Shown: one piece after another, positions 1-64,000 of the stretch
How positions within the stretch are numbered: position 1 is the first letter of the stretch
Layout: each line of letters begins with the position of its first letter
From: Chiloscyllium plagiosum
Taxonomy: Eukaryota
Direction of reading: 5' to 3'
DNA: 64,000 bases
Assembly (NCBI RefSeq): GCF_004010195.1
Contig: NC_057755.1
Span: 12,694,142-12,758,141 of the forward strand
The notes under the pieces: generated by a model
What the model was told of the DNA's origin: nothing
What the model saw: only the letters and a program-made list of their open reading frames with translations
The model's database searches: none
Position numbers and translations under genes: made by a program

Positions 1-385
1 GAGGGGTGACCTTATAGAGGTTTACAAAATTGTGAGGGGCATGGATAGGATAAATAGACAAAGTCTTTTCCCTGGGGTCGGGGAGTCCAGAACTAGAGGG
101 CATAGGGTTAGGGTGAGAGGGGAAAGATATAAAAGAGACCTAAGGGGCAACTTTTTTACGCAGAGGGTGGAAAGTGTATGGAATGAGTTGCCAGAGGAAG
201 TGGTAGAGGCTGGTACAATTGCAACATTTGAGAGGCATTTGGATGGGTATATGAATAGGAAGGGTTTGGAGGAATATGGGCCGGGTGCTGGCAGGTGGGA
301 CTAAATTGGGTTGGGGTATCTGATCGGCATGGACAGGTTGGACCGAAGGGTCTGTTTCCGTGCTGCACATTTCTATGACTCTATC
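1..385 (+). mobile_element. CR1/HER1-like LINE 3' end
   Basis: ORF2 C-terminal peptide ...TRGH...FFTQRV..WN.LP (ORF 32..304) and a ctatgact-type tail. Confidence 0.85.
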
Positions 386-814
386 TACCACATTTTATAC
401 TCACTCACCTAACATGTTTATTTCTCTTTGAAGAATCTGTCTGTAACTTTTTTCCTACTCATCTTTGTATTTTCAGTAAATTTGGCTGTAATACAGTTGG
501 TCATATTATCCAAATCATCCATATAAATCATAATTGAAGCCGTCTACTGATTCCTGTGGCATTTCATTTGTTACAGTTTGTCAACCCATCGATCACAATT
601 CTGTTTCCTGTTGGTTAGCCAGTTCTGTATTCATGATGATGGATCACTCCCAACAAAGACATCAACATGAAATCGGGACTAATATTCCAATGCACTATCA
701 GAAGTTGTCCTTCAGATAAAATTTAAACCAGTCTCCATCTTCCCTCTGCAAATAATGAAAAACAAGTCCCATGGGCTAAATCTTGCATTTCTTTGACTGA
801 GTCCAAGTTAGACA

Positions 815-1125
815 AAGAAAGAACAAAGAAAATTTACAGCACAGGAACAGGCCCTTCAGCCTTCCAAGCCTGTTCTGCCCCAAATCCACTGTCTAAACTT
901 ATTGCCCAATTCCTAAGGATCTGTATCCTTCTGCTCCCCACCTACTCGTGCATCTGTCCAGACACACCTTAAATGAATCTACCGTGCCTGCCTGTACTAC
1001 GTCTACTGGCAATGTGTTCCAGGCACCTGCCACCCTCTGTGTAAAGTATTTTTGTGTGTAACCCCCTTAAACTTTTCTCTTCTCACCTTGAACGCGTGAC
1101 CTCTCATTATTGAATCCTTCACCCT
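815..1125 (-). mobile_element. CR1-like LINE 3' end
   Basis: RGHAFKVRREKFKG peptide on the minus strand; aagaacaaagaa tail. Confidence 0.75.
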
Positions 1126-2160
1126 ATGTTGACCTCTTTGCAGGTCTTGCTTGGCCAGTGAGCCAAGTGAAGGGAGAAATCTGGCAACTGATTGATGGTG
1201 TGGTCTTAATCTTAATGACAGGGAAAGAAAATTAAATTTAAAAGCAAAATGAATCTGTATTTGAATAAAGAAAAATATTTTGAGGAAAGGACTGGAGAAC
1301 AAAACCAAGCAAAACGTTGTGCCCAAAGCAGACCCAGCTCATCTCTGCAACTGAACGTATCTCTGTCTGTCAGGAAGCATGAGTGTGGTCCACCCCCAAC
1401 TGCTCAACGTCACAACTGTGTTGCTGTAGCAGCTCTATTTCCTCAAACTGATAGTGCTACTGCCCTGGCTCCTCTGCTAGCAGCAGGACCCACTCTGACC
1501 ATCAGCCAGATCCGCCTGGAGCCCTGATGGTCATCTCCATCCCCAGTACTCATTTCTTCCTTCCCAGGATTTCTGCACTGAGTACTCCGCATGTACTGTT
1601 ATTTGTCTGCTCTCCTTACAAACTTCTCACATCTTCCCACCCAGCTGCTACAATCATTCCCTCCAAGTCACACCACCTTGGTACTTCAGATTTAAATCAG
1701 TAAACAGTTCGCATTGTTTTGCTCGTTTCTAAATCCTATCCCTTCACCTTTTTCCTTTGAAAGAGCTGCCCTTCCCAAATTTTCTGCTATCTCAAATTCA
1801 AAATCCTCCATAGCACAGATCTTCAACCTTGCTGTGAGTAACTGTCAACTGTGTAAATGGTGACAACACTTCAAAGGTTCATTAGCTGCTTCTGAGAAAT
1901 CAAAGACCATCAAATGTGCTGCATTCATTCAAACTTTTTTTTTTAGTAATTACTCTGGAAGTACATTCTGCTCCCTTCAGTATCTCATGATATTTTTTAA
2001 TGTTTTTAATCCCTGCTTTCCAAATGTTGTGTGCCATCAATTCTGTGAGTTAATTCCCGAACTTGTGTTTCATATGTATTTGATAAATTTAATTTTAAAC
2101 TACATGGGTATTTGTGACATGATATTTGATGCAGCCTTTGACATTCCTGTCTGTGCACAG

Positions 2161-2344
2161 GGACTGGCAGTAATACTTGCTATATGGAAGAAGCAAGAAA
2201 CACCGAGACTGTGGAAGGAGACGAAGGGCTCATGTGCGTGAATATGGAGTGGGGTGCTTTTGGTGACAATGGATGCCTTGATGATATCAGGACAGAGTAT
2301 GACAATGCTGTGGATGATCTGTCATTAAACCAAGGGAAACAAAA
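2161..2344 (+). CDS. HK1: Hexokinase-1 coding exon (equivalent to human exon 15)
   Basis: Acceptor ...gcacag| and donor |gtgagt; 184 bp. Manual translation (G)[60 protein letters not shown] contains the hexokinase GTGSN and NMEWGAFGD motifs. Not in the ORF track in this frame. Confidence 0.95.
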
Positions 2345-2454
2345 GTGAGTTGATGAAATGGCGATACACTAGCCTGAATCGTTTTAACTACGATGGTGTA
2401 GCAGCTGCTGAAGCTGTTTCACCTTTGCCTTAACGTTTGTGATAAGCAGCACAA

Positions 2455-2575
2455 GCATCAGGAAGGCTTTTGCCCGAAACGTCGATTTTCCTCCTTGGAT
2501 GCTGCTTGACCTGCGTTTTTCCAGCACCACACTCTCGACTCTAATCTCCAGTATCTGTAGTCCTCACTTTCGCCT
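2455..2575 (+). mobile_element. Solo Penelope-like terminal repeat (hammerhead core damaged), HK1 intron
   Basis: ggcttttgcccgaaacgtcga...gtcctcactttc matches the terminus of the PLEs elsewhere in the window. Confidence 0.75.
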
Positions 2576-3434
2576 AGTAAACTTGCATTGCTTTCAGGCT
2601 TCCAAGAGTAGTGGTCAGGTGCTGTTGTTCCATACAGTAAGCTGTATCTGTACCTTCTGAGGTTTGTGTCGTGCATACCAAGTGCAAAGTTTTCAAATTG
2701 TGATTTGCTTTTGTGGAATAAATTTGAATGTTTATTGGGATATACTGTAAACAGAAACAGATTGCCCCGATCTTTCAGTCAGTGTGATGTTGGGACACTT
2801 AACCTGACCTCAAAGATCGTTGTTACACACCGTTATTTCATTCTTCTGGCCTGATCTTTTTCTCCCAGCTGTAGTGTTGATGCTTCCACACAGTTGTCGA
2901 GGAAGGCAGCTGATGCAGTTAGTAAATTGTTTAATGGTCTCATTGAGTGGAGGGCATGAATGGAGCATTGAGTGGGAGAGGTGGGTGTAGTTGAGGGGAT
3001 TTGGAAAGTCTGGTTTAATGGGAGAGTGGTAAATATGAGGCTGTGGGATTGGGGATTTAGATTGTAAGGCCAGTGGAGTTGTGTGTGTGGATTAGTTGGG
3101 GCGGTGAGTTGTTAAACCAGAGACCAAATAGTGTAATATCTATAAGGTAAATATCTGGGTATCAAACCCAAGTTCACAACACTGATATCAGTATAAAAGA
3201 TATTTGCAGAGGGTTGTGAAGGTAGTGTGAATTAGCCAATTAGACATTTAAACCACCTGAGATATCTCAGTGCATGTGTCAACAATTTTGATGATTCCTA
3301 AATCACAATAGCAACAGGTGTATCGGGAATCACACTGTTGACATCAGAAGATCTAGATGAATGTCTATGCAATAATTGGGACACTGGGGGGCTTTACAAG
3401 GCAAATGTCACATGAACAATAAAAGGTTTCTTGA

Positions 3435-3605
<171 letters not shown>

Positions 3606-3692
3606 TAAGCAGCTTTTCTTTAGGTTACTCCACCAGTTTGACAATGCTGACCTTTGTGGTTGACATCCTATTTTGTTTCTATTTGTGACTAG

Positions 3693-3926
3693 TGACCGCC
3701 TGGCTCTGCTCCAAGTCCGTGCAATCCTTCAGCAGCTTGGCCTGGACAGCACTTGTGATGACAGTATCATCGTTAAAGAGGTGTGCGGAGCTGTTTCTAA
3801 GAGAGCAGCCCAGCTCTGTGGTGCAGGAATGGCAGCTGTTGTTGACAAAATAAGGGAGAACCGGGGTTTGGATCACCTGGAGATTACTGTCGGTGTAGAT
3901 GGAACTCTCTACAAGCTCCACCCACA
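3693..3926 (+). CDS. HK1: Hexokinase-1 coding exon (equivalent to exon 17)
   Basis: Acceptor ...gactag| and donor |gtaagt; 234 bp. [77 protein letters not shown](H) (ORF 3673..3930). DRL, QQL and VDK are HK1-type residues. Confidence 0.95.
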
Positions 3927-5129
3927 GTAAGTGGTTTAACTGGGTAAAGTTTATTTTTGTGATGATTAAGATTAAGGACAATGTGCTGGAGAATGGAATA
4001 CATTCTGTTCAGGCCTAATCTCTCAATAGATATTCTAAAGTTGAGGAATGCAAGCAGATGTGAAATAAAGCTTTGTTGCTCCATCAATCTGCCTCAGTAA
4101 GTACCCAATATTGAACCACTAATCCTCTTACACTATGGGCTTATATCTACTAGGGTATGTATGGTATATATTAACTCTGTAGCTATGATATAAGTTAGGA
4201 TGTATACATTTATATGAATGGGATTATATGCAGGTAACTACTCGTGTACATTCATTAGGGAAGTATGTTTCCAAGCACTGATGTCACCACATAGATTTAA
4301 TGTTTGTCATCATGTACAAATGCATCACATTGCCCTTAACCCCACATCCCGATCTTACCCCAAACCCACATCCCCCTGAAATCTGCGCAGGCTCAATTTA
4401 AAGCGTGTACAGCATGAATATGTTATTGTCAGCATACAGAGCCCTTGAGCATACATGCAGTCACAGGACTGGCCACCTGTGGCACTGTAACAAAGTCAGC
4501 TTTGGCCCTAATGATTACAGTTGATGGAACCCAGGTGCTTTTCCAGAATCTGCTTTGCTGGCCCTTGTCAAAAGCAACAGGAGGTGTGTTGAGGATGTTG
4601 TCAGAGGTCTGTCCTCATGTAGTGTTTAAGGCTGGGCAGAGCTATGTTTCATATGGAGCAATCAGTTGTCCCCTTCCCAGCATACACTCAGTATCAGTGC
4701 TCACTGATCAATTTCTTTTCTTATTTTAAAGAGCATGGTCTTTGGACACGTGGATTTATAGACCAGTTAGGTAGTCTATTTCAAAACGCAGAAAATTCCA
4801 AATTAAAAGATGTATTGGCCCTCAGTATTCCAGATTTAGAAACTTCTGTGCAGAAACAATGGATGGAAGGCTGACATACCTGACTGTAACACCTAGTGAG
4901 CCTATTAGTGGCACGTTGGCTAAGAACAAAAGAACCATGAGATTGCCTTTGGAACCTTCACTCATGACATGCAGTTCCAGTGAAGTAAGGGCAGAATTGT
5001 ATCCTATGTCTGCAACTAATAAGTAACTACTATTATCTAATGAAAGTGGCATCAAATCACCTTGGTGTTTTATTTTGTTTCATGAGACACATTTCAAGCT
5101 AGGCCAGTATTCACAAATAAGGAGCAGGA

Positions 5130-6150
5130 GTAGGCAATTCAGTTTTAATCAAGTCACCCCTTACACTTCTAATTTCCCGCACATATAAGCTCAGTCTGTC
5201 CAACCTTTCCTCATAAGATGACTTGCCAATTCTAGTCATCTGTCTTTAAATAAGGTGATGCATATTGTGCACGGTACTCCAGATCCACTCTCACCAGTGC
5301 CTTGTATAGCTGAAGCATAATTCAGTTTTCATTGCAAAAAATGTTTACATTTTATTAGTTTTCTTAATTAATTGCTGAACCTGCATACTAACCTTTTTGT
5401 GATTGATGCTTAAAACCACCCAGGTCCCTCTGCATCTAGAAGCTGTGTGATCTCTCACCATTTTGATAAAAATGCTATTTTTTAAATTCTTCAGCCAAAA
5501 TGGATAGTTTCACATGTTTCCACTTTATACTCCATTTTCCACATCTCAGCACTCGCTTAACCTATTTTGGTAATCTTTGTGTCTACTTCACTTTCTGCCT
5601 ATCTTTGTGTCATCAGCAAATTTGGCAACCATATCTTCTGCTCCTTCATCTAAGGTGTTTTTATAAATTATAAACAGTTAAGGCCCCAACACCAATTACT
5701 GTGGGGCACCACTCATTGCATCTTGCCAACCTGAAAATGGCACATGAATACCTATTCACTGCTTCATGTTAGCCAGCCAGTCTTCTACTCATGTTGTACC
5801 CTGGATGCCATCAGCATTTAGTGCTTGTCTGTAGTGCTGTGATGGTGAGCAGCCTTCCTGGACTGCTGCAGTTCAGGTGTGTAGGTACAACAGTGTAATG
5901 AGGGAGAGAGTTCCAAGATTTTGAGCCAGCCATAGTAGTGAAGGAGTGGTGATATTCTAGGTTAGGATAGTGTGAGAGTTGTAATGGTGCTCCTATGTAT
6001 CTGTGCCCTTCCCCTTTAAAAGGAGAATTTGAAGAAGTCTTGGTGAGATAGTGCAGTGCATCTAATAAATGGTACACACAACAGCTACTCTGTGTGTCAA
6101 TGTTAAAGGGAGCAGTGTGTACACTAGGAGTACTCTGCAAGCAGCTGCTC
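5130..6150 (-). mobile_element. Old degenerate LINE fragments in the last HK1 intron
   Basis: Decayed similarity to the LINE RT/3' segments elsewhere in the window (e.g. gtgtcatcagcaaattt). Confidence 0.5.
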
Positions 6151-6675
6151 TTGGGGACAGATTAGGCGTAATTCCATGCAGGTTTTAGAAACTTGTGCTT
6201 GCTACAGTACCTAATCAGAAAATAAAACATCTGCTCACATTTGAAATGAGTGGACAGTGCTTAAAGAAGATGGATCTGAATAAACAAAGCAAAAATAGAA
6301 AAACTATTTTAAGACAAATGTGACCTGCTTTTTGGTGCTTTGAAGTCCCAATCGTGCACATTATAGTGCAGGAAATCCCAGATTTGTGCAGGTCTGTGAT
6401 GTGCTACCTGAGTTCAGTAGGTCAGTCAAGACTGCAGGCCTAACTTAGTTCCCATTCCAAACCAATTGCCTGCACCTTTCCTCTAACCATATTCTTCTTA
6501 CAATCAGAAGGGATTTTATTTGTCTTTTGGGCTGTAAGCCTTGGTTTACTGTAAGTACTATCAATTAACCCATTGTAGAGTCATGTTCCTCTTTTTTTTT
6601 AGTGTTTTATGGGGCAAGAACTAAGCAACATATGTATTCATACAATAACACGTATTGTTTCTTTGTTCTTAACAG

Positions 6676-6817
6676 CTTTTCAAAGATTATGGATAAAACA
6701 GTAAAAGAACTGGCCCCAAAATGTGATGTGACGTTCCTGTTATCAGAAGATGGTAGTGGAAAGGGAGCTGCCCTTATTACAGCAGTGGCATGTAGACTTC
6801 GTGAATCCGGACAGTAA
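6676..6817 (+). CDS. HK1: Hexokinase-1 terminal coding exon with stop codon
   Basis: Polypyrimidine tract plus aacag| acceptor; [46 protein letters not shown] with the [10 protein letters not shown] motif; TAA at 6815-6817. Confidence 0.95.
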
Positions 6818-7900
6818 AAGCTGTAGTGGACAGCACCAACTCCTGGGACGGGTAGTATTTCATATTCCCTGCACTTTCCTTTCTAAAACAGCTATGACTC
6901 CATTGTCATAGTTGAGGTTTTCAGTGTGTTCTGCTGAGCACTGCATATATAAACATGCAAAAAAATCTTCCATTTGAAATGCCAAAAAGACCACTAGCAA
7001 CACACAGGTTAACTAGAAACTGCTGGATTTGCAAAAGTCCCAATTTCAAATTATTGTGCTCTGTCACCTCCCAGTTTTGTGCTTACTGTCATCAAATACA
7101 CTAGCTTTTAAACTGTCTGTTCATGATTTGCCTAAGGCTATTGAAGGGGATAAAACTGGATTAAAGTTCCATCTAGCTTGTTTTGTTGTAGAGGTACAAC
7201 ATTCTCCAAGTAAAAAGGATATTCTGGTTTACCTCTGTTACATAATTTTGTGAAGTATTGTGTTGTGTCTTAACAAAGGTATATATATTTGGTAACTTAA
7301 AATTCCCCTGAGAAATGAAAACAGTTGTTAAAACCTGAAATGCATTTTCAGGAAATGTAGTTGTTGGTTGTGTTGCACATTGCTGTCACCTCTTGTAGAT
7401 GAGTTTGTTAAGATCTGTGTAAAATGCATGCCTTATTGACAAAGCAGAATCTTTAATTTTATACACTAGTAGAGGCGCACGTCTTTTAAAGTGACTTTGT
7501 GAATACATTAAACTTGATCTAATGTGCTTCATAAAGAGTATTGTGTGTTCTTTGGGAGAATTTGATAGGAACAAGGCTGTCTGCAAAATGTGGTTGGGGG
7601 GGGGAAACTGGCTCAGGCCTGAGGACTAAACATGGAAATGGCCAGTGCTATAATGAAACTGATAGAAATGATATGTGGTTTACACAAGTGATTTTTAAAA
7701 AAAATTATACACTATTTGATAACCCAGGAAATAAGATTTTATTTACTATGTAAGTTATTTTCTCAATTTTAACAAAGTGTTCATGAAAAGCCACCAGTGA
7801 AAACTTCACCTTCTTCGTGTACGACATTCTTTCCGTCACAAGACCAGAATCCACTGACTGTACACTGTTCAGTAACATTTGTGACTTAATCAAATACTGA
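6818..7900 (+). other. HK1: Probable HK1 3' UTR (end uncertain; candidate ATTAAA at 7507-7512)
   Basis: AT-rich, repeat-free sequence directly after the stop codon; no canonical AATAAA noticed. Confidence 0.5.
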
Positions 7901-8191
7901 ACCAATCCACTTCTAAATGCAGTGAGATCTGAACAAAATCCAGAGTGGTTGATAAATGGCAAACAACATTCACACCAAAAAAGTACAGCTAATGACCATC
8001 TCTGATGACACTATCGACACAACTTTTTGTGGGAATCGCCATGACTCACTATCAACATCCTGAGTATTACCATCATCCAAAAACTGAACTGGACTAGCAA
8101 TGTAAATTCAATGGCTTCAGCAAATAATTCACCAGTTGCCTGGCTGAGTGCAGATCCAACAACAATCGAGGTTTGGCACTATCCAGGATGA

Positions 8192-8399
8192 GAGGTGCTG
8201 GAAAAGCACAGCAGCTGAGGCAGCATCCAAGGAGCAGGAAAAATCTATGTTTCGGGCAAAAGCCCTTCCTGATGAAGGGCTTTTGTCCGAAACATCGATT
8301 TTTCCTGCTCCTCGGATGCTGCCTGAACTGCTGCGCTTTTCCAGCACCTCTCTAAATCTAGAATCTGGTTTCCAGCATCTGCAGTCCTTGTTTTTACCT
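8192..8399 (+). mobile_element. Fold-back PLE terminal-repeat insertion with 14-bp TSD
   Basis: TSD actatccaggatga at 8178-8191 and 8400-8413. Inverted arms about 8191-8268 and 8274-8351, centred on CTGATGA (8269-8275). Confidence 0.85.
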
Positions 8400-10798
8400 A
8401 CTATCCAGGATGAAGAATCCCACTTAATTGGCACTACACCCTCAACCGTTTCTTCTTTCTGCACCAGCAATGCTTAGCAGTGGAGTTTTTGCTGTCTACA
8501 AGATGCACTGCAGAAATTCACCAGGCTCCTTATACAGCACCTTCAACCTTCCCAAGATCACTGCCCTCAAGGACAATAGATGCAATGGGAACACCACCAA
8601 TTGTAAGTTCCCTATGAACTATTCACCATCCTGATTTGGAAAGAAGGACTGGATTGGCAAGATTACCTCTTCTGTCCTTTTTTTAAATCTACAAGCCATG
8701 CATGCCCCCTTATTCACAGAAATCAGTTGTTGTATTCTGTACTTTAAATGTGCAGCCATGCAGCTTAATGATATGGTAAGTGTGAGGTTTCAGAATGGGG
8801 GGGGATAGGGGATGGTGGTAGGGAAGTAATGGGTTGAGCCAGATCACATGCTAAAGGTTCCAGATGGAAGCATGAGCCTCAGGTCTAGCCCTGAAGGAAG
8901 GAGTATCAGGTCAGCATCTTGGGGAATGTGTAATTGGGGGTATAGTAACTTGGACAATACTAGGATAATAATGACCCAGGGATTTTGATTATATATTTAA
9001 ATGCCTGATTTCTCAGTAACTGCTTACTTAACTGCATCAGAACTCTCCAAATTCTCTGATTAAAATAGATTCTGGTCAGAGGAATCTTCCAACTTTCTTA
9101 GCAATGTCCTTAGTATTGGAAATTCTACAGTGTCCCATGTGCAGCTCCCATCTGTGCTGCAGAAACAATTATCTGGCCATCAGAAAACCCAGGCTTTTAT
9201 TGCAGTTCCTTTTCTGCCCTGGAGTTCCCTCCCTAACCTACACCGAGTCAACTGCAGCATTTCAAGGAAGCAGCTCACCACCACCTTCTTGAGGGCAATT
9301 AGAGGTGGGTCATAAATAATTGATAATAAGTAATAATAAATAATTCCCCTGCCAGTCATGCCCACATCCTAGGAACGAATAATCAAAAATGTTGTCATTG
9401 AAACCTGTTCTTCAAATTGCTTCCTGTGAAATTGAAGCAAGTGGGTTCATAATGAAAGCTTACACTACAGGATACAGATCCACAGGTTAATTGTAGTTAA
9501 CTTCTGACTGTATAATCAGGTCAGAAGTTTCCAAAGAACTGCCTATCCTATTTGATTTGATTCTTTGATTTGATTTATTGTCACATGTACTTAAGTGGAG
9601 GGGAAAAGTTTAGTTTTGCGAGCAGCACAGGCAGATCATAGCAAAAAAGGACATGTAGATCATAGAGTAAAAGTATGGAATGACTGTAAGAAATGAGAAT
9701 AAGGTCTGCTGTAGAGAGATAGCAAAGAGTTGTCTGGTGTCAGTACTGTCTTGAATGCAATTATTGACCCTCGACCCAGTACAGGAGTAACACTCTGAGA
9801 TTCTGTGAAAGCAACCCCATTACAATTTGCTGAAATTCTTGTCATTGAAGCTTTTATAACAATGGAAATTGCATTGCCAGTTTGGTTCACGCTCTCGAAT
9901 CAGCTGATTGGTCCATGGCAATACAGACATGCCAGTATAGTAATGAGAAATGGAATCTCAGGGAGAAGAAAAAAGTGGATGAGGAAGACTATGGGATGAA
10001 AGATTGAAGGTGAGAGAGGGAGACTGTAGAATTGCACTTTAGCAAATCGCTGCTTTTTAATGATTGGCTCAAAGTTCCTCCCAGTTTCCTGTGGTGGAAG
10101 GTGTGGTATTTTATGAAGTCAACAAAAGTGGGAAACCAAGAGTGGACGTCTGACTTTGGAATGCAAAACTTTGATCTCCTGGTGACAGTTTGAGATAAAG
10201 TCAATGGCATGTTTGCGATGTATCAAGCCTTGCACCAGCATGTGACAGGTTCCTCCTTGAAATAATATGCATACCATGAAAGGTCATTTTTACAGCAGTC
10301 TTGAAGCTGGCAATTTTAAAGCTGAGCTAGACAGATTTTTAATCAGTAAGGAAATCAAAAGGTTTTGGGGAAAAGGCAGGAAAGTGGAGTTCAGAAATAT
10401 CATTAGTCATTGTCTTATTGAGTACTTTCTACCATTTAATGTATCAAATGATCTAAATCAGCAGCACATGAAGATCTTATTATACCTGATCCACATTTGT
10501 TTAAAGGTGACATGCACCAAACAGCCTGCTACAGTTGTCTGTGGCTAGTAATTTTCCTTATTGAACGCTGCTGTAGCATATAGTACGGGTGCAGAAGAGT
10601 TGCTATTTGCAAGGAGACTCAGAATCAGCAAAAGTGAGTCAGTGATGACAAATGGATGTACTCTTGATCAATGACCTTTACAATGCATGGAAAAGTGGAC
10701 CTGCTGAGCCTGCAAATTCGGCACGAGACACTAACATGAATATGGATTAGTGGTGCTGGAAGAGCACAGCAGTTCAGGCAGCATCCGAGGAGCAGTAA

Positions 10799-10834
10799 AA
10801 TCAACGTTTCGGGCAAAAGCCCTTCATCAGGAAT
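10799..10834 (-). ncRNA. Minimal type-I hammerhead ribozyme motif in a PLE terminal repeat (element about 10743-10834)
   Basis: Minus strand AUUC-CUGAUGA-A-GGGC-UUUU-GCCC-GAAA-CGUU^GAUU. Confidence 0.7.
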
Positions 10835-10955
10835 ATTTCGATAAGTGTACATGAAAACACATCATTATTTTTCACAATAAATGAAATGCCTCTAACCTCC
10901 CTATCATCATTAATGCGGGCCATCAAAATTTAAAAACACTTTGCTACCTTTGTGT

Positions 10956-11074
10956 GGAGAAAGTGAGGTCTGCAGATGCTGGAGATCAGAGCTGAAAATG
11001 TGTTGCTGGAAAAGCGCAGCAGGTCAGGCAGCATCCAGGGAACAGGAGAATCGACGTTTCGGGCATAAGCCCTT
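10956..11074 (-). mobile_element. Solo PLE terminal repeat, truncated inside the hammerhead
   Basis: ggagaaagtgagg...gacgtttcgggcataagccctt. Confidence 0.8.
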
Positions 11075-11334
11075 TGGCATTGGGCACACAATGGAGTTGG
11101 GCAGGAAAATTTTGATCATGCCGCAGAATCTCTCATTTTGACCAGGAGGGTCTCTATAGCCTCATGTATCACCAATGAACAGCATCTGATGGTTACACAT
11201 TTCCCATGCTCACCACTGACATTTCTATTTTAATTGCAATCATGTGAGAACCAAGAAACAATCTCTTAAAGGGAGATTGAAATTTTGTACGGTAAACATA
11301 ATATCTGTTATGGCTATTTTCCCAAGGGCATTGG

Positions 11335-11690
11335 AGACCTTATGGAGGTCTATAAAACCATGATAAGGTGAATGGCCAAGGTCTTTTTCCGAAAGTGGGA
11401 GAGTCCATAACTAGAGGACATAGCTTTAGGGTGAGATGGGAAAAATTTGAAAGGGACCTAAGGGGCAATTATTTCACAGAGGGTGGTGTGTGTATGGAAT
11501 GAGCTGCCAGAGGAAGTGCTGGAGGCTGGTACAATTAAAACATTTAAAAGGCATCAGGATGGGTGTATGAATAGGAAACATTTAGAGGGATATGGGCCAA
11601 ATGCTGGCAAATAGAGCTAGATTAGTATCTGATAAGTATGGACAAGTTGGATCAAAGGGTCTATTTCCATGCTGTACAGATCTATGACTG
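11335..11690 (+). mobile_element. CR1/HER1-like LINE 3' end
   Basis: Diverged copy of 1-385. Confidence 0.8.
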
Positions 11691-11774
11691 TGAATGTAAA
11701 TAGATGGCCTGTAATGTGGTATCACATGGTCAGATGTCATGTTTGGTGGGTTGGTGTTGTAATGTTATTGCATT

Positions 11775-12230
11775 AGGCTAATTCTCTGGGTCACAAATTC
11801 CAGTCTCACCACGGCTGCTCGAGAAATTTAAATTCTACCAATGAATTTGGAATTGAAAGCTAATTTCATTAATGTTACCATGAAACCCTCAACAGTTGTT
11901 AAAACCCATCTGGTTCAGGGATCTTCTGGCACAATAAGAGTGTCCTTACCTCTGAGCCAGAAGACGTGAGTTCAATCCACACTTGCACCAGAGATATGGT
12001 CATAATATCTCTGAGCAGGATGGTTAGAAACTTAACACCATCTGATTCACTAATATCCTGCAGGGAATGAAATCTGTCCTTACCTGATCAGGTTTATATG
12101 TGACCCCTCCAGACTCATAGCAATGTGATTGACTCTTAAAATTGGCCTTTGATCAATGCTAGATCATTTCAATGATCTAGTGGTGGGCAACAAATGCTGG
12201 TCTTGTCACTGATTCCCTAATCCCAAGTCT
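11775..12230 (+). mobile_element. Older SINE-like repeat (related copy about 49820-50140) containing a nested ~120-bp tRNA-like insert
   Basis: Shared aaaacccatctggttca...ctccagac...gggcaa.aaatgctgg blocks with 49820-50140; nested insert at 11918-12037. Confidence 0.6.
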
Positions 12231-12249
12231 CAATAGTGCTCAACTAGAG

Positions 12250-13120
12250 TTTGAGTCAAAAGGTGTAGCACTGGAAAAGCACAGCAGGTCAGGCAATATC
12301 CAAGGAGCAGGAGAGTCGAGATTCTGGGCATAAGGTATATGGAGGGGTAAGTGGACTGAGTGATAAATAGGGTGGGAGTGAGGCTGGGGGGGGAAGGTAG
12401 CTGGGGAGATAATAGGTGGATGCAGGTGTGGATAATTGTGATAGGTCAGTGGGAAGAGTAGAGTGGATAGGTGGGAAGGAAGATGGACAGGTAGGACAGG
12501 TCAAGAGGGCGGTGCCGAGTTGAAGGGTTGGATCTAGGTTGAGGTGGGGGGAGGGGAGATTTGGAAACTTGTGAAGTCGATGTTGATGCTGTGTGGTTGA
12601 AGGATCTTGAGGTGGAAGATGAGGTATACTTCAAGTTGTTGGGTGGGTTTGATTTATCAGTGGAGGCAGCCCAGGATTTGCATGTCCTTGCAGGTGAAGT
12701 GGTCAGCCACAGGACAGTGGGGTTGTTTGTTGTGTGTGTCCCAGAGCTGTTCCCTGAAATGCTTTGTGAGTTGGCAACCTGTCTCTCTGATATAGAGCAG
12801 ACTACGTTGAAATTAACAGACACAATAGATGAGGTGGGTGGATGTGCAGAAAAATCTCTGCCAGATATGGAAAAATCCTTTGGGGCCCTGGAGAGAGGTG
12901 AGGGGGGAGGAACACAGGTTTAACACCTCTTACAGCAGCAAAGGAAGTGGAGGGTGGGTTGCTGGGAGCGTGGACCAAATGAGGGAGTCACGGAGGGATT
13001 GTCTCTACAGAATGCAGGTTGGAGAGGAAAATATATCTGTGGTGGTGGTGATAGGTGGCAGAAATGGCAGAGGAGAATGCGCTGTATCCAGAGGTGAGTG
13101 GGGTGGAAAGTGAGGACCAC
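12250..13120 (-). mobile_element. Degenerate Penelope-like element, 3' part
   Basis: Terminal repeat at 12260-12335, purine-rich 3' UTR, and decayed GIY-YIG region homologous to 19200-19880. Confidence 0.75.
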
Positions 13121-13519
13121 ATTTGTAAATTCTCGTACCTGGGTAGATGGTTTTAAAAAAAAACCTTGGCACTATGAGCAGGGAAGTTCTTGCCTGGTTA
13201 ATATTTTTCCCTCTGGTTCTTTATCTAAACATTTCCCTACATTGCATCAACAGTATAGATTTCATATATACTGATTGTCTCTGATATATACTGATGCGAA
13301 CATCACAATGAATAAAATTCATTCTCAAGAACTGAGTTATCTTGTATCTTAGAACCACACACAAAGAGACCATTCAGCCCACTTGGTAGAGCTGTCCAGA
13401 TAATCCCATTTCACTGCTCTGACTCCATAACCCAAATTGAAACTTGGTTCCTTTTTGTGATTTAATATAGGAAATATTTCCATTGTTATGGAATCATAAA
13501 ATCATACAGTACAAAAAAG

Positions 13520-15900
13520 GCAAAGAACAAAGAAAATTACAGCACAGGAACAGGCCCTTCAGCCCTCCACGCCTGTGCTGATCCAGATCCTCTATCTAAA
13601 CCTGTAACCTATTTTCTAAGGATCTGTATCTCTCTGCTCCCTGACCATTCATATATCTGTCTAGATGTATCTTAAATGATGCTATCATGCCCGCCTCTAC
13701 CACCTCGCCTAGCAAAGCTTTTCAGGCACCCACTACCCCCTGCATAAAGAATTTTCCATATCTCCCCTAAACTTCTCCCCTCTCACCTTAACTCATGTCC
13801 TCTAGTAATTGAGTCCCCCACTCTGGGGGAAAAGGCTTCTTGCTATCTACCCTCTCTACACCTCTCATGATTTTGTGGACCTCAATCAGGATCCCCCCCT
13901 CAACTTTCGTCTTTCTAATGAAAATAATCCTAATCTACTCAACCTGTCTTTGTAGCTGGCACCCTCCATACCAGGCAACATTCTGGTGAATCTCCTCTCT
14001 AAAGCATCCACGTCCTTTTGGTAATGTGGCAACCAGAACTATACAGAATATTTCAAATGTGGCCAAACCCAAGCCCTATGCAACTGTAATGTGACCTGCC
14101 AACTCTTGTACTCAGTACCCCGTCTGATGAAGGAAAGCATGCTGTATGCCTTCTTGATCACTATCAACCTGCATTGTCACCTTCAGGGTACAATGGACCT
14201 GAACCCCTAGATCTATAGTTCATTATTGAATTGGATCTTCCAAAATGCATCACCTCGCATTTGCCTGGATTGAACTCCATCTGCTGTATCTCTGCCCAAC
14301 TCTCCAATCTATCCAGATTCTGCTGTATTCTCTGACAGTTCCCTTCACTATCTGCTACTCCACCAATCTTAGTGTAATCTGAAAACTTGCTAATCAGACC
14401 ACCTACACCTTCCTCCAGATCTTTTATATATATGTCACAGTTCTCCATTTTGAGAAACTCCCTTCCACTACTACTCTCTGTCTCCTGTTGCCCAGCCAGT
14501 TCTTTATCCATCTAGCTAGTACACCCTGGACTCCATGCAACTTCACCTTCTCCATCAGCCCACCATGGAGAACTTTATCAAACGCCTTACTGAAATCCAT
14601 GAATATGATATCTACAGCCTGTCCCTAATCAATCAACGTTGTCACTTCCTCAAAGAATTCTATTAAGTTAGTAAGACATGACCTTTCCTGTACAAAACCA
14701 TCTGATAAGCCCATTTTCTTCCAAATGGAAATAGATGCTATCCTTCTGTAGCTTCTCCAGCAGCTTCCATACTACTGACGTCAGGCTCACCAGTCTATAA
14801 TTAAACAAAGGGACAACATTAGCAATTCTCCAGTCCTCCGGGACCACACCCATGTTCAAGGGTGCTGCAAAGATATGTTAAGACCCCAGCTATTTCCTCT
14901 CGATCTTCCCTCAGTAACCTGAGATAGAACCCATCCGGACCAGGGGACTTGTACACCTGGAGACTTGGGGACTTTTGGTTGATTGAGTCTCTACCTACAA
15001 AGCTACCCTAAATCTATATTAATTTCACTTTCAAGCTGTAGGCCAATGATCTTGAATGTTATGACAGTTCAAGTGTTGATCCAAGTACTTTCTTTTAAGC
15101 AATGAAGTTTCCACTTCAATTTATCCCACAGGCATTGCACTCCAGGCCCCACCACCCTCCGGGTGAAAAAATGTTTCTTCAATTCCACTCTCAACATCTT
15201 GCCTGTCACCTTAAAATTATGCTTCTTTCAACTAAGGGGAGCAAATGCTTTCTATTCACTCTGTCCATGACTCAATCTTATATACCTCTATCAAGATACT
15301 CCCTCAACCTTCTCTGCTCCAAGGAAAAATAACCAGAAAAAGGATATATCCAGTTTTTGTTCATAACTAATGTGCTGTAATTGAGGCAATATTCTGGTGA
15401 ATCTCCTCTGCACCTTCTCCAGTACAATCACATCCTTCATATAGCGTGGATATCACAACTGCACACAGTACTCCACCTGTGTCCCATCCAAAGTCCTATA
15501 CAACTCCAATATAACCACCCTACTGTTAGAATCTGTGCTTTGACTGGTAAAGTTAAATGTCCCATGTAAATTTTTAACTACTTAATTAACCTACCTCACC
15601 ACCCTCGGGGATCTGTGGACAAGCACTCCAAGATCCTGCTGTTTCTCTGAGCTTCCTAATATCTTCCCATTCTTCGAGTACTCCCTTGTCTTGTTACTAC
15701 TCCCAAAGTGCATCACCTTTCACGCATCAGTATTCCATCTGATTAATCCATCTAAACCTGTAACCCTAGATATTCCTTCTCACTGTCAACCACCCAACCA
15801 ATCCTCATACCATGTGCAAAGGTACTTATCAATCTTCCCCCCCACCCCCAACATTCTCATCTACATTGTTTATAGGTATCACAAACATTAAAGGACCCAA
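13520..15900 (-). mobile_element. Two CR1-like LINE fragments (RT to 3' end)
   Basis: Peptides VPEDWRIANVVPLF, ISKFSDYTKIGG and MEFNPGKCEVMHFGR (ORFs 14668..14859, 14164..14511). Confidence 0.8.
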
Positions 15901-16731
15901 CATTTATCTTTTTGTCTTAAAATAAATAATTTTCATTGGTCAATTTTAATGGACCTCTTGTCTCATTCATCAAAGCTGCTCACTGATAAAAGATTTCCTT
16001 CAAGCTATAAGACTTCCCCCAAACCAAAAAAAATACAGAATTTTCTCAATGAAGCCCAATGCTGTCCAGATCTCTCAACCCTGTTGTGTAAATAGACTGT
16101 TATGTTACCACTAGTTTTCTGATAGTTACCTTAGATCTAGTTACTACTATTGTGCTGCTAGGAAGTTTCTCCTTCCTTACTATCTCAAAATGAGTCATGA
16201 TCTTGGAACATCTTGATCAAATCTCCTCTTCATCTTTCTCTAGCCTAAAGAGAACAGCTTCAGTCTCCCAATAACCAAACTCCTTCACTCTAGGAAATCA
16301 TTTTTGTACCACGTCCTAGCACTTTCACATCCTCGTTCTAATTTTGTATCGAAAACTGAATTTAGGATTGAAAATGGTTCTCAGCTGATGTCTGCCTTTC
16401 TTCTCGAAATGTTTGATATAACTTCTTTACTGGCTCATGCTTCGGTCAATGAAGTGAAGGTGTGAACTTTTGTGGTCTCCTGCAGTGAGTTTAGTGCTGG
16501 AGAGGTAATCTAATCAGGGGAAATGTGCTGGATAGACTGCCTACCACTCTCCCACCTCCACTTGTTTTAAGTTAATTCAGGAAGACCGTCCTCTAGTACT
16601 CTGGGATAATTAAAGCTGTTATTTGGGCAATTAATGCCCAGTCAATAGCCTCCTCCTGCCACTGCCAGGATTAACCCAGTGGTATGCATGCTATGTGGGA
16701 AGCTCAAGCAGCAAACCCAGTCAGGGTTTAT

Positions 16732-16936
16732 ATTAGATTAGATTACATTACAGTGTGGAAACAGGCCCTTCGGCCCAACAAGTCCACACCGACCCGCCGA
16801 AGCGTAACCCACCCATACCCCTACATTTACCCCTTACCTAACACTACGGGCAATTTAGCATGGCCAATTCACCTGTGAACCCGGGTCTCTGGCGCTGTGA
16901 GGCAGCAGCGCTAACCACTGTGCCACCGTGCCGCCC
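16732..16936 (-). mobile_element. HE1/V-SINE-like SINE with the central domain deleted
   Basis: tRNA-like head (gggcggcacggtggcacagtggttagc) joined at about 16875 directly to the LINE-derived tail; (tctaa)n end. Confidence 0.85.
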
Positions 16937-17139
16937 ACACGGTTCCTCTGGCTTCCCCAGGAAGGGGTGGAAACTGGTTTTGTTCAAAGGTTGAGACCAA
17001 ATTCTCTCCTCCCTCTGCCACTCCTACCACTCTTGCTGCTGATCTTGATTCCCATATCCGCGTTCCTACTGTCAGTCACTGGTGCTTAAGTCCCTCCTCA
17101 ATTCGATATCTCAAGTGGATTCATCGAATTTTACAGTAA

Positions 17140-17960
17140 TGAAGGAGGCCATACAATTAATTATGTCTGTACCGGCTCCTGAAAGAGCCACACAGCTAGA
17201 GCCATTTCCAGCTCTATCTCCGGAGCCCTCTAAATTCATCACTTCAAATATATATTCAGCTCTTTTGAAACCTTCTATGGAATCAGCCTCCATCACTTTC
17301 CCAGGCAGCATTTTCTAAATCCTAACAGCTCTCCTCATTATCAATCTTAGCTGTCTTGCTGACAATCTTGCTAATGTGATCCCCTAGTTATTGATATACC
17401 AACTAGTGGAAATGGAATATTTGTCAAACGTATTCATAAATTCAAACATCTCAATGAGGTCACCTCTTAATCTTCTCTGCTTCAAGTAGAATAAACTCTC
17501 TGACCTTTCTTTCATCAAAAATCCCTCATTCCTGGTATCCAGTAAAATTCCTTTGAACTCTCTCTAGAGCTTTTAATGTCCTTCCAGACAGGTGCCCAGA
17601 AGTGAACACAATATTCCAAATATGGTTTGACCAATGATTTGCAGAGTCATAGAGATGTACAGTATGGAAGCAGACCCTTCAGTCCAACAAGTCCATGCCG
17701 ACCAGATATCCCAACCCAATCTGGTCCCACTTGCCAGCACACGGCCCATATCCCTCCAAAATCTTCCCCTATTCAAGTACCCATCCAGATGCCTTTTAAA
17801 TGTTGCAACTGTACTAGCCTCCACCATTTCCTCCGGCTCATTCCATACATGCACCACCCTTTGCGTGACAAAGTTGCCCCTTAGGTCCCTTTTATATCTT
17901 TCCCCTCTCTAAACCTATGCACTCTAGTTCTGGTCTCCCCCAACCTAAGGAAAAGACCTC
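17140..17960 (-). mobile_element. CR1-like LINE 3' ends (old copy plus younger copy)
   Basis: ORFs 17111..17311 and 17573..17857 carry LINE C-terminal peptides. Confidence 0.75.
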
Positions 17961-19880
17961 TTTCAACTGCCCCCTCACCCACAACCTCACCTCTCCTCAT
18001 TAAATCATCTCCCAGACCATCCATAACCTCCTCACCTCAGGGGATTTCCCATTCACAGCCTCAAACCTCATCATCTGCGCACCTTGCACTGCCCAATTCT
18101 ACATCCTACCAAAGATCCACAAACCTGACTTCCTCAATTGACCCATTGTCTCAGCCTGCTCCTGTCCCACTGAACTCATCTCTGCATACCTTGATACAGT
18201 CCTGTTCCCTTGGTCCAGGAACTCCTCACCTACGTTTGCGACACCACCCGTGCCCTTCACCTCCTCCAAGACCTTTGTTTCCCTGGCCCCCATTGCCTCA
18301 TCTTCACTATGGACATCTAGTCCCTATACACATCCATCTGCCATGACGAAAGCCTCCTAGCCCTCCATTTCTTCCTCTCACACCGTCCCAACCAGTATCC
18401 TTCCACTGATACCCTCATCCACCTGAAATGGTTCTCACACCCGATAACTTCTTCCAATCCTCCCACTTCCTCCAAACCAAAGGGGTAGCCATGGGCACCC
18501 ACATGGGCCCCAGTAATGCCTGACTTTTTGTCGGTTATGTGAACAGTCCATTTTCCGCACCTATGTCAGCACCATTTCCCACCTTTTCCTCCGCTACATC
18601 GATGACTGTATCATTGCTACGTCCTACTCCTACAAAGGGGTTGAACAGTTAATCAACTTCACCCTGACCTCAAATCCACCTGAACCACCTCCCTCTCCTT
18701 CCTGGTCCTCTCCATCTCCATGTCTGGCAACTGACTAATCACGGACATCTACTACAAACCCACCGTCTCCCACAGATGCCTGGACTGCACCTTCTCCCAC
18801 CCTGTCTCCTGCAAAAACGCCAACCCTTATTCCCAATTCCTCCGCTGCATCTGTTCCCAAGATGACAAATTCCACCATAGAAAATCCCAGATGGTCTCCT
18901 TCTTCAAAGATTTCAATTTCCCCTCCCATGCGGTGGACAAAGCCTTCCAGCGCATCTCATTCACTTCCCGCATCTCCGACCTCAAACCCTACCCTTCCCA
19001 ATACAAGGACAGAACACCTCTGCTCCTCATCTTCCACCCCACCAGCCTCCGTATACATCATATCATCCTCCACCATTTCGGCCACCTACAAACAGACCCC
19101 ACCACCAGAGATACATTCCCTCCCCGACTCCCTAGTCAGATTTGCGCCCCCCCCCAACCAGCCTTCACCCCACTCCCGGCACCTGACCCTGCCACTGCAG
19201 GAAGTGTAAAACCTGTGCCCACACCTGCCCCCTCACCTCTGTCCAAAGCCCCAAAGGACCCATTCACATCTGACAGAAATTTACCTGTATCTGCACTCAT
19301 GTCATCTACTGTATCCGTTGCACCCGATGTGGTCTCCTCTACATCAGGAGAGAGGAGGCCAACTTGTGGATCATTCCAGAGAATATCTCTGGGACATCAG
19401 CACCAACCAACCCCATCACCCTGTGGCTGAACACTTCACCACCCCACTCCTCCACTACACCAAGGACTGGTTCTGGGCCTCCTCCATCACCAAACCCTAA
19501 CCATCTGACACCTCATCTTCTGCCTTGGGACCCTGAAACCACACGGGATTAATGTGGATTTCACCAGTTTCCTTATTTACCCCCTCCCGCAATCTTATCT
19601 CAGTCCCAAGCCTCCAACTTGGCACCGCCCTCTTGACTTGTCCATCATCTTTCCCATCTATCCCTCTCCAACCTACGACCTTCACCCCCACCTTCATCTA
19701 CCCATTGCATTGTCAGCTACCTTCACCCCATCCCCACACCCCTCCCATTTGTCTGTCAGCTCCCCCCAACCCCCCATGCCACATTCCTGATGAAGGGCTT
19801 CTGCCCAAGACATCGATTCTCCTACTCCTCAGATGCTACCTGGCCTGCTGTGCTCTTCCAGCATCACACTCTTGACATTT
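17960..19880 (+). mobile_element. Penelope-like element (decayed RT, GIY-YIG and terminal repeat)
   Basis: FLQTKGVAMGTHMGP and RYIDD RT motifs; VIYCIRCTRCGLLYI GIY-YIG motif at about 19300-19345; terminal repeat with CTGATGA at 19787 (GAAA mutated). Confidence 0.9.
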
Positions 19881-20240
19881 TATCTACCTGTCCTGTTACC
19901 TGTAGACACACATCAAGATCCATCTGATCCTCGGTGCTTCCTTACCATTCATCATGCATCCCTTTGCCTTGTTATCCTTATCACTATTCACCACCCCATC
20001 AATTCACCACCTCACCATTCATGAACTTACTGATCAACCCTCCTGCAGTTAACTATAAAATAATTAACATATACCACAAGAAGAGAGGGCTCCAACACAA
20101 CTCACTGTGGAACCGCACTGGATACGGACTTCCAGTCACAAAAACACCCCTTGACCAAACCCTCTGCCTTCTGTCTCTCGATTCTGGATCAGTGGTGCTG
20201 GAAGAGCACAGCAGTTCAGGCAGCATCCGAAAAGCTTCGA

Positions 20241-20276
20241 AATCGACGTTTCGGGCAAAAGCCCTTCATCAGGAAT
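20241..20276 (-). ncRNA. Minimal type-I hammerhead ribozyme motif (intact core)
   Basis: Minus strand AUUC-CUGAUGA-A-GGGC-UUUU-GCCC-GAAA-CGUC^GAUU. Confidence 0.75.
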
Positions 20277-20471
20277 AAAGGCAGAGAGCCTGAAGCGTGG
20301 AGAGATAAGCTAGGGGAGGGTGAGGGTGGGGAGAGAGTAGCATAGAGTACAATGGGTGAGTGGGGGAGAAAATGAAGGTGATAGGTCAGGGAGGAGAGGG
20401 TGTATCCACTCCACCCTCTCCTCCCTGACCTATCACCTTCATCTCCTCCCCCACTGACCTATTGTACTCTA

Positions 20472-20903
20472 NNNNNNNNNNNNNNNNNNNNNNNNNNNNN
20501 NNNNNNNNNNNNNNNNNNNNNNNNNNNNNNNNNNNNNNNNNNNNNNNNNNNNNNNNNNNNNNNNNNNNNNNNNNNNNNNNNNNNNNNNNNNNNNNNNNNN
20601 NNNNNNNNNNNNNNNNNNNNNNNNNNNNNNNNNNNNNNNNNNNNNNNNNNNNNNNNNNNNNNNNNNNNNNNNNNNNNNNNNNNNNNNNNNNNNNNNNNNN
20701 NNNNNNNNNNNNNNNNNNNNNNNNNNNNNNNNNNNNNNNNNNNNNNNNNNNNNNNNNNNNNNNNNNNNNNNNNNNNNNNNNNNNNNNNNNNNNNNNNNNN
20801 NNNNNNNNNNNNNNNNNNNNNNNNNNNNNNNNNNNNNNNNNNNNNNNNNNNNNNNNNNNNNNNNNNNNNNNNNNNNNNNNNNNNNNNNNNNNNNNNNNNN
20901 NNN
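20472..20903. other. Assembly gap (N run)
   Basis: Run of n. Confidence 1.
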
Positions 20904-21623
20904 GGTTGGAGGGGTTGAGTCTGAGGGCGGAATTGCGGGATGTGGATGAGATGCGTTGGAGGGCATCTTTGACCACGTGGGAAGGGAAATTGCGGTCTCT
21001 AGAGAAGGAGGCCATCTGGTGTGTTCTATGGTGGAACCGCTCCTCCTGGGAGCAGATACGGCGGAGGAATTGGGAATACGGGATGGCATTTTTGCAAGAG
21101 ATAGGGTGGGAAGAGGTGTCATCCAGGTAGCTGTGGGAGTCGGTGGGTTTGTAGAAAATGTCAGTGTCAAGTCTGTCGTCACTGATGGAGATGGAGAGGT
21201 CCAGGAAGGGGAGCCAGGTGTCGGAGATGGTCCAGGTAAATTTAAGGTCAGGGTGGAATGTGTTGGTGAAGTTGATGAATTGCTCAACCTCCTCGCGGGA
21301 GCACGGGGTGGCGCCAATGCAGTCATCAATGTAGCGGAGGAAGAGGTGGGGAGTGGTGCCGGTGTAATTACGGAAGATCAACTGCTCTACGTAGCCAGCA
21401 AAGAGACAGGCATAGCTGGGGCCCATACGTGTGCCCATGGCTACCCCTTTGGTCTGGAGGAAGTGGGAGGATTCAAAGGAGAAATTGTTAAGGGTGAGGA
21501 CCAGTTCGGCCAAACGAATGAGAGTGTTGGTGGAGGGGTACTATTGGGAACGTCTGGAGAGGAAAAAATGGAGGGCTTGGAGGCCCTGGTCATGGCGGAT
21601 GGAGAAATTGTTAAGGGTGAGGA

Positions 21624-22590
21624 CCTTCTGTCTCTCGGCCAATTCTGGATCCAATTAGCCAAACTTCCTTGGATCCCATGGGCTCTTATTTTTGCTGCCA
21701 GTCTCCTATGTGGGACCTTATCAAAAGCTTTGTTAAAGTCAAAGTAGACAGCATCAAAAGTAATGTCCTCATCTACATACCTGGTCGCCTGTTCAAAACA
21801 TTCAATCAAGTTGGTCAGACACAACCTCTCCTTAACAAAACCACGTTGACTGTTCTTGATTAATCCCTGCCTCTTTAAGTACAAATTTATTCTGTCCTTT
21901 AGAATTACTTCCAATGGTTTACACCACTAAGGTTAGACTGACTGGCTGGTAGTTTCCTGCATTAGAACATGGAACATAGAACAGCACAGCACAGTGTAGG
22001 CCCTTTGGCCCCCAATGTTGTGCCGACTTTTTATCCAACTCTAAGGTCAAACTAACCTACATACCATTCATTTCACTATCATCCATGTGCCTATCCAAGG
22101 GTAGCTTAAATGTCCCTAATGTATCTGACTCTCGTACCACTGCTGGCAGTGCATTCCATGCACCCACCACTCTCTGTATAAAGAACTCTGTGTAAAGACT
22201 CTCTGATGTCTCCCCTAAACCTTTGTCCAATAACATTAAAATTATGTCCCCCGTGATAGCCATTTCCACCCTTGGAAAATGTCTCTGGCTATTTGCTCTA
22301 TCTATGCCTCTCGTCATCATGTCCACTTCTGACAAGTCACCTCTCATCCTTCTTCGCTCCAATGAGAAAAGCCCCAGTTCCCTCAACCTTCCTCCAGTCC
22401 AGGCAGCATCCTGGTAAATCTACTCTGCACCCTCACTAAAGCTTCCACATCCTTCCTATAATGAGATGACCAGAACTGAACACAATATTCCAAATGTGGT
22501 CTAACCACAGCTTTATAGAGTCACAGCAAAACCTCTTGGCTCTTAAACTCAATCACCCTGTTAATGAAAGCCAAAACACTCTTCTCCTTT
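21624..22590 (-). mobile_element. CR1-like LINE fragments (RT segment, then a separate 3' end)
   Basis: DFNKAFDKVPH (ORF 21441..21914); LFSLERRRMRGDL (ORF 22057..22386). Confidence 0.85.
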
Positions 22591-22591
22591 T

Positions 22592-22838
22592 CACTCCCCC
22601 TCACTGTTTTGATCACACAGCACTGCCCTTTGATGTGAAGGGCAGTGTTTGTCACTGGCCACCCGGGTGTTTTCCTATCTTCCTGGTGGTGGAAATTGAA
22701 TAAAGATTCATGCACTTTGTGTCTTTCACTGTGTCTCACACCTGCACACACACACACCATGGGTGCTGGGGAAAAATAAGCACTACCACACTTAGGTGGT
22801 AGTGTGGGGGTTAAATTTAAAAAAAAGAAAAAAAAATA
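22592..22838 (+). mobile_element. Poly(A)-tailed retroposed fragment (possibly an L1/Tx1-type 3' UTR)
   Basis: A-rich tail at about 22819-22836, internal AATAAA, TSD ctcctttt at 22584-22591 and 22839-22846; interrupts a CR1 fragment. Confidence 0.65.
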
Positions 22839-22879
22839 CTCCTTTTAACAACTCTTTCAACTTGCGTGGAACTTGTTGT

Positions 22880-23340
22880 TGTGAAACTTGAAAGGGTTCA
22901 GAAAAGATTTACAAGGATGTTGCTAGGGTTGGAGGATTTGAGCTATAGGGAGAGGCTGAACAGGCAGGGGCTGTTTTCCCTGGAGTATCGGAGGCTGAGG
23001 GGTGACCTTATAGAGGTTTATAAAGTCATGAGTGGCATGGATAGGATAAATAGACTGGGGTGGGGGAGTCCAGAACTAGAGGGCATAGGTTTAGGGTGAG
23101 AGGGGAAAGATATAAAAGAGACCTGATGGGCAACGTTTTCACGCAGAGGGTGGTACGTGTATGGAATGAGCTGCCAGAGGATGTGGTGGAGGCTGGTACA
23201 ATTGCAACATTTAAAGGCATTTGGATGTGTATATGAATAGGAAGGGTTTGGAGGGATATGGGCCGGGTTTGGGATATCTGGTCAGCATGGACCGGTTAGA
23301 CAGAAGGGTCTGTTTCCATGCTGTACATCTCTATAATTCT
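22880..23340 (+). mobile_element. CR1/HER1-like LINE 3' end
   Basis: KLERVQKRFTRML...LFSLEYRRLRGDLIEVYK (ORF 22866..23099). Confidence 0.85.
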
Positions 23341-23344
23341 AATC

Positions 23345-25330
23345 AGGAGTGTGAGGCATGACCTGCCCCTCACTTAGCCATGGTGACTATCTCTAATCAA
23401 GTTATGCTCTTCCAAATAATTATAAATCCTGCCTCTCAGAATCCTCTCCAATAAGTTGCCCATCACTGATATAAAACTGGTCCGTAATTCCCAGGTTTTT
23501 CCCTAATCCCTTTCTTGAACAAGGGAATAGTATTTGCCACCCTCCAATGATCTGGTACTACTCCAGTGGACACAAAGATCATCACCAAAGGCGCAGCACT
23601 GTCTTCACTTGCTTCCCATAGTAACTTTGGGTATATCTCGTCTGATCCAGGGGACTTATCATGTTTTCAAAATTTCCAGCACACCCTCCTTCTTAACATC
23701 AACCTGTTCGATCATATCCATCTGTTTCATGTTGTCCTCTTACTAATGAATACCGAAACAAAGTATTTATTAAGGGCCTCCCCTACCTCTTCTGTTTCCA
23801 GGCTCAAGTTCCCTCCACCATCCCTGATTAGTCCTACCCTCTTTCTGGCCATCCTCTTGTTCCTCATATACGTGTAGAACACTTTGGGTTATCCTTAATC
23901 CCACCGACCAAGGACCTCTCCTAAGTCTATTCTTCAGTTTTTTTTTAGATTAGATTAGATTACAGTGTGGAAACAGGCCCTTCGGCCCAACAAGTCCGCA
24001 CCGACCCGCCGAAGCGAAACCCACCCATACCCCTACATTTACCCCTTACCTAACACTACGGGCAATGTTTAGCATGGCCAATTCACCTGACCCTGCACAT
24101 CTTTTTTGGACTGTGGGAGGAAAGCGGAGCACCCGGAGGAAACCCACGCAGACACGGGGAGAACATGCAAACTCCACACAGTCAGTCGCCTGAGGCGGGA
24201 ATTGAACCCGGGTCTCAGGCGCTGTGAGGCAGCAGTGCTAACCACTGTGCCACCGTGCCGTTCCTTTCTGGCTACCTTGTAACCTCTAGACGTCTGTCTG
24301 ATCCTTGCTTCCTCTTCCTCTTGACTAGATACTCCACATCTTTTATCATCCAAAGTTCCTTCACTCACAGCCAGTGCTCCCTAAACAACCTCCACATTTC
24401 TGTCATGCATTTCCCTGAGAATATCTGTTCCCAATTTCTGCCCCACAATTCCTGCCTAATAGCATTTTAATTCCCCTTCCCCATTTAAATACTTCCCCAT
24501 ACTGTCTGCTCCTATCCTTCCCCATGACCATAGTAAAGGTCAGGAAGTTGTGATCACTATCACCGAAATGCTCTCCCACCAAGAGATCTGACACTTCACC
24601 TGGTTCGTTGCCAAGCGCCAAATCCAATATGGCCTCCTCCCTATTAGGCCTATCCCTGTGTGTGTGTGTCCACCCCTCTAGTTGGCCTATCTACATATTA
24701 AGTCACAAATCCTTCCTGGACTCACCTGACAATATCTGCTGCATCCAAACTATTTACACTGAGGAGGTTCCAATCAATATTAGGGAAGTTGAAGTCACCT
24801 ATGACAACAACCTTGTTACTTCTCCACTTTTCCAAAATCTGTCTCCCAATCTGCTTCACCGTGTCTCTCTTGCTATTGGGGGCTGATAGAAAATTCCCAA
24901 TAACATGACTGCTCCTTGCCTGTTTCTGACTTTCACCTATAATGACTCAGTAGACAAACTCTCCTCAATGACCTCTTTAATAATGGCACCACATTGGCTG
25001 ATCTCCAGTACTCTGGCACTTTTCCTGTGTCAGGGGAGGAACTGAAAATTTTTCTAAACCTGGTTCTCCCTTGCCTCCCTTGCCTCATTGAACAATCTGG
25101 GATATATTTCATCCAGCCTGGAGACTGTCTACTTCTAAGCCTGCCAGATCACTAAGAGCCTCCTCGCTGTGATGCTAACTTCTTTAACTTCTCTGGTGGG
25201 ACCTTCTACGTACTGACTTAAAGAGCTCTTCTGGATGCACTTTTAAGAATTCTGTTCTCTCTAAACCTTTCACGCTATTTACTGCTCCAGTTAATGTTTG
25301 CAAGTTGAAATCTGTCACTATTGCAACCCT
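23345..25330 (-). mobile_element. Decayed CR1-like LINE ORF2 (EN-RT) interrupted by a SINE
   Basis: DLALGNEPGEV...EHFGDSDHN endonuclease motif (ORF 24403..24627). Confidence 0.75.
23946..24260 (-). mobile_element. HE1/V-SINE-like SINE
   Basis: tRNA head, V-domain (gtttcctccgggtgctccg) and LINE-like tail with (tctaa)n. Confidence 0.9.
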
Positions 25331-26514
25331 ATTTCAGATTTATTGGAGTTCTAAGATTAGAAATGACTTTCCTATGAATTAAGAATTTAAAATTAGGATT
25401 CATCCTTTCACAAGAGAGAGAGAATTATTAAACATGCCTGAACATACTTGAGTGCTCTAAACCATCAACATTCAGTGGTGTAGCTTATTTGTAATGGAGT
25501 TATCATGCTTAAGTTCTGTAGCTTTCTACTCAATGATATAAAGTAAGTGCTACTTTAAATGTTTATTTCTTACTGTGATATTATTTAGACTTAAAAGCTG
25601 ACTTCTCTTATTTGAAACAAGATTATACTTGGTTTTCCTATTATTGTTACTGCCACAATTGCCTTTCCCATTAAATGTGTATTGCATGCTGATTGTTTAA
25701 ACAACTTTAATATAATTGAGAAAATGTATAAAATGTATTATCTCTAATATACATAAGACTTGTATAGTTTTCTGCATCCAAATTCGAGAACCTGTCTGTT
25801 GTCTTTGTTTCTGTGAGATGATATATTACTAAGGAGATCCCTAGGTCGATTTAAAATCCAGGTTGTAATAAACTGGCAAAAATTAATGAAACAGGCAATC
25901 TGAAAGAACATTGTATTCTCAGCTAGTTCCTTGCCTTCACGATGAGTTGTGTAACCTTCTCAGACCGAGCTGGTAATCTGAAGTTGATCATCTGAGGCAT
26001 ACACCTGATCCAGGGTTGTCCCAAGAATGGTTTAGGATTATTATTCTGTTCAAGGAATCTTTACTGTGTGTCTAACTTGTGCTGTACCTCCCCTGGGAGT
26101 GTTTCATGAAAAAAGTATAAAGAATAATTCAGGGATACAAAATTCACAAAATTAAGAATATAATCAATCAGTTTGTGATTAAAGCAGTGAAAGGCACCAG
26201 AACCTGTTCCATTTGCTAATCTTTCCATTGAGTAAATGACTTTCAATAGCTTTGCTTTGTAATCAGAAACACAAAGCACTCCATTATATCAGATATGAAA
26301 AGATTAACTTTCCACTCTATAGCTGCTAAGTAGAGGGGTCAAGGGCATGATTTGTTTTCGACGTTAATGTGATTTTAATCCAGCTTTGTTTGATGAAGCG
26401 GCTGATTATTAGGTTAGGAGCACTGGCAGCTGGCACGGATTGAACAAGTTATCAAATGAGCTAGTGTTTTGGACAATTCCACCCACTACCCACAGCCTCA
26501 AGCTACAGCCAACC

Positions 26515-28000
26515 ATAGAGTCATAGAGACATAAAGATGTACAGCATGGAAACAGATCCTTCGGTCCAACTCGTCCATACTAACCAGATATCCTAAACTA
26601 ATCTAGTCTCATTTGCCAGCATTTGACCCAGATCCCTCTAAAACCTTCGTATTCTTACACCCATCCAGATGCCTTTTCATTGCTGTTATTGTACAAACCT
26701 CCACCACTTCCTCTGGCAGCTCATTCCATACACGTACCACCCTCTGTGCGAAACGGTCGTCCCTTAGGTACCTTTTAGATTTTTCCGCTCTCACCCTAAA
26801 TCTGTGCCCTCTAGTTCTGGACTCACCCAACATAGGGAAAAGGCCTTGTCTATTTATCCTATTCATGTCCCTCATGCTCTTATAAACCTCTATGAGGCCA
26901 CCCCTGAGCCTCCAATGTTCCAGGGAAAACAGCCCCAGCCTGTTCAGCTTCTCCTTATAGCTCACGTCCTCCAACCCTGGCAACATCCTTGTAAATCTTT
27001 TCTGAACCCTTTCAAGTTTCACAACATCCTTCCAATAGGAAGGAGACCAGAATTTGGGTGGCAGGGTGGCACAGTGGTTAGCACTGCTGCCTCACAGCGC
27101 CAGAGACCCGGATTCAGTTCCCGCCTCGTCTGTGTGGAGTTTGCACATTCTCCCCGTGTCTGCGTGGGTTTCCTCCGGGTGCTCCGGTTTCCTCCCACAG
27201 TCCAAAAATGTGCAAATCAGGTGAATTGGCCATGCTAAATTGCCCATAGTGTTCGATGCAGGGGTAAATGTAGAGGAATGGGTATGGGTGGGTGCGCTTC
27301 GGCGGGTCGGTGTGGACTTGTTGGGCCGAAGGGCCTGTTTCCACACTGTAAGTAATCTAATCTAATCTAATCTAATTACACACAATATTCCAAAAGTGGC
27401 CTCACCAATGTCCTGTACTGCTACAACATGACCTCCCAACTCCTATATTCAATGTTCTGACCAATAAAGGAAAGCATATCAAATTCCTTCTTCACTATCC
27501 TATCTACCTACATCTCTACTTTCAAGGAACTATGAACCATTCACACTATGACGCTAGTCTCTTTGTTCAGCAACACCCCCCCCCCAGGACCTTCACATTA
27601 AGTGTATAAGTCCTGCTCTGATTTGCTTTTCCAAAATGCAACACTGTGCATTTATCTAAATTAAACTCCATCTGCCACTCCTCAGCCCATTGGCCCATCT
27701 GATCAAGATCCCGCTGTATTCTGAGGTAACCTTCTTCACTGTCCATTACACCTCCAATTTTGATGTCATCTGCAAGATTAATAACTATGGCTCCTATGTT
27801 CACATCCAAATCATTTAGATAAATGACAAAAAGCAGTGGACCCAGCATCAATCCTTGTGCACACCACTGGTCCAGTCTGAAAAGCAACCTTCCACCACCA
27901 TCCTCTGTGTTCTACCTTTGAGCCAGTTCTGTATCCAAACGGCTACTTCCTGCTGTATTCTATGAGATATAACCTTGCTAACACATCTCTCATGAGGTTT
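26515..28000 (-). mobile_element. CR1-like LINE 3' half interrupted by a SINE
   Basis: QGLMLGPLLFVIYLNDLD...ADDIKIGG RT motifs (ORF 27567..27887); C-terminus in ORF 26609..27022. Confidence 0.9.
27056..27376 (+). mobile_element. HE1/V-SINE-like SINE
   Basis: tRNA head, V-domain and (aatct)n tail. Confidence 0.9.
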
Positions 28001-28289
28001 TAAACAATTGGAATTATACCTACTCTCATTGTTTAAATATTACAAAAATAAATTGATATTTTTTTCACCACCATTTATGTACTAGCATTGTGCCAGTGCT
28101 TAATTCTCACCTCTTGAGCTGTGTACCCTCTTCCAGAGAATTGAGCACATCATCTTGGTTGACACACCAGCCTGGAGTACAGAGCCTCAAAAGGACATTT
28201 CATCTCATTTATGAAAAACTGCTTATCATCACGAACTGAAAATTTAGCAATACCATTCAGTGCTGATTTGAGAAGAGAATTTATGTAGC

Positions 28290-28890
28290 ACTTTCATTTC
28301 AAAGGGAATGGAATATAAAAATAGAAAGTATTTGTTAAATCAATGTCAGACCATAGTTAGAATTTTATGAACAATTTTGGTCCTTTTTAAAAGTAGAATG
28401 ACATATTGGAGGCAGGTAAGTGAAGGTTCACTCAGGTATCAGCTTTTATGATGAAAAGGTTTTTCAGTTAGACCTGTACTCATTGAAAGATAGAAGAATG
28501 AGAGGTGACCTTATTAAAACATACAAGATTCTTAGGGGACTTGACGGGATACATGCAGAGAAGTTATTTCCCTTGTGAGAGAGTTTAGGACAGAAGTATT
28601 ATCTCAGAATAAGAAGTCACATATTTAAGACATAGATGAGGAGGAATTTCTTCTCTCAGAAGGTAGTGAATCTATGGGATTCTTTACCACAGAGGGCAGT
28701 GCAAGCTGGGTCATTAAATACATTCAAGGCTGAGAGAGACATTTTAATCAGTAAGGGAATAAAGATTATGGGCTCAGGGCAGGAAAGTGAAGTTGGTGGT
28801 TGTCAGATCAGTCAGGGTCCCACTGAATGACAGAGCAAACTCAATGGGCCGAATGATCTCCTTCTGCTCCTACGTTTAATGGTCCTATTT
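28290..28890 (+). mobile_element. Old CR1-like LINE 3' end
   Basis: MRRNFFSQKVVNLWDSLP (ORF 28636..28830). Confidence 0.75.
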
Positions 28891-29806
28891 ATGCTTCACA
28901 GAAGCACATTAAACCAAAGACTGTCACTGAGTCACAGAGCAATATTAGGTCAGGTGACCAAAAGTTTGGTCAGACATGGAGGTTTGAAGGATAGTGTAAA
29001 AGGGCAATCTAGGGAGGGAATTTCCCAGCATAGGGCAACGGTTGGTTGAGTAATTATAAGAGGGACAAGTGGCCAGAAAATGGATGAGCACAAAATTACA
29101 GCAGGTTATGGAAATAGTGATTAATACTTAAATAAGGAGTAATCACGCCATGGAGTGATTTCAAAACCAGAATCAGCATTTTAAGATCAAACATGGCTAT
29201 CAGACATCACTGTAGATCAGTGAGTACAAGAGGGACAGGGGAATGGGTCTTGCTGCAAATTTGGACACAAGCACCAGAGTTATGTCTGATCTCCGTTTTA
29301 AAGAGGGTAAAATGTATGAGACCAGGCAGGAAAGCATTGAAATAGACAAGAGGTAACAGAGGTATGAATGTGTTTAATTAGCTAAAAGGGGTGAATCTTA
29401 CAGGGGTAGAGTCTTAGAGATGGTACAGTGTGAGCCCAGAAGCTCATTTCATGATCAGATACAACACAAATATTAAAAACAGACTTGCTTAATCTCAGCC
29501 TGTTGCCAATGAGTGAAGTGGACCCAGCAGTCGCTGTTTGCAAAAGCAACCAAAACTATGGCTTCAGTCTTCTTAATATTCAAAAAGAGAAAACCGTTTC
29601 TCAGGAAAAACTTGTCAAGCAAGCAATGTGACAATTTGCCAGGAGTGGAATGGTCAAAAGAGCAGGTGGTGATTTAGACCTGGGTGTTATCATGTTACAT
29701 GTGAAAACTAAAATCGTAGAATCCATAAAGTGCAGATAGAGGCCATTCGGCCCATTGATTCTTCATTGACCCTCCGAAGAGCCTAACCTTGGCACAATCA
29801 ATCCAC

Positions 29807-29930
29807 CTGAAGAAGGGCTTATGCCCAAAACGTCGATTCTCCTGCTCCTTGGATGCTGCCTGACCTGCTGCGCTTTTCCAGCAACACATTTTCAGCTCTG
29901 ATCTCCAGCATCTGCAGCCTTCACTTTCTC
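29807..29930 (+). mobile_element. Solo PLE terminal repeat starting at the hammerhead core, inserted into a decayed SINE
   Basis: Direct repeat cacaatcaatccacct at 29793-29808 and 29931-29946; CTGAAGA at 29807; GAAA mutated to AAAA. Confidence 0.85.
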
Positions 29931-30387
29931 CACAATCAATCCACCTAACTTGTACAGGGACAAAGTGTAAACTCCACACAGTCACCCAAGGCTAGAATCA
30001 AACCCAGGTCCCCGGCACTGTGAGGCAGCAGTAATAACTACTCTTCCACCATTTGGATCTTGTTTTTAGATGATGATGCTAAGGAGCAGCATGTGGATGA
30101 GAAACAGGAAGACAGCTGAGGATTGATGTTCAGGGGACACCAGGCTAACAATGTGAGAACAAAAAGAGAAGACATTGCAAGTGATTCCCTGACTCTTTTT
30201 AAAGAAGTAATAGAAGTGGATGAGCGCAGTACCATCCAACTGGATAACTGTGGCGAGGTGTTGGAACAGGTTTGCAAACAGATCAGGAAGGATGTGGTCA
30301 GAAAGTCACCACAGATGTCATTTGTGGCTTTTACAAGAACAATTTTAGTATTGTGGCTGGATAGAATGCTGCTTGGAGTGATTTAAA

Positions 30388-30687
30388 CATGGCTCAGTGG
30401 TTAGCACTGCTGCCTCACAGCACCAGAGACCCGGGTTCAATTCCCGCCTCAGGCAACTGTCTGTGTGGAGTTTGCACATTCTCCTCGTGTCTGTGTGGGT
30501 TTTCTCCGGGTGCACCAGTTTCCTCCCACAGTCCAAAAATGTGGTTAGGTGGATTGGCCACACTAAATTGCCCATAGTGTTAGGTGAAGGGGTAAATGTA
30601 GGGGAATAGGTCTGGGTAGGTTGCTCTTCGGTGTGGACTTGTTGGGCCGAAGGGTCTGTTTCCACACTGTAAGTAATCTAATCTAAT
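30388..30687 (+). mobile_element. HE1/V-SINE-like SINE
   Basis: tggctcagtggttagc (A box), gggttcaattccc (B box), V-domain and tail. Confidence 0.9.
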
Positions 30688-30769
30688 AAAGACAAGGACA
30701 GTAGCGATGTAAGGGCAGAGAGGGGAAGAGCTCCTAGTGTACATTCAGCCTGAACTGTCCCCATCAACT

Positions 30770-32610
30770 ACCACCATCCTTTGCCTGGCCAAACTCGTCT
30801 TCACTTTGATAAACTTCTCCTTTAACTCCTCCACTTCCTTCAGGTCAAAGGGGTAGCCATTGGTATTCCTCATGGGCCCCAGTTATGCCTGTCTCTTTGT
30901 GGGATATATGAAACATTCCTTGTTCTAGTCCTACTCTGGCCCCCACTCTTTTTCCATCAATGACATCATCAGTACTGCTTCCCTTTCTTCTGAAGTGGAA
31001 ACATTTATCAATTTTGTTTCCAAATTCCGCTCTGCTTTCACCTTCATCTGGTCTACCTCTGACCCCTCTCTTCCCTTTCTCAACATCTCTGTTTCCATTT
31101 CTAGGGATAGGCCACCAATTCCACTACAAACCCACTGACTCCCACAGTTACCTAGCTATGAATGCTTACACCCTGTATCCTGTAAAGATCCTATTCCATT
31201 CTCCCAGTTCTTCTGTCTCCATTGCATCTGTTCAGATAATGCCAACTTCAACAAGGGAGCCTCCAATATAACCACCTTCTTCCTCAATTGAGGATTCCCC
31301 AGCACCATTGTCGACAGGGCCTTCAGCTGACTCCGACCCATCTCCTGCACTTCGGCCCTCACCTTATGTTCCCTTATGTTCCCTCTCACAGCAGTGATTG
31401 GGTCCCTTTTTAAAACCACTAGCATCCATACCCGAAGGATCATTATCCTTCCATTATCATTTCCACCACCTCCAGCGAGATGCCAGCACCGGACACATAG
31501 TCCCCACTCCTCCCTTGTCAGCAATCTGCAGGGACTGGTCCCTCTGGAACACCCTGGTCCACTCCTCCTCCACTCCCCATGCCTGCCTACAGCCTCGCAA
31601 TACTTTTCCATGAATTGAATTGAATTGAATTTATTATCATGTGTAGCAAGGCACAGTGAGCAATACAGGCAGATCACATAGTTAAGTAGCATAGATAAGT
31701 AAATAATAGGTAAACAGTGGCTAAGACAAAAGCACAGGTACAGGCGAATGTTAAGAGTTTGAGAGTCCATTCAGTATTCTCATAACAGTTGAGTAGAAAC
31801 TGTAACAAAACCGGCTGATGCGTGTGTTCAGGCTTCTGTACCTTCTCCCTGATGGTAGAGGTTGTAGAAAAACATTGCCAGCAATGGGATGGATCTTTGA
31901 GAAAGAACACAAGGTGTAACACCTGCCCATTTACTTTCTCCCTTCTCACCTCCCAAGGCCCCGGACACACCTTCAAGAGGAAGCCTGCACTTCACTGTAT
32001 TCACTACTCACCATGTGGTCTCCTCTACACTGGGGAGACAAAATGCACACTGGGTGACCGCTTTGCAGAACATCTACATTCTGTCCACAAAACTATCACC
32101 AAATCATCAGTTGCCTGCCACTGTGTTCCCTAGCCAAAATCTCTGTCTCAGGCTTGCTGCAATGCTCCAGTGAAGCTCAGTGCAAGCTGGAAGAAGAGCT
32201 TCTCATTTTCTGCATGGGGATCATGCGGTCATCAGGACTCGAGATCGAATTCAATGATTTTAGGGCCTGAGCATCTTCTCCCATGTCCTTACCCCAACCC
32301 CCACAAACATGAGCTTACACCACAACCATTGGCAGCTACTCATGATCCCCATTAGCTGCTCTTGATACTTCTAGGTTGACTTTTACCCATTCCTTTTTCT
32401 GTCCGACTGTTGATCTGTGTCTCTGGGCTCCATTTCCATCTATTGTTTATTCTTCTCCCCACTTGCCAACCCCAACTTCAGCTTATATACCAATCTTTGC
32501 CAAGCTTTCAGTCAGTTCTGAAGAAGGATCACTGGACTCGAAACATTATCTCTGCTTTCTCTCCACAAACGCTGCCAAACCTGCTGTGATTTCCCAACAA
32601 TTTTAGTTTC
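30770..32610 (+). mobile_element. Degenerate Penelope-like element (second subfamily), interrupted at 31612-31905
   Basis: QVKGVAIG..MGPSYACLFVGY RT motif; CGLLYTGETK...DRFAEHL GIY-YIG motif; terminus with CTGAAGA (32518) and GAAA (32540). Confidence 0.8.
31612..31905 (-). mobile_element. Rex1/Babar-like LINE 3' end (related relic at about 9550-9700)
   Basis: (attca)n tail; frameshifted KDPSH...LPSGRRYRS-type C-terminus. Confidence 0.6.
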
Positions 32611-33869
32611 CTGAAAATTCTACTTTGTTATCTCACATTTGTCCATATTAAATTGTACTTACTCTCCTTTTAACCCATCTCAGAAACATGTCCATCCATG
32701 CCTACCCACCTTCCCTTTCCATTGCCCACTGCCCTCGCTCACCTCTCTGTCCAAGGGCAGGACCCCTGCCTCTTTCTTCACTCCTTGTGATGAAGTGAGA
32801 ATACAATGACAAGTCTAACAGAACATCAGAGTATTTCCAGACATTGGAAAAAGATCCAAAAATATGAAATTACTTGCAATAAGGTTGTCTAGCCTCTTAA
32901 AAACTCTACTGTGCTGCTGGTGTGACTGTTCCATGCTTCTTCTTTCAGGAATGAACCACAAGGATGTTGCCAGGTCCAGCCTTGTCTGAATGGGGTATCA
33001 TAGTGCCACAGCCAGTGGCTGGTTTGTGGATAGCAGCAATTCTCGGTTTTGTGGTGGGATGTAGCGGTCGCAATTCTAGGATAGCCAGGAAAACATAACT
33101 ACACAACTCCACAACTTCTGGATCCTGTCTACAAAAATCATCCTTAAGCTAGCAGCAATTTACATTTGACGTGCACCTCTGTTTCAGAACAAGGAAAAGA
33201 TGGACAGGTGAAGTGGGATCAGGCTATAACCAGTAACTGAGAGTCTGAGACAAGGCAACTCTCTGTTATTTAATTCTGGGCTTGTGTTTGAGACAGAAAC
33301 AATATCATAGCTCAAGATTAGATTAGCCAAGAGTACTTAGATTAAATTAGTTTGGTGAGTGACAGAAATGAGATAACAAATCGGAGTAAGGTGAGTAATT
33401 ACTGACATGGACTGAATGGGCCAAAGTACCTGTTTCCCTGATGTATCCTGATTGTATCCCAGTGTTGAATCTAGTGAGGCCAGTGGCCAAAACAGTTGGG
33501 TATAATAACCAATCTGAACAGGAACTCAGTTAATAAAGGTGCAGAGTGAAACCACTGCTGATACTCTTACTCTGTGCAACTACCATTCTAGTCTGAACTG
33601 TTCTTAAACATTGGCGAATGTGAGTGTAAATAAAATTGTGTTAACACCATTCAGCTCAGGTGCAGGTAGGATTTGGAAACAGCGTTCTGTTTAATGTTGT
33701 TCATATTCCTTGGGCTCTTGAAGATACTAGCAGCCTTGTGAGAGCTCACTTGTTCCTGGATCCAATCACTCTGTTCTGAATGATCCTCAGCATTAGCTTA
33801 GTTGCTTTGTCCTACTGTCCCCTATTCTATGCTGCACCTTGGGTCTCCTAAATATACTCCCTCTTTTCC

Positions 33870-33908
33870 AGAGAGAGAGAGAGTGAGAGACAGAGGGAGA
33901 AAGAGAAA
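33870..33908. repeat. Imperfect (GA)n microsatellite
   Basis: agagagagagagagtgagagacagagggagaaagaga. Confidence 0.8.
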
Positions 33909-34110
33909 GGCTGTGATTTTTTTCAGATTTGGATGGATGGTCCTGTTTTGAAGGATTTCTTTGCTTTGTGCTGTCATTGCCAAAGAAAGATACAAACAGG
34001 AGGTGGCTATTCAGTTTATCACAGCTATTCTGGCTTTTTAAAAGATCTATTTGATTACTCCACTTCCCCTGCTCTTTCCTATGTCTTTGAAAAATGTCCC
34101 TTTTCAAGGC

Positions 34111-34116
34111 TTTATT
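34111..34116 (-). promoter_or_regulatory. Candidate TACR2 polyadenylation signal (AATAAA on minus strand)
   Basis: tttatt at 34111-34116, about 1.2 kb downstream of the TACR2 stop; not validated. Confidence 0.3.
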
Positions 34117-35338
34117 CAATTCCCTACTTTAATTTATGATTGAATGTGCTTTCCCCACTCTTCCTCTGCCTTTTAGATCATAATATTGCACTATGTAAAA
34201 TAAACTTGTATTATTTCCAAATGGATTTCTGTCAATTATTAGAAATTTGTGCCCTCTGGTTACCAGTCTTCCTGCTTTTTCTCTATCTAATCCAGTAAAA
34301 CTCTTCATACTGTTAGACACTTTGATTCCATCTCCCCTTAAAACCTTTCTGCTCAAAGGAAGACACTCTAACGTATAAAGTTTTAATCATGCATTCAGTT
34401 CACTCTGGGTCATCTTATTGCAGTGAGAATGATATGCTTTCTCAGAGGTTCTGTCCTCTCTCTCTGTTTAAACCCTGATTAGTGGAAGGGTGGGTCACAA
34501 ACAGGATTATCAGTAGTGTCACTAATTGATTCCTGCGTCCTGAAATCTCCTCAGTTCAAAGTTAAAGTGAAATAACAGCAAAAGACAAATGTAATCATTG
34601 AATATAAAATTTAAAGATGATTAACCTTAATTTTAACAAGGTTATTTTTCTGATAAAATAGCCTCTTCATTCAATTGTAAATCACATTCTCTATACACAG
34701 ATAGTTGAAATTGTTTCATGCACAGGCTTATTACTATTACAACCCTATTTACAATGACAATACCTGCACCTCAAAAATGACTCATTTACTGAAAAGAGAA
34801 ACCTTAGGTTGTGAAAGGCGCAATGTAAATGCAAGTCTTTTTTTTCTTTATCTTGTATTTACACAACTTACATTCTTCCTGCACGTTCATGATGATAGGG
34901 TGGAAGGCCCAAAATGTAGACATTGGAATGAAGGTGACATGAAAGGCCTGTAACTTGCTAAGGTATTCAGTCAGCCTGATGAAGTGGTTGTTTTGAGCCT
35001 GAGCAGGTCTAGTGTGCTCAGTTCTCTGGAGAGCTTAGATTACTGGGTCAGAGATGCAGGGATCTGGGGAAACATGGTCCAGGAATCAGGATCCAGTTTC
35101 AGGGAATCAGCAGCTAGATTAGAAAATCAGGAATCAGAACTGAAGAACAGCAGTGGGTACGGTAGGTTCAGGAACATCAAGTCAGGCATCTCAGTCAAAG
35201 AATTGAGAGTCAGCATTGGAGAATGGCTCATTGTTTCATCTTCTTGAGCCCAGACAATGTAACCCCTCTATGTGGGAGCTGCCAGTTTCAATATTAGTCC
35301 TCAGCTCTGAAGAGATCCTATACACGACCAAATGCATT

Positions 35339-35561
35339 TCAAAGAATGGTCTGAGAAGTGATGAATTTTGCTTTTGCCTCCTCAGTTTCATCATGATTGG
35401 AATCGATGTGGCTAGTTATCATTGTTTCCATCCTGTTTCCAGTGTATGTGCTGCTGCATGTCATTCGGAAGCTCACCACTGTCGTTAACTCCTGTTGATC
35501 GTAGGGACTGACGTGTACAAAGGGGCACCAGCGGAAAGCTCGCTTAAATCCAATGCGGAAT
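35339..35561 (-). CDS. TACR2: Tachykinin receptor terminal coding exon (helix 8 and C-tail)
   Basis: Minus-strand acceptor ...gcccag|A TTC CGC. (R)FRIGFKRAFRWCPFVHVSPYDQQELTTVVSFRMTCSSTYTGNRMETMITSHIDSNHDETEEAKAKFITSQTIL*. Phase joins CG|A from the upstream exon. Confidence 0.9.
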
Positions 35562-36235
35562 CTGGGCAACGACAACATGAAAAATGATACATAATGCATC
35601 GTGGAATTCGACAATGTTGTACACTTTCCAAGATGATTCACACCTACTCTCCTCCAGAGATTGTACACATTCCAGAGACGTGGGGGAAATGTTAAAGTAC
35701 AGAAAGCCACAATCCCAATGGGACCACATGACCCCCACCCCAGTGTAGCTCAGTACCCAACCACCCTCCACAATCTGGTCTGGCAATCCCCCCCGCCTCA
35801 ATTACACTACCCACTTACACATTACTTCCTTTTGGAAACAGCGGATGAGGAATATTGACATAATGATTTGGGAAAGGCAGATAATGTAGAAAACACTCAG
35901 CCACTGCAGTTTCCTCACCTCTATTGCTAAACAGGAACTGAGTGCTATGATTAGACAATAAGACGATGGTGGAAGAGAATCAAGGTGACTGGTCATTCTG
36001 GATCAAGCAATTCTCATTTCCTAACTTCCTGCCTTGTACATGATGTTCCTGTGATTGGAAAATATTCTTGGGAGCCATCACAGAACTGCCTGGTCTCTAT
36101 AATAACCGCTGCTTGTGATATGAAGAGTCTATTTAGTGCTGATTAGTTTAGGAGGAGCACTCCAACCCTGTTCTGATCTGTATCTTAATTTCATCAACTC
36201 TCCTTAGCTCTGCAACGCTTACAGAAGAAAAATCA

Positions 36236-37027
36236 GTCAGAAGTCAGATGATACCCAGTTATAATCCAACAGGTTTATTTGAAATCACAAGCTTTCGGAT
36301 TTTATAGGCAGATCGATCATACAAGTTGTGTGAGTGGAATGTTGACAGGCTGAAATAGTAGGTCTCTGCAGCTGAGCAAGAGTGTCAGATGGTGTGAGTA
36401 AAGTGTCAACAATTGAATATCAAGGAGAGAGTTGACCTATAATCTGAATAAATGAGGCAGAAAGATAATTACATAGACTAAAAATAAGGTGATGCTGGAG
36501 ACTAACCAAATGGCTGGAATAACATAACCAATGTAATAAGTAATCCAAAATTGTCCAAACTAAATAAGATAGAGAGACCATAACAATTTATTGAGGTGGT
36601 GGTGTCAAAACAGGACAGTAAGGAAACTTCACAGATACAAAACAGTGTGATGGGGTCACACGTTGCACAACATAAACTCAAGATCATTGTTGAGGCCATC
36701 TTCATGGGTATGGAATTTGGCTATCAGTTTCTGCTCCGTTTCTGCATTGTTGTATATCTTGAAGGCCGCTTACCAAACTTTACTCACACTGTCTGATAGT
36801 CTTGATCACCTGCAGAGACTTATTATGCAGCCCGTCGACACTCCACTCACACCATTTGCATCTCTCTGCCTATAAATTCTGTGTTCTGTGTGCTTCTCTC
36901 TTACTTCACCTGGCAAAGGGGCCGCACTCCAAAAGCTTGTGATTTTAAATAAACCTGTTGGATTTCAACCTGGTGTCATCTGACTTCTAACCTTGTCCAC
37001 CCCGGTCCAACACCAGCACTTCCACAT
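36236..37027 (-). mobile_element. Penelope-like element (third subfamily) with inverted termini, in the last TACR2 intron
   Basis: Minus-strand EQKLIAKFHTHEDGLN (36689-36736), typical of a PLE endonuclease C-terminus; inverted termini; TSD agaa(g/t)aaaaatca at 36223-36235 and 37028-37040. Confidence 0.75.
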
Positions 37028-37959
37028 AGAATAAAAATCAACCAATCTTGGTTCTGGAAAATGTATTTAGTCATCCTGTTAATGTTAGGTTAATCTCATT
37101 GTTAAGATTATTTAATGTTCAGAAGAAGCAGATGGGACTATTAATTGTCTGAACATACATACGAAGCCGTCTTTTTAGTGATTTGAGAAAACCTTTTGTT
37201 GTGCTTTAGGTTGCACTTCAGCCCACCACTCCTGATCTTTGGACACCTGGTGCGGAGGGATGCAGGCAGTTTAGAGGATGTCCTCATGGGTCTGCTTCTG
37301 GGCCTGTAAACAGATCCAGGCAATGGGCTGTGGAGGGGGTCATCTCTGTAGATTGTCAGCCCCTCTTCCCCAGCTATGTTTGTGCCGGTGGGTATCCTTG
37401 AAGAGGGACCATGCGGTGTCTCTTTAGAGAAGGGGGGGGGCACCGCGAGGGCTCAGTGCTTTATCTCCCCCTTCAACTCCATTTTTATTTAGTCCCACTC
37501 ACTCTCCCAATGCCCTCTGATGGTTAGCATTGCCCTCAATGGGCTTTGCCTGTAAGTATCCAATTGGCTACACGGGTGATTTATTGATAGTGGTTAATAG
37601 ATGGGAAATACATGGGTGATTTGGGGACAGGAGATAAAAATTGATTGATTAAGTATACTGCTTCAACGTCTATATCCTGAAGCATATGTAAGGAATGACT
37701 GGAAGGAGCTGTAAAATTGAGTAGTCAATAAACTTTCAATTAGGAACATAGATTACTGCAACATCAGAACACTGGCTCTGCCTGTCTCTGTTTACCCATC
37801 TGCTGCCTGCTTACCTTCCATCTGTACTTGCATTTGCCTGCCAACTTGCCTGTTCTTTCATCTGTCTATATACAATTAGCAGTGTTTGATGGTTAATGTT
37901 GGTTTTTCTCTGCTTGCCTCCTCACACGCATCCAGACCATCTGACAGTCTGCCCACCTC

Positions 37960-38900
37960 CTGCTGCCTCAACTCTATTCTCATTGAACTGTCAGTATCTT
38001 GACCCGACACAAGTTAGCTGTCATCCTTTTCAAATACCGTTCCCTCCTCTACTAGCATCAAAGCCCTGCTCCAAACAATAACAAGAATTCCCCCATCCTT
38101 CCATCAATGTCATTTTCCTCTCAAATTCCACAACTAGTTTCTCAAGTCTGTGTCTCCTTTCCTGGAATTCCATGTTTAAACCATTCAGACAACATTCTCC
38201 ACAACCACATCACTAAGACAGCTGCTGTCATACTCACCAATGACATCCTGTGTGACTGTGATGAAGGTAAATTGCCCTCATCCTTCTTGACTGACGTTCA
38301 CACCATTCTGCTCTGAAACGTCTCCACTGTCATCAATCTGTTTGGGACTGCACTCACCTACAATTCATTTGATCTAAAGTTTCTCGTCTTGATGTTGTAT
38401 CATTACATCTGGCATTTCCCAACAATCTTTGAACCATCCCCCACATCCTTCTCGATCTCTATAACTTCCTTCAATCCTTACCCCTCTTCCTATCTACAAC
38501 TCTCTTAATCTCTGTAAGCTCCTCCAAGCCCTACACCCCTCCCCATTTCTGTAAACCGTCCAGCCCCTACACCCTCCCTATCTCTGTAACCTCCTCCAGG
38601 CCCTACACCCCTCCCTATTTCTGTAACCTGTCCAGTTCCTAAACCCCTTCCTATCTCTATAACCTCCTCCGACCCCTACATCCACACTATCTCTGTAACT
38701 TCCTCCAGGCCCTACACCCCTCCCTCTCTCTGTCACCCACTCTAGTCCCTACAAACCTTTGGAGATCTCAGTATTCCTCTAATTTAAGTTTCTGAATTTT
38801 TGTCACACCATCATATGTAGAGAGTGCTTTCATTTGCTTGGACTCTAAACTCAGGATTTCTAAAGACGTCTAATCATCTTTCATTCCCTGCTCTGTTAGT
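37960..38900 (+). mobile_element. L2-like LINE relic
   Basis: Decayed RT-like stretch (caccaatgacatcctgtgtgactgtga) and a 3' region that includes the minisatellite below. Confidence 0.5.
38440..38760 (+). repeat. ~36-38 bp C-rich minisatellite (ccctatctctgtaacctcctccagcccctacaccc)
   Basis: About 8 tandem imperfect units. Confidence 0.85.
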
Positions 38901-39202
38901 CTATCTAAAGATAACATCAATCGTTAATTATGACAATCCTGACATGGCTCAGTGACATTTTCTTTAATGATAGTTCGAGTGTTTTGGACAGTTGGCTATA
39001 TTAAAGTCCCGACAAAGTTTTTGTTACTGTTGTTGGTTCTATCAATCTATCTGCCCTTGTCAGCCAGTTTCATGATTATTACTGTGCCTATTGCCCCTCT
39101 CTGTACCCAGCCCCATGGCTGTCCTGTCTCTGTATCTGTATCCACTGCCACCAGCTTCCCCTCTGCCTGCCCATGTACCCACTGTTGGGCTGTTGTGCTC
39201 AC

Positions 39203-39399
39203 CGGTTGTTAAGGCAGCAGTAAATGATGGGGTTGTACATGGTTGAGCTCATGGCTAGCCAGAAAATGCCCAGATACACCTGCTGTATGTAGGTTTCATA
39301 ATAGATGTCCTTCTTGAAACTGGCCAGAATGAAATACAAATGATAGGGCAGCCAGCAAAAGGCAAAGGTCAGAACAACCACAATCATCATTTTCACAAC
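39203..39399 (-). CDS. TACR2: Tachykinin receptor penultimate exon (TM6-TM7), neurokinin-2 receptor-like
   Basis: Acceptor tttcag| and donor |gtgag; 197 bp. [66 protein letters not shown] with CWLP and NPIIY motifs. The YHLYFIL.SF..DIY loop is NK2R-like; HK1 synteny supports TACR2. Confidence 0.9.
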
Positions 39400-39584
39400 C
39401 TGAAACAGAGTAAAGAACATCAGGCAAGCTTTGAAAAGTGATCTTAGAGATGTGTAAGAAGATTTTATCACAGCAAACTTTTAATATTTATTGGGCATAC
39501 CAAACACAGATCATTGAGAACAAAGATCCTGTCTATCAATTTTGTTGAGCTGTTTGATTTACGGATTTGGTGTTTTTATTTTTC

Positions 39585-40160
39585 ATGGGCTGCGGATAAC
39601 ACTAGCTAGATCAGGATTTGTTGACCATCCCTAGTTGCTCTTGAGAAGGTGGTGGTGAGCTGTCGATTGACCTACAATGTCCTTAGAAAAGGAGTTCCAG
39701 AATTTTGACCCAGCTACATTGAAGGAATGGTGATATATCTCCAAGTCAGCTTGGGGAGTGACTTGAAGGGGAATGTTTACGTGGTGGTGTCTCCCCCTGT
39801 CCTTCCAGATGGAAGTGCTCGCGGGTTTGGAAGGTGCTGTTAAAGGATTTATGATGAATTGCAGTAGTGTCTCTTGTAGATGATACACATTGCTGCCACT
39901 TTTTAAACAGTACTGATGGAGTGAACGTTGAAGGTGGTGGATGGAGTCCTGGTCAAGCAGACTGCTTTGACCTGGATGGTGTCGAGCTTCTTGAGTAATG
40001 TTGGAGCTGTACCCATCCAGGCAAGTGGGAAGTATTCCATCACATTGCTGACTTGTGCCTTCTAAATGGTGATAGGCTTTGGGGAGTCATGAGGTGAGTT
40101 ACTTGCTGCAGTATTCCTAGTTTCTGACCTAATCTTGCAGCCGCTATATTTATATAGCGA
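39585..40160 (-). mobile_element. Older LINE family 3' fragment (same family as 54205-54600)
   Basis: Shared ccatccaggcaagtggg.agtattcca block. Confidence 0.6.
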
Positions 40161-40164
40161 ACCC

Positions 40165-41568
40165 AGTGGACCAGATCCTTGAAACCTGAAAAAATATAGA
40201 TTGGAAAAGATCCCTAAAGCCCAAATAATTTCACACTTTCAGGGATCTCCCTGAAACATGAAAAATTCTGCACTGGACCAGATCTCTGAAAGGCTAATCA
40301 TTCTGCACTGGAATGGATCATCAAAATATGGGTCATTTTTACACTAGAATTAATCACAGAAACACAAGTAATTGAACCAGATTAAACTATCGAAACACAA
40401 GTCTTTATCCACTGGAATATGCCACTGAAACATGGCGTAGGTCATAAAAACATGGGTCACTCTACTCTGGAATAGATCCCTGAAACATCAGTCAATGAAA
40501 CAGGAGTTATTCTATACTGCAATAGATTATTAAAATGGGTCATTTTTCACGTGAAAGATGACTAAAAAAAATGCATTATTGTGAGTTGGACTAAGCCAAG
40601 AAAAACTGATCACTCTACACTGCAATTGATCACTGAAATATGAGTCAGTCATTCTGCACTGGCAGGATCACCGAAACATGAGTCATTTTACACTGCAACA
40701 GATTATCAAAACCTGGGACATTTTTCACTTGAAAAATCACTGATAATTCATCACTAGATCATCAAAATATTCAGCAATCTAAACACTGGAATAGATCACT
40801 AAAAAAAAATCAGTCATTCTACACTGGAATAGATCACTGAAGCACAAGTCACACTGAGATCTTCCATATCCCAAGTGTCCTTCCACGCTGGAATATATTA
40901 TCAAAACATGGATCATTCAACCCTGGACTAGATCATCAAAATGTGAGTCATCCTACACTAGAATTGATAACAGAAAAATCAGTAATATTTGAATAAGAAT
41001 TATCACTGAAACAAAAATCATTGTATACTGGAATAGACATTTGAAAATGGGTATTCTACACTAGAATACATCATCAAAACATGGGTTATTCAATAGACTA
41101 TTGAAACATGGTTCAATCTGCACTGTAATATATATAATGCAAACATGGTTCAATTGCAATGGAATAGATAATAGGAACATGGGTCATTGCACTGGAATTG
41201 ATCACTAAAAAATGAATCATTGTACAATGGAATAGGTCATCAAAACATAGATTATTCTACACTGGATAGATGGCTGAAACTTGAATCATACCATACCGGA
41301 ATAGGTCATTGAAATATGGGTCACTTTATACTGGAACAGATAGTGGAAACATGGGTTATTGACTCATTGGAATTGATGCCTGAAGCACAGGTCACCCTGC
41401 ATTGGAACAGATCACTGAAAGGTCAATAATTGTACAGTGGAATAGATCATCAAAACATGGGACATGCTACGCTGGATAGGTGGCTGAAACAGGAGTCTTT
41501 CTATGCTGGGAAAGATCATCAAAACTAATTTCACTCTACACTGGAATAAATCACTGAAACATGAAGCA
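40165..41568 (+). repeat. 35-bp degenerate tandem array, block 1
   Basis: Consensus CTGGAATAGATCACTGAAACATGAGTCATTCTACA. Confidence 0.9.
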
Positions 41569-42040
41569 TTAGAACATAGAAAAATACAGCGCAGTACAGG
41601 CCCTTTGGCCCTCGATGTTGCGCCGATCCAAGCCCACCGAACCTACACTAGCCCACTATCCTCCATATGCCTATCCAATGCCTGTTTAAATGCCCATAAA
41701 GAGGGAGAGTCCACCACTGCTACTGGCAGGGCATTCCATGAACTCACGACTCGCTGAGTAAAGAACCTACCCCTAACATCTGTCCTATACCTACCACCCC
41801 TTAATTTAAAGCTATGCCCCCTCGTAATAGCTGACTCCATACGTGGAAAAAGGTTCTCACGGTCAACCCTATCTAAACCCCTAAACATCTTGTACACCTC
41901 TATCAAGTCACCCCAAACCTTCTTTTCACCGCACTATTTACCTGGGTGGGAACTTTCAGAGATCTGTGTACATGGGCACCAAGATCCCTCTGCTCATCCA
42001 CACTACCAAGTATCCGACCATTAGCCCAGTACCCCGTCTT
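41569..42040 (-). mobile_element. Young CR1-like LINE 3' end, internally deleted, inside the array
   Basis: ORF 41643..41906; near-identical to 60018-60540 and 54604-54841. Confidence 0.9.
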
Positions 42041-43262
42041 TTGGAACAGATCATTGATACGTCAGTCATTCTAAATTGGACATCAAAAACACAAGTAATT
42101 TCAGAATAGAATAGATTCTCAAAACAGACATTCTACACTGGAATAGATCACTGAAACATGAGTCACTCTGCAATGGAACTGATTATTGAAACATGAATTA
42201 TTCTACACTGGAATAGATCACCGGAATAATGGTAATTCTACACAGGAATAGATCTTTAACACATTACGCCTTCTACACTAGAATAGATTACTGAGACAAG
42301 TATCTTTTTACACTGGAATTCATCATCAGAAGATGAGTCATTTTACACTGGCATCATGACATTCTGTACTGGAAGAGATCACTTGAAAATAAATCAGCCT
42401 ATACTGGAAGAGACCACTGTACCCTGAATCAATCTAAACTGGAACAGATCATCGATATATGAGTTATTTCTATGAACTAGAATAGATCATTAAAGCATGA
42501 ATCATTCTACATGAGAAAGGATTTATGAAACATATGCAATTCTACATTGGAATAGATAATCAAAGCATGAGTCACTTTAGACTGGACAAGATCACGAAAA
42601 CATGAGCAATTGATCACTGGAATAAAACATCAAAACAAGAATCATTCTCCGCTGGAATAAATCGCTGAAACACGAATCATTGTATAATGGAACAGATTAT
42701 TAAAACAATGGCCATTCTACACTGAAATACATCTGGAATGTGAGTCAGTCTACACTGGGATAGATCATCGAAACAAGTATCATTCCACACTGGAATAGAT
42801 CACCAAAACATGAATGTTCAACACTGGAATACGTAATGCAAACATGATGCAATCTGCACTGGAACAGATAATAGAAACTTGGGTCATTCTACACTGGTAT
42901 TGGTGTCTGAAGCACAGGTCACTCTGCATTGGAATAGATCATTAATACATTAGTCACTGCTCTAGAATTGATCACTGAAAGGTGAATCATTGTACAGTGG
43001 AATGGGTAATCAAAACATGGATTGTTCAATACTGGATAGATTACTGAAACAGCAGTCATTCTACACTGCAAAGATCACTGAAACATTGGGATATGTCATC
43101 GAAATAGTATCATTCTATACTGAAGAAAATCACTTAAACATGAATCATTACACTCTGGAAAATATCACTCGAACATGAATCATTGAAACCTAAAACACCT
43201 GTACTAGAATAGAGTATCAGAACATGAGGTATTTTACACTTGGATAGCTCAATGAAACATGG
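42041..43262 (+). repeat. 35-bp tandem array, block 2
   Basis: Unit starts at 42138, 42173 and 42208 show the 35-bp period. Confidence 0.9.
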
Positions 43263-43725
43263 GTAGAACGGTGACTCCGTGGTTAGCACAGCTGCCTCAC
43301 AGCGCCAAGGAGAAAGTGAGGACTGCAGATGCTGGAGATCAGAATCAAGAGTGTGTGGTGCTGGAAAAACACAGCAGGTCATGCAGTATCCAAGGAACAG
43401 GAGATGATAATGAAGGTCTCCAAGGACCTAGGTTTGATTCCAGCCTCAGGCGACTGTCTGTGTAGTTTGCACATTCTCCCCATGTCTGTGTGGGTTTCTT
43501 CCGGGTGCTCTGGTTTCCTCCCACAATCCAAAGATGTGTGGCTTAGATGAATTGGCAATGCTAAATTGCCCACAGTGTGCACGAATGTTTAGGTTAGGAG
43601 CATTAGTCAGTGGTAAATGTACAGTAATAGGATAGAGGAATAGGTCTGGGTGAGTTACTCTCCCAGAGGGTCAGTGTGGACTCGTTGGGCCAAATGGCCT
43701 GTTTCCACACTGTAGGGATTCTATG
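43262..43725 (+). mobile_element. HE1-like SINE with a nested PLE terminal fragment (about 43309-43404, minus strand)
   Basis: SINE head interrupted at ccaagga, which is duplicated at 43305-43311 and 43420-43426. Confidence 0.85.
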
Positions 43726-43734
43726 GTTCCACGT

Positions 43735-44015
43735 GCCATTTTACATTGGAATAGATGACTTTGGAATAGATCACTGAAACATGTATCATATCATTCTACA
43801 CTGGAATTTATTTTGAATGCATTACTCCTTCCACACCGGAGTAGATTGAGACATTGGTCATTTTATACTGGAATAGATTATTAAGACGTGTGTAATTTTA
43901 GACAGGAATCCACCATTGGAACATGAGTCATTTTTCACTGATCTGAAATCATGGTATTCTGTACTGGAATAGATCACTTGAAAATGAATCAGTCTACAGA
44001 TATCAACACATGAGT
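43735..44015 (+). repeat. 35-bp tandem array, block 3
   Basis: Same consensus as blocks 1 and 2. Confidence 0.85.
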
Positions 44016-44019
44016 TATA

Positions 44020-45790
44020 GTATCATAGAGCTACAGACTTGCAACTCATCAACACCAAGCACATATCCCAAATTAACCTAGTCCCATTTGCCAGGATTTG
44101 TCCCAGATCCGTCTAAAACCTTCCTATTCATATACTCATCCAGATGCCTTTTAAATCTTGTAATTATACCAGTTTCCACCACTTCTTTTGGCAATTCATT
44201 CCATACCAATACCACCATCTGCGTGAAGAAATTGCCCCTTAGGTCCCTTTTAAATCTTTCCCCTCTCACATTAAACTTAATGCCCTCTAGTTTTGGATTC
44301 CCTGACCCTGGGGAAAAGACCTTGGCTATTCACCTTATCTATGCCCTCATGATTTTTTTTTAAACCTCTATAAGGTTACCCCTCAGCCTCCTACAATCCA
44401 AGGAAAAATGTCACAGCCTATCCAGCCTCTCCTTATAACTCAAACCTTCCAGTCTCTGCAACATCCTTGTAAATCTTTTTTGCACTCTTTCCAGTTTAAT
44501 AATGTCCTTTCTATAGCACGGCAATCAGAATTGTACACAGTACTCGAAATGTGGCGTTACTAATATCTTGTAAAGCCATAATATGATGTCCCAACTCCTG
44601 TACTCAATGCGCTGACCAATAAAGGAAGGTGTGCCAAATGTCTTCTTCACCACCCTGTCACCTGTGATGCCAACTTTAAGGAACTATGTATCTGCACCCC
44701 TAGGTCTCCCTGTTCAACAACATATCCCAGGGCCCTACCATTAACTGTGTAAATCCTGACCTGGTTTATCTTACTAAAATACAACACCTCGCGTTTAAAC
44801 TCCACCTGCCATTCTTGGCCCACTGGTCCAGTTGAATAAGATCCTGTTGTACTCTGAGACAATCCTTTTCACTGTCCATCATACTGCAAACTTACTAACC
44901 ATGCTTCTAATATTCTCGTGCAAACCCCTTAAATAAATGATGAACAACAGTGGACCCAGCACATTGCTGATCAAAGGCCTCCAGTCTGAAAAACAATCCT
45001 CTACCACCACTCTCTGTCTCCTACTGTCAAGCCAGTTTTGCATTCATTTGGCTAGCTCTCCTTGGATCCTATGCAATCTAATCTTACTAACCAGTTTACC
45101 ATGTGATATCTTGTCAAAAGCCTTGCTAAAGTCCACATAGACAACATCTACCATTCTGCCTTCATCTATCTTCTTGGTTACCTCTTCAAAATACACAATC
45201 AAATTTGTGAGACATGATCTCCCATGCCATACTGAGTATCCCTCATCAGTCCTTGCCTTTCCAAATGCAGGTAGAATCTATCTTCAGAATCTCCAACAAT
45301 TTACCTACCACTAATATTCAGCTCACCAGTCTGTTATTCCCTGGCGTTTCCATGCAACCTTTCTTAAATAATGGCACAACATTAGCCACCCTCCAGTTTT
45401 CCGGCACCGCACCCACGGCTGCTAATGATATAAATATCTCTGCTAGGGACCCTGCAATTTCTTTCCTAGCTTCCCATAATGTCCTGGGATACCCTTGATC
45501 AGATCCCAGAGATTTATCGACATTTATGTATTTTAAGACCTCCAAAACATCCTCTTCTGTAATGTGGACTATGTTTAAGACATCTCTATTGACATCCCCA
45601 AGTTCCCTAGCTTCCATGTTTTCCTCCATCATAAATACTAACATTTAGGATCTCACCCATCTCCTGTGGGTCCACACATTGACAGTCTCATTGATTTTTA
45701 AGGTGCCCTGGTTACTGTTTTGCCCTTAATGAACTTGCAAAATCTCTTTGGATTCACCTTTACCTAATCTGCCAAATCTATCCCTTTTGC
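44020..45790 (-). mobile_element. CR1-like LINE 3' half
   Basis: ORFs 44078..44269, 44647..44862 and 45318..45644 (VPENWRVANVVPLFKKG). Confidence 0.85.
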
Positions 45791-46829
45791 CCGCATGCCT
45801 TTGGAGCTTAAAACTGGGAAAAAATCTAACTCAGTCAGATATGTTGCTCAGCAACGTTTGGGAAAAGTTCCTGAGGTGCTGCCTCTCACTGAGGTGATGG
45901 TTTCTGAAGATGCTGCCTCTCACTTGGATACAGTTCCTGAAAGTGCTGATTCTCGCTAGGGGAGCAGTTCTTGAAGGTGGTCACTCAAACTGTTGGGCAA
46001 AGAGAAAGGGAGACAACTCCTACTCACTCCACTGCTCACTATTTTCTGTTTGTTTAAGCGGCTTGCCAAAATGCTGCCACACTCCTTCATATATCGTGTG
46101 TCTTCATTTTGTTGAAAAGATCCTGCATGGCACCTTACCTCAAATCTTTTCTTTTGACGAAACATACATGTCCTCTAGTATCTGCAAACCTCATTAATCA
46201 TCTGCACAAAGCTTTAACTGGCCCTTTATTGAACTTTGTATTTTGTTCTTCATGTTTATGAATTATTTTCTTTTTATGTTTGTCATCAGTCTTTCTCCAA
46301 GCAATGAGCAGGTGATTCTGCTGCTTAATACTGCTGCATTATTCAGTAAGATCACAGCAGATCTAATCGTAACCTCAAATCCACATTCCCACTGACCGCC
46401 AATAACCTTTTACCATCTTGATTAACAAGTGTCTACCCACTTCTGCCTTAAAATATTCAAGGACTCTGCTTTACAGGAAGAGAGTTCCAAAAACTGAACC
46501 TTCAAAAAAAATTTACTTCATATTTAATTGAAATAAATGACCCCTAATGTTTAACAGTGAGCTCTAGTTCTAGATTCTCCCATAAGAGAAAACATTATCT
46601 CCACATCCAACCTGTCAAGACCCCTTAATACCTCGTGTGTTTTCAATCAAGCTGCCTGTTATGAATATCAACAAATACAAACATAGCTTGTCCAACCTTT
46701 ATTCCTGAAACTGTTAGTCTGGTTTGCAGATACTAGAGGACATGCATGTTTCTTCAAAACCAATTCTCTGAATTGCTTCCGACACACTTAATCTTTTTGT
46801 AGTCTGCTTATGTCCTCTTCACAACGTAG

Positions 46830-47275
46830 TTGGAGACAGTTCAGAAGAGATTTACCAGGATGTTGCCAAGAATGGAAGGTTTGAATTACAAAAAAATTAG
46901 GCTCAGTTTCTTTTCACTGGAAAAAAATCATGCCGAACATTGAAAAGGTGAACAGCAAGGGTCTTTCCCCTAGGGTGGGGGAGGTCAAAGCGAAGTGGCA
47001 TATTATTAAAGAGAGCAGAGAAGGTTTTAAAAAGAACATGAGGGGCAACTTTTTTACATAGAGAGTGATTCATGTATGGAATGAACTGCCATAGGGAGTG
47101 TGGATGGAGGTACAGTTACAAAATTTAAAATATATTTGTATAAGTTAATGAATAGGAAAGGTTTGGAGGGATATGGCCAAATGTTGGCAAGACGAACTAG
47201 TTTAGTTTGGGAACCTGGTCGGCATTGTCAAGTTGGACGAAAGGATCAGTTTCCATGCTTTATGAGTCTATGATT
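46830..47275 (+). mobile_element. CR1-like LINE 3' end
   Basis: Diverged copy of 22880-23340. Confidence 0.75.
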
Positions 47276-47576
47276 CTTTGTTCGTGTCATCAGCAAATCA
47301 GGTAACTATGCATTCTGTCTCTTCATCCAAGTCATTTACGTAAGCTGTGAACAGTTAAGTCCTAACTCCAATCCCTATGGTACATCTTGCGAACCTGAAA
47401 AAAACCTGTTTGTGTCTACTCTCTGCTTCCTGTTTGTAAGTTGATCCTTGGATGAAGTCCATGAGGATCTGAGCACACTTGTTGGCCTGCTGCTCTGACA
47501 ATTTACTCAGTACCATTTCTCTGGCAATTGAGCATTTCCAGAGTTCTCCCTTCCTGCCATTTGCTAATTTTTTTAT

Positions 47577-47868
47577 AGATTAGATTAGATTACTTACAGT
47601 GTGGAAACAGGCCCTTTGACAGTCGACACCGACCCACCGAAGCGCAACCCACCCATACCCCTACATTTACCCCTTCACCTAACACTAGCATGGCCAATTC
47701 ACCTGGCCTGCACATCTTTGGACTGTGGGAGGAAACCAGAGCACCTGGAGGAAACCCACACAGACACGGGGAGAATGTGCAAACTCCACACAGTCAGTCG
47801 CCTGAGGTGGGAATTGAACCCGGGTCTCTGGCACTGTGAGGCAGCAGTGCTAACCACTGTGCCACCCA
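47577..47868 (-). mobile_element. HE1/V-SINE-like SINE
   Basis: Head, V-domain and tail; probable TSD tatagat at 47574-47580 and 47869-47875. Confidence 0.9.
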
Positions 47869-48838
47869 TATAGATGCTTCTGGGATGTTACTTGTATTCA
47901 GCATCATGAAGACTAATGCAAAATACCCATTCAATTCCTTGCCATTTCCTTATTTTCCATTAATATATTTATATATTCCTGGCTGCTTTCTCTTTGCAAT
48001 CTTAATTTTTCCCTTTTTTGGTCATTGTTTGCCATTGTCCGACCTTCTAACCTATCATCTCTCTTCACACAATTATGTTTTTCCTTCAAGGTTGATGCTA
48101 TTGTTAATATTTATACTTAATAATGGATAGTCATAGCATCTCTTGGAAGTCTTCTATTCTTTGGAATGTATCTACACTGTGTATTCTGAAATAATCCCTT
48201 AAATATCTGCCACTGCATCTCCTCTGACCATTTTTCACCTAATTTGCCCATTCACTTCAGCCATCTCTACTTTCATGCTTTCATAATTGCCTTATTTAAA
48301 ATCTTGAGAAGTGGCCTCAGACTCTATCCTGTCTCCCTTAAATTGAATGTAAAATTCAATCTTAGAATAGTCTGCTATGATGGGTGCCTTCACTGAGATC
48401 ATTAATCCATGTTTCTTAGGTTTTTTTTAAACTTTCCATTCACTCAATGTTCTGCTTGATTTTATTTTCTATTATTAGAGGCAAGTTTGTTATGTTTCAT
48501 TGATTTCTCCATTAATCTGAAGAACTCTAGCTTTTGCTGCTGACTCATTTCCTTCTTTTAGGAGCTGGTTCAACTCTATTTTCCATTTATTGGCTTTCAA
48601 ATTTAACCAGGCTAGTTCCTTTTTAATGTCCTTGAAATTGGCTTTCTTCCAGATTTTTATCTTCACCTTCTCTGTTTATAATGTTGAATTCGGTTGCATT
48701 CTGCTTATAATTAGTGATATCCTAGTTACTTGTCTTTAAGTAGCTTCTCCATTTCCACCAATGTGTTGGGGGCAAAATTCAAAAAATGGAGGCAATAAAA
48801 ATTCCTTAGTTTCTCTTGCTGTGGCTAATTTAGCAGCA

Positions 48839-48983
48839 ATGTGGAGCTGCCAGTGTTGGACTGGGGTGGACAAAGTCAGAAGTCACATGACACCAGGTGC
48901 AGTGATGAAGGGGCTGCATTCCAAAAGCTTTTGAATTCAAATAAACCTGTTGGACTATAACCTGGTGTCATGTGACTTCTGAC
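48839..48983. mobile_element. Small fold-back PLE terminus insertion (same subfamily as 36236-37027)
   Basis: Perfect 24-bp inverted repeat at 48875-48898 and 48960-48983; hammerhead relic gtgatgaaggggctgcattccaaaagctt. Confidence 0.7.
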
Positions 48984-50240
48984 AATTTTACAAGGGGAGT
49001 CTAAAACGGGTCTTAGGCATCTTACGTACATCTGTTACAGACAGTTATTTAATGTTTAGCAAGTCGCCTTATCCACTCTGAAGTCAGGTTTGGGATAGGT
49101 GTTGCGTTGATTCCAGAAATTGGTATATTTTGCACCCATTTTTCATCTCCTATTAGTTCAATGTTTAAACTTTGTGACTCTCAGGAATTGGTGAACTTTA
49201 CTCCCTTATTGATCAATATCTACTGGTGGTGGAGCAAGTTTTCCCAATCAGGCAGCCCATGGAGGTAAGGCATCAATTACAAAGAGACGTTTATGGAGAC
49301 TGGTAATAGAATGTAATGTATGGGCCCAGAAACAGGAGCTTGCTGGCATTGTCTTGGACACTCCGGCCTCAGATAAAGGGAGATATTAGGTTCCCCACTA
49401 GTAAGGTATGAACAAAACTAAACTGTGGTTCTTGTTTCTCATTGCTATCTCAGGATCTTGCTTCAGAGAGATCTGTGGGATTCCGATGAGATTTGGATCC
49501 CTTTGACTTTAGAACTGTAACATCTTCAGCACTGAAACTGTCCAGTTGACTTAACGGTTCTCTGCAGGTGCGTAAAGTTTATTATTGCAATATCTTACTC
49601 GAATTGCTACTTCACAGGCTATTGTATCTCTCTTTCCTTCTTTTTCATCTGTTCATTGAATACCCCCTTAACCTTTTGTCTGTATTCCTTCATACTTTTT
49701 GATAAGAGTTATCAATCTCAGTTTTAAAATCAACAACTAATCGATCATCAGTTGCCAATGTTCCAAACTTCTATTGGCTTTTGTGTGAAAATAGGGTAGA
49801 AGATAACCGAGTATATTATTTGCTAGACTGTTAATGCAGAAAGGTAGGTAATATTCTGGGGACCTCGGTTTTAATCCTGTCAGTGGAGATGGTGGAATTT
49901 AAATTCAGTAATAATCTGGACATAAGAATGTAGTGAGGTATTTAAACCATTGCTGATTGTTAGAAAACCCATCTGGTTCACCAATATCCTTTAATGATGG
50001 AAATCTACCATTCTAGGAATGACTCCAGACCCACAGCCATCGAAATGCCCTAGCAGGCCATTCAGTCTTAACTGCGCTCTGGGCAATTAGGGATGGGCAA
50101 TAAATGCTGGTCCAACCAGTGACATCCACATCCCATCAATGAATTATTTCTAAACATCCTGCTGGTTCCATATCTTTCCATGATCTGCTTACATATCTGT
50201 CCTCTATCTCCTGTTAGATAATGGGAGGCCCTCATTATAA

Positions 50241-50450
50241 GGAGAAAGTGAGGTCTGCAGATGCTGGAGATCAAAGTTGAAACTTTATTGCTGGAACAGC
50301 ACAGCAGGTCAGGCAGCATCCAGGGAACAGGAGATTCGACGTTTCGGGCACAGGCCTTTCCTGAAGAAGGGCCTGTGCCCGAAACGTCGAATCTCCTGTT
50401 CCCTGGATGCTGCCTGACCTGCTGTGCTGTTCCAGCAATAAAGTTTCAAC
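50241..50450. mobile_element. Fold-back PLE terminal-repeat insertion with perfect 81-bp arms and a 14-bp TSD
   Basis: Arms at 50276-50356 and 50370-50450 are exact reverse complements; TSD ggccctcattataa at 50227-50240 and 50451-50464. Confidence 0.92.
50358..50391 (+). ncRNA. Minimal type-I hammerhead ribozyme motif (intact core)
   Basis: UUC-CUGAAGA-A-GGGC-CUGU-GCCC-GAAA-CGUC^GAA; predicted cleavage after C50388. Confidence 0.75.
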
Positions 50451-50639
50451 GGCCCTCATTATAACCCCATCATAGTGATTACACCATTCTTATTCCTAAA
50501 TTCTACCCATATTGCCTCGCTGGATGAACCATATTTTTTAGACCGCTCTGAGTCCTCCCTTAGTAAAGATGTGACATTCTCCTTAATCAGTTATAAAACT
50601 CCTCCACCCCTTTTACATCCCTTTCTCTCACCTGAAACA

Positions 50640-51960
50640 TAGAACATAGAACATTACAGCACATACAGGCCCTTTGGCCCTCAATATTGCGCTGACCTGT
50701 GAAACCAATCTGAAGCCCATCTAACCTACACTATTCCATTTTCATCCATATGTCTATCCAATGACCATTTAAATGCCCTTAAAGTTGGTGAGTCTACTAT
50801 TGTTGCAGACAGTGCATTCCGCACCCCTACTACTCTCTGAGTAAAGAAACAACCTCTGACATTTGTCCTATATCTATTTCCCCTCAGTTTAAAGCTATGT
50901 CCTCTTGTGCTAGCCATTACCATCCGAGGAAAAAGGCTCTCACTATCCACTGATCTAACCCTCTGATTATCTTGTATGTCTCAATTAAGTCACCTCTCAA
51001 CCTTCTTCTCTCTAGTGAAAGCAGCCTCAAGTCCCTCAGCCTTTCCTCATAAGGCCTTCCATCCATGCCAGGAAACATTCCAGTAAATCTCCTCTGAACC
51101 CTTTCCAAAGCTTCCTTTTCCTTCCTAAAATACGGTGACCAGAACTGTATGCAATACTTCAAGTGCAGCAGCACCAGAGTTTTGTACAGCTGCAGCACAA
51201 CCCCTGCAGTTTCCTTCCCCATCCTATACGTTCTAAAGCTTGCCTAATCGCATTATAATTGCCTTTCCCCCAGCAATAACTCTTGTTCTATGTTATATAC
51301 CGATCCCTTTCCATTGCTGAAGTAAATATAACTGAATTGTGGTCACTATCACCAAAGTGCTCACCGGCCTCCAAATCTAACACCTGGCTGGGTTCATTAC
51401 CCAGTACCAAAGCCAGTGTGGCTTCGCCCCTTGTTAGCCTGTCTACATACTGTGTCAGGAAACCCTCTTGCACACATTGGACAAAAACTGATTCATCTAA
51501 AGTACTCGAACAATAGACTGGAAATGAATGTTGTGTTGCCAGACCTGCCCTTCTTCTCAACCAAATTTCTGTAATGGCTATCACACCAGGCTCTAAACTC
51601 TTCTGCTTAACCTGTTATATTCCTTGCATTAAAATAAATACTCTTCAGATTGCCAGTACCCCAGTGCTCATTAACTTGGCCCTGTCTATTTTTCCTGGTA
51701 GACTTGATTGATTTAGCCCCTCTCTTCTCCTCAATCATTCCACATTCTGAGCTAATGCTCTGGTTCCCACCCACATCCCCACCTGCCACACTAGTTTATA
51801 CCCTCCTGAGTGGTACTAGCAAACTTCCCTGCAATTGGTGCCCCTCCAGTTTAGGTGCAACCCGTCCTTCTTGTACAGGTCCCACCTTCCCTGAAGAGAT
51901 CCCAATGGTCCCAATGATCCAGATATCCAAAGCCCTCCCTCCTACACCAGATGTTTAGCC
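50640..51960 (-). mobile_element. CR1-like LINE fragments (3' end nested in an ORF1/EN segment)
   Basis: ORFs 50726..50950, 50917..51222, 51288..51584 (EHFGDSDHN) and 51607..51789 (YFNARNI). Confidence 0.85.
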
Positions 51961-51964
51961 AATT

Positions 51965-52480
51965 AAACATGAGTCTTTCCACACTGGAACAGATCATCAA
52001 AAAATGAGAGTCATTCTACACTGGAATGGATCATTTAAACCTGAGTCACTGTACACTCGTATAGATCATCAAAACAAGTCATTTTGCACTGGGATACGTC
52101 ACCGAAACATATCACTGTACATTGGAGTAGATCACCCAAGCATGAATCATTCTATACTAGAATAGATCACTGAAACATGAATCAATTAACACTGGGATAA
52201 ATCACTGAAACATGAATTATTCAACAATGGAACAGATCATTGAAAAATATATCATACTACACTGGAATAAATCACCAAAATATTGGCGTTATTTATTCTA
52301 CACTGGAATGGATCACTGAGACGTGTCATTCTACACTGGAAAGATCATTGAAATAGGAATCATTCTATATTGGCATATATAGTTGAAAACTAAGTAATTT
52401 TATACTCAAATACATCACTGAAGCATAAGACATTTTACACTGGAATGGATCATTGAAACATGAATAATTTTATGCAGAGA
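51965..52480 (+). repeat. 35-bp tandem array, block 4
   Basis: Same consensus and orientation as 40165-44015. Confidence 0.9.
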
Positions 52481-52859
52481 GTGATTACCAAATGAACATG
52501 CTCTGTCATTCAATACAATAATTGCTGACTATCTGCTTCAAAGCCTTTTCCCTACACTATCCCGATATGTCTTTATGTCAATGACAGACTTTTAAAGAAC
52601 GATCTCAACAAAAAAAACCCTCAATGATTGAGCTTCCACAACCTGAGAGAATTCCAAAGATTCATTACCTTCTGAGTAAATACTTTTCTCCTCAGTTCAA
52701 TATTCAGTGGTTTCCCCCTTATTTTAAAATTCTACCACCTGGTTCTAGGTTCTCCCCAACCAGTGGTAATATTGTACCTGCATCAACCCTGTTTATCCTT
52801 TTAAATATTTTCTAATGTTCAGTGAGATCATCTCTCATTCTTCAAAACTCCAGTTTATC

Positions 52860-53015
52860 AAACAATAATAGCGAGTGCTAGAGAAATTCAACAGGTCTGG
52901 CAATATCTGTTGAGAGAAAAACAGAGCTAATGTTTAAAGTCCTGTGACTTTTTCATCAGAATTCCAGCTCTCTCTGTTTTGTTTTGGATTTCCAGCGTCC
53001 ACATTTTTTTGTGTT
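52860..53015 (-). mobile_element. Decayed PLE terminus with a hammerhead relic
   Basis: Minus strand ttctgatgaaaaagtcacaggactttaaacatt; resembles the terminus at 32518-32610. Confidence 0.5.
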
Positions 53016-54204
53016 TATTGCACTTTGCCCAACCTCTCTTCAGTTCCATTACCCCAGCACAGTCTTGTGAACCTTTGTTGCACTCCCTCCATAGCAATAA
53101 TATCCTTCTTAAAGTATTCATCCTAAAGTAAGGGTATCAATAGTGTACACAGTGTTTCAGGTGCACATTGTATGCAAAATTGAATGAAAATGTTGCTACT
53201 CCTGTTCTTAAATTATCTTACAATAACTAAATGTTAACATATCATGCACCTTCTTGATTAGTTTCTGCACCTTCATGCTAGTCATCAGTGACTTATTGAT
53301 GAGGGCATCCATGTCCCCCTTGTACATCTGCACATTCTAATCTCTTGCCATTCAAGAATTGCTCTGCATGTTGTTTCCTTCTATTGAAGTGAAGAGCTTC
53401 ACATTTTTTCAAATTTCTATTCCACCAGATATTGTTCTTATCCACACAATAAGTTTTCCCAATTCCTCATGAAACTGCTTTGCTGCTTCCCTACAACACA
53501 ATTGCCACCTAGTTTGGCTTCATTTGCAAATTTGAAATTGTTACATTTGGCGAACAGTTGGGGCCCATGTGATGCTCCCTGCAGTGTCCCATGTGTCACA
53601 GCCTGTCAATATACTGATCTTTTTATTTTGACTGTATTTTCCTTAATCCATGCAGTTATAACAAATTAGCACAAGTGCTTTAATTTTGCTAATCCTTTAC
53701 CCTTCATCAAAAACCTGCTGAAAATTCAAATGTAGTGCATCCATTAATTCCCACTTATAAATTCTGCCAGTAGCATCCTCAAAGATTCATTGATCTGACC
53801 AGATTTCCCATTCACAAATCCATGCAAACGATGGCCAGTCAGATCCAAATAATCACTTAACACATCTTTCATAATTCTGGCTTTTTCCCTGTTATTAATG
53901 TAGGACTATCATTATTAGATTAGACATTAGATTATTAGTGTGCACATCCTCTCTAGGATAAATAACCAGACAAAGACAATTCCAACTAAAATAGATTAAG
54001 AACACAGATGGTTATTATTCTTTGGGATTTCTAAAAATTCTGTCATGGGAGGTCTGCATCTCCCCATTTTCTCTAAATGTTTCTAACCTGCAATGTGAAC
54101 ATCCATCCAAACATATTATCAGCATAATTCTGTCCCTTGCAGATCCACAACAGTAACTCAATCAATGCTCAATAACTTGGAACCCAAGCTTTTGCAGCCA
54201 GTAA

Positions 54205-54603
54205 CACTCATCCAGGCAAGTGGGGAGTATTCCAACACACTCCTGATGTGTGCCTTGAAGATGGTGGACAGGCTTTGGAGAGTCAGGAGATGAGTTACTC
54301 ACTGCATTATTCCCAGCCTCTTACCTACTCTTGTAGTCATTGCATTGGTGTAGTGAGTCTAGTTGAGTTTCTAGTCAATGGTAACTCCTGGGATGTTGAT
54401 AGTCAGGAATTCTATGATGATAACACCATTGATTGCCAAAGGGTGATAGTTGAATTGTTTTTTGTTGGAGACAGTCATTGCTTGAGCTGTGCATGTTACT
54501 TTCCACTTGTAAGCCAATGCCATTGCCTAAATCTAGTTGTGTGCGCACATGGACTGCTTCAATATCTAAGGAGTCGTGAATGGTTCTGAATGTTGTGTAA
54601 TCA
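54205..54603 (-). mobile_element. Older LINE (outer host of a nested stack; resumes at 56190-56580 and 63140-63377)
   Basis: Collinear RT motifs across the pieces: QDSVLGPNIFSCFI, DIKAIFDQV, MGPDNIPALVL. Confidence 0.7.
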
Positions 54604-54841
54604 TAAAACATAGAACATAGAAGAATACAGCGCAGTACAGGCCCTTCGGCCCTCGATGTTGCGCCGATCCAAGCCCACCTAACCTACACTAGCCCACTAT
54701 CCTCCATATGCCTATCCAATGCCCACTTAAATGCCCATAATGAGGGAGAGTCCACCACTGCTACTGGCAGGGCATTCCATGAACTCACGACACGCTGAGT
54801 AAAGAACCTACCCCTAACATCTCTCCTATACCTACCCCCCC
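54604..54841 (-). mobile_element. Young CR1-like LINE 3' end running into the gap
   Basis: Near-identical to 41569-41800. Confidence 0.9.
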
Positions 54842-55308
54842 NNNNNNNNNNNNNNNNNNNNNNNNNNNNNNNNNNNNNNNNNNNNNNNNNNNNNNNNNNN
54901 NNNNNNNNNNNNNNNNNNNNNNNNNNNNNNNNNNNNNNNNNNNNNNNNNNNNNNNNNNNNNNNNNNNNNNNNNNNNNNNNNNNNNNNNNNNNNNNNNNNN
55001 NNNNNNNNNNNNNNNNNNNNNNNNNNNNNNNNNNNNNNNNNNNNNNNNNNNNNNNNNNNNNNNNNNNNNNNNNNNNNNNNNNNNNNNNNNNNNNNNNNNN
55101 NNNNNNNNNNNNNNNNNNNNNNNNNNNNNNNNNNNNNNNNNNNNNNNNNNNNNNNNNNNNNNNNNNNNNNNNNNNNNNNNNNNNNNNNNNNNNNNNNNNN
55201 NNNNNNNNNNNNNNNNNNNNNNNNNNNNNNNNNNNNNNNNNNNNNNNNNNNNNNNNNNNNNNNNNNNNNNNNNNNNNNNNNNNNNNNNNNNNNNNNNNNN
55301 NNNNNNNN
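54842..55308. other. Assembly gap (N run)
   Basis: Run of n. Confidence 1.
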
Positions 55309-55775
55309 ATATCAAAGTTGAAACTTTATTGCTGGAACAGCACAGCAGGTCAGGCAGCATCCAGGGAACAGGAGATTCGACGTTTCGGGCACAGGCCCTT
55401 CTTCAGGAATGAGCAGAGAGTGTTCAGCAGGAGAAGATAAAAGGTAGGGAGGAGGGACTTGGAGGAGGGGCGTTGGAAATGTGATAGGTGGAAAGAGGTC
55501 AAGGTGAGGGTGATAGGTCGGAGTAGGATGGAGGCGGAGAGGTCAAGAAGAAGACTGCAGGTCAGGAGGGCGGTGCCGGGCTGGAGGGATTCGGCTGAGA
55601 CAAGTTGGGGGGAGGGGGGATGAAGAAACTGGTGAGGTCCAAGTTCATCCCCTGTGGTTGGAGGGTTCCCAGTCGGAAGATAAGACGCTCCTCCTCCGAC
55701 CGTCGGGTTGTTGTGGTTTGGCGGTGGATGAGTCCAATGACCTGCATATCCTCGGTGGAGTGGGAGGGGGAGTTG
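55309..55775 (-). mobile_element. Young Penelope-like element 3' end
   Basis: Endonuclease C-terminus MQVIGLIHRQTTTTRRSEEERLIFRLGTLQPQGMNLD (ORF 55562..55747); terminus identical to 50270-50356. Confidence 0.9.
55375..55410 (-). ncRNA. Minimal type-I hammerhead ribozyme motif (best-formed copy)
   Basis: Minus strand AUUC-CUGAAGA-A-GGGC-CUGU-GCCC-GAAA-CGUC^GAAU; 4-bp stem I (AUUC/GAAU). Confidence 0.8.
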
Positions 55776-56190
55776 ACTATCCTTGATCACATTATTCCTA
55801 TCCAGATGTTCATAAATCCTATCCCTTACAATTCTCTCTAAGATTTTGCCCACAACAGAAGTGAGACTCGCTGGCCTATAGTTACTAGGGTTATCCCTAT
55901 TCCCCTTCTTGAACAAGGGAACCACATTTGCTAGCCTCCAATCTTCTGGCACTACTCCTGTAGACAACGAGGACATAAAAATCAAGGCCAATGGCTCTGC
56001 AATCTCCTCCCTTGCTTCCCAGAGAATCCTAGGATAAATGCCATCAGGCCCAGGGGACTTATCTATTTTCACCCTTTCCAGAATTTCCAACACCTCTTCT
56101 CTACATACCTCAAAGCCATCCATTCTACTTAATTGTGACTCAGTACTCACATTGACAACAATGTCCTGTTCCTGATTGAATACTGACGAA
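55776..56190 (-). mobile_element. Young CR1-like LINE ORF2 segment
   Basis: KSPGPDGIYPRIL...VPEDWRLANVVPLFKKG...NYRPASLTSVVGKILE within ORF 55350..56369. Confidence 0.9.
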
Positions 56191-56579
56191 AAGTCAGGGA
56201 ACATCCCCACTTCTGACCTTATGATGGGCAGAAGATCAGTGATGAAGCAACTGAAAATGTTTGGGCCGAGGACACTATCCTGAGGATCTCCTGCAGACAT
56301 GTCCTGGAGCTGACTTGATAAATTTCCAACAACCACAACAATCTTTCTCTGTACCAGGTATGACTCCAATCAGTGGAGAATTTTCCCCACTGACTACAGT
56401 TTTGCTTGGGTCCATTAGTGCTACACTTGGTCAAATATGGCCTTGATGTCAAGGATTATGACTCTCATCTCACCTCTGGAATTCATCTGTTTTGTCCATG
56501 TTTGAACCAAGGCTGCAATGAGGTCAGGAGCTGAGTGGTCCTGGTGGATTCCAAACTGGGCATCACTGAATAGGCCATC

Positions 56580-58450
56580 AGAACATAGAATATAGAACAT
56601 AGAACATGGAATTGTACAGCACAGAAATAGGCCCTTTGGCCCACAACATTGTGCCAGATGAAACGCCAAATTAAGCCAATTCTTTCGGACTGCCCTTAAT
56701 CCATAACCCTCCATTCCTTGCATATCCATGTGCTTATCTAAAAGTCTCTTAAATGCTCCTATCATATCTGCCTCTACCACAACTCTTGGCAGCGCATTCC
56801 AGACTCAAACAACTCTCTGTGGAGAAAATCTTGCCCCTCACTGTGCAGGCAACATGGTGGCTCAGTGGTTAGCACTGCTACCTCACAGCACCAGGGACCT
56901 GGGTTTGATTCCACCCTTAGGTGACTGCCTATGGGGAGTTTGCACATTCTCCTCGTGTCTGCGTGGGTTTCCTCCAGGTGCTCCAGTTTCCTCCCACAGT
57001 CCATAGATGTGGAGGTTAGGTGAATTGGCTATGTTAAATTGCCAATAGTGTTTAAGGTTTGGGTTAGTAACACTAGGGGAATGGGTCTGGGTGGGTTACT
57101 TCTCAGAGGGTTGGCGTGGATTTATTGGGCCAAATGGTCTGTTTCCACACTGTAGGGATTCTACGATGAACTCCTTTGAACTTTCCACCTCTCATCTTAT
57201 ATGCATGCCTTCTAGTTTTAGACATTTCAAGTCTGGAAGAAAGATTCTGACCCTATTTGTGTATCTCATAATTTTATAGATCTCTATCAAGTTTCCCCTC
57301 TGCCTCCGCCATTCCAAAGAAAACAACTTGAGTTTTTCTCGCCTCTCCTTGTAGCCTACACCCTCTAATCCATGCAGCATCCTGGTAAACCTCTTCTGCA
57401 TCCTCTCCAAAGCCTCCACATCCTTCCTGTAATGTGACAACCAAACTTTAATATAACACTCGAAGTGTGGCCTAGCCAAAGTCTTATAAAGCTGCAACAT
57501 AACATCCTGACCCTTGTACTCAATTCCCCAACCGATAAAGACCAGCGTGCCATATGCCTTCTTTACCATCCTATCTACTTGTGTGACCACTTTCAGGGAG
57601 CCATGGACTAAAACCCCAAGATCCCTCTGTACATCAGTGATGTTCAGGGTGCCATCCTTAACATTTGATTTCCTAAAGTGCAGCACCTCACACTTATGCC
57701 ATCTGTCATTTCTCTGACCATATACGCAATTGATCTATATCCTACTGTGTCAATTGAGACAACCTTCTACATTGTCCACAACTCCCCCAATCTTTGTGTC
57801 ATCTGCAGACTTACTAACCCATCCATCTATGTTTTCATCCAAGTCATTTATATAAATCACAAATAGCAGTGGTCACAGTACAGATCCCTGTGGAAGACCA
57901 CTAGTTATGGACCTCTCGTCAAAAATACACCCTTCCATCACTACCCTCATTCTTCTATGGACAAACCAATTTTAAATCCATGTGGCCAAGCCACCATGGA
58001 TCCCATACATCTTAATCTTCTGGATGAGCCTACCATGAGGGACCTTGTCAAAAGTCTTCTAAAATCTATGTAGACAACATCCACTGGTCTACCCTCATCA
58101 ACCACCTTTATCATCTCCTCAAATAATTCAACCAAGTTAATGAGACATGACCTGCCCTGCACAAAGCAATGCTGACTATCCCTTATCAGGCCATGCTTTT
58201 TCAAATGCACATAAATCCTAACCCTAAGAATGCTCTCCAACAGCTTCCCAAACACCGACATGAGACTCACCGGTCTATAGGTTTCTGGATTATCCTTATT
58301 TTCCATCTTGAATGGACGAACAACATGAGCTACTTGCTAGTCCTTTGGGACCACTTCAGTGGCTAGTGAGGAGACAATGATCTTGCTCAAAGAGGCAGCA
58401 ATCTCCTCTCTTGCCTATCTCAATACCCTGCACTAGATAGTATCTGGGGA
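56580..58450 (-). mobile_element. CR1-like LINE 3' half (SINE inserted at 56845-57165)
   Basis: ORFs 57192..57686 and 57947..58306; (tagaaca)n tail at 56580-56610. Confidence 0.85.
56845..57165 (+). mobile_element. HE1/V-SINE-like SINE
   Basis: tggctcagtggttagc head, V-domain and tail. Confidence 0.85.
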
Positions 58451-58454
58451 CTTA

Positions 58455-60745
58455 CAACTCTCCAGTCCCCAACACCTCATCTTCATCATGGACATCCAGT
58501 CTCTCTACATCTGCATCCCCCACGAGGAGGGCATAAAATCCCTCCACTTCTTTGTCTCCCACAGACTCAACCAGTCCCCCTCCACTGATACTCTCACTTG
58601 ATTAGCGGAGCTAGTCCTCACCCTTAATAACATCTCCTTTGAATAATCCCACTTCCTACAAACCAGAGGGGTAGCCATGGGTACCTGCATGGGTCCGTGC
58701 TATGCCTGCCTCCTCATAGGATACATGGAACAGTCCTTCTTCCACAGTTACACCGGCACCAACCCCCATCTTTTCCTCTGCTACATTGATGACTGTATTG
58801 GTGCTGCTTCATGCTCCACGAAGTGCTCGAACAGTTCTTCAACGTCACCCGCAACTTCTACCCTGACCTCAAATTCATCTGGATCATCTCTAACACCTCT
58901 CCATCCCCAGCAACCGACTTAGCATCAACATCAATTTCAAACCCACCAACTCCCACAGCTACCTTGACTACACCTCCTCCCATCATCCCTCCTGCAAAAT
59001 ATGCGATCCCATACTCCCAATTCCTCCACCCCCATTGCATCTGTTCCCAGGATGAGGGATTCTACCCCAGATGTCCTTCTTCAAGGACAGTAATTTCCAC
59101 CACCCGCCCCCATGATTAATGATGTCCTCCATTGCATCTCTTCCACCTCCCAGACTTCTGCCAATCCCGCCACTCCTCCACGACCACAACAAGGACAGTG
59201 TCCCCCACTGTCCACCCCACTAATCTACAAATCCAGCACATTACTTGCAGTCTGACCTCAATACCAAAAAGATATTTCCTTCCCCACCCCTATATGCTTT
59301 CCATAGGGACTGTTCCCTCTGTGACTCCCTCATTAGGTCCATACTCCCCACAAACCTCTCCTCCATATCTGGCACCTTCTCCTGCTGCCGTAAGAGATGC
59401 AAATCCTGCTTCCAATGTCCCAAAGAACCATTTCCAAATCCATTAATCTGATTTACAGCATCCGTTGCTGCCAACGTGATCTCCTCTACATTGGATAGTC
59501 CGAGGGCAAGCTCAGGTACCGGTTCAGACAGCATCTATGGTCCGCACGCTCCAATCAACCCCACTGCCCGATTGCCATTCATTTCAACACCCCCTCCCTC
59601 TCCCCAATGACATGAGCATCCTGGGCCTCCTCCATTGTCAAAATGAGGCCACGCGCAAACTGGAGGAAGAACACCGCATCTTCTGCCTCGGGAGCTGACA
59701 ATCTTATGGCCTCAACATAGAATTCACCAGCTTCCAAATCTCCCAAACCCCTACCTCATCCCAGGTCCAGCACTTCCCCTCTGCCCCACCCTTTTTGCCT
59801 GACCTAATCTGTCCATCTTCCTCCCACCTATCTGCTCCACCCTACCCACCGACCAGTGGGCGCTAACCACTGTGCCACCGTGCCGCCCATACAGCGGGGT
59901 CCAGCACTTCCCCTCTGCCCCACCCTTTTTGCCTGACCTAATCTGTCCATCTTCCTCCCACCTATCTGCTCCACCCTACCCACCGACCAGTGGGCTAATG
60001 GTCGGATACTTGGTAGTGTGGATGAGCCTCCATACAGGGATGTGGAGGCACTGGAACGGGTGCAGAGGAGGTTTACCAGGATGTTGCCTGGTATGGAAGG
60101 AAGATCGTATGAGGAAAGACTGAGACACTTGGGGCTGTTTTCATTAGAGAAAAGAAGGTTTAGGGGTGACTTGATTGAGGTGTACAAGATGATTAGGGGG
60201 TTAGATAGGGTTGACAGTGTGAACCTTTTCCCGCGTATGGAGTCGGGTATTACAAGGGGGCATAGCTTTAAATTAAGGGGGGGTAGATATAGGACTGAAG
60301 TTAGGGGTAGGTTCTTCACTCAGCGAGTCGTAAGTTCATGGAATGCCCTGCCAGTAGCAGTGGTGGACTCTCCCTCTTTATGGGCATTTAAGCGGGCATT
60401 GGATAGATATATGGAGGATAGTGGGTTAGTATAGGTTAGGTGGGCTTGGATCGGCGCAACATCGAGGGACAAAGGGCCTGTACTGCGCTGTATTCTTCTA
60501 TGTTCTATGTTCTATGTTCTATGTTCTATGTTCTATGTTCAGTCTCATTAACCTCCTACCTCCATCAACCTAAGACTATCCCACCAACCTTTCCCCTAGC
60601 CCCATCCTCTTTCCTCTACTTATTTCTCAGCCTCCTTCCCCCTTCTCAGTCCTGATGAAGGGTCCTGCCCAAAATGTCAACTCTCCTGCTCTTCTGATGC
60701 AGGTTGACCTGCTGTGCTTAATCCAGTTCCACATTTTATCAACTC
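58455..60745 (+). mobile_element. Penelope-like element interrupted by a LINE/SINE chimera (59858-60540)
   Basis: GVAMGTCMGPCYACL and CYIDD RT motifs; decayed GIY-YIG; terminus with CTGATGA at 60652 (GAAA lost). Confidence 0.85.
59992..60540 (+). mobile_element. Young CR1-like LINE 3' end with a (TTCTATG)n tail
   Basis: ORF 60018..60434 is an intact C-terminus; 6-7 TTCTATG units. Confidence 0.92.
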
Positions 60746-63110
60746 TGGGGATTTATCCACCCCAATACTTTTCAAGAGACCCAACACCACTTCTATCTTG
60801 ATCTCAAATTGATGTCATGTGCTAGCCTGCTCCACGTAAATCTCACTATTAGATTAGATTCCCTACAGTGTGGAAACAGGCCATTTGGCCCAGTAAGTGT
60901 ACACTAACCCTCCTAGAGTAACCCATCCAAACCCATTTCCCTCTGACTAATGCATCTTACACTGTGGGCAATTTAGCATGGCCAGTCCACCTGCACATCT
61001 TTGGATTGTGGGAGGAAACTGGAGCACCCGGAGGAAACCCACACAGATATAGGGAGAATGTGGAAACTCCACACAGACAGTCACCCGAGGTTGGAATCGA
61101 ACCTGGCGCTGGGAGGCTGCAGTGCTAACCACTGAGCCCTCACTGTGCCTTCTCCTGGGTGAATACTGATGCAAAGTGTTCATTTAGGATACTCTGCCTC
61201 CAAGCACAATTCTCCTCCCTTACCCTTGAGTGGTCCCAACTTCTCCCTAGTTTTTAATGGCTGTATAGAATGCATTGGGATTCTCTTTAACCCCATTTGC
61301 CAAGGTCACTTCATAGCCCCTTCTTGCTCTCCTAACTCCCTGCTTGAGTTCTTTCCAGCTGTCTTTATATTCCTCATTGGCCCTGTCCAATTTTAGCTTC
61401 CTAAACCTTGCATATGCTTCTTTTTCCCTTTTGACTAAATTCAATTCCTCCCTCGTTATCCAAAGATCCCATAACTTGCTATCCTTGTCCTTCCTCCTTA
61501 TTGAAACATCCCGGTCCTGAACTCTCATCAGCAGGTCTTTAACCACTTCCCACATGTCAAATATGGACTGGCCTGATAAGAGCTCCTCCCAATTAATACT
61601 CCCTAGCACTTGCCTAATACTGCCATAATTTTCTCTCTCCTAATTTAGTACCTTGCCATAAGATCCTGACCTGTCTGTATTCATAGCTACAAGAACATCT
61701 GTATTAAACGTTAAGGAGTTGTGATCACTGTTTCCAAGACGCTCTCCCACTGAGAGGTCAGTCACCTAGCCAGGCTCATTAGCCAGTACAAGGTCCAATA
61801 TGGCCCTTCTTCTAGTTGGACTATCCACATACTGTTTCGAGAAACTCTATTGGATGCACTTAACAAATTCTGCCCTATCTAAGCCTCTTGCTCTGAGGCA
61901 GTCCCAGTCAATATTGGGGAAGTTAAAGTCACCCACTATCACAACTCTTTTTATTGTACCTTTCCATGATCTACCTACATATTTGTCTCAGTGGCTGTTG
62001 GAGGACCTATAGTGTAATCTCATCAGAGTGAGTGCATCCTTCTTATTTTTGAGCTTGATCCATAATGGCTCAGTGGTTGAGCCCTCCAGTGTATCTTCTC
62101 TAAGTGCAGATGTGACATTCTCCCTGAATAATAATGCAATTCCTCCACCTCTTTTATCTTCCTCTCTATCTCGTCTAAAACAACAAAACCCTGGAATGGT
62201 GAGCAGCTAGTCCCGTCCCTCTTTCCACTACATCTCTGTAATGGTCACAACATCATAGTCCCATGTTACTGATCCAGGCTCTAAGTTAATCTGCCTTACC
62301 TATGATACTCCTTGCATTGAAATAAACACATTCAGTTCATTAGTACCATTGTGTTCATCTACGTGTCTCTGCCTGTCCTTTCTTTCTGATTACTGGTACC
62401 CTTATATGTACATTCCCCTCAATCTCTCCACTTGCTCACCTGCTGCTCTGGTTCCCAGGCCTCTGCCATTCTCATTTAAATCCGCACGAGTAGCACTTGT
62501 GAATCTCCCTGTGAGGATGTTGACTCCCCTCCAGTATAGGTGCAACCTGTCCCTCTTGTACATGTCACCCCTGCCCCAGAAGAGGTCCCAATGATCCAAG
62601 AACCTGAAACCCTGCCCCCTACACCAGCTCCTTAGCCACACATTCATCTGTCCTACCTTTCAATTCCTTCTCTCACTAGCACATGGCCCTGGTAGTAACC
62701 CAAAGATTATTACTCTCAAGGTCCTGCTTTTCAACCTCTTTCCTAACTCCCTGTACTTACTCTGAAGGACCTCATCCCCTTTTTACCTATGTCGTTGGTA
62801 CCAATGTCACAAAGACGTCTGGCTGCTCACCTTATGAATTTCGTGCAATGGCTCAGAGACGTCTCAAACGTGGGCAGTGAAGTGCCTGTCCATGCCCCTA
62901 ATGAGCAAGTCTCCGACCACTATCACTCGCTTGGATTTTGCCCGACCCTGCTGTACAGCAGAGCCTATTGTAGTGCCATAGGCCTGGCTGTCGCTGATAT
63001 ACTCCCTTGATAGGCTATCCCCCCTCAACAGTATCCAAAATGATATACCTGTTAGAGAGGGGAATAACCACAGAAGACTCCTGTACTACCAGCCAGCCTC
63101 TCCTGCCAGT
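60745..63110 (-). mobile_element. CR1-like LINE 5' half including the ORF1 esterase-like region (continues 56580-58450)
   Basis: MNVWLRSWCRGQGFRFLDHWDLFWGRGDMYKRDRLHL (ORF 62402..62647), typical of CR1 ORF1 SGNH-esterase; ORF2 linker in ORF 61247..61609. Confidence 0.85.
60848..61150 (-). mobile_element. HE1/V-SINE-like SINE
   Basis: Head, V-domain and tail. Confidence 0.85.
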
Positions 63111-63377
63111 CACTCAGCTATTGCTGAGCAGCTGCTGTTGGGGACACTTTGTATCACTTTACTGATGATTGAAAGTAGACTAATGGGGCAATAATTGGCC
63201 AGGTTGGACCTGTCCTGCTTTTAATGTACAGAACATACCTGGGCAGTTTTCCTCATGGTTGGGTAGATGCCAGAGTTGTAACTGTACTGAAACAGTTTGG
63301 CTAGAGATACAGCAAGTTCTGGAGCACAAGTGTTCAGTACTAATGCTGGAATATTGTCAGGGCCCATAGCCCTTGCA

Positions 63378-64000
63378 GGAGAAAGTGAGGACTGCAGATA
63401 TTGGAGTTCAGAGTCGAAAAGTGTGATGCTGGAAAAGCACAGCCAGTCAGGCAGCATCCGAGGAGCAGGAGAGTCAATATTCTGCACATAAGCTCTTCAT
63501 CAGGAATGAGTTGGGTGAGAGCCAAGGAGCCTGTACTTCCACGCACATCATGTGCTGTGTCCGTTGCTCTCAGTGTGGTCACCTCTATATTGGGGAGACA
63601 GGATGCCAACTTGTGGAACATTTCAGAGAACATCTCTGGGACACACCCACCAAACAACCCCACCGCCCTGTGACCGAACACTTCAATGCCCCCTCCCACC
63701 CCACCAAGAACATGCAAGTTATTGGTCTCCTCCACCACTAAACTCTAACCACCCGACGCATGGAGAAAGAATGCCTCATTTTCTGCCTTGGCAATCACAC
63801 AGGATCAATGTTGATTTCATCAGTTTCCCCATTTTCCCCATGCCTTCACCTTATCCCAGATCCAACCCTCTCTGACCTATCACCATCACCGCCTACCTTC
63901 ACCTACCTATCGCATTCCCAGTTACCTTCCCCCTAACCCCACTCCCCTCCCATTTATCTTTCAGCCCCCTTGGGTACCCCCCTCCCCATTCCTGATGATG
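63378..64000 (+). mobile_element. Penelope-like element: inverted terminal repeat followed by a sense GIY-YIG/3' segment
   Basis: Inverted terminus at 63378-63510; CVRCSQCGHLYIGETGCQLVEHFREHL (ORF 63511..63741); window ends in attcCTGATGA, the start of another hammerhead. Confidence 0.88.

What the first reader, a model, noticed from the sequence alone, without database searches (positions are those of the whole stretch)
50227..50464. 210-bp non-coding fold-back element: perfect 81-bp hairpin with a ribozyme at its axis and a 14-bp TSD
Seen: arms at 50276-50356 and 50370-50450 are exact reverse complements. The 13-nt spacer holds CUGAAGA, and the TSD ggccctcattataa is perfect. The element has no coding sequence, and its arm is identical to the terminus of the PLE at 55311-55397, so it is very recent. 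Inference: either a non-autonomous, MITE-looking element that is actually retro-mobilised by PLE machinery, or a stereotyped inversion product of PLE integration. It sits in the TACR2 intron, so the pre-mRNA would form 81 bp of dsRNA, a potential ADAR or Dicer substrate. Full fold-back would also sequester the ribozyme.
Basis: partly seen in the sequence, partly recalled or inferred. Interest (0 to 1): 0.75.

Follow-up and report, generated by a model that had tools for sequence, protein, structure and literature searches.

The report
Stub hairpin insertion of Penelope retrotransposon
This 210-base hairpin is a real, young insertion made of two head-to-head end pieces of a Penelope-like jumping gene, a miniature of an insertion pattern already described for that class, and most likely a dead by-product rather than a new mobile element.

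Summary
The hairpin and 14-bp TSD are real. A contig of a related organism holds the empty site with one TSD copy, so this is a true, young insertion. It is not a symmetric MITE. It is the 3' end of a Penelope-like element (PLE) with its 35-nt 'tail', joined head-to-head to a tail-less second copy that begins at the 5' edge of the PLE's minimal hammerhead: the published 'inverted pLTR + one-sided tail + TSD' layout, shrunk to 210 bp. Five of 13 PLE-end loci in the window turn head-to-head, three at the same TTC/GAA repeat, including a 208-bp fold-back with its own 14-bp TSD from a diverged family. A shared junction alone therefore cannot prove a mobile family. Corrections: the ribozyme runs from the loop into the right arm, lies on the + strand only, is a dimer-type motif, and is absent from the minus-strand TACR2-like pre-mRNA. 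No genome was held, so the genome-wide junction count was not run and the hairpin centre was not independently bridged. The scan found this pattern before in other windows of this genome. Ordinary; modest mechanistic value.

The parts
50227..50240 (.). Target-site duplication, left copy (14 bp)
   Evidence: single copy at the empty site in organism B (X10 record 14)
50241..50275 (-). PLE 'tail', 35 nt, on this arm only; its end (50241) is the distal 3' end of the element
   Evidence: 210, 320 and 266 contigs of other copies have unrelated flanks before 50240 in X1, X2, X10; tail as defined in PMC8557442, PMC3846280, PMC11167929
50276..50356 (-). Tail-bearing pLTR copy, cut short at hammerhead stem II (lacks the CUGAAGA core); carries AATAAA at 50288-50283 on minus
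50357..50360 (.). Head-to-head junction: one base (T50357) matching neither parent reading, then TTC usable by either arm (TTC/GAA microhomology)
   Evidence: unfolded copy has C (left arm continued) or A (right arm extended) at this place
50358..50450 (+). Inverted, tail-less pLTR copy beginning at the 5' edge of the hammerhead; 93/93 identical to 55409-55317
50358..50392 (+). Minimal type-I hammerhead motif: stem I 5' strand (3 of 4 pairs left), CUGAAGA 50361-67, extra A, stem II GGGC-CUGU-GCCC 50369-80, GAAA 50381-84, CG, UC with presumptive cut after 50388, GAAU
   Evidence: features of min-HHR from PMC4209133; no Rfam match at gathering score; activity not tested
50451..50464 (.). Target-site duplication, right copy
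55311..55775 (-). Longer copy of the same young PLE subfamily (GIY-YIG C-terminal end, 3' UTR, hammerhead, pLTR), its 3' side cut by an N gap; a sibling, not shown to be the donor
8178..8413 (+). Comparison: 208-bp fold-back of a diverged PLE family, own 14-bp TSD, 49-nt one-sided extension, arms 71/77 identical, opposite loop polarity
63378..64000 (.). Comparison: long version of the same layout; tail-bearing inverted pLTR (63378-63510, minus) joined to a plus-strand PLE body that runs off the window

Best explanation
A one-step, probably dead-on-arrival insertion product of an endonuclease-bearing Penelope-like retrotransposon (Neptune/Nematis-type relatives in the window), from a subfamily that expanded recently in this lineage. 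Shown: staggered target cut 14 bp apart (TSD, empty site in a relative); two head-to-head copies of the element's 3' module, one ending at the tail end and one at the tail start; turn at the TTC/GAA repeat that flanks the hammerhead core. Inferred: the PLE protein nicks both strands and primes reverse transcription at the two initiation sites that bound the tail (as PAc does in vitro); both cDNAs are short because they stop at or near the 5' edge of the hammerhead, probably the template's 5' end; their 3' ends are joined through the 3-nt microhomology and filled in. I put two independently primed cDNAs at about 0.5, snap-back of one cDNA with later flipping of the loop at about 0.35, other routes 0.15. 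The hammerhead is a passenger, copied uncleaved, and not functional in the hairpin.
For: Layout matches published PLE insertions: inverted 5'-truncated copy plus a 30-40-bp tail at one end (PMC8557442); inverted pLTR overlapping the direct pLTR, 31-bp tail, 8-10-bp TSDs, palindromes at inverted junctions (PMC3846280). PAc cuts and extends both strands and starts RT at two sites bounding the tail; hammerhead cleavage is not needed for insertion (PMC11167929). Geometry is alike: cut site 25 nt past the start-codon-equivalent position (26 in PAc), arm ends at +87 and +122. Window: 5 of 13 PLE-end loci turn head-to-head (2.4k, 8.3k, 20.4k, 50.4k, 63.5k), 3 at the same TTC/GAA, in families about 77-83% identical, with both polarities and inverted arms from about 9 nt to over 480 nt. 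Relatives carry PLE-type RT (Atlas best clusters 0.96-0.97, HTH_animal 82%, RVT_1; Pfam RVT_1 only E 0.005) and CX-CxxC linker plus CCHH GIY-YIG motifs (definition). Empty site in organism B at about 97% flank identity; subfamily-diagnostic positions 50283-50287 have summed contig depth about 1,000,000 in both A runs against 900-2,400 in B (summed depth is not a copy number). Stem II pairing probability 0.00 in the fold-back against 0.91-0.95 in the unfolded copy.
Against: No genome was held, so the number of identical 210-bp copies is unknown. Some joints that link the tail arm to 50357-50361 at other points have single-contig depths of 89-292 against about 10 for unique flank, which could mean that particular fold-back junctions are multi-copy (sides under 30 letters, only 15 of 536 joints shown, so weak either way). 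One locus (43309-43405) starts about 2 nt past the presumptive cut site, compatible with a cleaved template. The EN/RT motifs come from related families about 70% identical, not from the young subfamily's own full ORF. PAc is a Poseidon-clade element; transfer to this clade is an inference. Loop polarity, on which the two-primer step leans, can be flipped by an assembler or by later recombination and was not bridged by reads.
Confidence: 0.85

Rival explanations
1. An independently mobile, non-autonomous fold-back family: the 210-nt unit is transcribed and re-inserted whole by PLE proteins.
For: Clean ends, perfect arms, long TSD; similar size in a second family (208 bp); PLE proteins can act in trans on sequences framed by pLTRs (PMC3846280); a few fold-back-like joints have depth well above single copy.
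Against: Both arms are 100% identical to an ordinary PLE copy, with no family-specific changes except one base at the turn; same turn in diverged families and variable arm lengths; PAc needs RNA to +172 while RT starts at 111-118, so an inserted stub lacks sequence beyond its own start site (inferred for this clade); RT would have to copy an 81-bp duplex. No second copy of this junction in the window.
Confidence: 0.08
2. The centre (or the loop's orientation) is a short-read assembly artefact; the true insert is a different PLE stub.
For: The assembly has N gaps; the subfamily is very abundant; no listed contig bridges the centre or more than 2 nt of the right junction.
Against: Exact TSD with an empty site in organism B; left junction in two samples of two studies; the 2 right-junction bases match the insert, not the empty allele; an older fold-back with 8% diverged arms has the same design, which an assembler would not invent.
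Confidence: 0.05
3. A DNA-transposon MITE that happens to resemble a PLE end.
For: Short, non-coding, inverted arms, TSD.
Against: The inverted repeat is not terminal (35-nt overhang); arms are PLE pLTR sequence; a 14-bp TSD is longer than those of the usual MITE-mobilising superfamilies (recalled: 2-11 bp); the tail end is shared with hundreds of non-hairpin contigs.
Confidence: 0.02

Closest known systems
Insertion units of EN+ Penelope-like elements: inverted pLTR + one-sided tail + TSD (Arkhipova et al. 2013, PMC3846280; Craig et al. 2021, PMC8557442)
   Same: Head-to-head inverted 5'-truncated copy, 35-nt tail on one arm, variable long TSD, palindromic junction.
   Different: Extreme truncation: no ORF body between the arms, so the whole insert is a 210-bp hairpin; the passages read do not describe this miniature form as such.
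PAc (Poseidon, Anolis) in vitro mechanism (Frangieh et al. 2024, PMC11167929)
   Same: Two ends 35 nt apart bounding the tail; hammerhead copied uncleaved; AT-rich target with ATT in the TSD; similar spacing from hammerhead to ends.
   Different: Relatives here have the CX-CxxC linker (Neptune/Nematis type); the ATG position reads AAG in this subfamily; that paper does not explain inverted arms.
Minimal hammerheads (min-HHR) of metazoan PLEs (Cervera and De la Pena 2014, PMC4209133)
   Same: CUGANGA core, extra base before stem II, G-C closing pair, palindromic 15.2-16.2, no helix III; solo motifs from truncated PLEs, and dual motifs on opposite strands 100-700 bp apart, were reported.
   Different: Here only one of the two arms keeps the core, and stem I has lost one pair at the junction.
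Non-LTR retrozymes (PMC7229834; bioRxiv 10.64898/2026.07.22.740005)
   Same: Small, non-coding, hammerhead-bearing, related to PLE pLTRs.
   Different: Retrozymes are head-to-tail tandem repeats; this is a single head-to-head unit with one core that cannot form in the hairpin.

Membership tests
EN+ PLE insertion unit | Sequence derived from the pLTR/3' end of an RT + GIY-YIG element | tested here: met
   100% identity to 55311-55409, which continues into a GIY-YIG C-terminal frame; 70% to the 19k copy with full EN motifs
EN+ PLE insertion unit | Inverted 5'-truncated copy adjacent to the 5' end | tested here: met
EN+ PLE insertion unit | 30-40-bp tail at one end only | tested here: met
   35 nt, 50241-50275; shared boundary at 50240/50241
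EN+ PLE insertion unit | Target-site duplication with an empty site | tested here: met
   14 bp; empty site in organism B
Neptune/Nematis clade | CX2-5CxxC linker between RT and EN | tested here: inconclusive
   Present in the related 19k copy; the young subfamily's copy does not reach the linker; no tree built
min-HHR of metazoan PLEs | Core, stem II, extra base, palindromic 15.2-16.2, short stem I | tested here: met
   pattern found 4 times in the window, 0 in 100 shuffles
min-HHR of metazoan PLEs | Self-cleavage (as dimer or protein-assisted) | not testable with these tools
   Predicted not to fold in the hairpin; no assay
Non-LTR retrozyme | Head-to-tail tandem monomers each with a type-I hammerhead | tested here: not met
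   Single head-to-head unit, one core
Non-LTR retrozyme | Circular RNA accumulation | not tested
   No suitable RNA data laid
MITE (class II) | Terminal inverted repeats at both ends of the insert | tested here: not met
   Left arm begins 35 nt inside the insert
Independent non-autonomous family | Many copies with the same ends, centre and private mutations at different sites | not testable with these tools
   No genome held; one copy in the window; read-laying tables cannot separate junction types

The most novel reading that the evidence does not exclude
The 210-bp hairpin is one copy of a self-propagating, non-autonomous fold-back family that PLE proteins re-insert as a unit, the hairpin masking its own hammerhead so that the template stays uncut. 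A milder and likelier novel point (about 0.4): loops of both polarities at one TTC/GAA joint record two-ended priming by PLEs, which is not among the mechanisms in the passages read.
Probability: 0.08. Interest if true: 0.6.

Novelty: new member of a known kind. Interest (0 to 1): 0.2.

Why it matters
As a single locus it matters little. As a class, young, unmutated miniature insertions with TSD, tail and junction all within one read are good material for an open question named in PMC8557442 and PMC11167929: how PLEs build their inverted ends. Counting loop polarity, junction bases and arm lengths over many copies would separate two-ended priming from snap-back. The locus is also a usable lineage marker (filled in A, empty in B). 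A perfect 81-bp stem in a probable intron could be edited, but nothing here shows that.

Tried and rejected
Whole genome: none held, so the genome-wide junction search was not run. Rfam: 0 matches in the window at gathering score; minimal hammerheads are evidently not covered at that threshold. Pattern scans for outside copies gave 0 matches: exact junction in metagenome contigs, hammerhead pattern in metagenome, viral and prokaryote genome contigs; these collections are not expected to hold vertebrate DNA, so the blanks say nothing. Sequencing runs: no RNA holder listed. One raw RNA run laid (about 2 in 100 of it read): 1,542 reads, 99% running on into unlike sequence, none on the unique flanks 50150-50224 and 50475-50630; these are other copies, so neither expression nor A-to-I editing of this locus can be read. 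Depth 6.1 against about 10 at the left junction in X1 hinted at heterozygosity, but the contig runs unbroken across the TSD end and no empty-site piece was listed for X1 or X2; not pursued. Upstream TACR exons: none by motif, hydrophobicity or Pfam (0 of 105 frames, frames with N left out). TSD search: 14 nt or more at 3 of 11 loci tried, chance-level 7-mers at 3, none at 5 (for three of these the true ends were not known). Two weak BLAST hits (21624-21651, 32571-32601) were dropped before counting 13 loci. Literature: searches for twin priming with Penelope, palindromic/non-autonomous/head-to-head, shark genomes and foldback listed no paper whose title or abstract start describes miniature fold-back PLE insertions; these listings were not read further, most subscription papers are not in the library, and no supplements were read (those of PMC4209133 and PMC11167929 may show such copies). 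Earlier-finding look-ups by sequence and by nearby place were blank.

Full report
Observation. The TSD (50227-50240, 50451-50464), the 210-bp insert and the perfect 81-bp arms are exactly as described; allowing one mismatch at 50357 the stem is 85 bp with a 5-nt loop. No other perfect hairpin in the window exceeds 31 bp, and both strands fold far better than shuffles. The insert is not symmetric: 35 nt (50241-50275) lie outside the hairpin on the left. Both arms are identical to the PLE copy at 55311-55409 (87 of 87 and 93 of 93 nt), but that copy ends at an N gap, so its terminus is not seen.

It is a real, young insertion. No genome was held. Laying four public runs gave a contig of organism B that joins 50226 to 50451 with 104 and 179 letters on the two sides and about 97% identity: the empty site with one TSD copy. 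Two organism A samples from two studies have contigs across the left junction (22 letters into the insert, short of the tool's 31-letter rule); one contig reaches 2 letters into the right junction; no listed piece bridges the centre (23 records shown, 118,066 pieces not shown). At subfamily-diagnostic positions 50283-50287 the summed contig depth is about 1,000,000 in both A runs and 900-2,400 in B, against about 10 on unique flank; this is no copy number, but it fits a burst in lineage A after the split. Hundreds of contigs leave the sequence at 50240 into unrelated flanks, fixing the tail end.

What it is made of. The 55k sibling runs upstream into a frame ending like a GIY-YIG domain, and is 70% identical over 362 nt to the 19k copy, which shows a CX-CxxC linker and CCHH motif; by the definition in PMC8557442 (passages) that is the Neptune/Nematis type. 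An RT fragment at 20911-21540 matches PLE-like clusters in the Atlas (0.97) and RVT_1 weakly. Read on the minus strand the insert is: inverted tail-less pLTR piece, then direct pLTR piece, then tail. This is the layout described in PMC8557442 (passages) and PMC3846280 (passages): inverted 5'-truncated copy, 30-40-bp tail at one end, TSD, palindromes at the inverted junction. PMC11167929 (parts 1-2 of 4 read) shows that PAc nicks and extends both strands, starts RT at two sites that bound the tail, needs RNA beyond those sites, and does not need hammerhead cleavage.

The ribozyme. Only the core lies in the spacer; stem II, GAAA and the cut site lie in the right arm. It has the features of the minimal, dimer-dependent hammerheads of PLEs (PMC4209133, passages and section 5), for which single motifs showed no cleavage. 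It is complete on + only; the minus strand has no CUGANGA. In the fold-back, stem II has pairing probability 0.00 against 0.91-0.95 in the unfolded copy. The host exons at 39202-39400 and 35339-35749 are on minus, with the substance-K receptor as best match for the first (E 8.8e-31 against 5.7e-28 for the substance-P receptor), so the name TACR2 is likely, not proven. No earlier exon lies in 39.5-64 kb (0 of 105 frames); the intronic position rests on the recalled five-exon plan. A pre-mRNA would carry the hairpin but no ribozyme. Editing or dicing was not observable.

One of a series. Thirteen PLE-end loci lie in the window (two weak hits dropped). Five turn head-to-head: 2.4k (an inverted piece of about 9 nt), 8.3k (208 bp, own 14-bp TSD, 49-nt extension, arms 71 of 77), 20.4k (turn about 135 nt upstream of the core, beside a gap), this one, and 63.5k (tail-bearing inverted pLTR joined to a long body). 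Three turn at the same TTC/GAA repeat around the core, in families about 77-83% identical. Five arms end within 1-7 nt upstream of the core and three within 9 nt past its start; one locus starts about 2 nt past the cut site; four run far upstream and one is unclear. The private base T50357 is the usable marker.

Mechanism. Shown: staggered cut, two arms ending at the two tail boundaries, turn at a microhomology, hammerhead copied uncut. Inferred: short cDNAs run off at the hammerhead's 5' edge, where the unfolded copy has a sequence fitting the recalled initiator consensus YYANWYY (55414-55408; untested). In the 8.3k copy the tail-bearing arm holds the full core; here and at 2.4k the tail-less arm does. 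Snap-back of a tail-primed cDNA gives only the first polarity, whereas two separately primed cDNAs annealing through TTC/GAA give both. But loop orientation can be flipped by assembly or later recombination, and PMC3846280 favours self-priming, so I hold two-ended priming at about even odds.

Against my reading. The family question could not be tested genome-wide; some fold-back-like joints have depths 9-30 times single copy; the clade differs from PAc; the centre was not bridged by reads.

Comparison and novelty. It meets the tested features of an EN+ PLE insertion unit and fails those of MITEs and of tandem non-LTR retrozymes (bioRxiv 10.64898/2026.07.22.740005, passages; PMC7229834, listing only). 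Searches listed no paper devoted to this miniature form, but the layout is in print, and earlier notes of this scan report the same pattern in many other windows of this genome (AI notes, not independent support; the label 'shark' comes from them and was not tested here). Verdict: real, young, ordinary by-product; new member of a known kind; interest 0.2.

Noticed in passing
window 8178-8413: Second fold-back PLE stub (208 bp, 14-bp TSD) of a diverged family, older, opposite loop polarity.
   Followed up: yes
window 29793-29946: Non-inverted 126-bp PLE stub starting at the hammerhead core, 16-bp direct repeat whose last 3 nt overlap the element's first bases.
   Followed up: partly
window 20343-20471: 129-bp imperfect palindrome (31-bp perfect core): a head-to-head turn inside a PLE 3' UTR, next to an N gap.
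   Followed up: partly
window 63378-64000: Classical long inverted PLE insertion: tail-bearing pLTR on minus joined to a plus-strand EN region; other end outside the window.
   Followed up: partly
window 50288-50283 (minus) and 50436-50441 (plus): This subfamily carries AATAAA near the arm ends; on the host gene's strand it is a possible intronic poly(A) signal, though paired in the hairpin.
   Followed up: no
window 43309-43420: PLE stub inserted in a SINE-like repeat, starting about 2 nt past the presumptive hammerhead cut site.
   Followed up: partly
window 51972-52504: Degenerate tandem array with a unit of about 35 nt, at least 12 copies.
   Followed up: no
window 36236-36991, 46152-46759, 29958-30484: Pairs of inverted repeats 500-750 bp apart, possibly MITE-like or oppositely oriented repeats.
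   Followed up: no
window 55776-56200: The 55k PLE piece is joined directly to CR1/L2-type RT coding sequence, giving a chimeric 339-aa open frame on minus.
   Followed up: no
window 60640-60652: In this older copy a pyrimidine run and CAG precede the hammerhead by 2 nt, like a splice acceptor; a D. virilis PLE intron ends at helix I.
   Followed up: no

Follow-up and report, generated by a model that had tools for sequence, protein, structure and literature searches.

Putative minimal hammerhead ribozymes in a short 3'-terminal module of Penelope-like elements of Chiloscyllium plagiosum, with U6 chimeras at the predicted cleavage bond

A stretch of 64,000 nt from the genome of Chiloscyllium plagiosum (contig NC_057755.1, positions 12,694,142 to 12,758,141; hereafter, the window) contains repeated copies of a short motif that resembles the catalytic core of the hammerhead ribozyme, which raises the questions of whether these are genuine hammerheads, which element carries them, and whether they cut in vivo. 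For the hammerheads of animal Penelope elements, activity is on record only as weak cleavage in vitro, and the genome examined here provides a natural sample of great size. An earlier note on the window had claimed four intact cores in Penelope-like terminal repeats. The exact pattern CTGANGANGGGCNNNNGCCCGAAACGTH (CTGANGA-N-GGGC-N4-GCCC-GAAACGTH) recovers all four, and the ranges claimed for them contain the exact sites plus a few flanking bases. From the sequence evidence given below, we put at roughly 85% the probability that minimal type-I hammerheads open a 90–130-nt 3'-terminal module of Penelope-like elements (PLEs), and that they likely cut themselves after GUC or GUU in vivo, probably only with a second copy or an element protein.

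The exact pattern has four sites in the window (the intact cores of Table 1) and is absent from all 100 dinucleotide-preserving shuffles of it; when up to three mismatches are allowed, there are 10 window matches against 0 expected. Genome-wide (3,556,477,427 bases), the pattern occurs 47,056 times on the forward and 47,157 times on the reverse strand, for a total of 94,213, and a reversed control pattern has no match on either strand of the same 3.56-Gb genome. We also joined the window to its neighbors as one contiguous stretch of 329,205 nt (311,748 bases readable). Here a pairing-aware descriptor that requires both catalytic boxes and a helix II of at least 4 bp finds 40 sites, compared with 2 on the reversed sequence. 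The shuffles, the reversed genome pattern, and the reversed-sequence descriptor control together rule out a chance origin of the motif. Blastn with three unit queries recovers 15 units of the family with helix II GGGC/GCCC in the window and 86 in the 329-kb stretch, about one per 3.6 kb. Several damaged copies had been listed earlier: those at about 2465, 8268, 11053, 19787, 29807, 60651 and 63378–63504, and the start at 63991, are recovered by blastn as units of this family, and those at 32518, 52929–52959, 36910 and 48902 turn out to belong to other hammerhead families. Three units were absent from that list (12258–12334(-), 43309–43404(-), and the left arm 50241–50360(-) of an inverted dimer).

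Table 1. Hammerhead units, related cores, and associated Penelope features in the window.
Feature	Position	Strand	Remarks
Decayed unit	2465..2574	+	found by blastn
Second head-to-head inverted dimer	8181..8384	.	cores 8246-8273(-) and 8269-8296(+), both damaged
14-bp duplication ACTATCCAGGATGA	flanks 8181-8384 dimer		
Solo unit	10738..10835	-	intact core 10803-10830 (UUUU loop, GUU triplet); starts ~5 nt before CUGA
Unit without CUGANGA box	10953..11074	-	begins at helix II
Decayed unit	12258..12334	-	Penelope ORF fragment 12696-13150(-) 362 nt upstream
Decayed Penelope ORF	17950..19575	+	RT, thumb, frameshifted GIY-YIG; terminates ...LGTLKPHGINVDFTSF
Damaged unit	19786..19868	+	core 19787-19814, 3 mismatches
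Unit, core and tail	20150..20280	-	intact core 20245-20272 (UUUU loop); 3' end of 5'-truncated Penelope copy
Penelope-type RT palm/thumb	20905..21603	-	88% identical to L027 ORF residues 328-562
Solo unit	29802..29926	+	UUAU loop, G12 mutated to A; flanking 16-bp duplication CACAATCAATCCACCT
Damaged core, second family	32518..32547	+	CUGAAGA-A-GGAUC-ACUG-GACUC-GAAACAUU
Damaged core, third family	36910..36941	+	GGAGC/GCUCC type, helix III AGCU, different tail
5'-truncated unit	43309..43404	-	tail only
Damaged core, third family	48902..48933	+	
14-bp target-site duplication GGCCCTCATTATAA	50227-50240 and 50451-50464		of 50241-50450 dimer
Head-to-head inverted dimer	50241..50450	.	two units, tails outward
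Left arm core of 50241-50450 dimer	50338-50365	-	3 mismatches
Right arm of 50241-50450 dimer	50361-50388	+	intact core
Damaged core, second family	52929..52959	-	helix II AAGUC/GACUU
Unit around 55379 core	55317-55409	-	tail interrupted by N run 54842-55308
Intact core, CUGU-loop subfamily	55379..55406	-	helix I AUUC/GAAU, 4 bp, best of the four
C-rich Penelope 3' region upstream of 55379 core	55410..55684	-	~70% homologous to 19512-19863
Decayed unit	60651..60747	+	Penelope ORF fragment 58449-59597(+) 1054 nt upstream
Decayed unit	63378..63504	-	helix II GAGC/GUGC
Unit start	63991..64000	+	continues past window; Penelope ORF fragment 63535-63699(+) 292 nt upstream

Corroborating the earlier identification of a catalytic core of the minimal type-I kind, all sequence features of metazoan PLE minimal hammerheads (PMC4209133) are present. 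The cores have CUGANGA and GAAA boxes, one unpaired A, and a 4-bp helix II closed by G10.1-C11.1; the conserved positions C3-U4-G5-A6-N7-G8-A9 and G12-A13-A14 are found at all four window sites, and a palindrome, ACGU, replaces the hairpin of helix III. The helix II loop is UUUU at 10803 and 20245 and CUGU at 50361 and 55379, N7 is U or A, and H17 is C in three of the four cores and U at 10803; the loop variants (UUUU, UUAU, CUGU) and N7 variants (U, A) had been read correctly. Among the 40 descriptor sites, 39 have an unpaired base between A9 and G10.1 (mostly A; U in the GUUACCU family), 28 have ACGU or AGCU as helix III, and the other 12 have CpG-decay forms such as ACAU and AUGU (seven sites) and further variants, with H17 being C in 22, U in 11, and A in 7. 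Helix I is only 2–4 bp long, which speaks against the assignment, as does the Rfam result below: 10 of 19 intact copies read AUUC/GAUU (2 bp, U·U, 1 bp), and two reach 4 bp.

Helix II sequences unrelated to one another set apart at least four families of the motif: GGGC/GCCC, GGAGC/GCUCC, GGGUC/GACCC, and GUUACCU/AGGUAAU or GGGUGAC. Three of them have ACGU as helix III and one has AGCU. The second family of the window has helix II GGRUC/GACYC, and the third has GGAGC/GCUCC with AGCU as helix III. The stem II covariation that had been expected among genome-wide copies is seen at positions 10.2/11.2, where copies of the main family on a fixed CUGAUGA/UUAU background have G-C 1693 times, A-U 348, A·C 153, and G·U 162 (odds ratio ~24). 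The G-C and A-U pairs exceed the mispairs, and the compensated A-U outnumbers either single change (A·C, G·U) more than twofold; these are counts of related copies that share ancestry, and thus indicate an amplified compensated lineage rather than many independent events.

In the Rfam search, no hammerhead family matched anywhere in the window at gathering score, or at E-values up to 10 in 50200–50520 and 20215–20300. The Rfam hammerhead models expect a helix III hairpin, and the miss would follow from that expectation. In the same search, the inverted dimer returned sub-threshold microRNA-model matches alone (mir-589, 36.3 bits vs a gathering score of 54.8). Nested-fold programs cannot represent a double hammerhead, in which helix III lies between two closed helix I loops as a pseudoknot, and the cofold of the 50361 copy mainly shows the effect of the inverted left arm.

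The core opens a module with well-defined ends, flanked by target duplications of 13–16 bp. In ten aligned copies, homology begins at or a few bases before CUGA and continues for 65–125 nt, and the whole module measures 90–130 nt, with the core first and then a conserved tail (...GGAUGCUGCCUGACCUGCUGUGCUYUUCCAGCA...). In the 329-kb stretch, 52 of the 86 units start at or before +2 of CUGA. The 5' ends lie at -5 to 0 relative to CUGA and not one of the 86 begins at the predicted cleavage bond, so cleaved RNA would rarely serve as a template on its own. The 3' ends form two clusters, about +81 to +89 and +124/125, with neither poly(A) nor a microsatellite. Seven of 13 solo units examined are flanked by a 9–16-bp repeat, which we read as a target-site duplication, and in these seven, readable through a duplication of at least 9 bp, there is no extra G as a cap mark at the 5' junction but microhomology with the target instead. 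This anatomy also suggests that the stubs, about a million in number, may be run-off copies of the first 100–130 nt of the element.

Evidence that bears on cleavage comes from junctions with U6 snRNA. A genome search for U6 loci gave 453,147 first-look candidates, 48 of which were scored and the best 30 inspected; in two of these 30 (L063 and L080), U6 ending in ...AUAUUUUU or ...CUAUUUUU continues directly at G1.1 of the tail, the GUC being absent. A second genome search, for the U6 end followed by 0–30 nt and the tail box, returned six matches on six contigs, with six different tail variants and all six joined exactly at the predicted bond, and the same search for the AGCU family returned one match, joined exactly after GCUA. 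In total, eight of eight directly joined U6-tail chimeras fall at the predicted bond, in two families whose triplets are GUC and CUA. All eight carry the five Ts of the mature U6 end, and the seven family-1 chimeras contain either full U6 (four, by Rfam) or its last 24–33 nt (three). No U6 joined directly before CUGA was found in a genome search allowing up to 30 nt, in which the single match has a 23-nt spacer, although this 5' end is by far commoner among insertions than the cleavage bond.

Hammerhead cleavage leaves a 5'-hydroxyl. The 3' end of mature U6 consists of five Us and bears a 2',3'-cyclic phosphate, and RtcB joins U6 to RNAs with just such a 5'-hydroxyl (Moldovan et al., PMC6789731). 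We read the U6-tail chimeras as an indirect record, in DNA, of cleavage in the germ line, and consider their joining by ligation more likely than by a template jump; such junctions would also be expected if something other than the ribozyme generated a 5' end there. The junctions incline us, by a small measure, toward a fuller account, that of a fossil record in which the minimal hammerheads of Penelope elements in animals, though weak, would cut in the germ line, an RtcB-type ligase would join the 5'-hydroxyl tail to mature U6 with its five Us and cyclic-phosphate end, and the Penelope RT would copy the product, all junctions falling at the ribozyme bond and none at the much commoner 5' end of the leader. 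In one single-cell poly(A) library, a kind unsuited to cleavage ends, 1,205 reads fall about equally on the two strands with no pile-up of ends, and a second such library has no reads on the module.

U6 is joined to other sequences in this genome as well. In about 10 of the best 30 U6 loci (L061, L068, L069, L073, L078, and L081–L085), the U6 3' end, just after the U6 match at 1501–1607, meets the first bases of a tRNA-like SINE (GGGTGGCACAGTGGCTCAGTGGTTAGCAC...), and hence U6 chimeras here also form with the 5' end of another retroposon. Joins at variable positions exist too: in L075 and L079, U6 enters the 3' part of a Penelope ORF (...PVA.HFNSP...). Some U6-tail chimeras occur as head-to-head palindromes, with a U6 3' piece central between two outward tails (L088, L090) or with two inverted U6 copies (L091). 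A 315-kb stretch (C25:39188708-39503327) with five nearly identical U6 genes of top score is probably the functional U6 cluster.

Four families that differ in helix II and in their tails nevertheless share the catalytic boxes and a palindromic helix III, and the eight U6-tail chimeras mark the predicted bond in both GUC and CUA families. Both observations argue against the reading that the module persists only as a binding or start signal for the RT, with helix II and the tail box being what matters, the core a passenger, and no cutting in vivo. We judge this unlikely, while granting that helix I is weak and that the box GAUGCUGCC(U/A)GACCUGCUG, a candidate RT binding or start signal, is common to the tails of two hammerhead families that differ in helix II (as at 32518 in the window and at 17558–17751 of the joined 329-kb stretch). 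Published work lends it something further: Naiad PLEs thrive without hammerheads (PMC8557442), and the hammerhead of PAc, the Poseidon element of Anolis carolinensis, is dispensable for insertion in vitro, which needs the sequence after the hammerhead and not its activity (PMC11167929). The tail box also recurs at a regular 49-nt spacing, at least six times, at about 9129–9498 of locus L022 (reverse-complemented), which suggests a small satellite derived from the Penelope tail.

The term terminal repeats finds no support here, in that the module was nowhere seen to flank an ORF at both ends; those ORF-linked copies that are readable are 5'-truncated, and the others read N. The majority of copies are instead solo stubs or head-to-head palindromic pairs. 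Abutting units in the 329-kb stretch comprise 15 head-to-head pairs and one tail-to-tail pair but no genuine direct pair, the single 'direct' case being one unit split by the aligner. Seven of 10 whole dimers examined sit inside one target duplication of 10–16 bp and hence each represent one insertion; the dimer at 50241–50450, within one 14-bp duplication, likewise reflects one insertion event. A longer inverted pair lies 91,201–90,836 nt upstream of the window start (108799–109164 of the 329-kb stretch). As a separate observation, the inverted dimer folds at 50311–50415 into one long, perfect hairpin; palindromes of this sort may give rise to hairpin RNAs.

This arrangement weighs heavily against the units being non-LTR retrozymes, that is, head-to-tail tandem hammerhead repeats that spread via circular RNAs. 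Animal type-I hammerheads are reported to lie often in retrozymes (PMC7229834), and a 2026 preprint (Li, Clavereau and Pollet) reports retrozymes in one chondrichthyan; yet the 15 head-to-head pairs without a genuine direct pair, and unit ends at -5 to 0 and at the tail end rather than at the cleavage site expected of a circle-derived monomer, make this origin very improbable.

A part of the earlier description that does stand is the tie to Penelope ORFs, which is physical for the cores at 20245 and 19787. The ORF at 20905–21540(-), which lies 625 nt upstream of the unit ending at 20280, carries ...RYIDDC... and ...FYKPTDSHSYLD.TSSHP..K..., which we take to be a Penelope-type palm/thumb signature. 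An N run (20472–20903) lies between the two, and the endonuclease of this copy would fall within it. The ORF has 68,565 first-look candidates in the genome, and all 150 that were scored match at 85–100% identity. A more complete copy of the same family, the L027 ORF, has RVT_1 at 253–437 and GIY-YIG at 671–704, with Pfam scores just below the cut-offs (27.6 bits against 29.6, and 20.4 against 22.6), as well as IIYCIRCSRCGLLYIGET and a CX4CX2C linker, and its hammerhead core lies 366 nt after the stop. Its nearest ESM-Atlas clusters (0.96–0.97) carry RVT_1, GIY-YIG, and HTH_animal, and the linker is given for the Neptune and Nematis clades in the PLE literature (PMC8557442). The ORF at 17950–19575(+) is 58% identical to L027 ORF residues 200–719, with a frameshifted region at about 19200–19575; the unit at 19786 lies 340 nt past the last protein match (19446), and its core about 210 nt past the ORF end.

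The association holds across the larger sample. Of 18 Penelope-type ORF fragments in the 329-kb stretch, 10 reach the 3' end of the ORF, and seven of these have a same-strand unit downstream, in six cases at 292–366 nt. At least one of the three remaining ORF ends, that of a divergent Penelope ORF (30749–32121(+)), instead precedes the hammerhead of another family, at 32518, by about 400 nt. The element encodes in one ORF an RT followed by a C-terminal GIY-YIG endonuclease, as in PLEs with an endonuclease (EN+), and shows inverted, 5'-truncated abutting copies and a tail without poly(A). These match published PLE anatomy, which comprises inverted 5'-truncated copies, a tail, both target strands being cut and extended, and an internal RT start (PMC8557442, PMC11167929). 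A genome search with Pfam GIY-YIG was uninformative, with one weak match among 150 scored of 14,403 candidates. The longest open RT frames were followed into their surroundings at eight loci, where homology common to the copies begins no more than about 500 nt upstream of the RT query and the ORFs are mostly N. N runs also adjoin two of the four intact cores in the window (20472–20903 and 54842–55308) and cover most of the long Penelope ORFs in loci L022–L029.

Most RT pieces in the window are fragments of CR1-like LINEs (KSPGPDG, NYRPxSL, FDxVPH), all on the reverse strand (21441–21926, 55725–56369, 57947–58336, 14478–14998, 45014–45563, and 23329–23666). That the module is the 3' tail of such LINEs, or of a SINE using them, is scarcely credible: the fragments do lie near two intact cores (21441–21926(-) and 55725–56369(-)) and throughout the sample, but they are present in nearly every sampled locus whatever the orientation or distance and are therefore unrelated to the module, which has a Penelope-type ORF end at a fixed 292–366 nt upstream on the same strand and terminates without a microsatellite or poly(A). 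On this ubiquity and the fixed Penelope spacing, we reject a CR1-LINE origin.

Returning to the reading we favor, that of a self-cutting hammerhead at the head of a 3'-terminal Penelope module, the observations could be accommodated as follows. The element's RT would start inside the tail, as in PAc, and copy back to the 5' end of the RNA, 0–5 nt before CUGA, yielding solo stubs. Head-to-head palindromes would form when both target strands are extended, or by snap-back of the cDNA. Cleavage would leave a 5'-hydroxyl on the tail RNA, an end to which mature U6 snRNA would occasionally become attached before the product is copied into DNA. Against this reading, the minimal hammerheads of PLEs reported so far are inefficient in vitro (PMC4209133). 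The PAc hammerhead cut only with protein present (PMC11167929). The loopless palindrome ACGU or AGCU, kept across families, would fit the published idea of a double hammerhead; since head-to-tail pairs are lacking here, the partner would have to come from another RNA or, within a tandem element, from its second module, with protein perhaps holding the two together.

The role of hammerheads in EN+ Penelope elements is still called unclear in the literature (PMC8557442). Junction fossils make testable both cutting in vivo and where the element RNA and its reverse transcription start. For annotation, a repeat class of considerable size is accounted for by the module together with its palindromic pairs, as are many hairpin-like loci that weakly resemble microRNA precursors.

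A literature search for hammerhead ribozymes together with Chondrichthyes found no description of these motifs, and one for U6 snRNA together with Penelope had none among the matches listed. PLE minimal hammerheads are known in fishes, coelacanth, amphibians, and reptiles (PMC4209133), and a 2026 preprint (Li, Clavereau and Pollet), with one chondrichthyan sampled, places retrozymes and PLEs in the class. The motifs described here belong to a kind already characterized by Cervera and De la Peña (2014; PMC4209133) but occur in a new host, whose class is absent from those named in that study. The likeness extends to the type-I topology, the CUGANGA and GAAA boxes, G10.1-C11.1, the one unpaired base between A9 and G10.1, a palindrome rather than a hairpin at 15.x-16.x, and a short helix I, as well as to the presence of several consensus families per genome and of mostly single dispersed motifs with opposite-strand pairs. 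Helix II differs, being 4 bp in the main family here compared with 6–8 bp in Schistosoma and Drosophila, and so does copy number, with 94,213 intact cores here compared with ~4,000 in coelacanth and ~9,000 in Xenopus (PMC4209133).

Three further systems invite comparison. Non-LTR retrozymes (PMC7229834; Li, Clavereau and Pollet, 2026) likewise have type-I hammerheads related to PLE pLTRs and form short non-autonomous copies; here there are no tandem arrays, and the short copies are solo or palindromic. PAc (Frangieh et al., 2024; PMC11167929) shares a hammerhead at the pLTR/leader junction, an internal RT start that leaves a 'tail', the cutting and extension of both target strands, and a preference for A/T-rich targets. 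The PAc ORF starts inside the hammerhead, whereas here the AUG frame of CUGAUGA stops after 17 codons and the A7 subfamilies, unlike PAc, have no AUG; and whereas none of the RNA-seq reads given for PAc end where its RNA is cut, the corresponding bond here is marked by DNA chimeras. A parallel to these junctions is found in U6/LINE-1 chimeras attributed to RtcB ligation (Moldovan et al., 2019; PMC6789731), in which U6 with five Us is likewise placed head-on to the 5' end of a retroelement and then copied. LINE-1 junctions fall at variable truncation points, in contrast to the eight of eight U6-tail joins at one bond here, the bond at which a hammerhead would leave a 5'-hydroxyl, and the copying enzyme, unlike that of the U6/LINE-1 chimeras, would be the Penelope RT.
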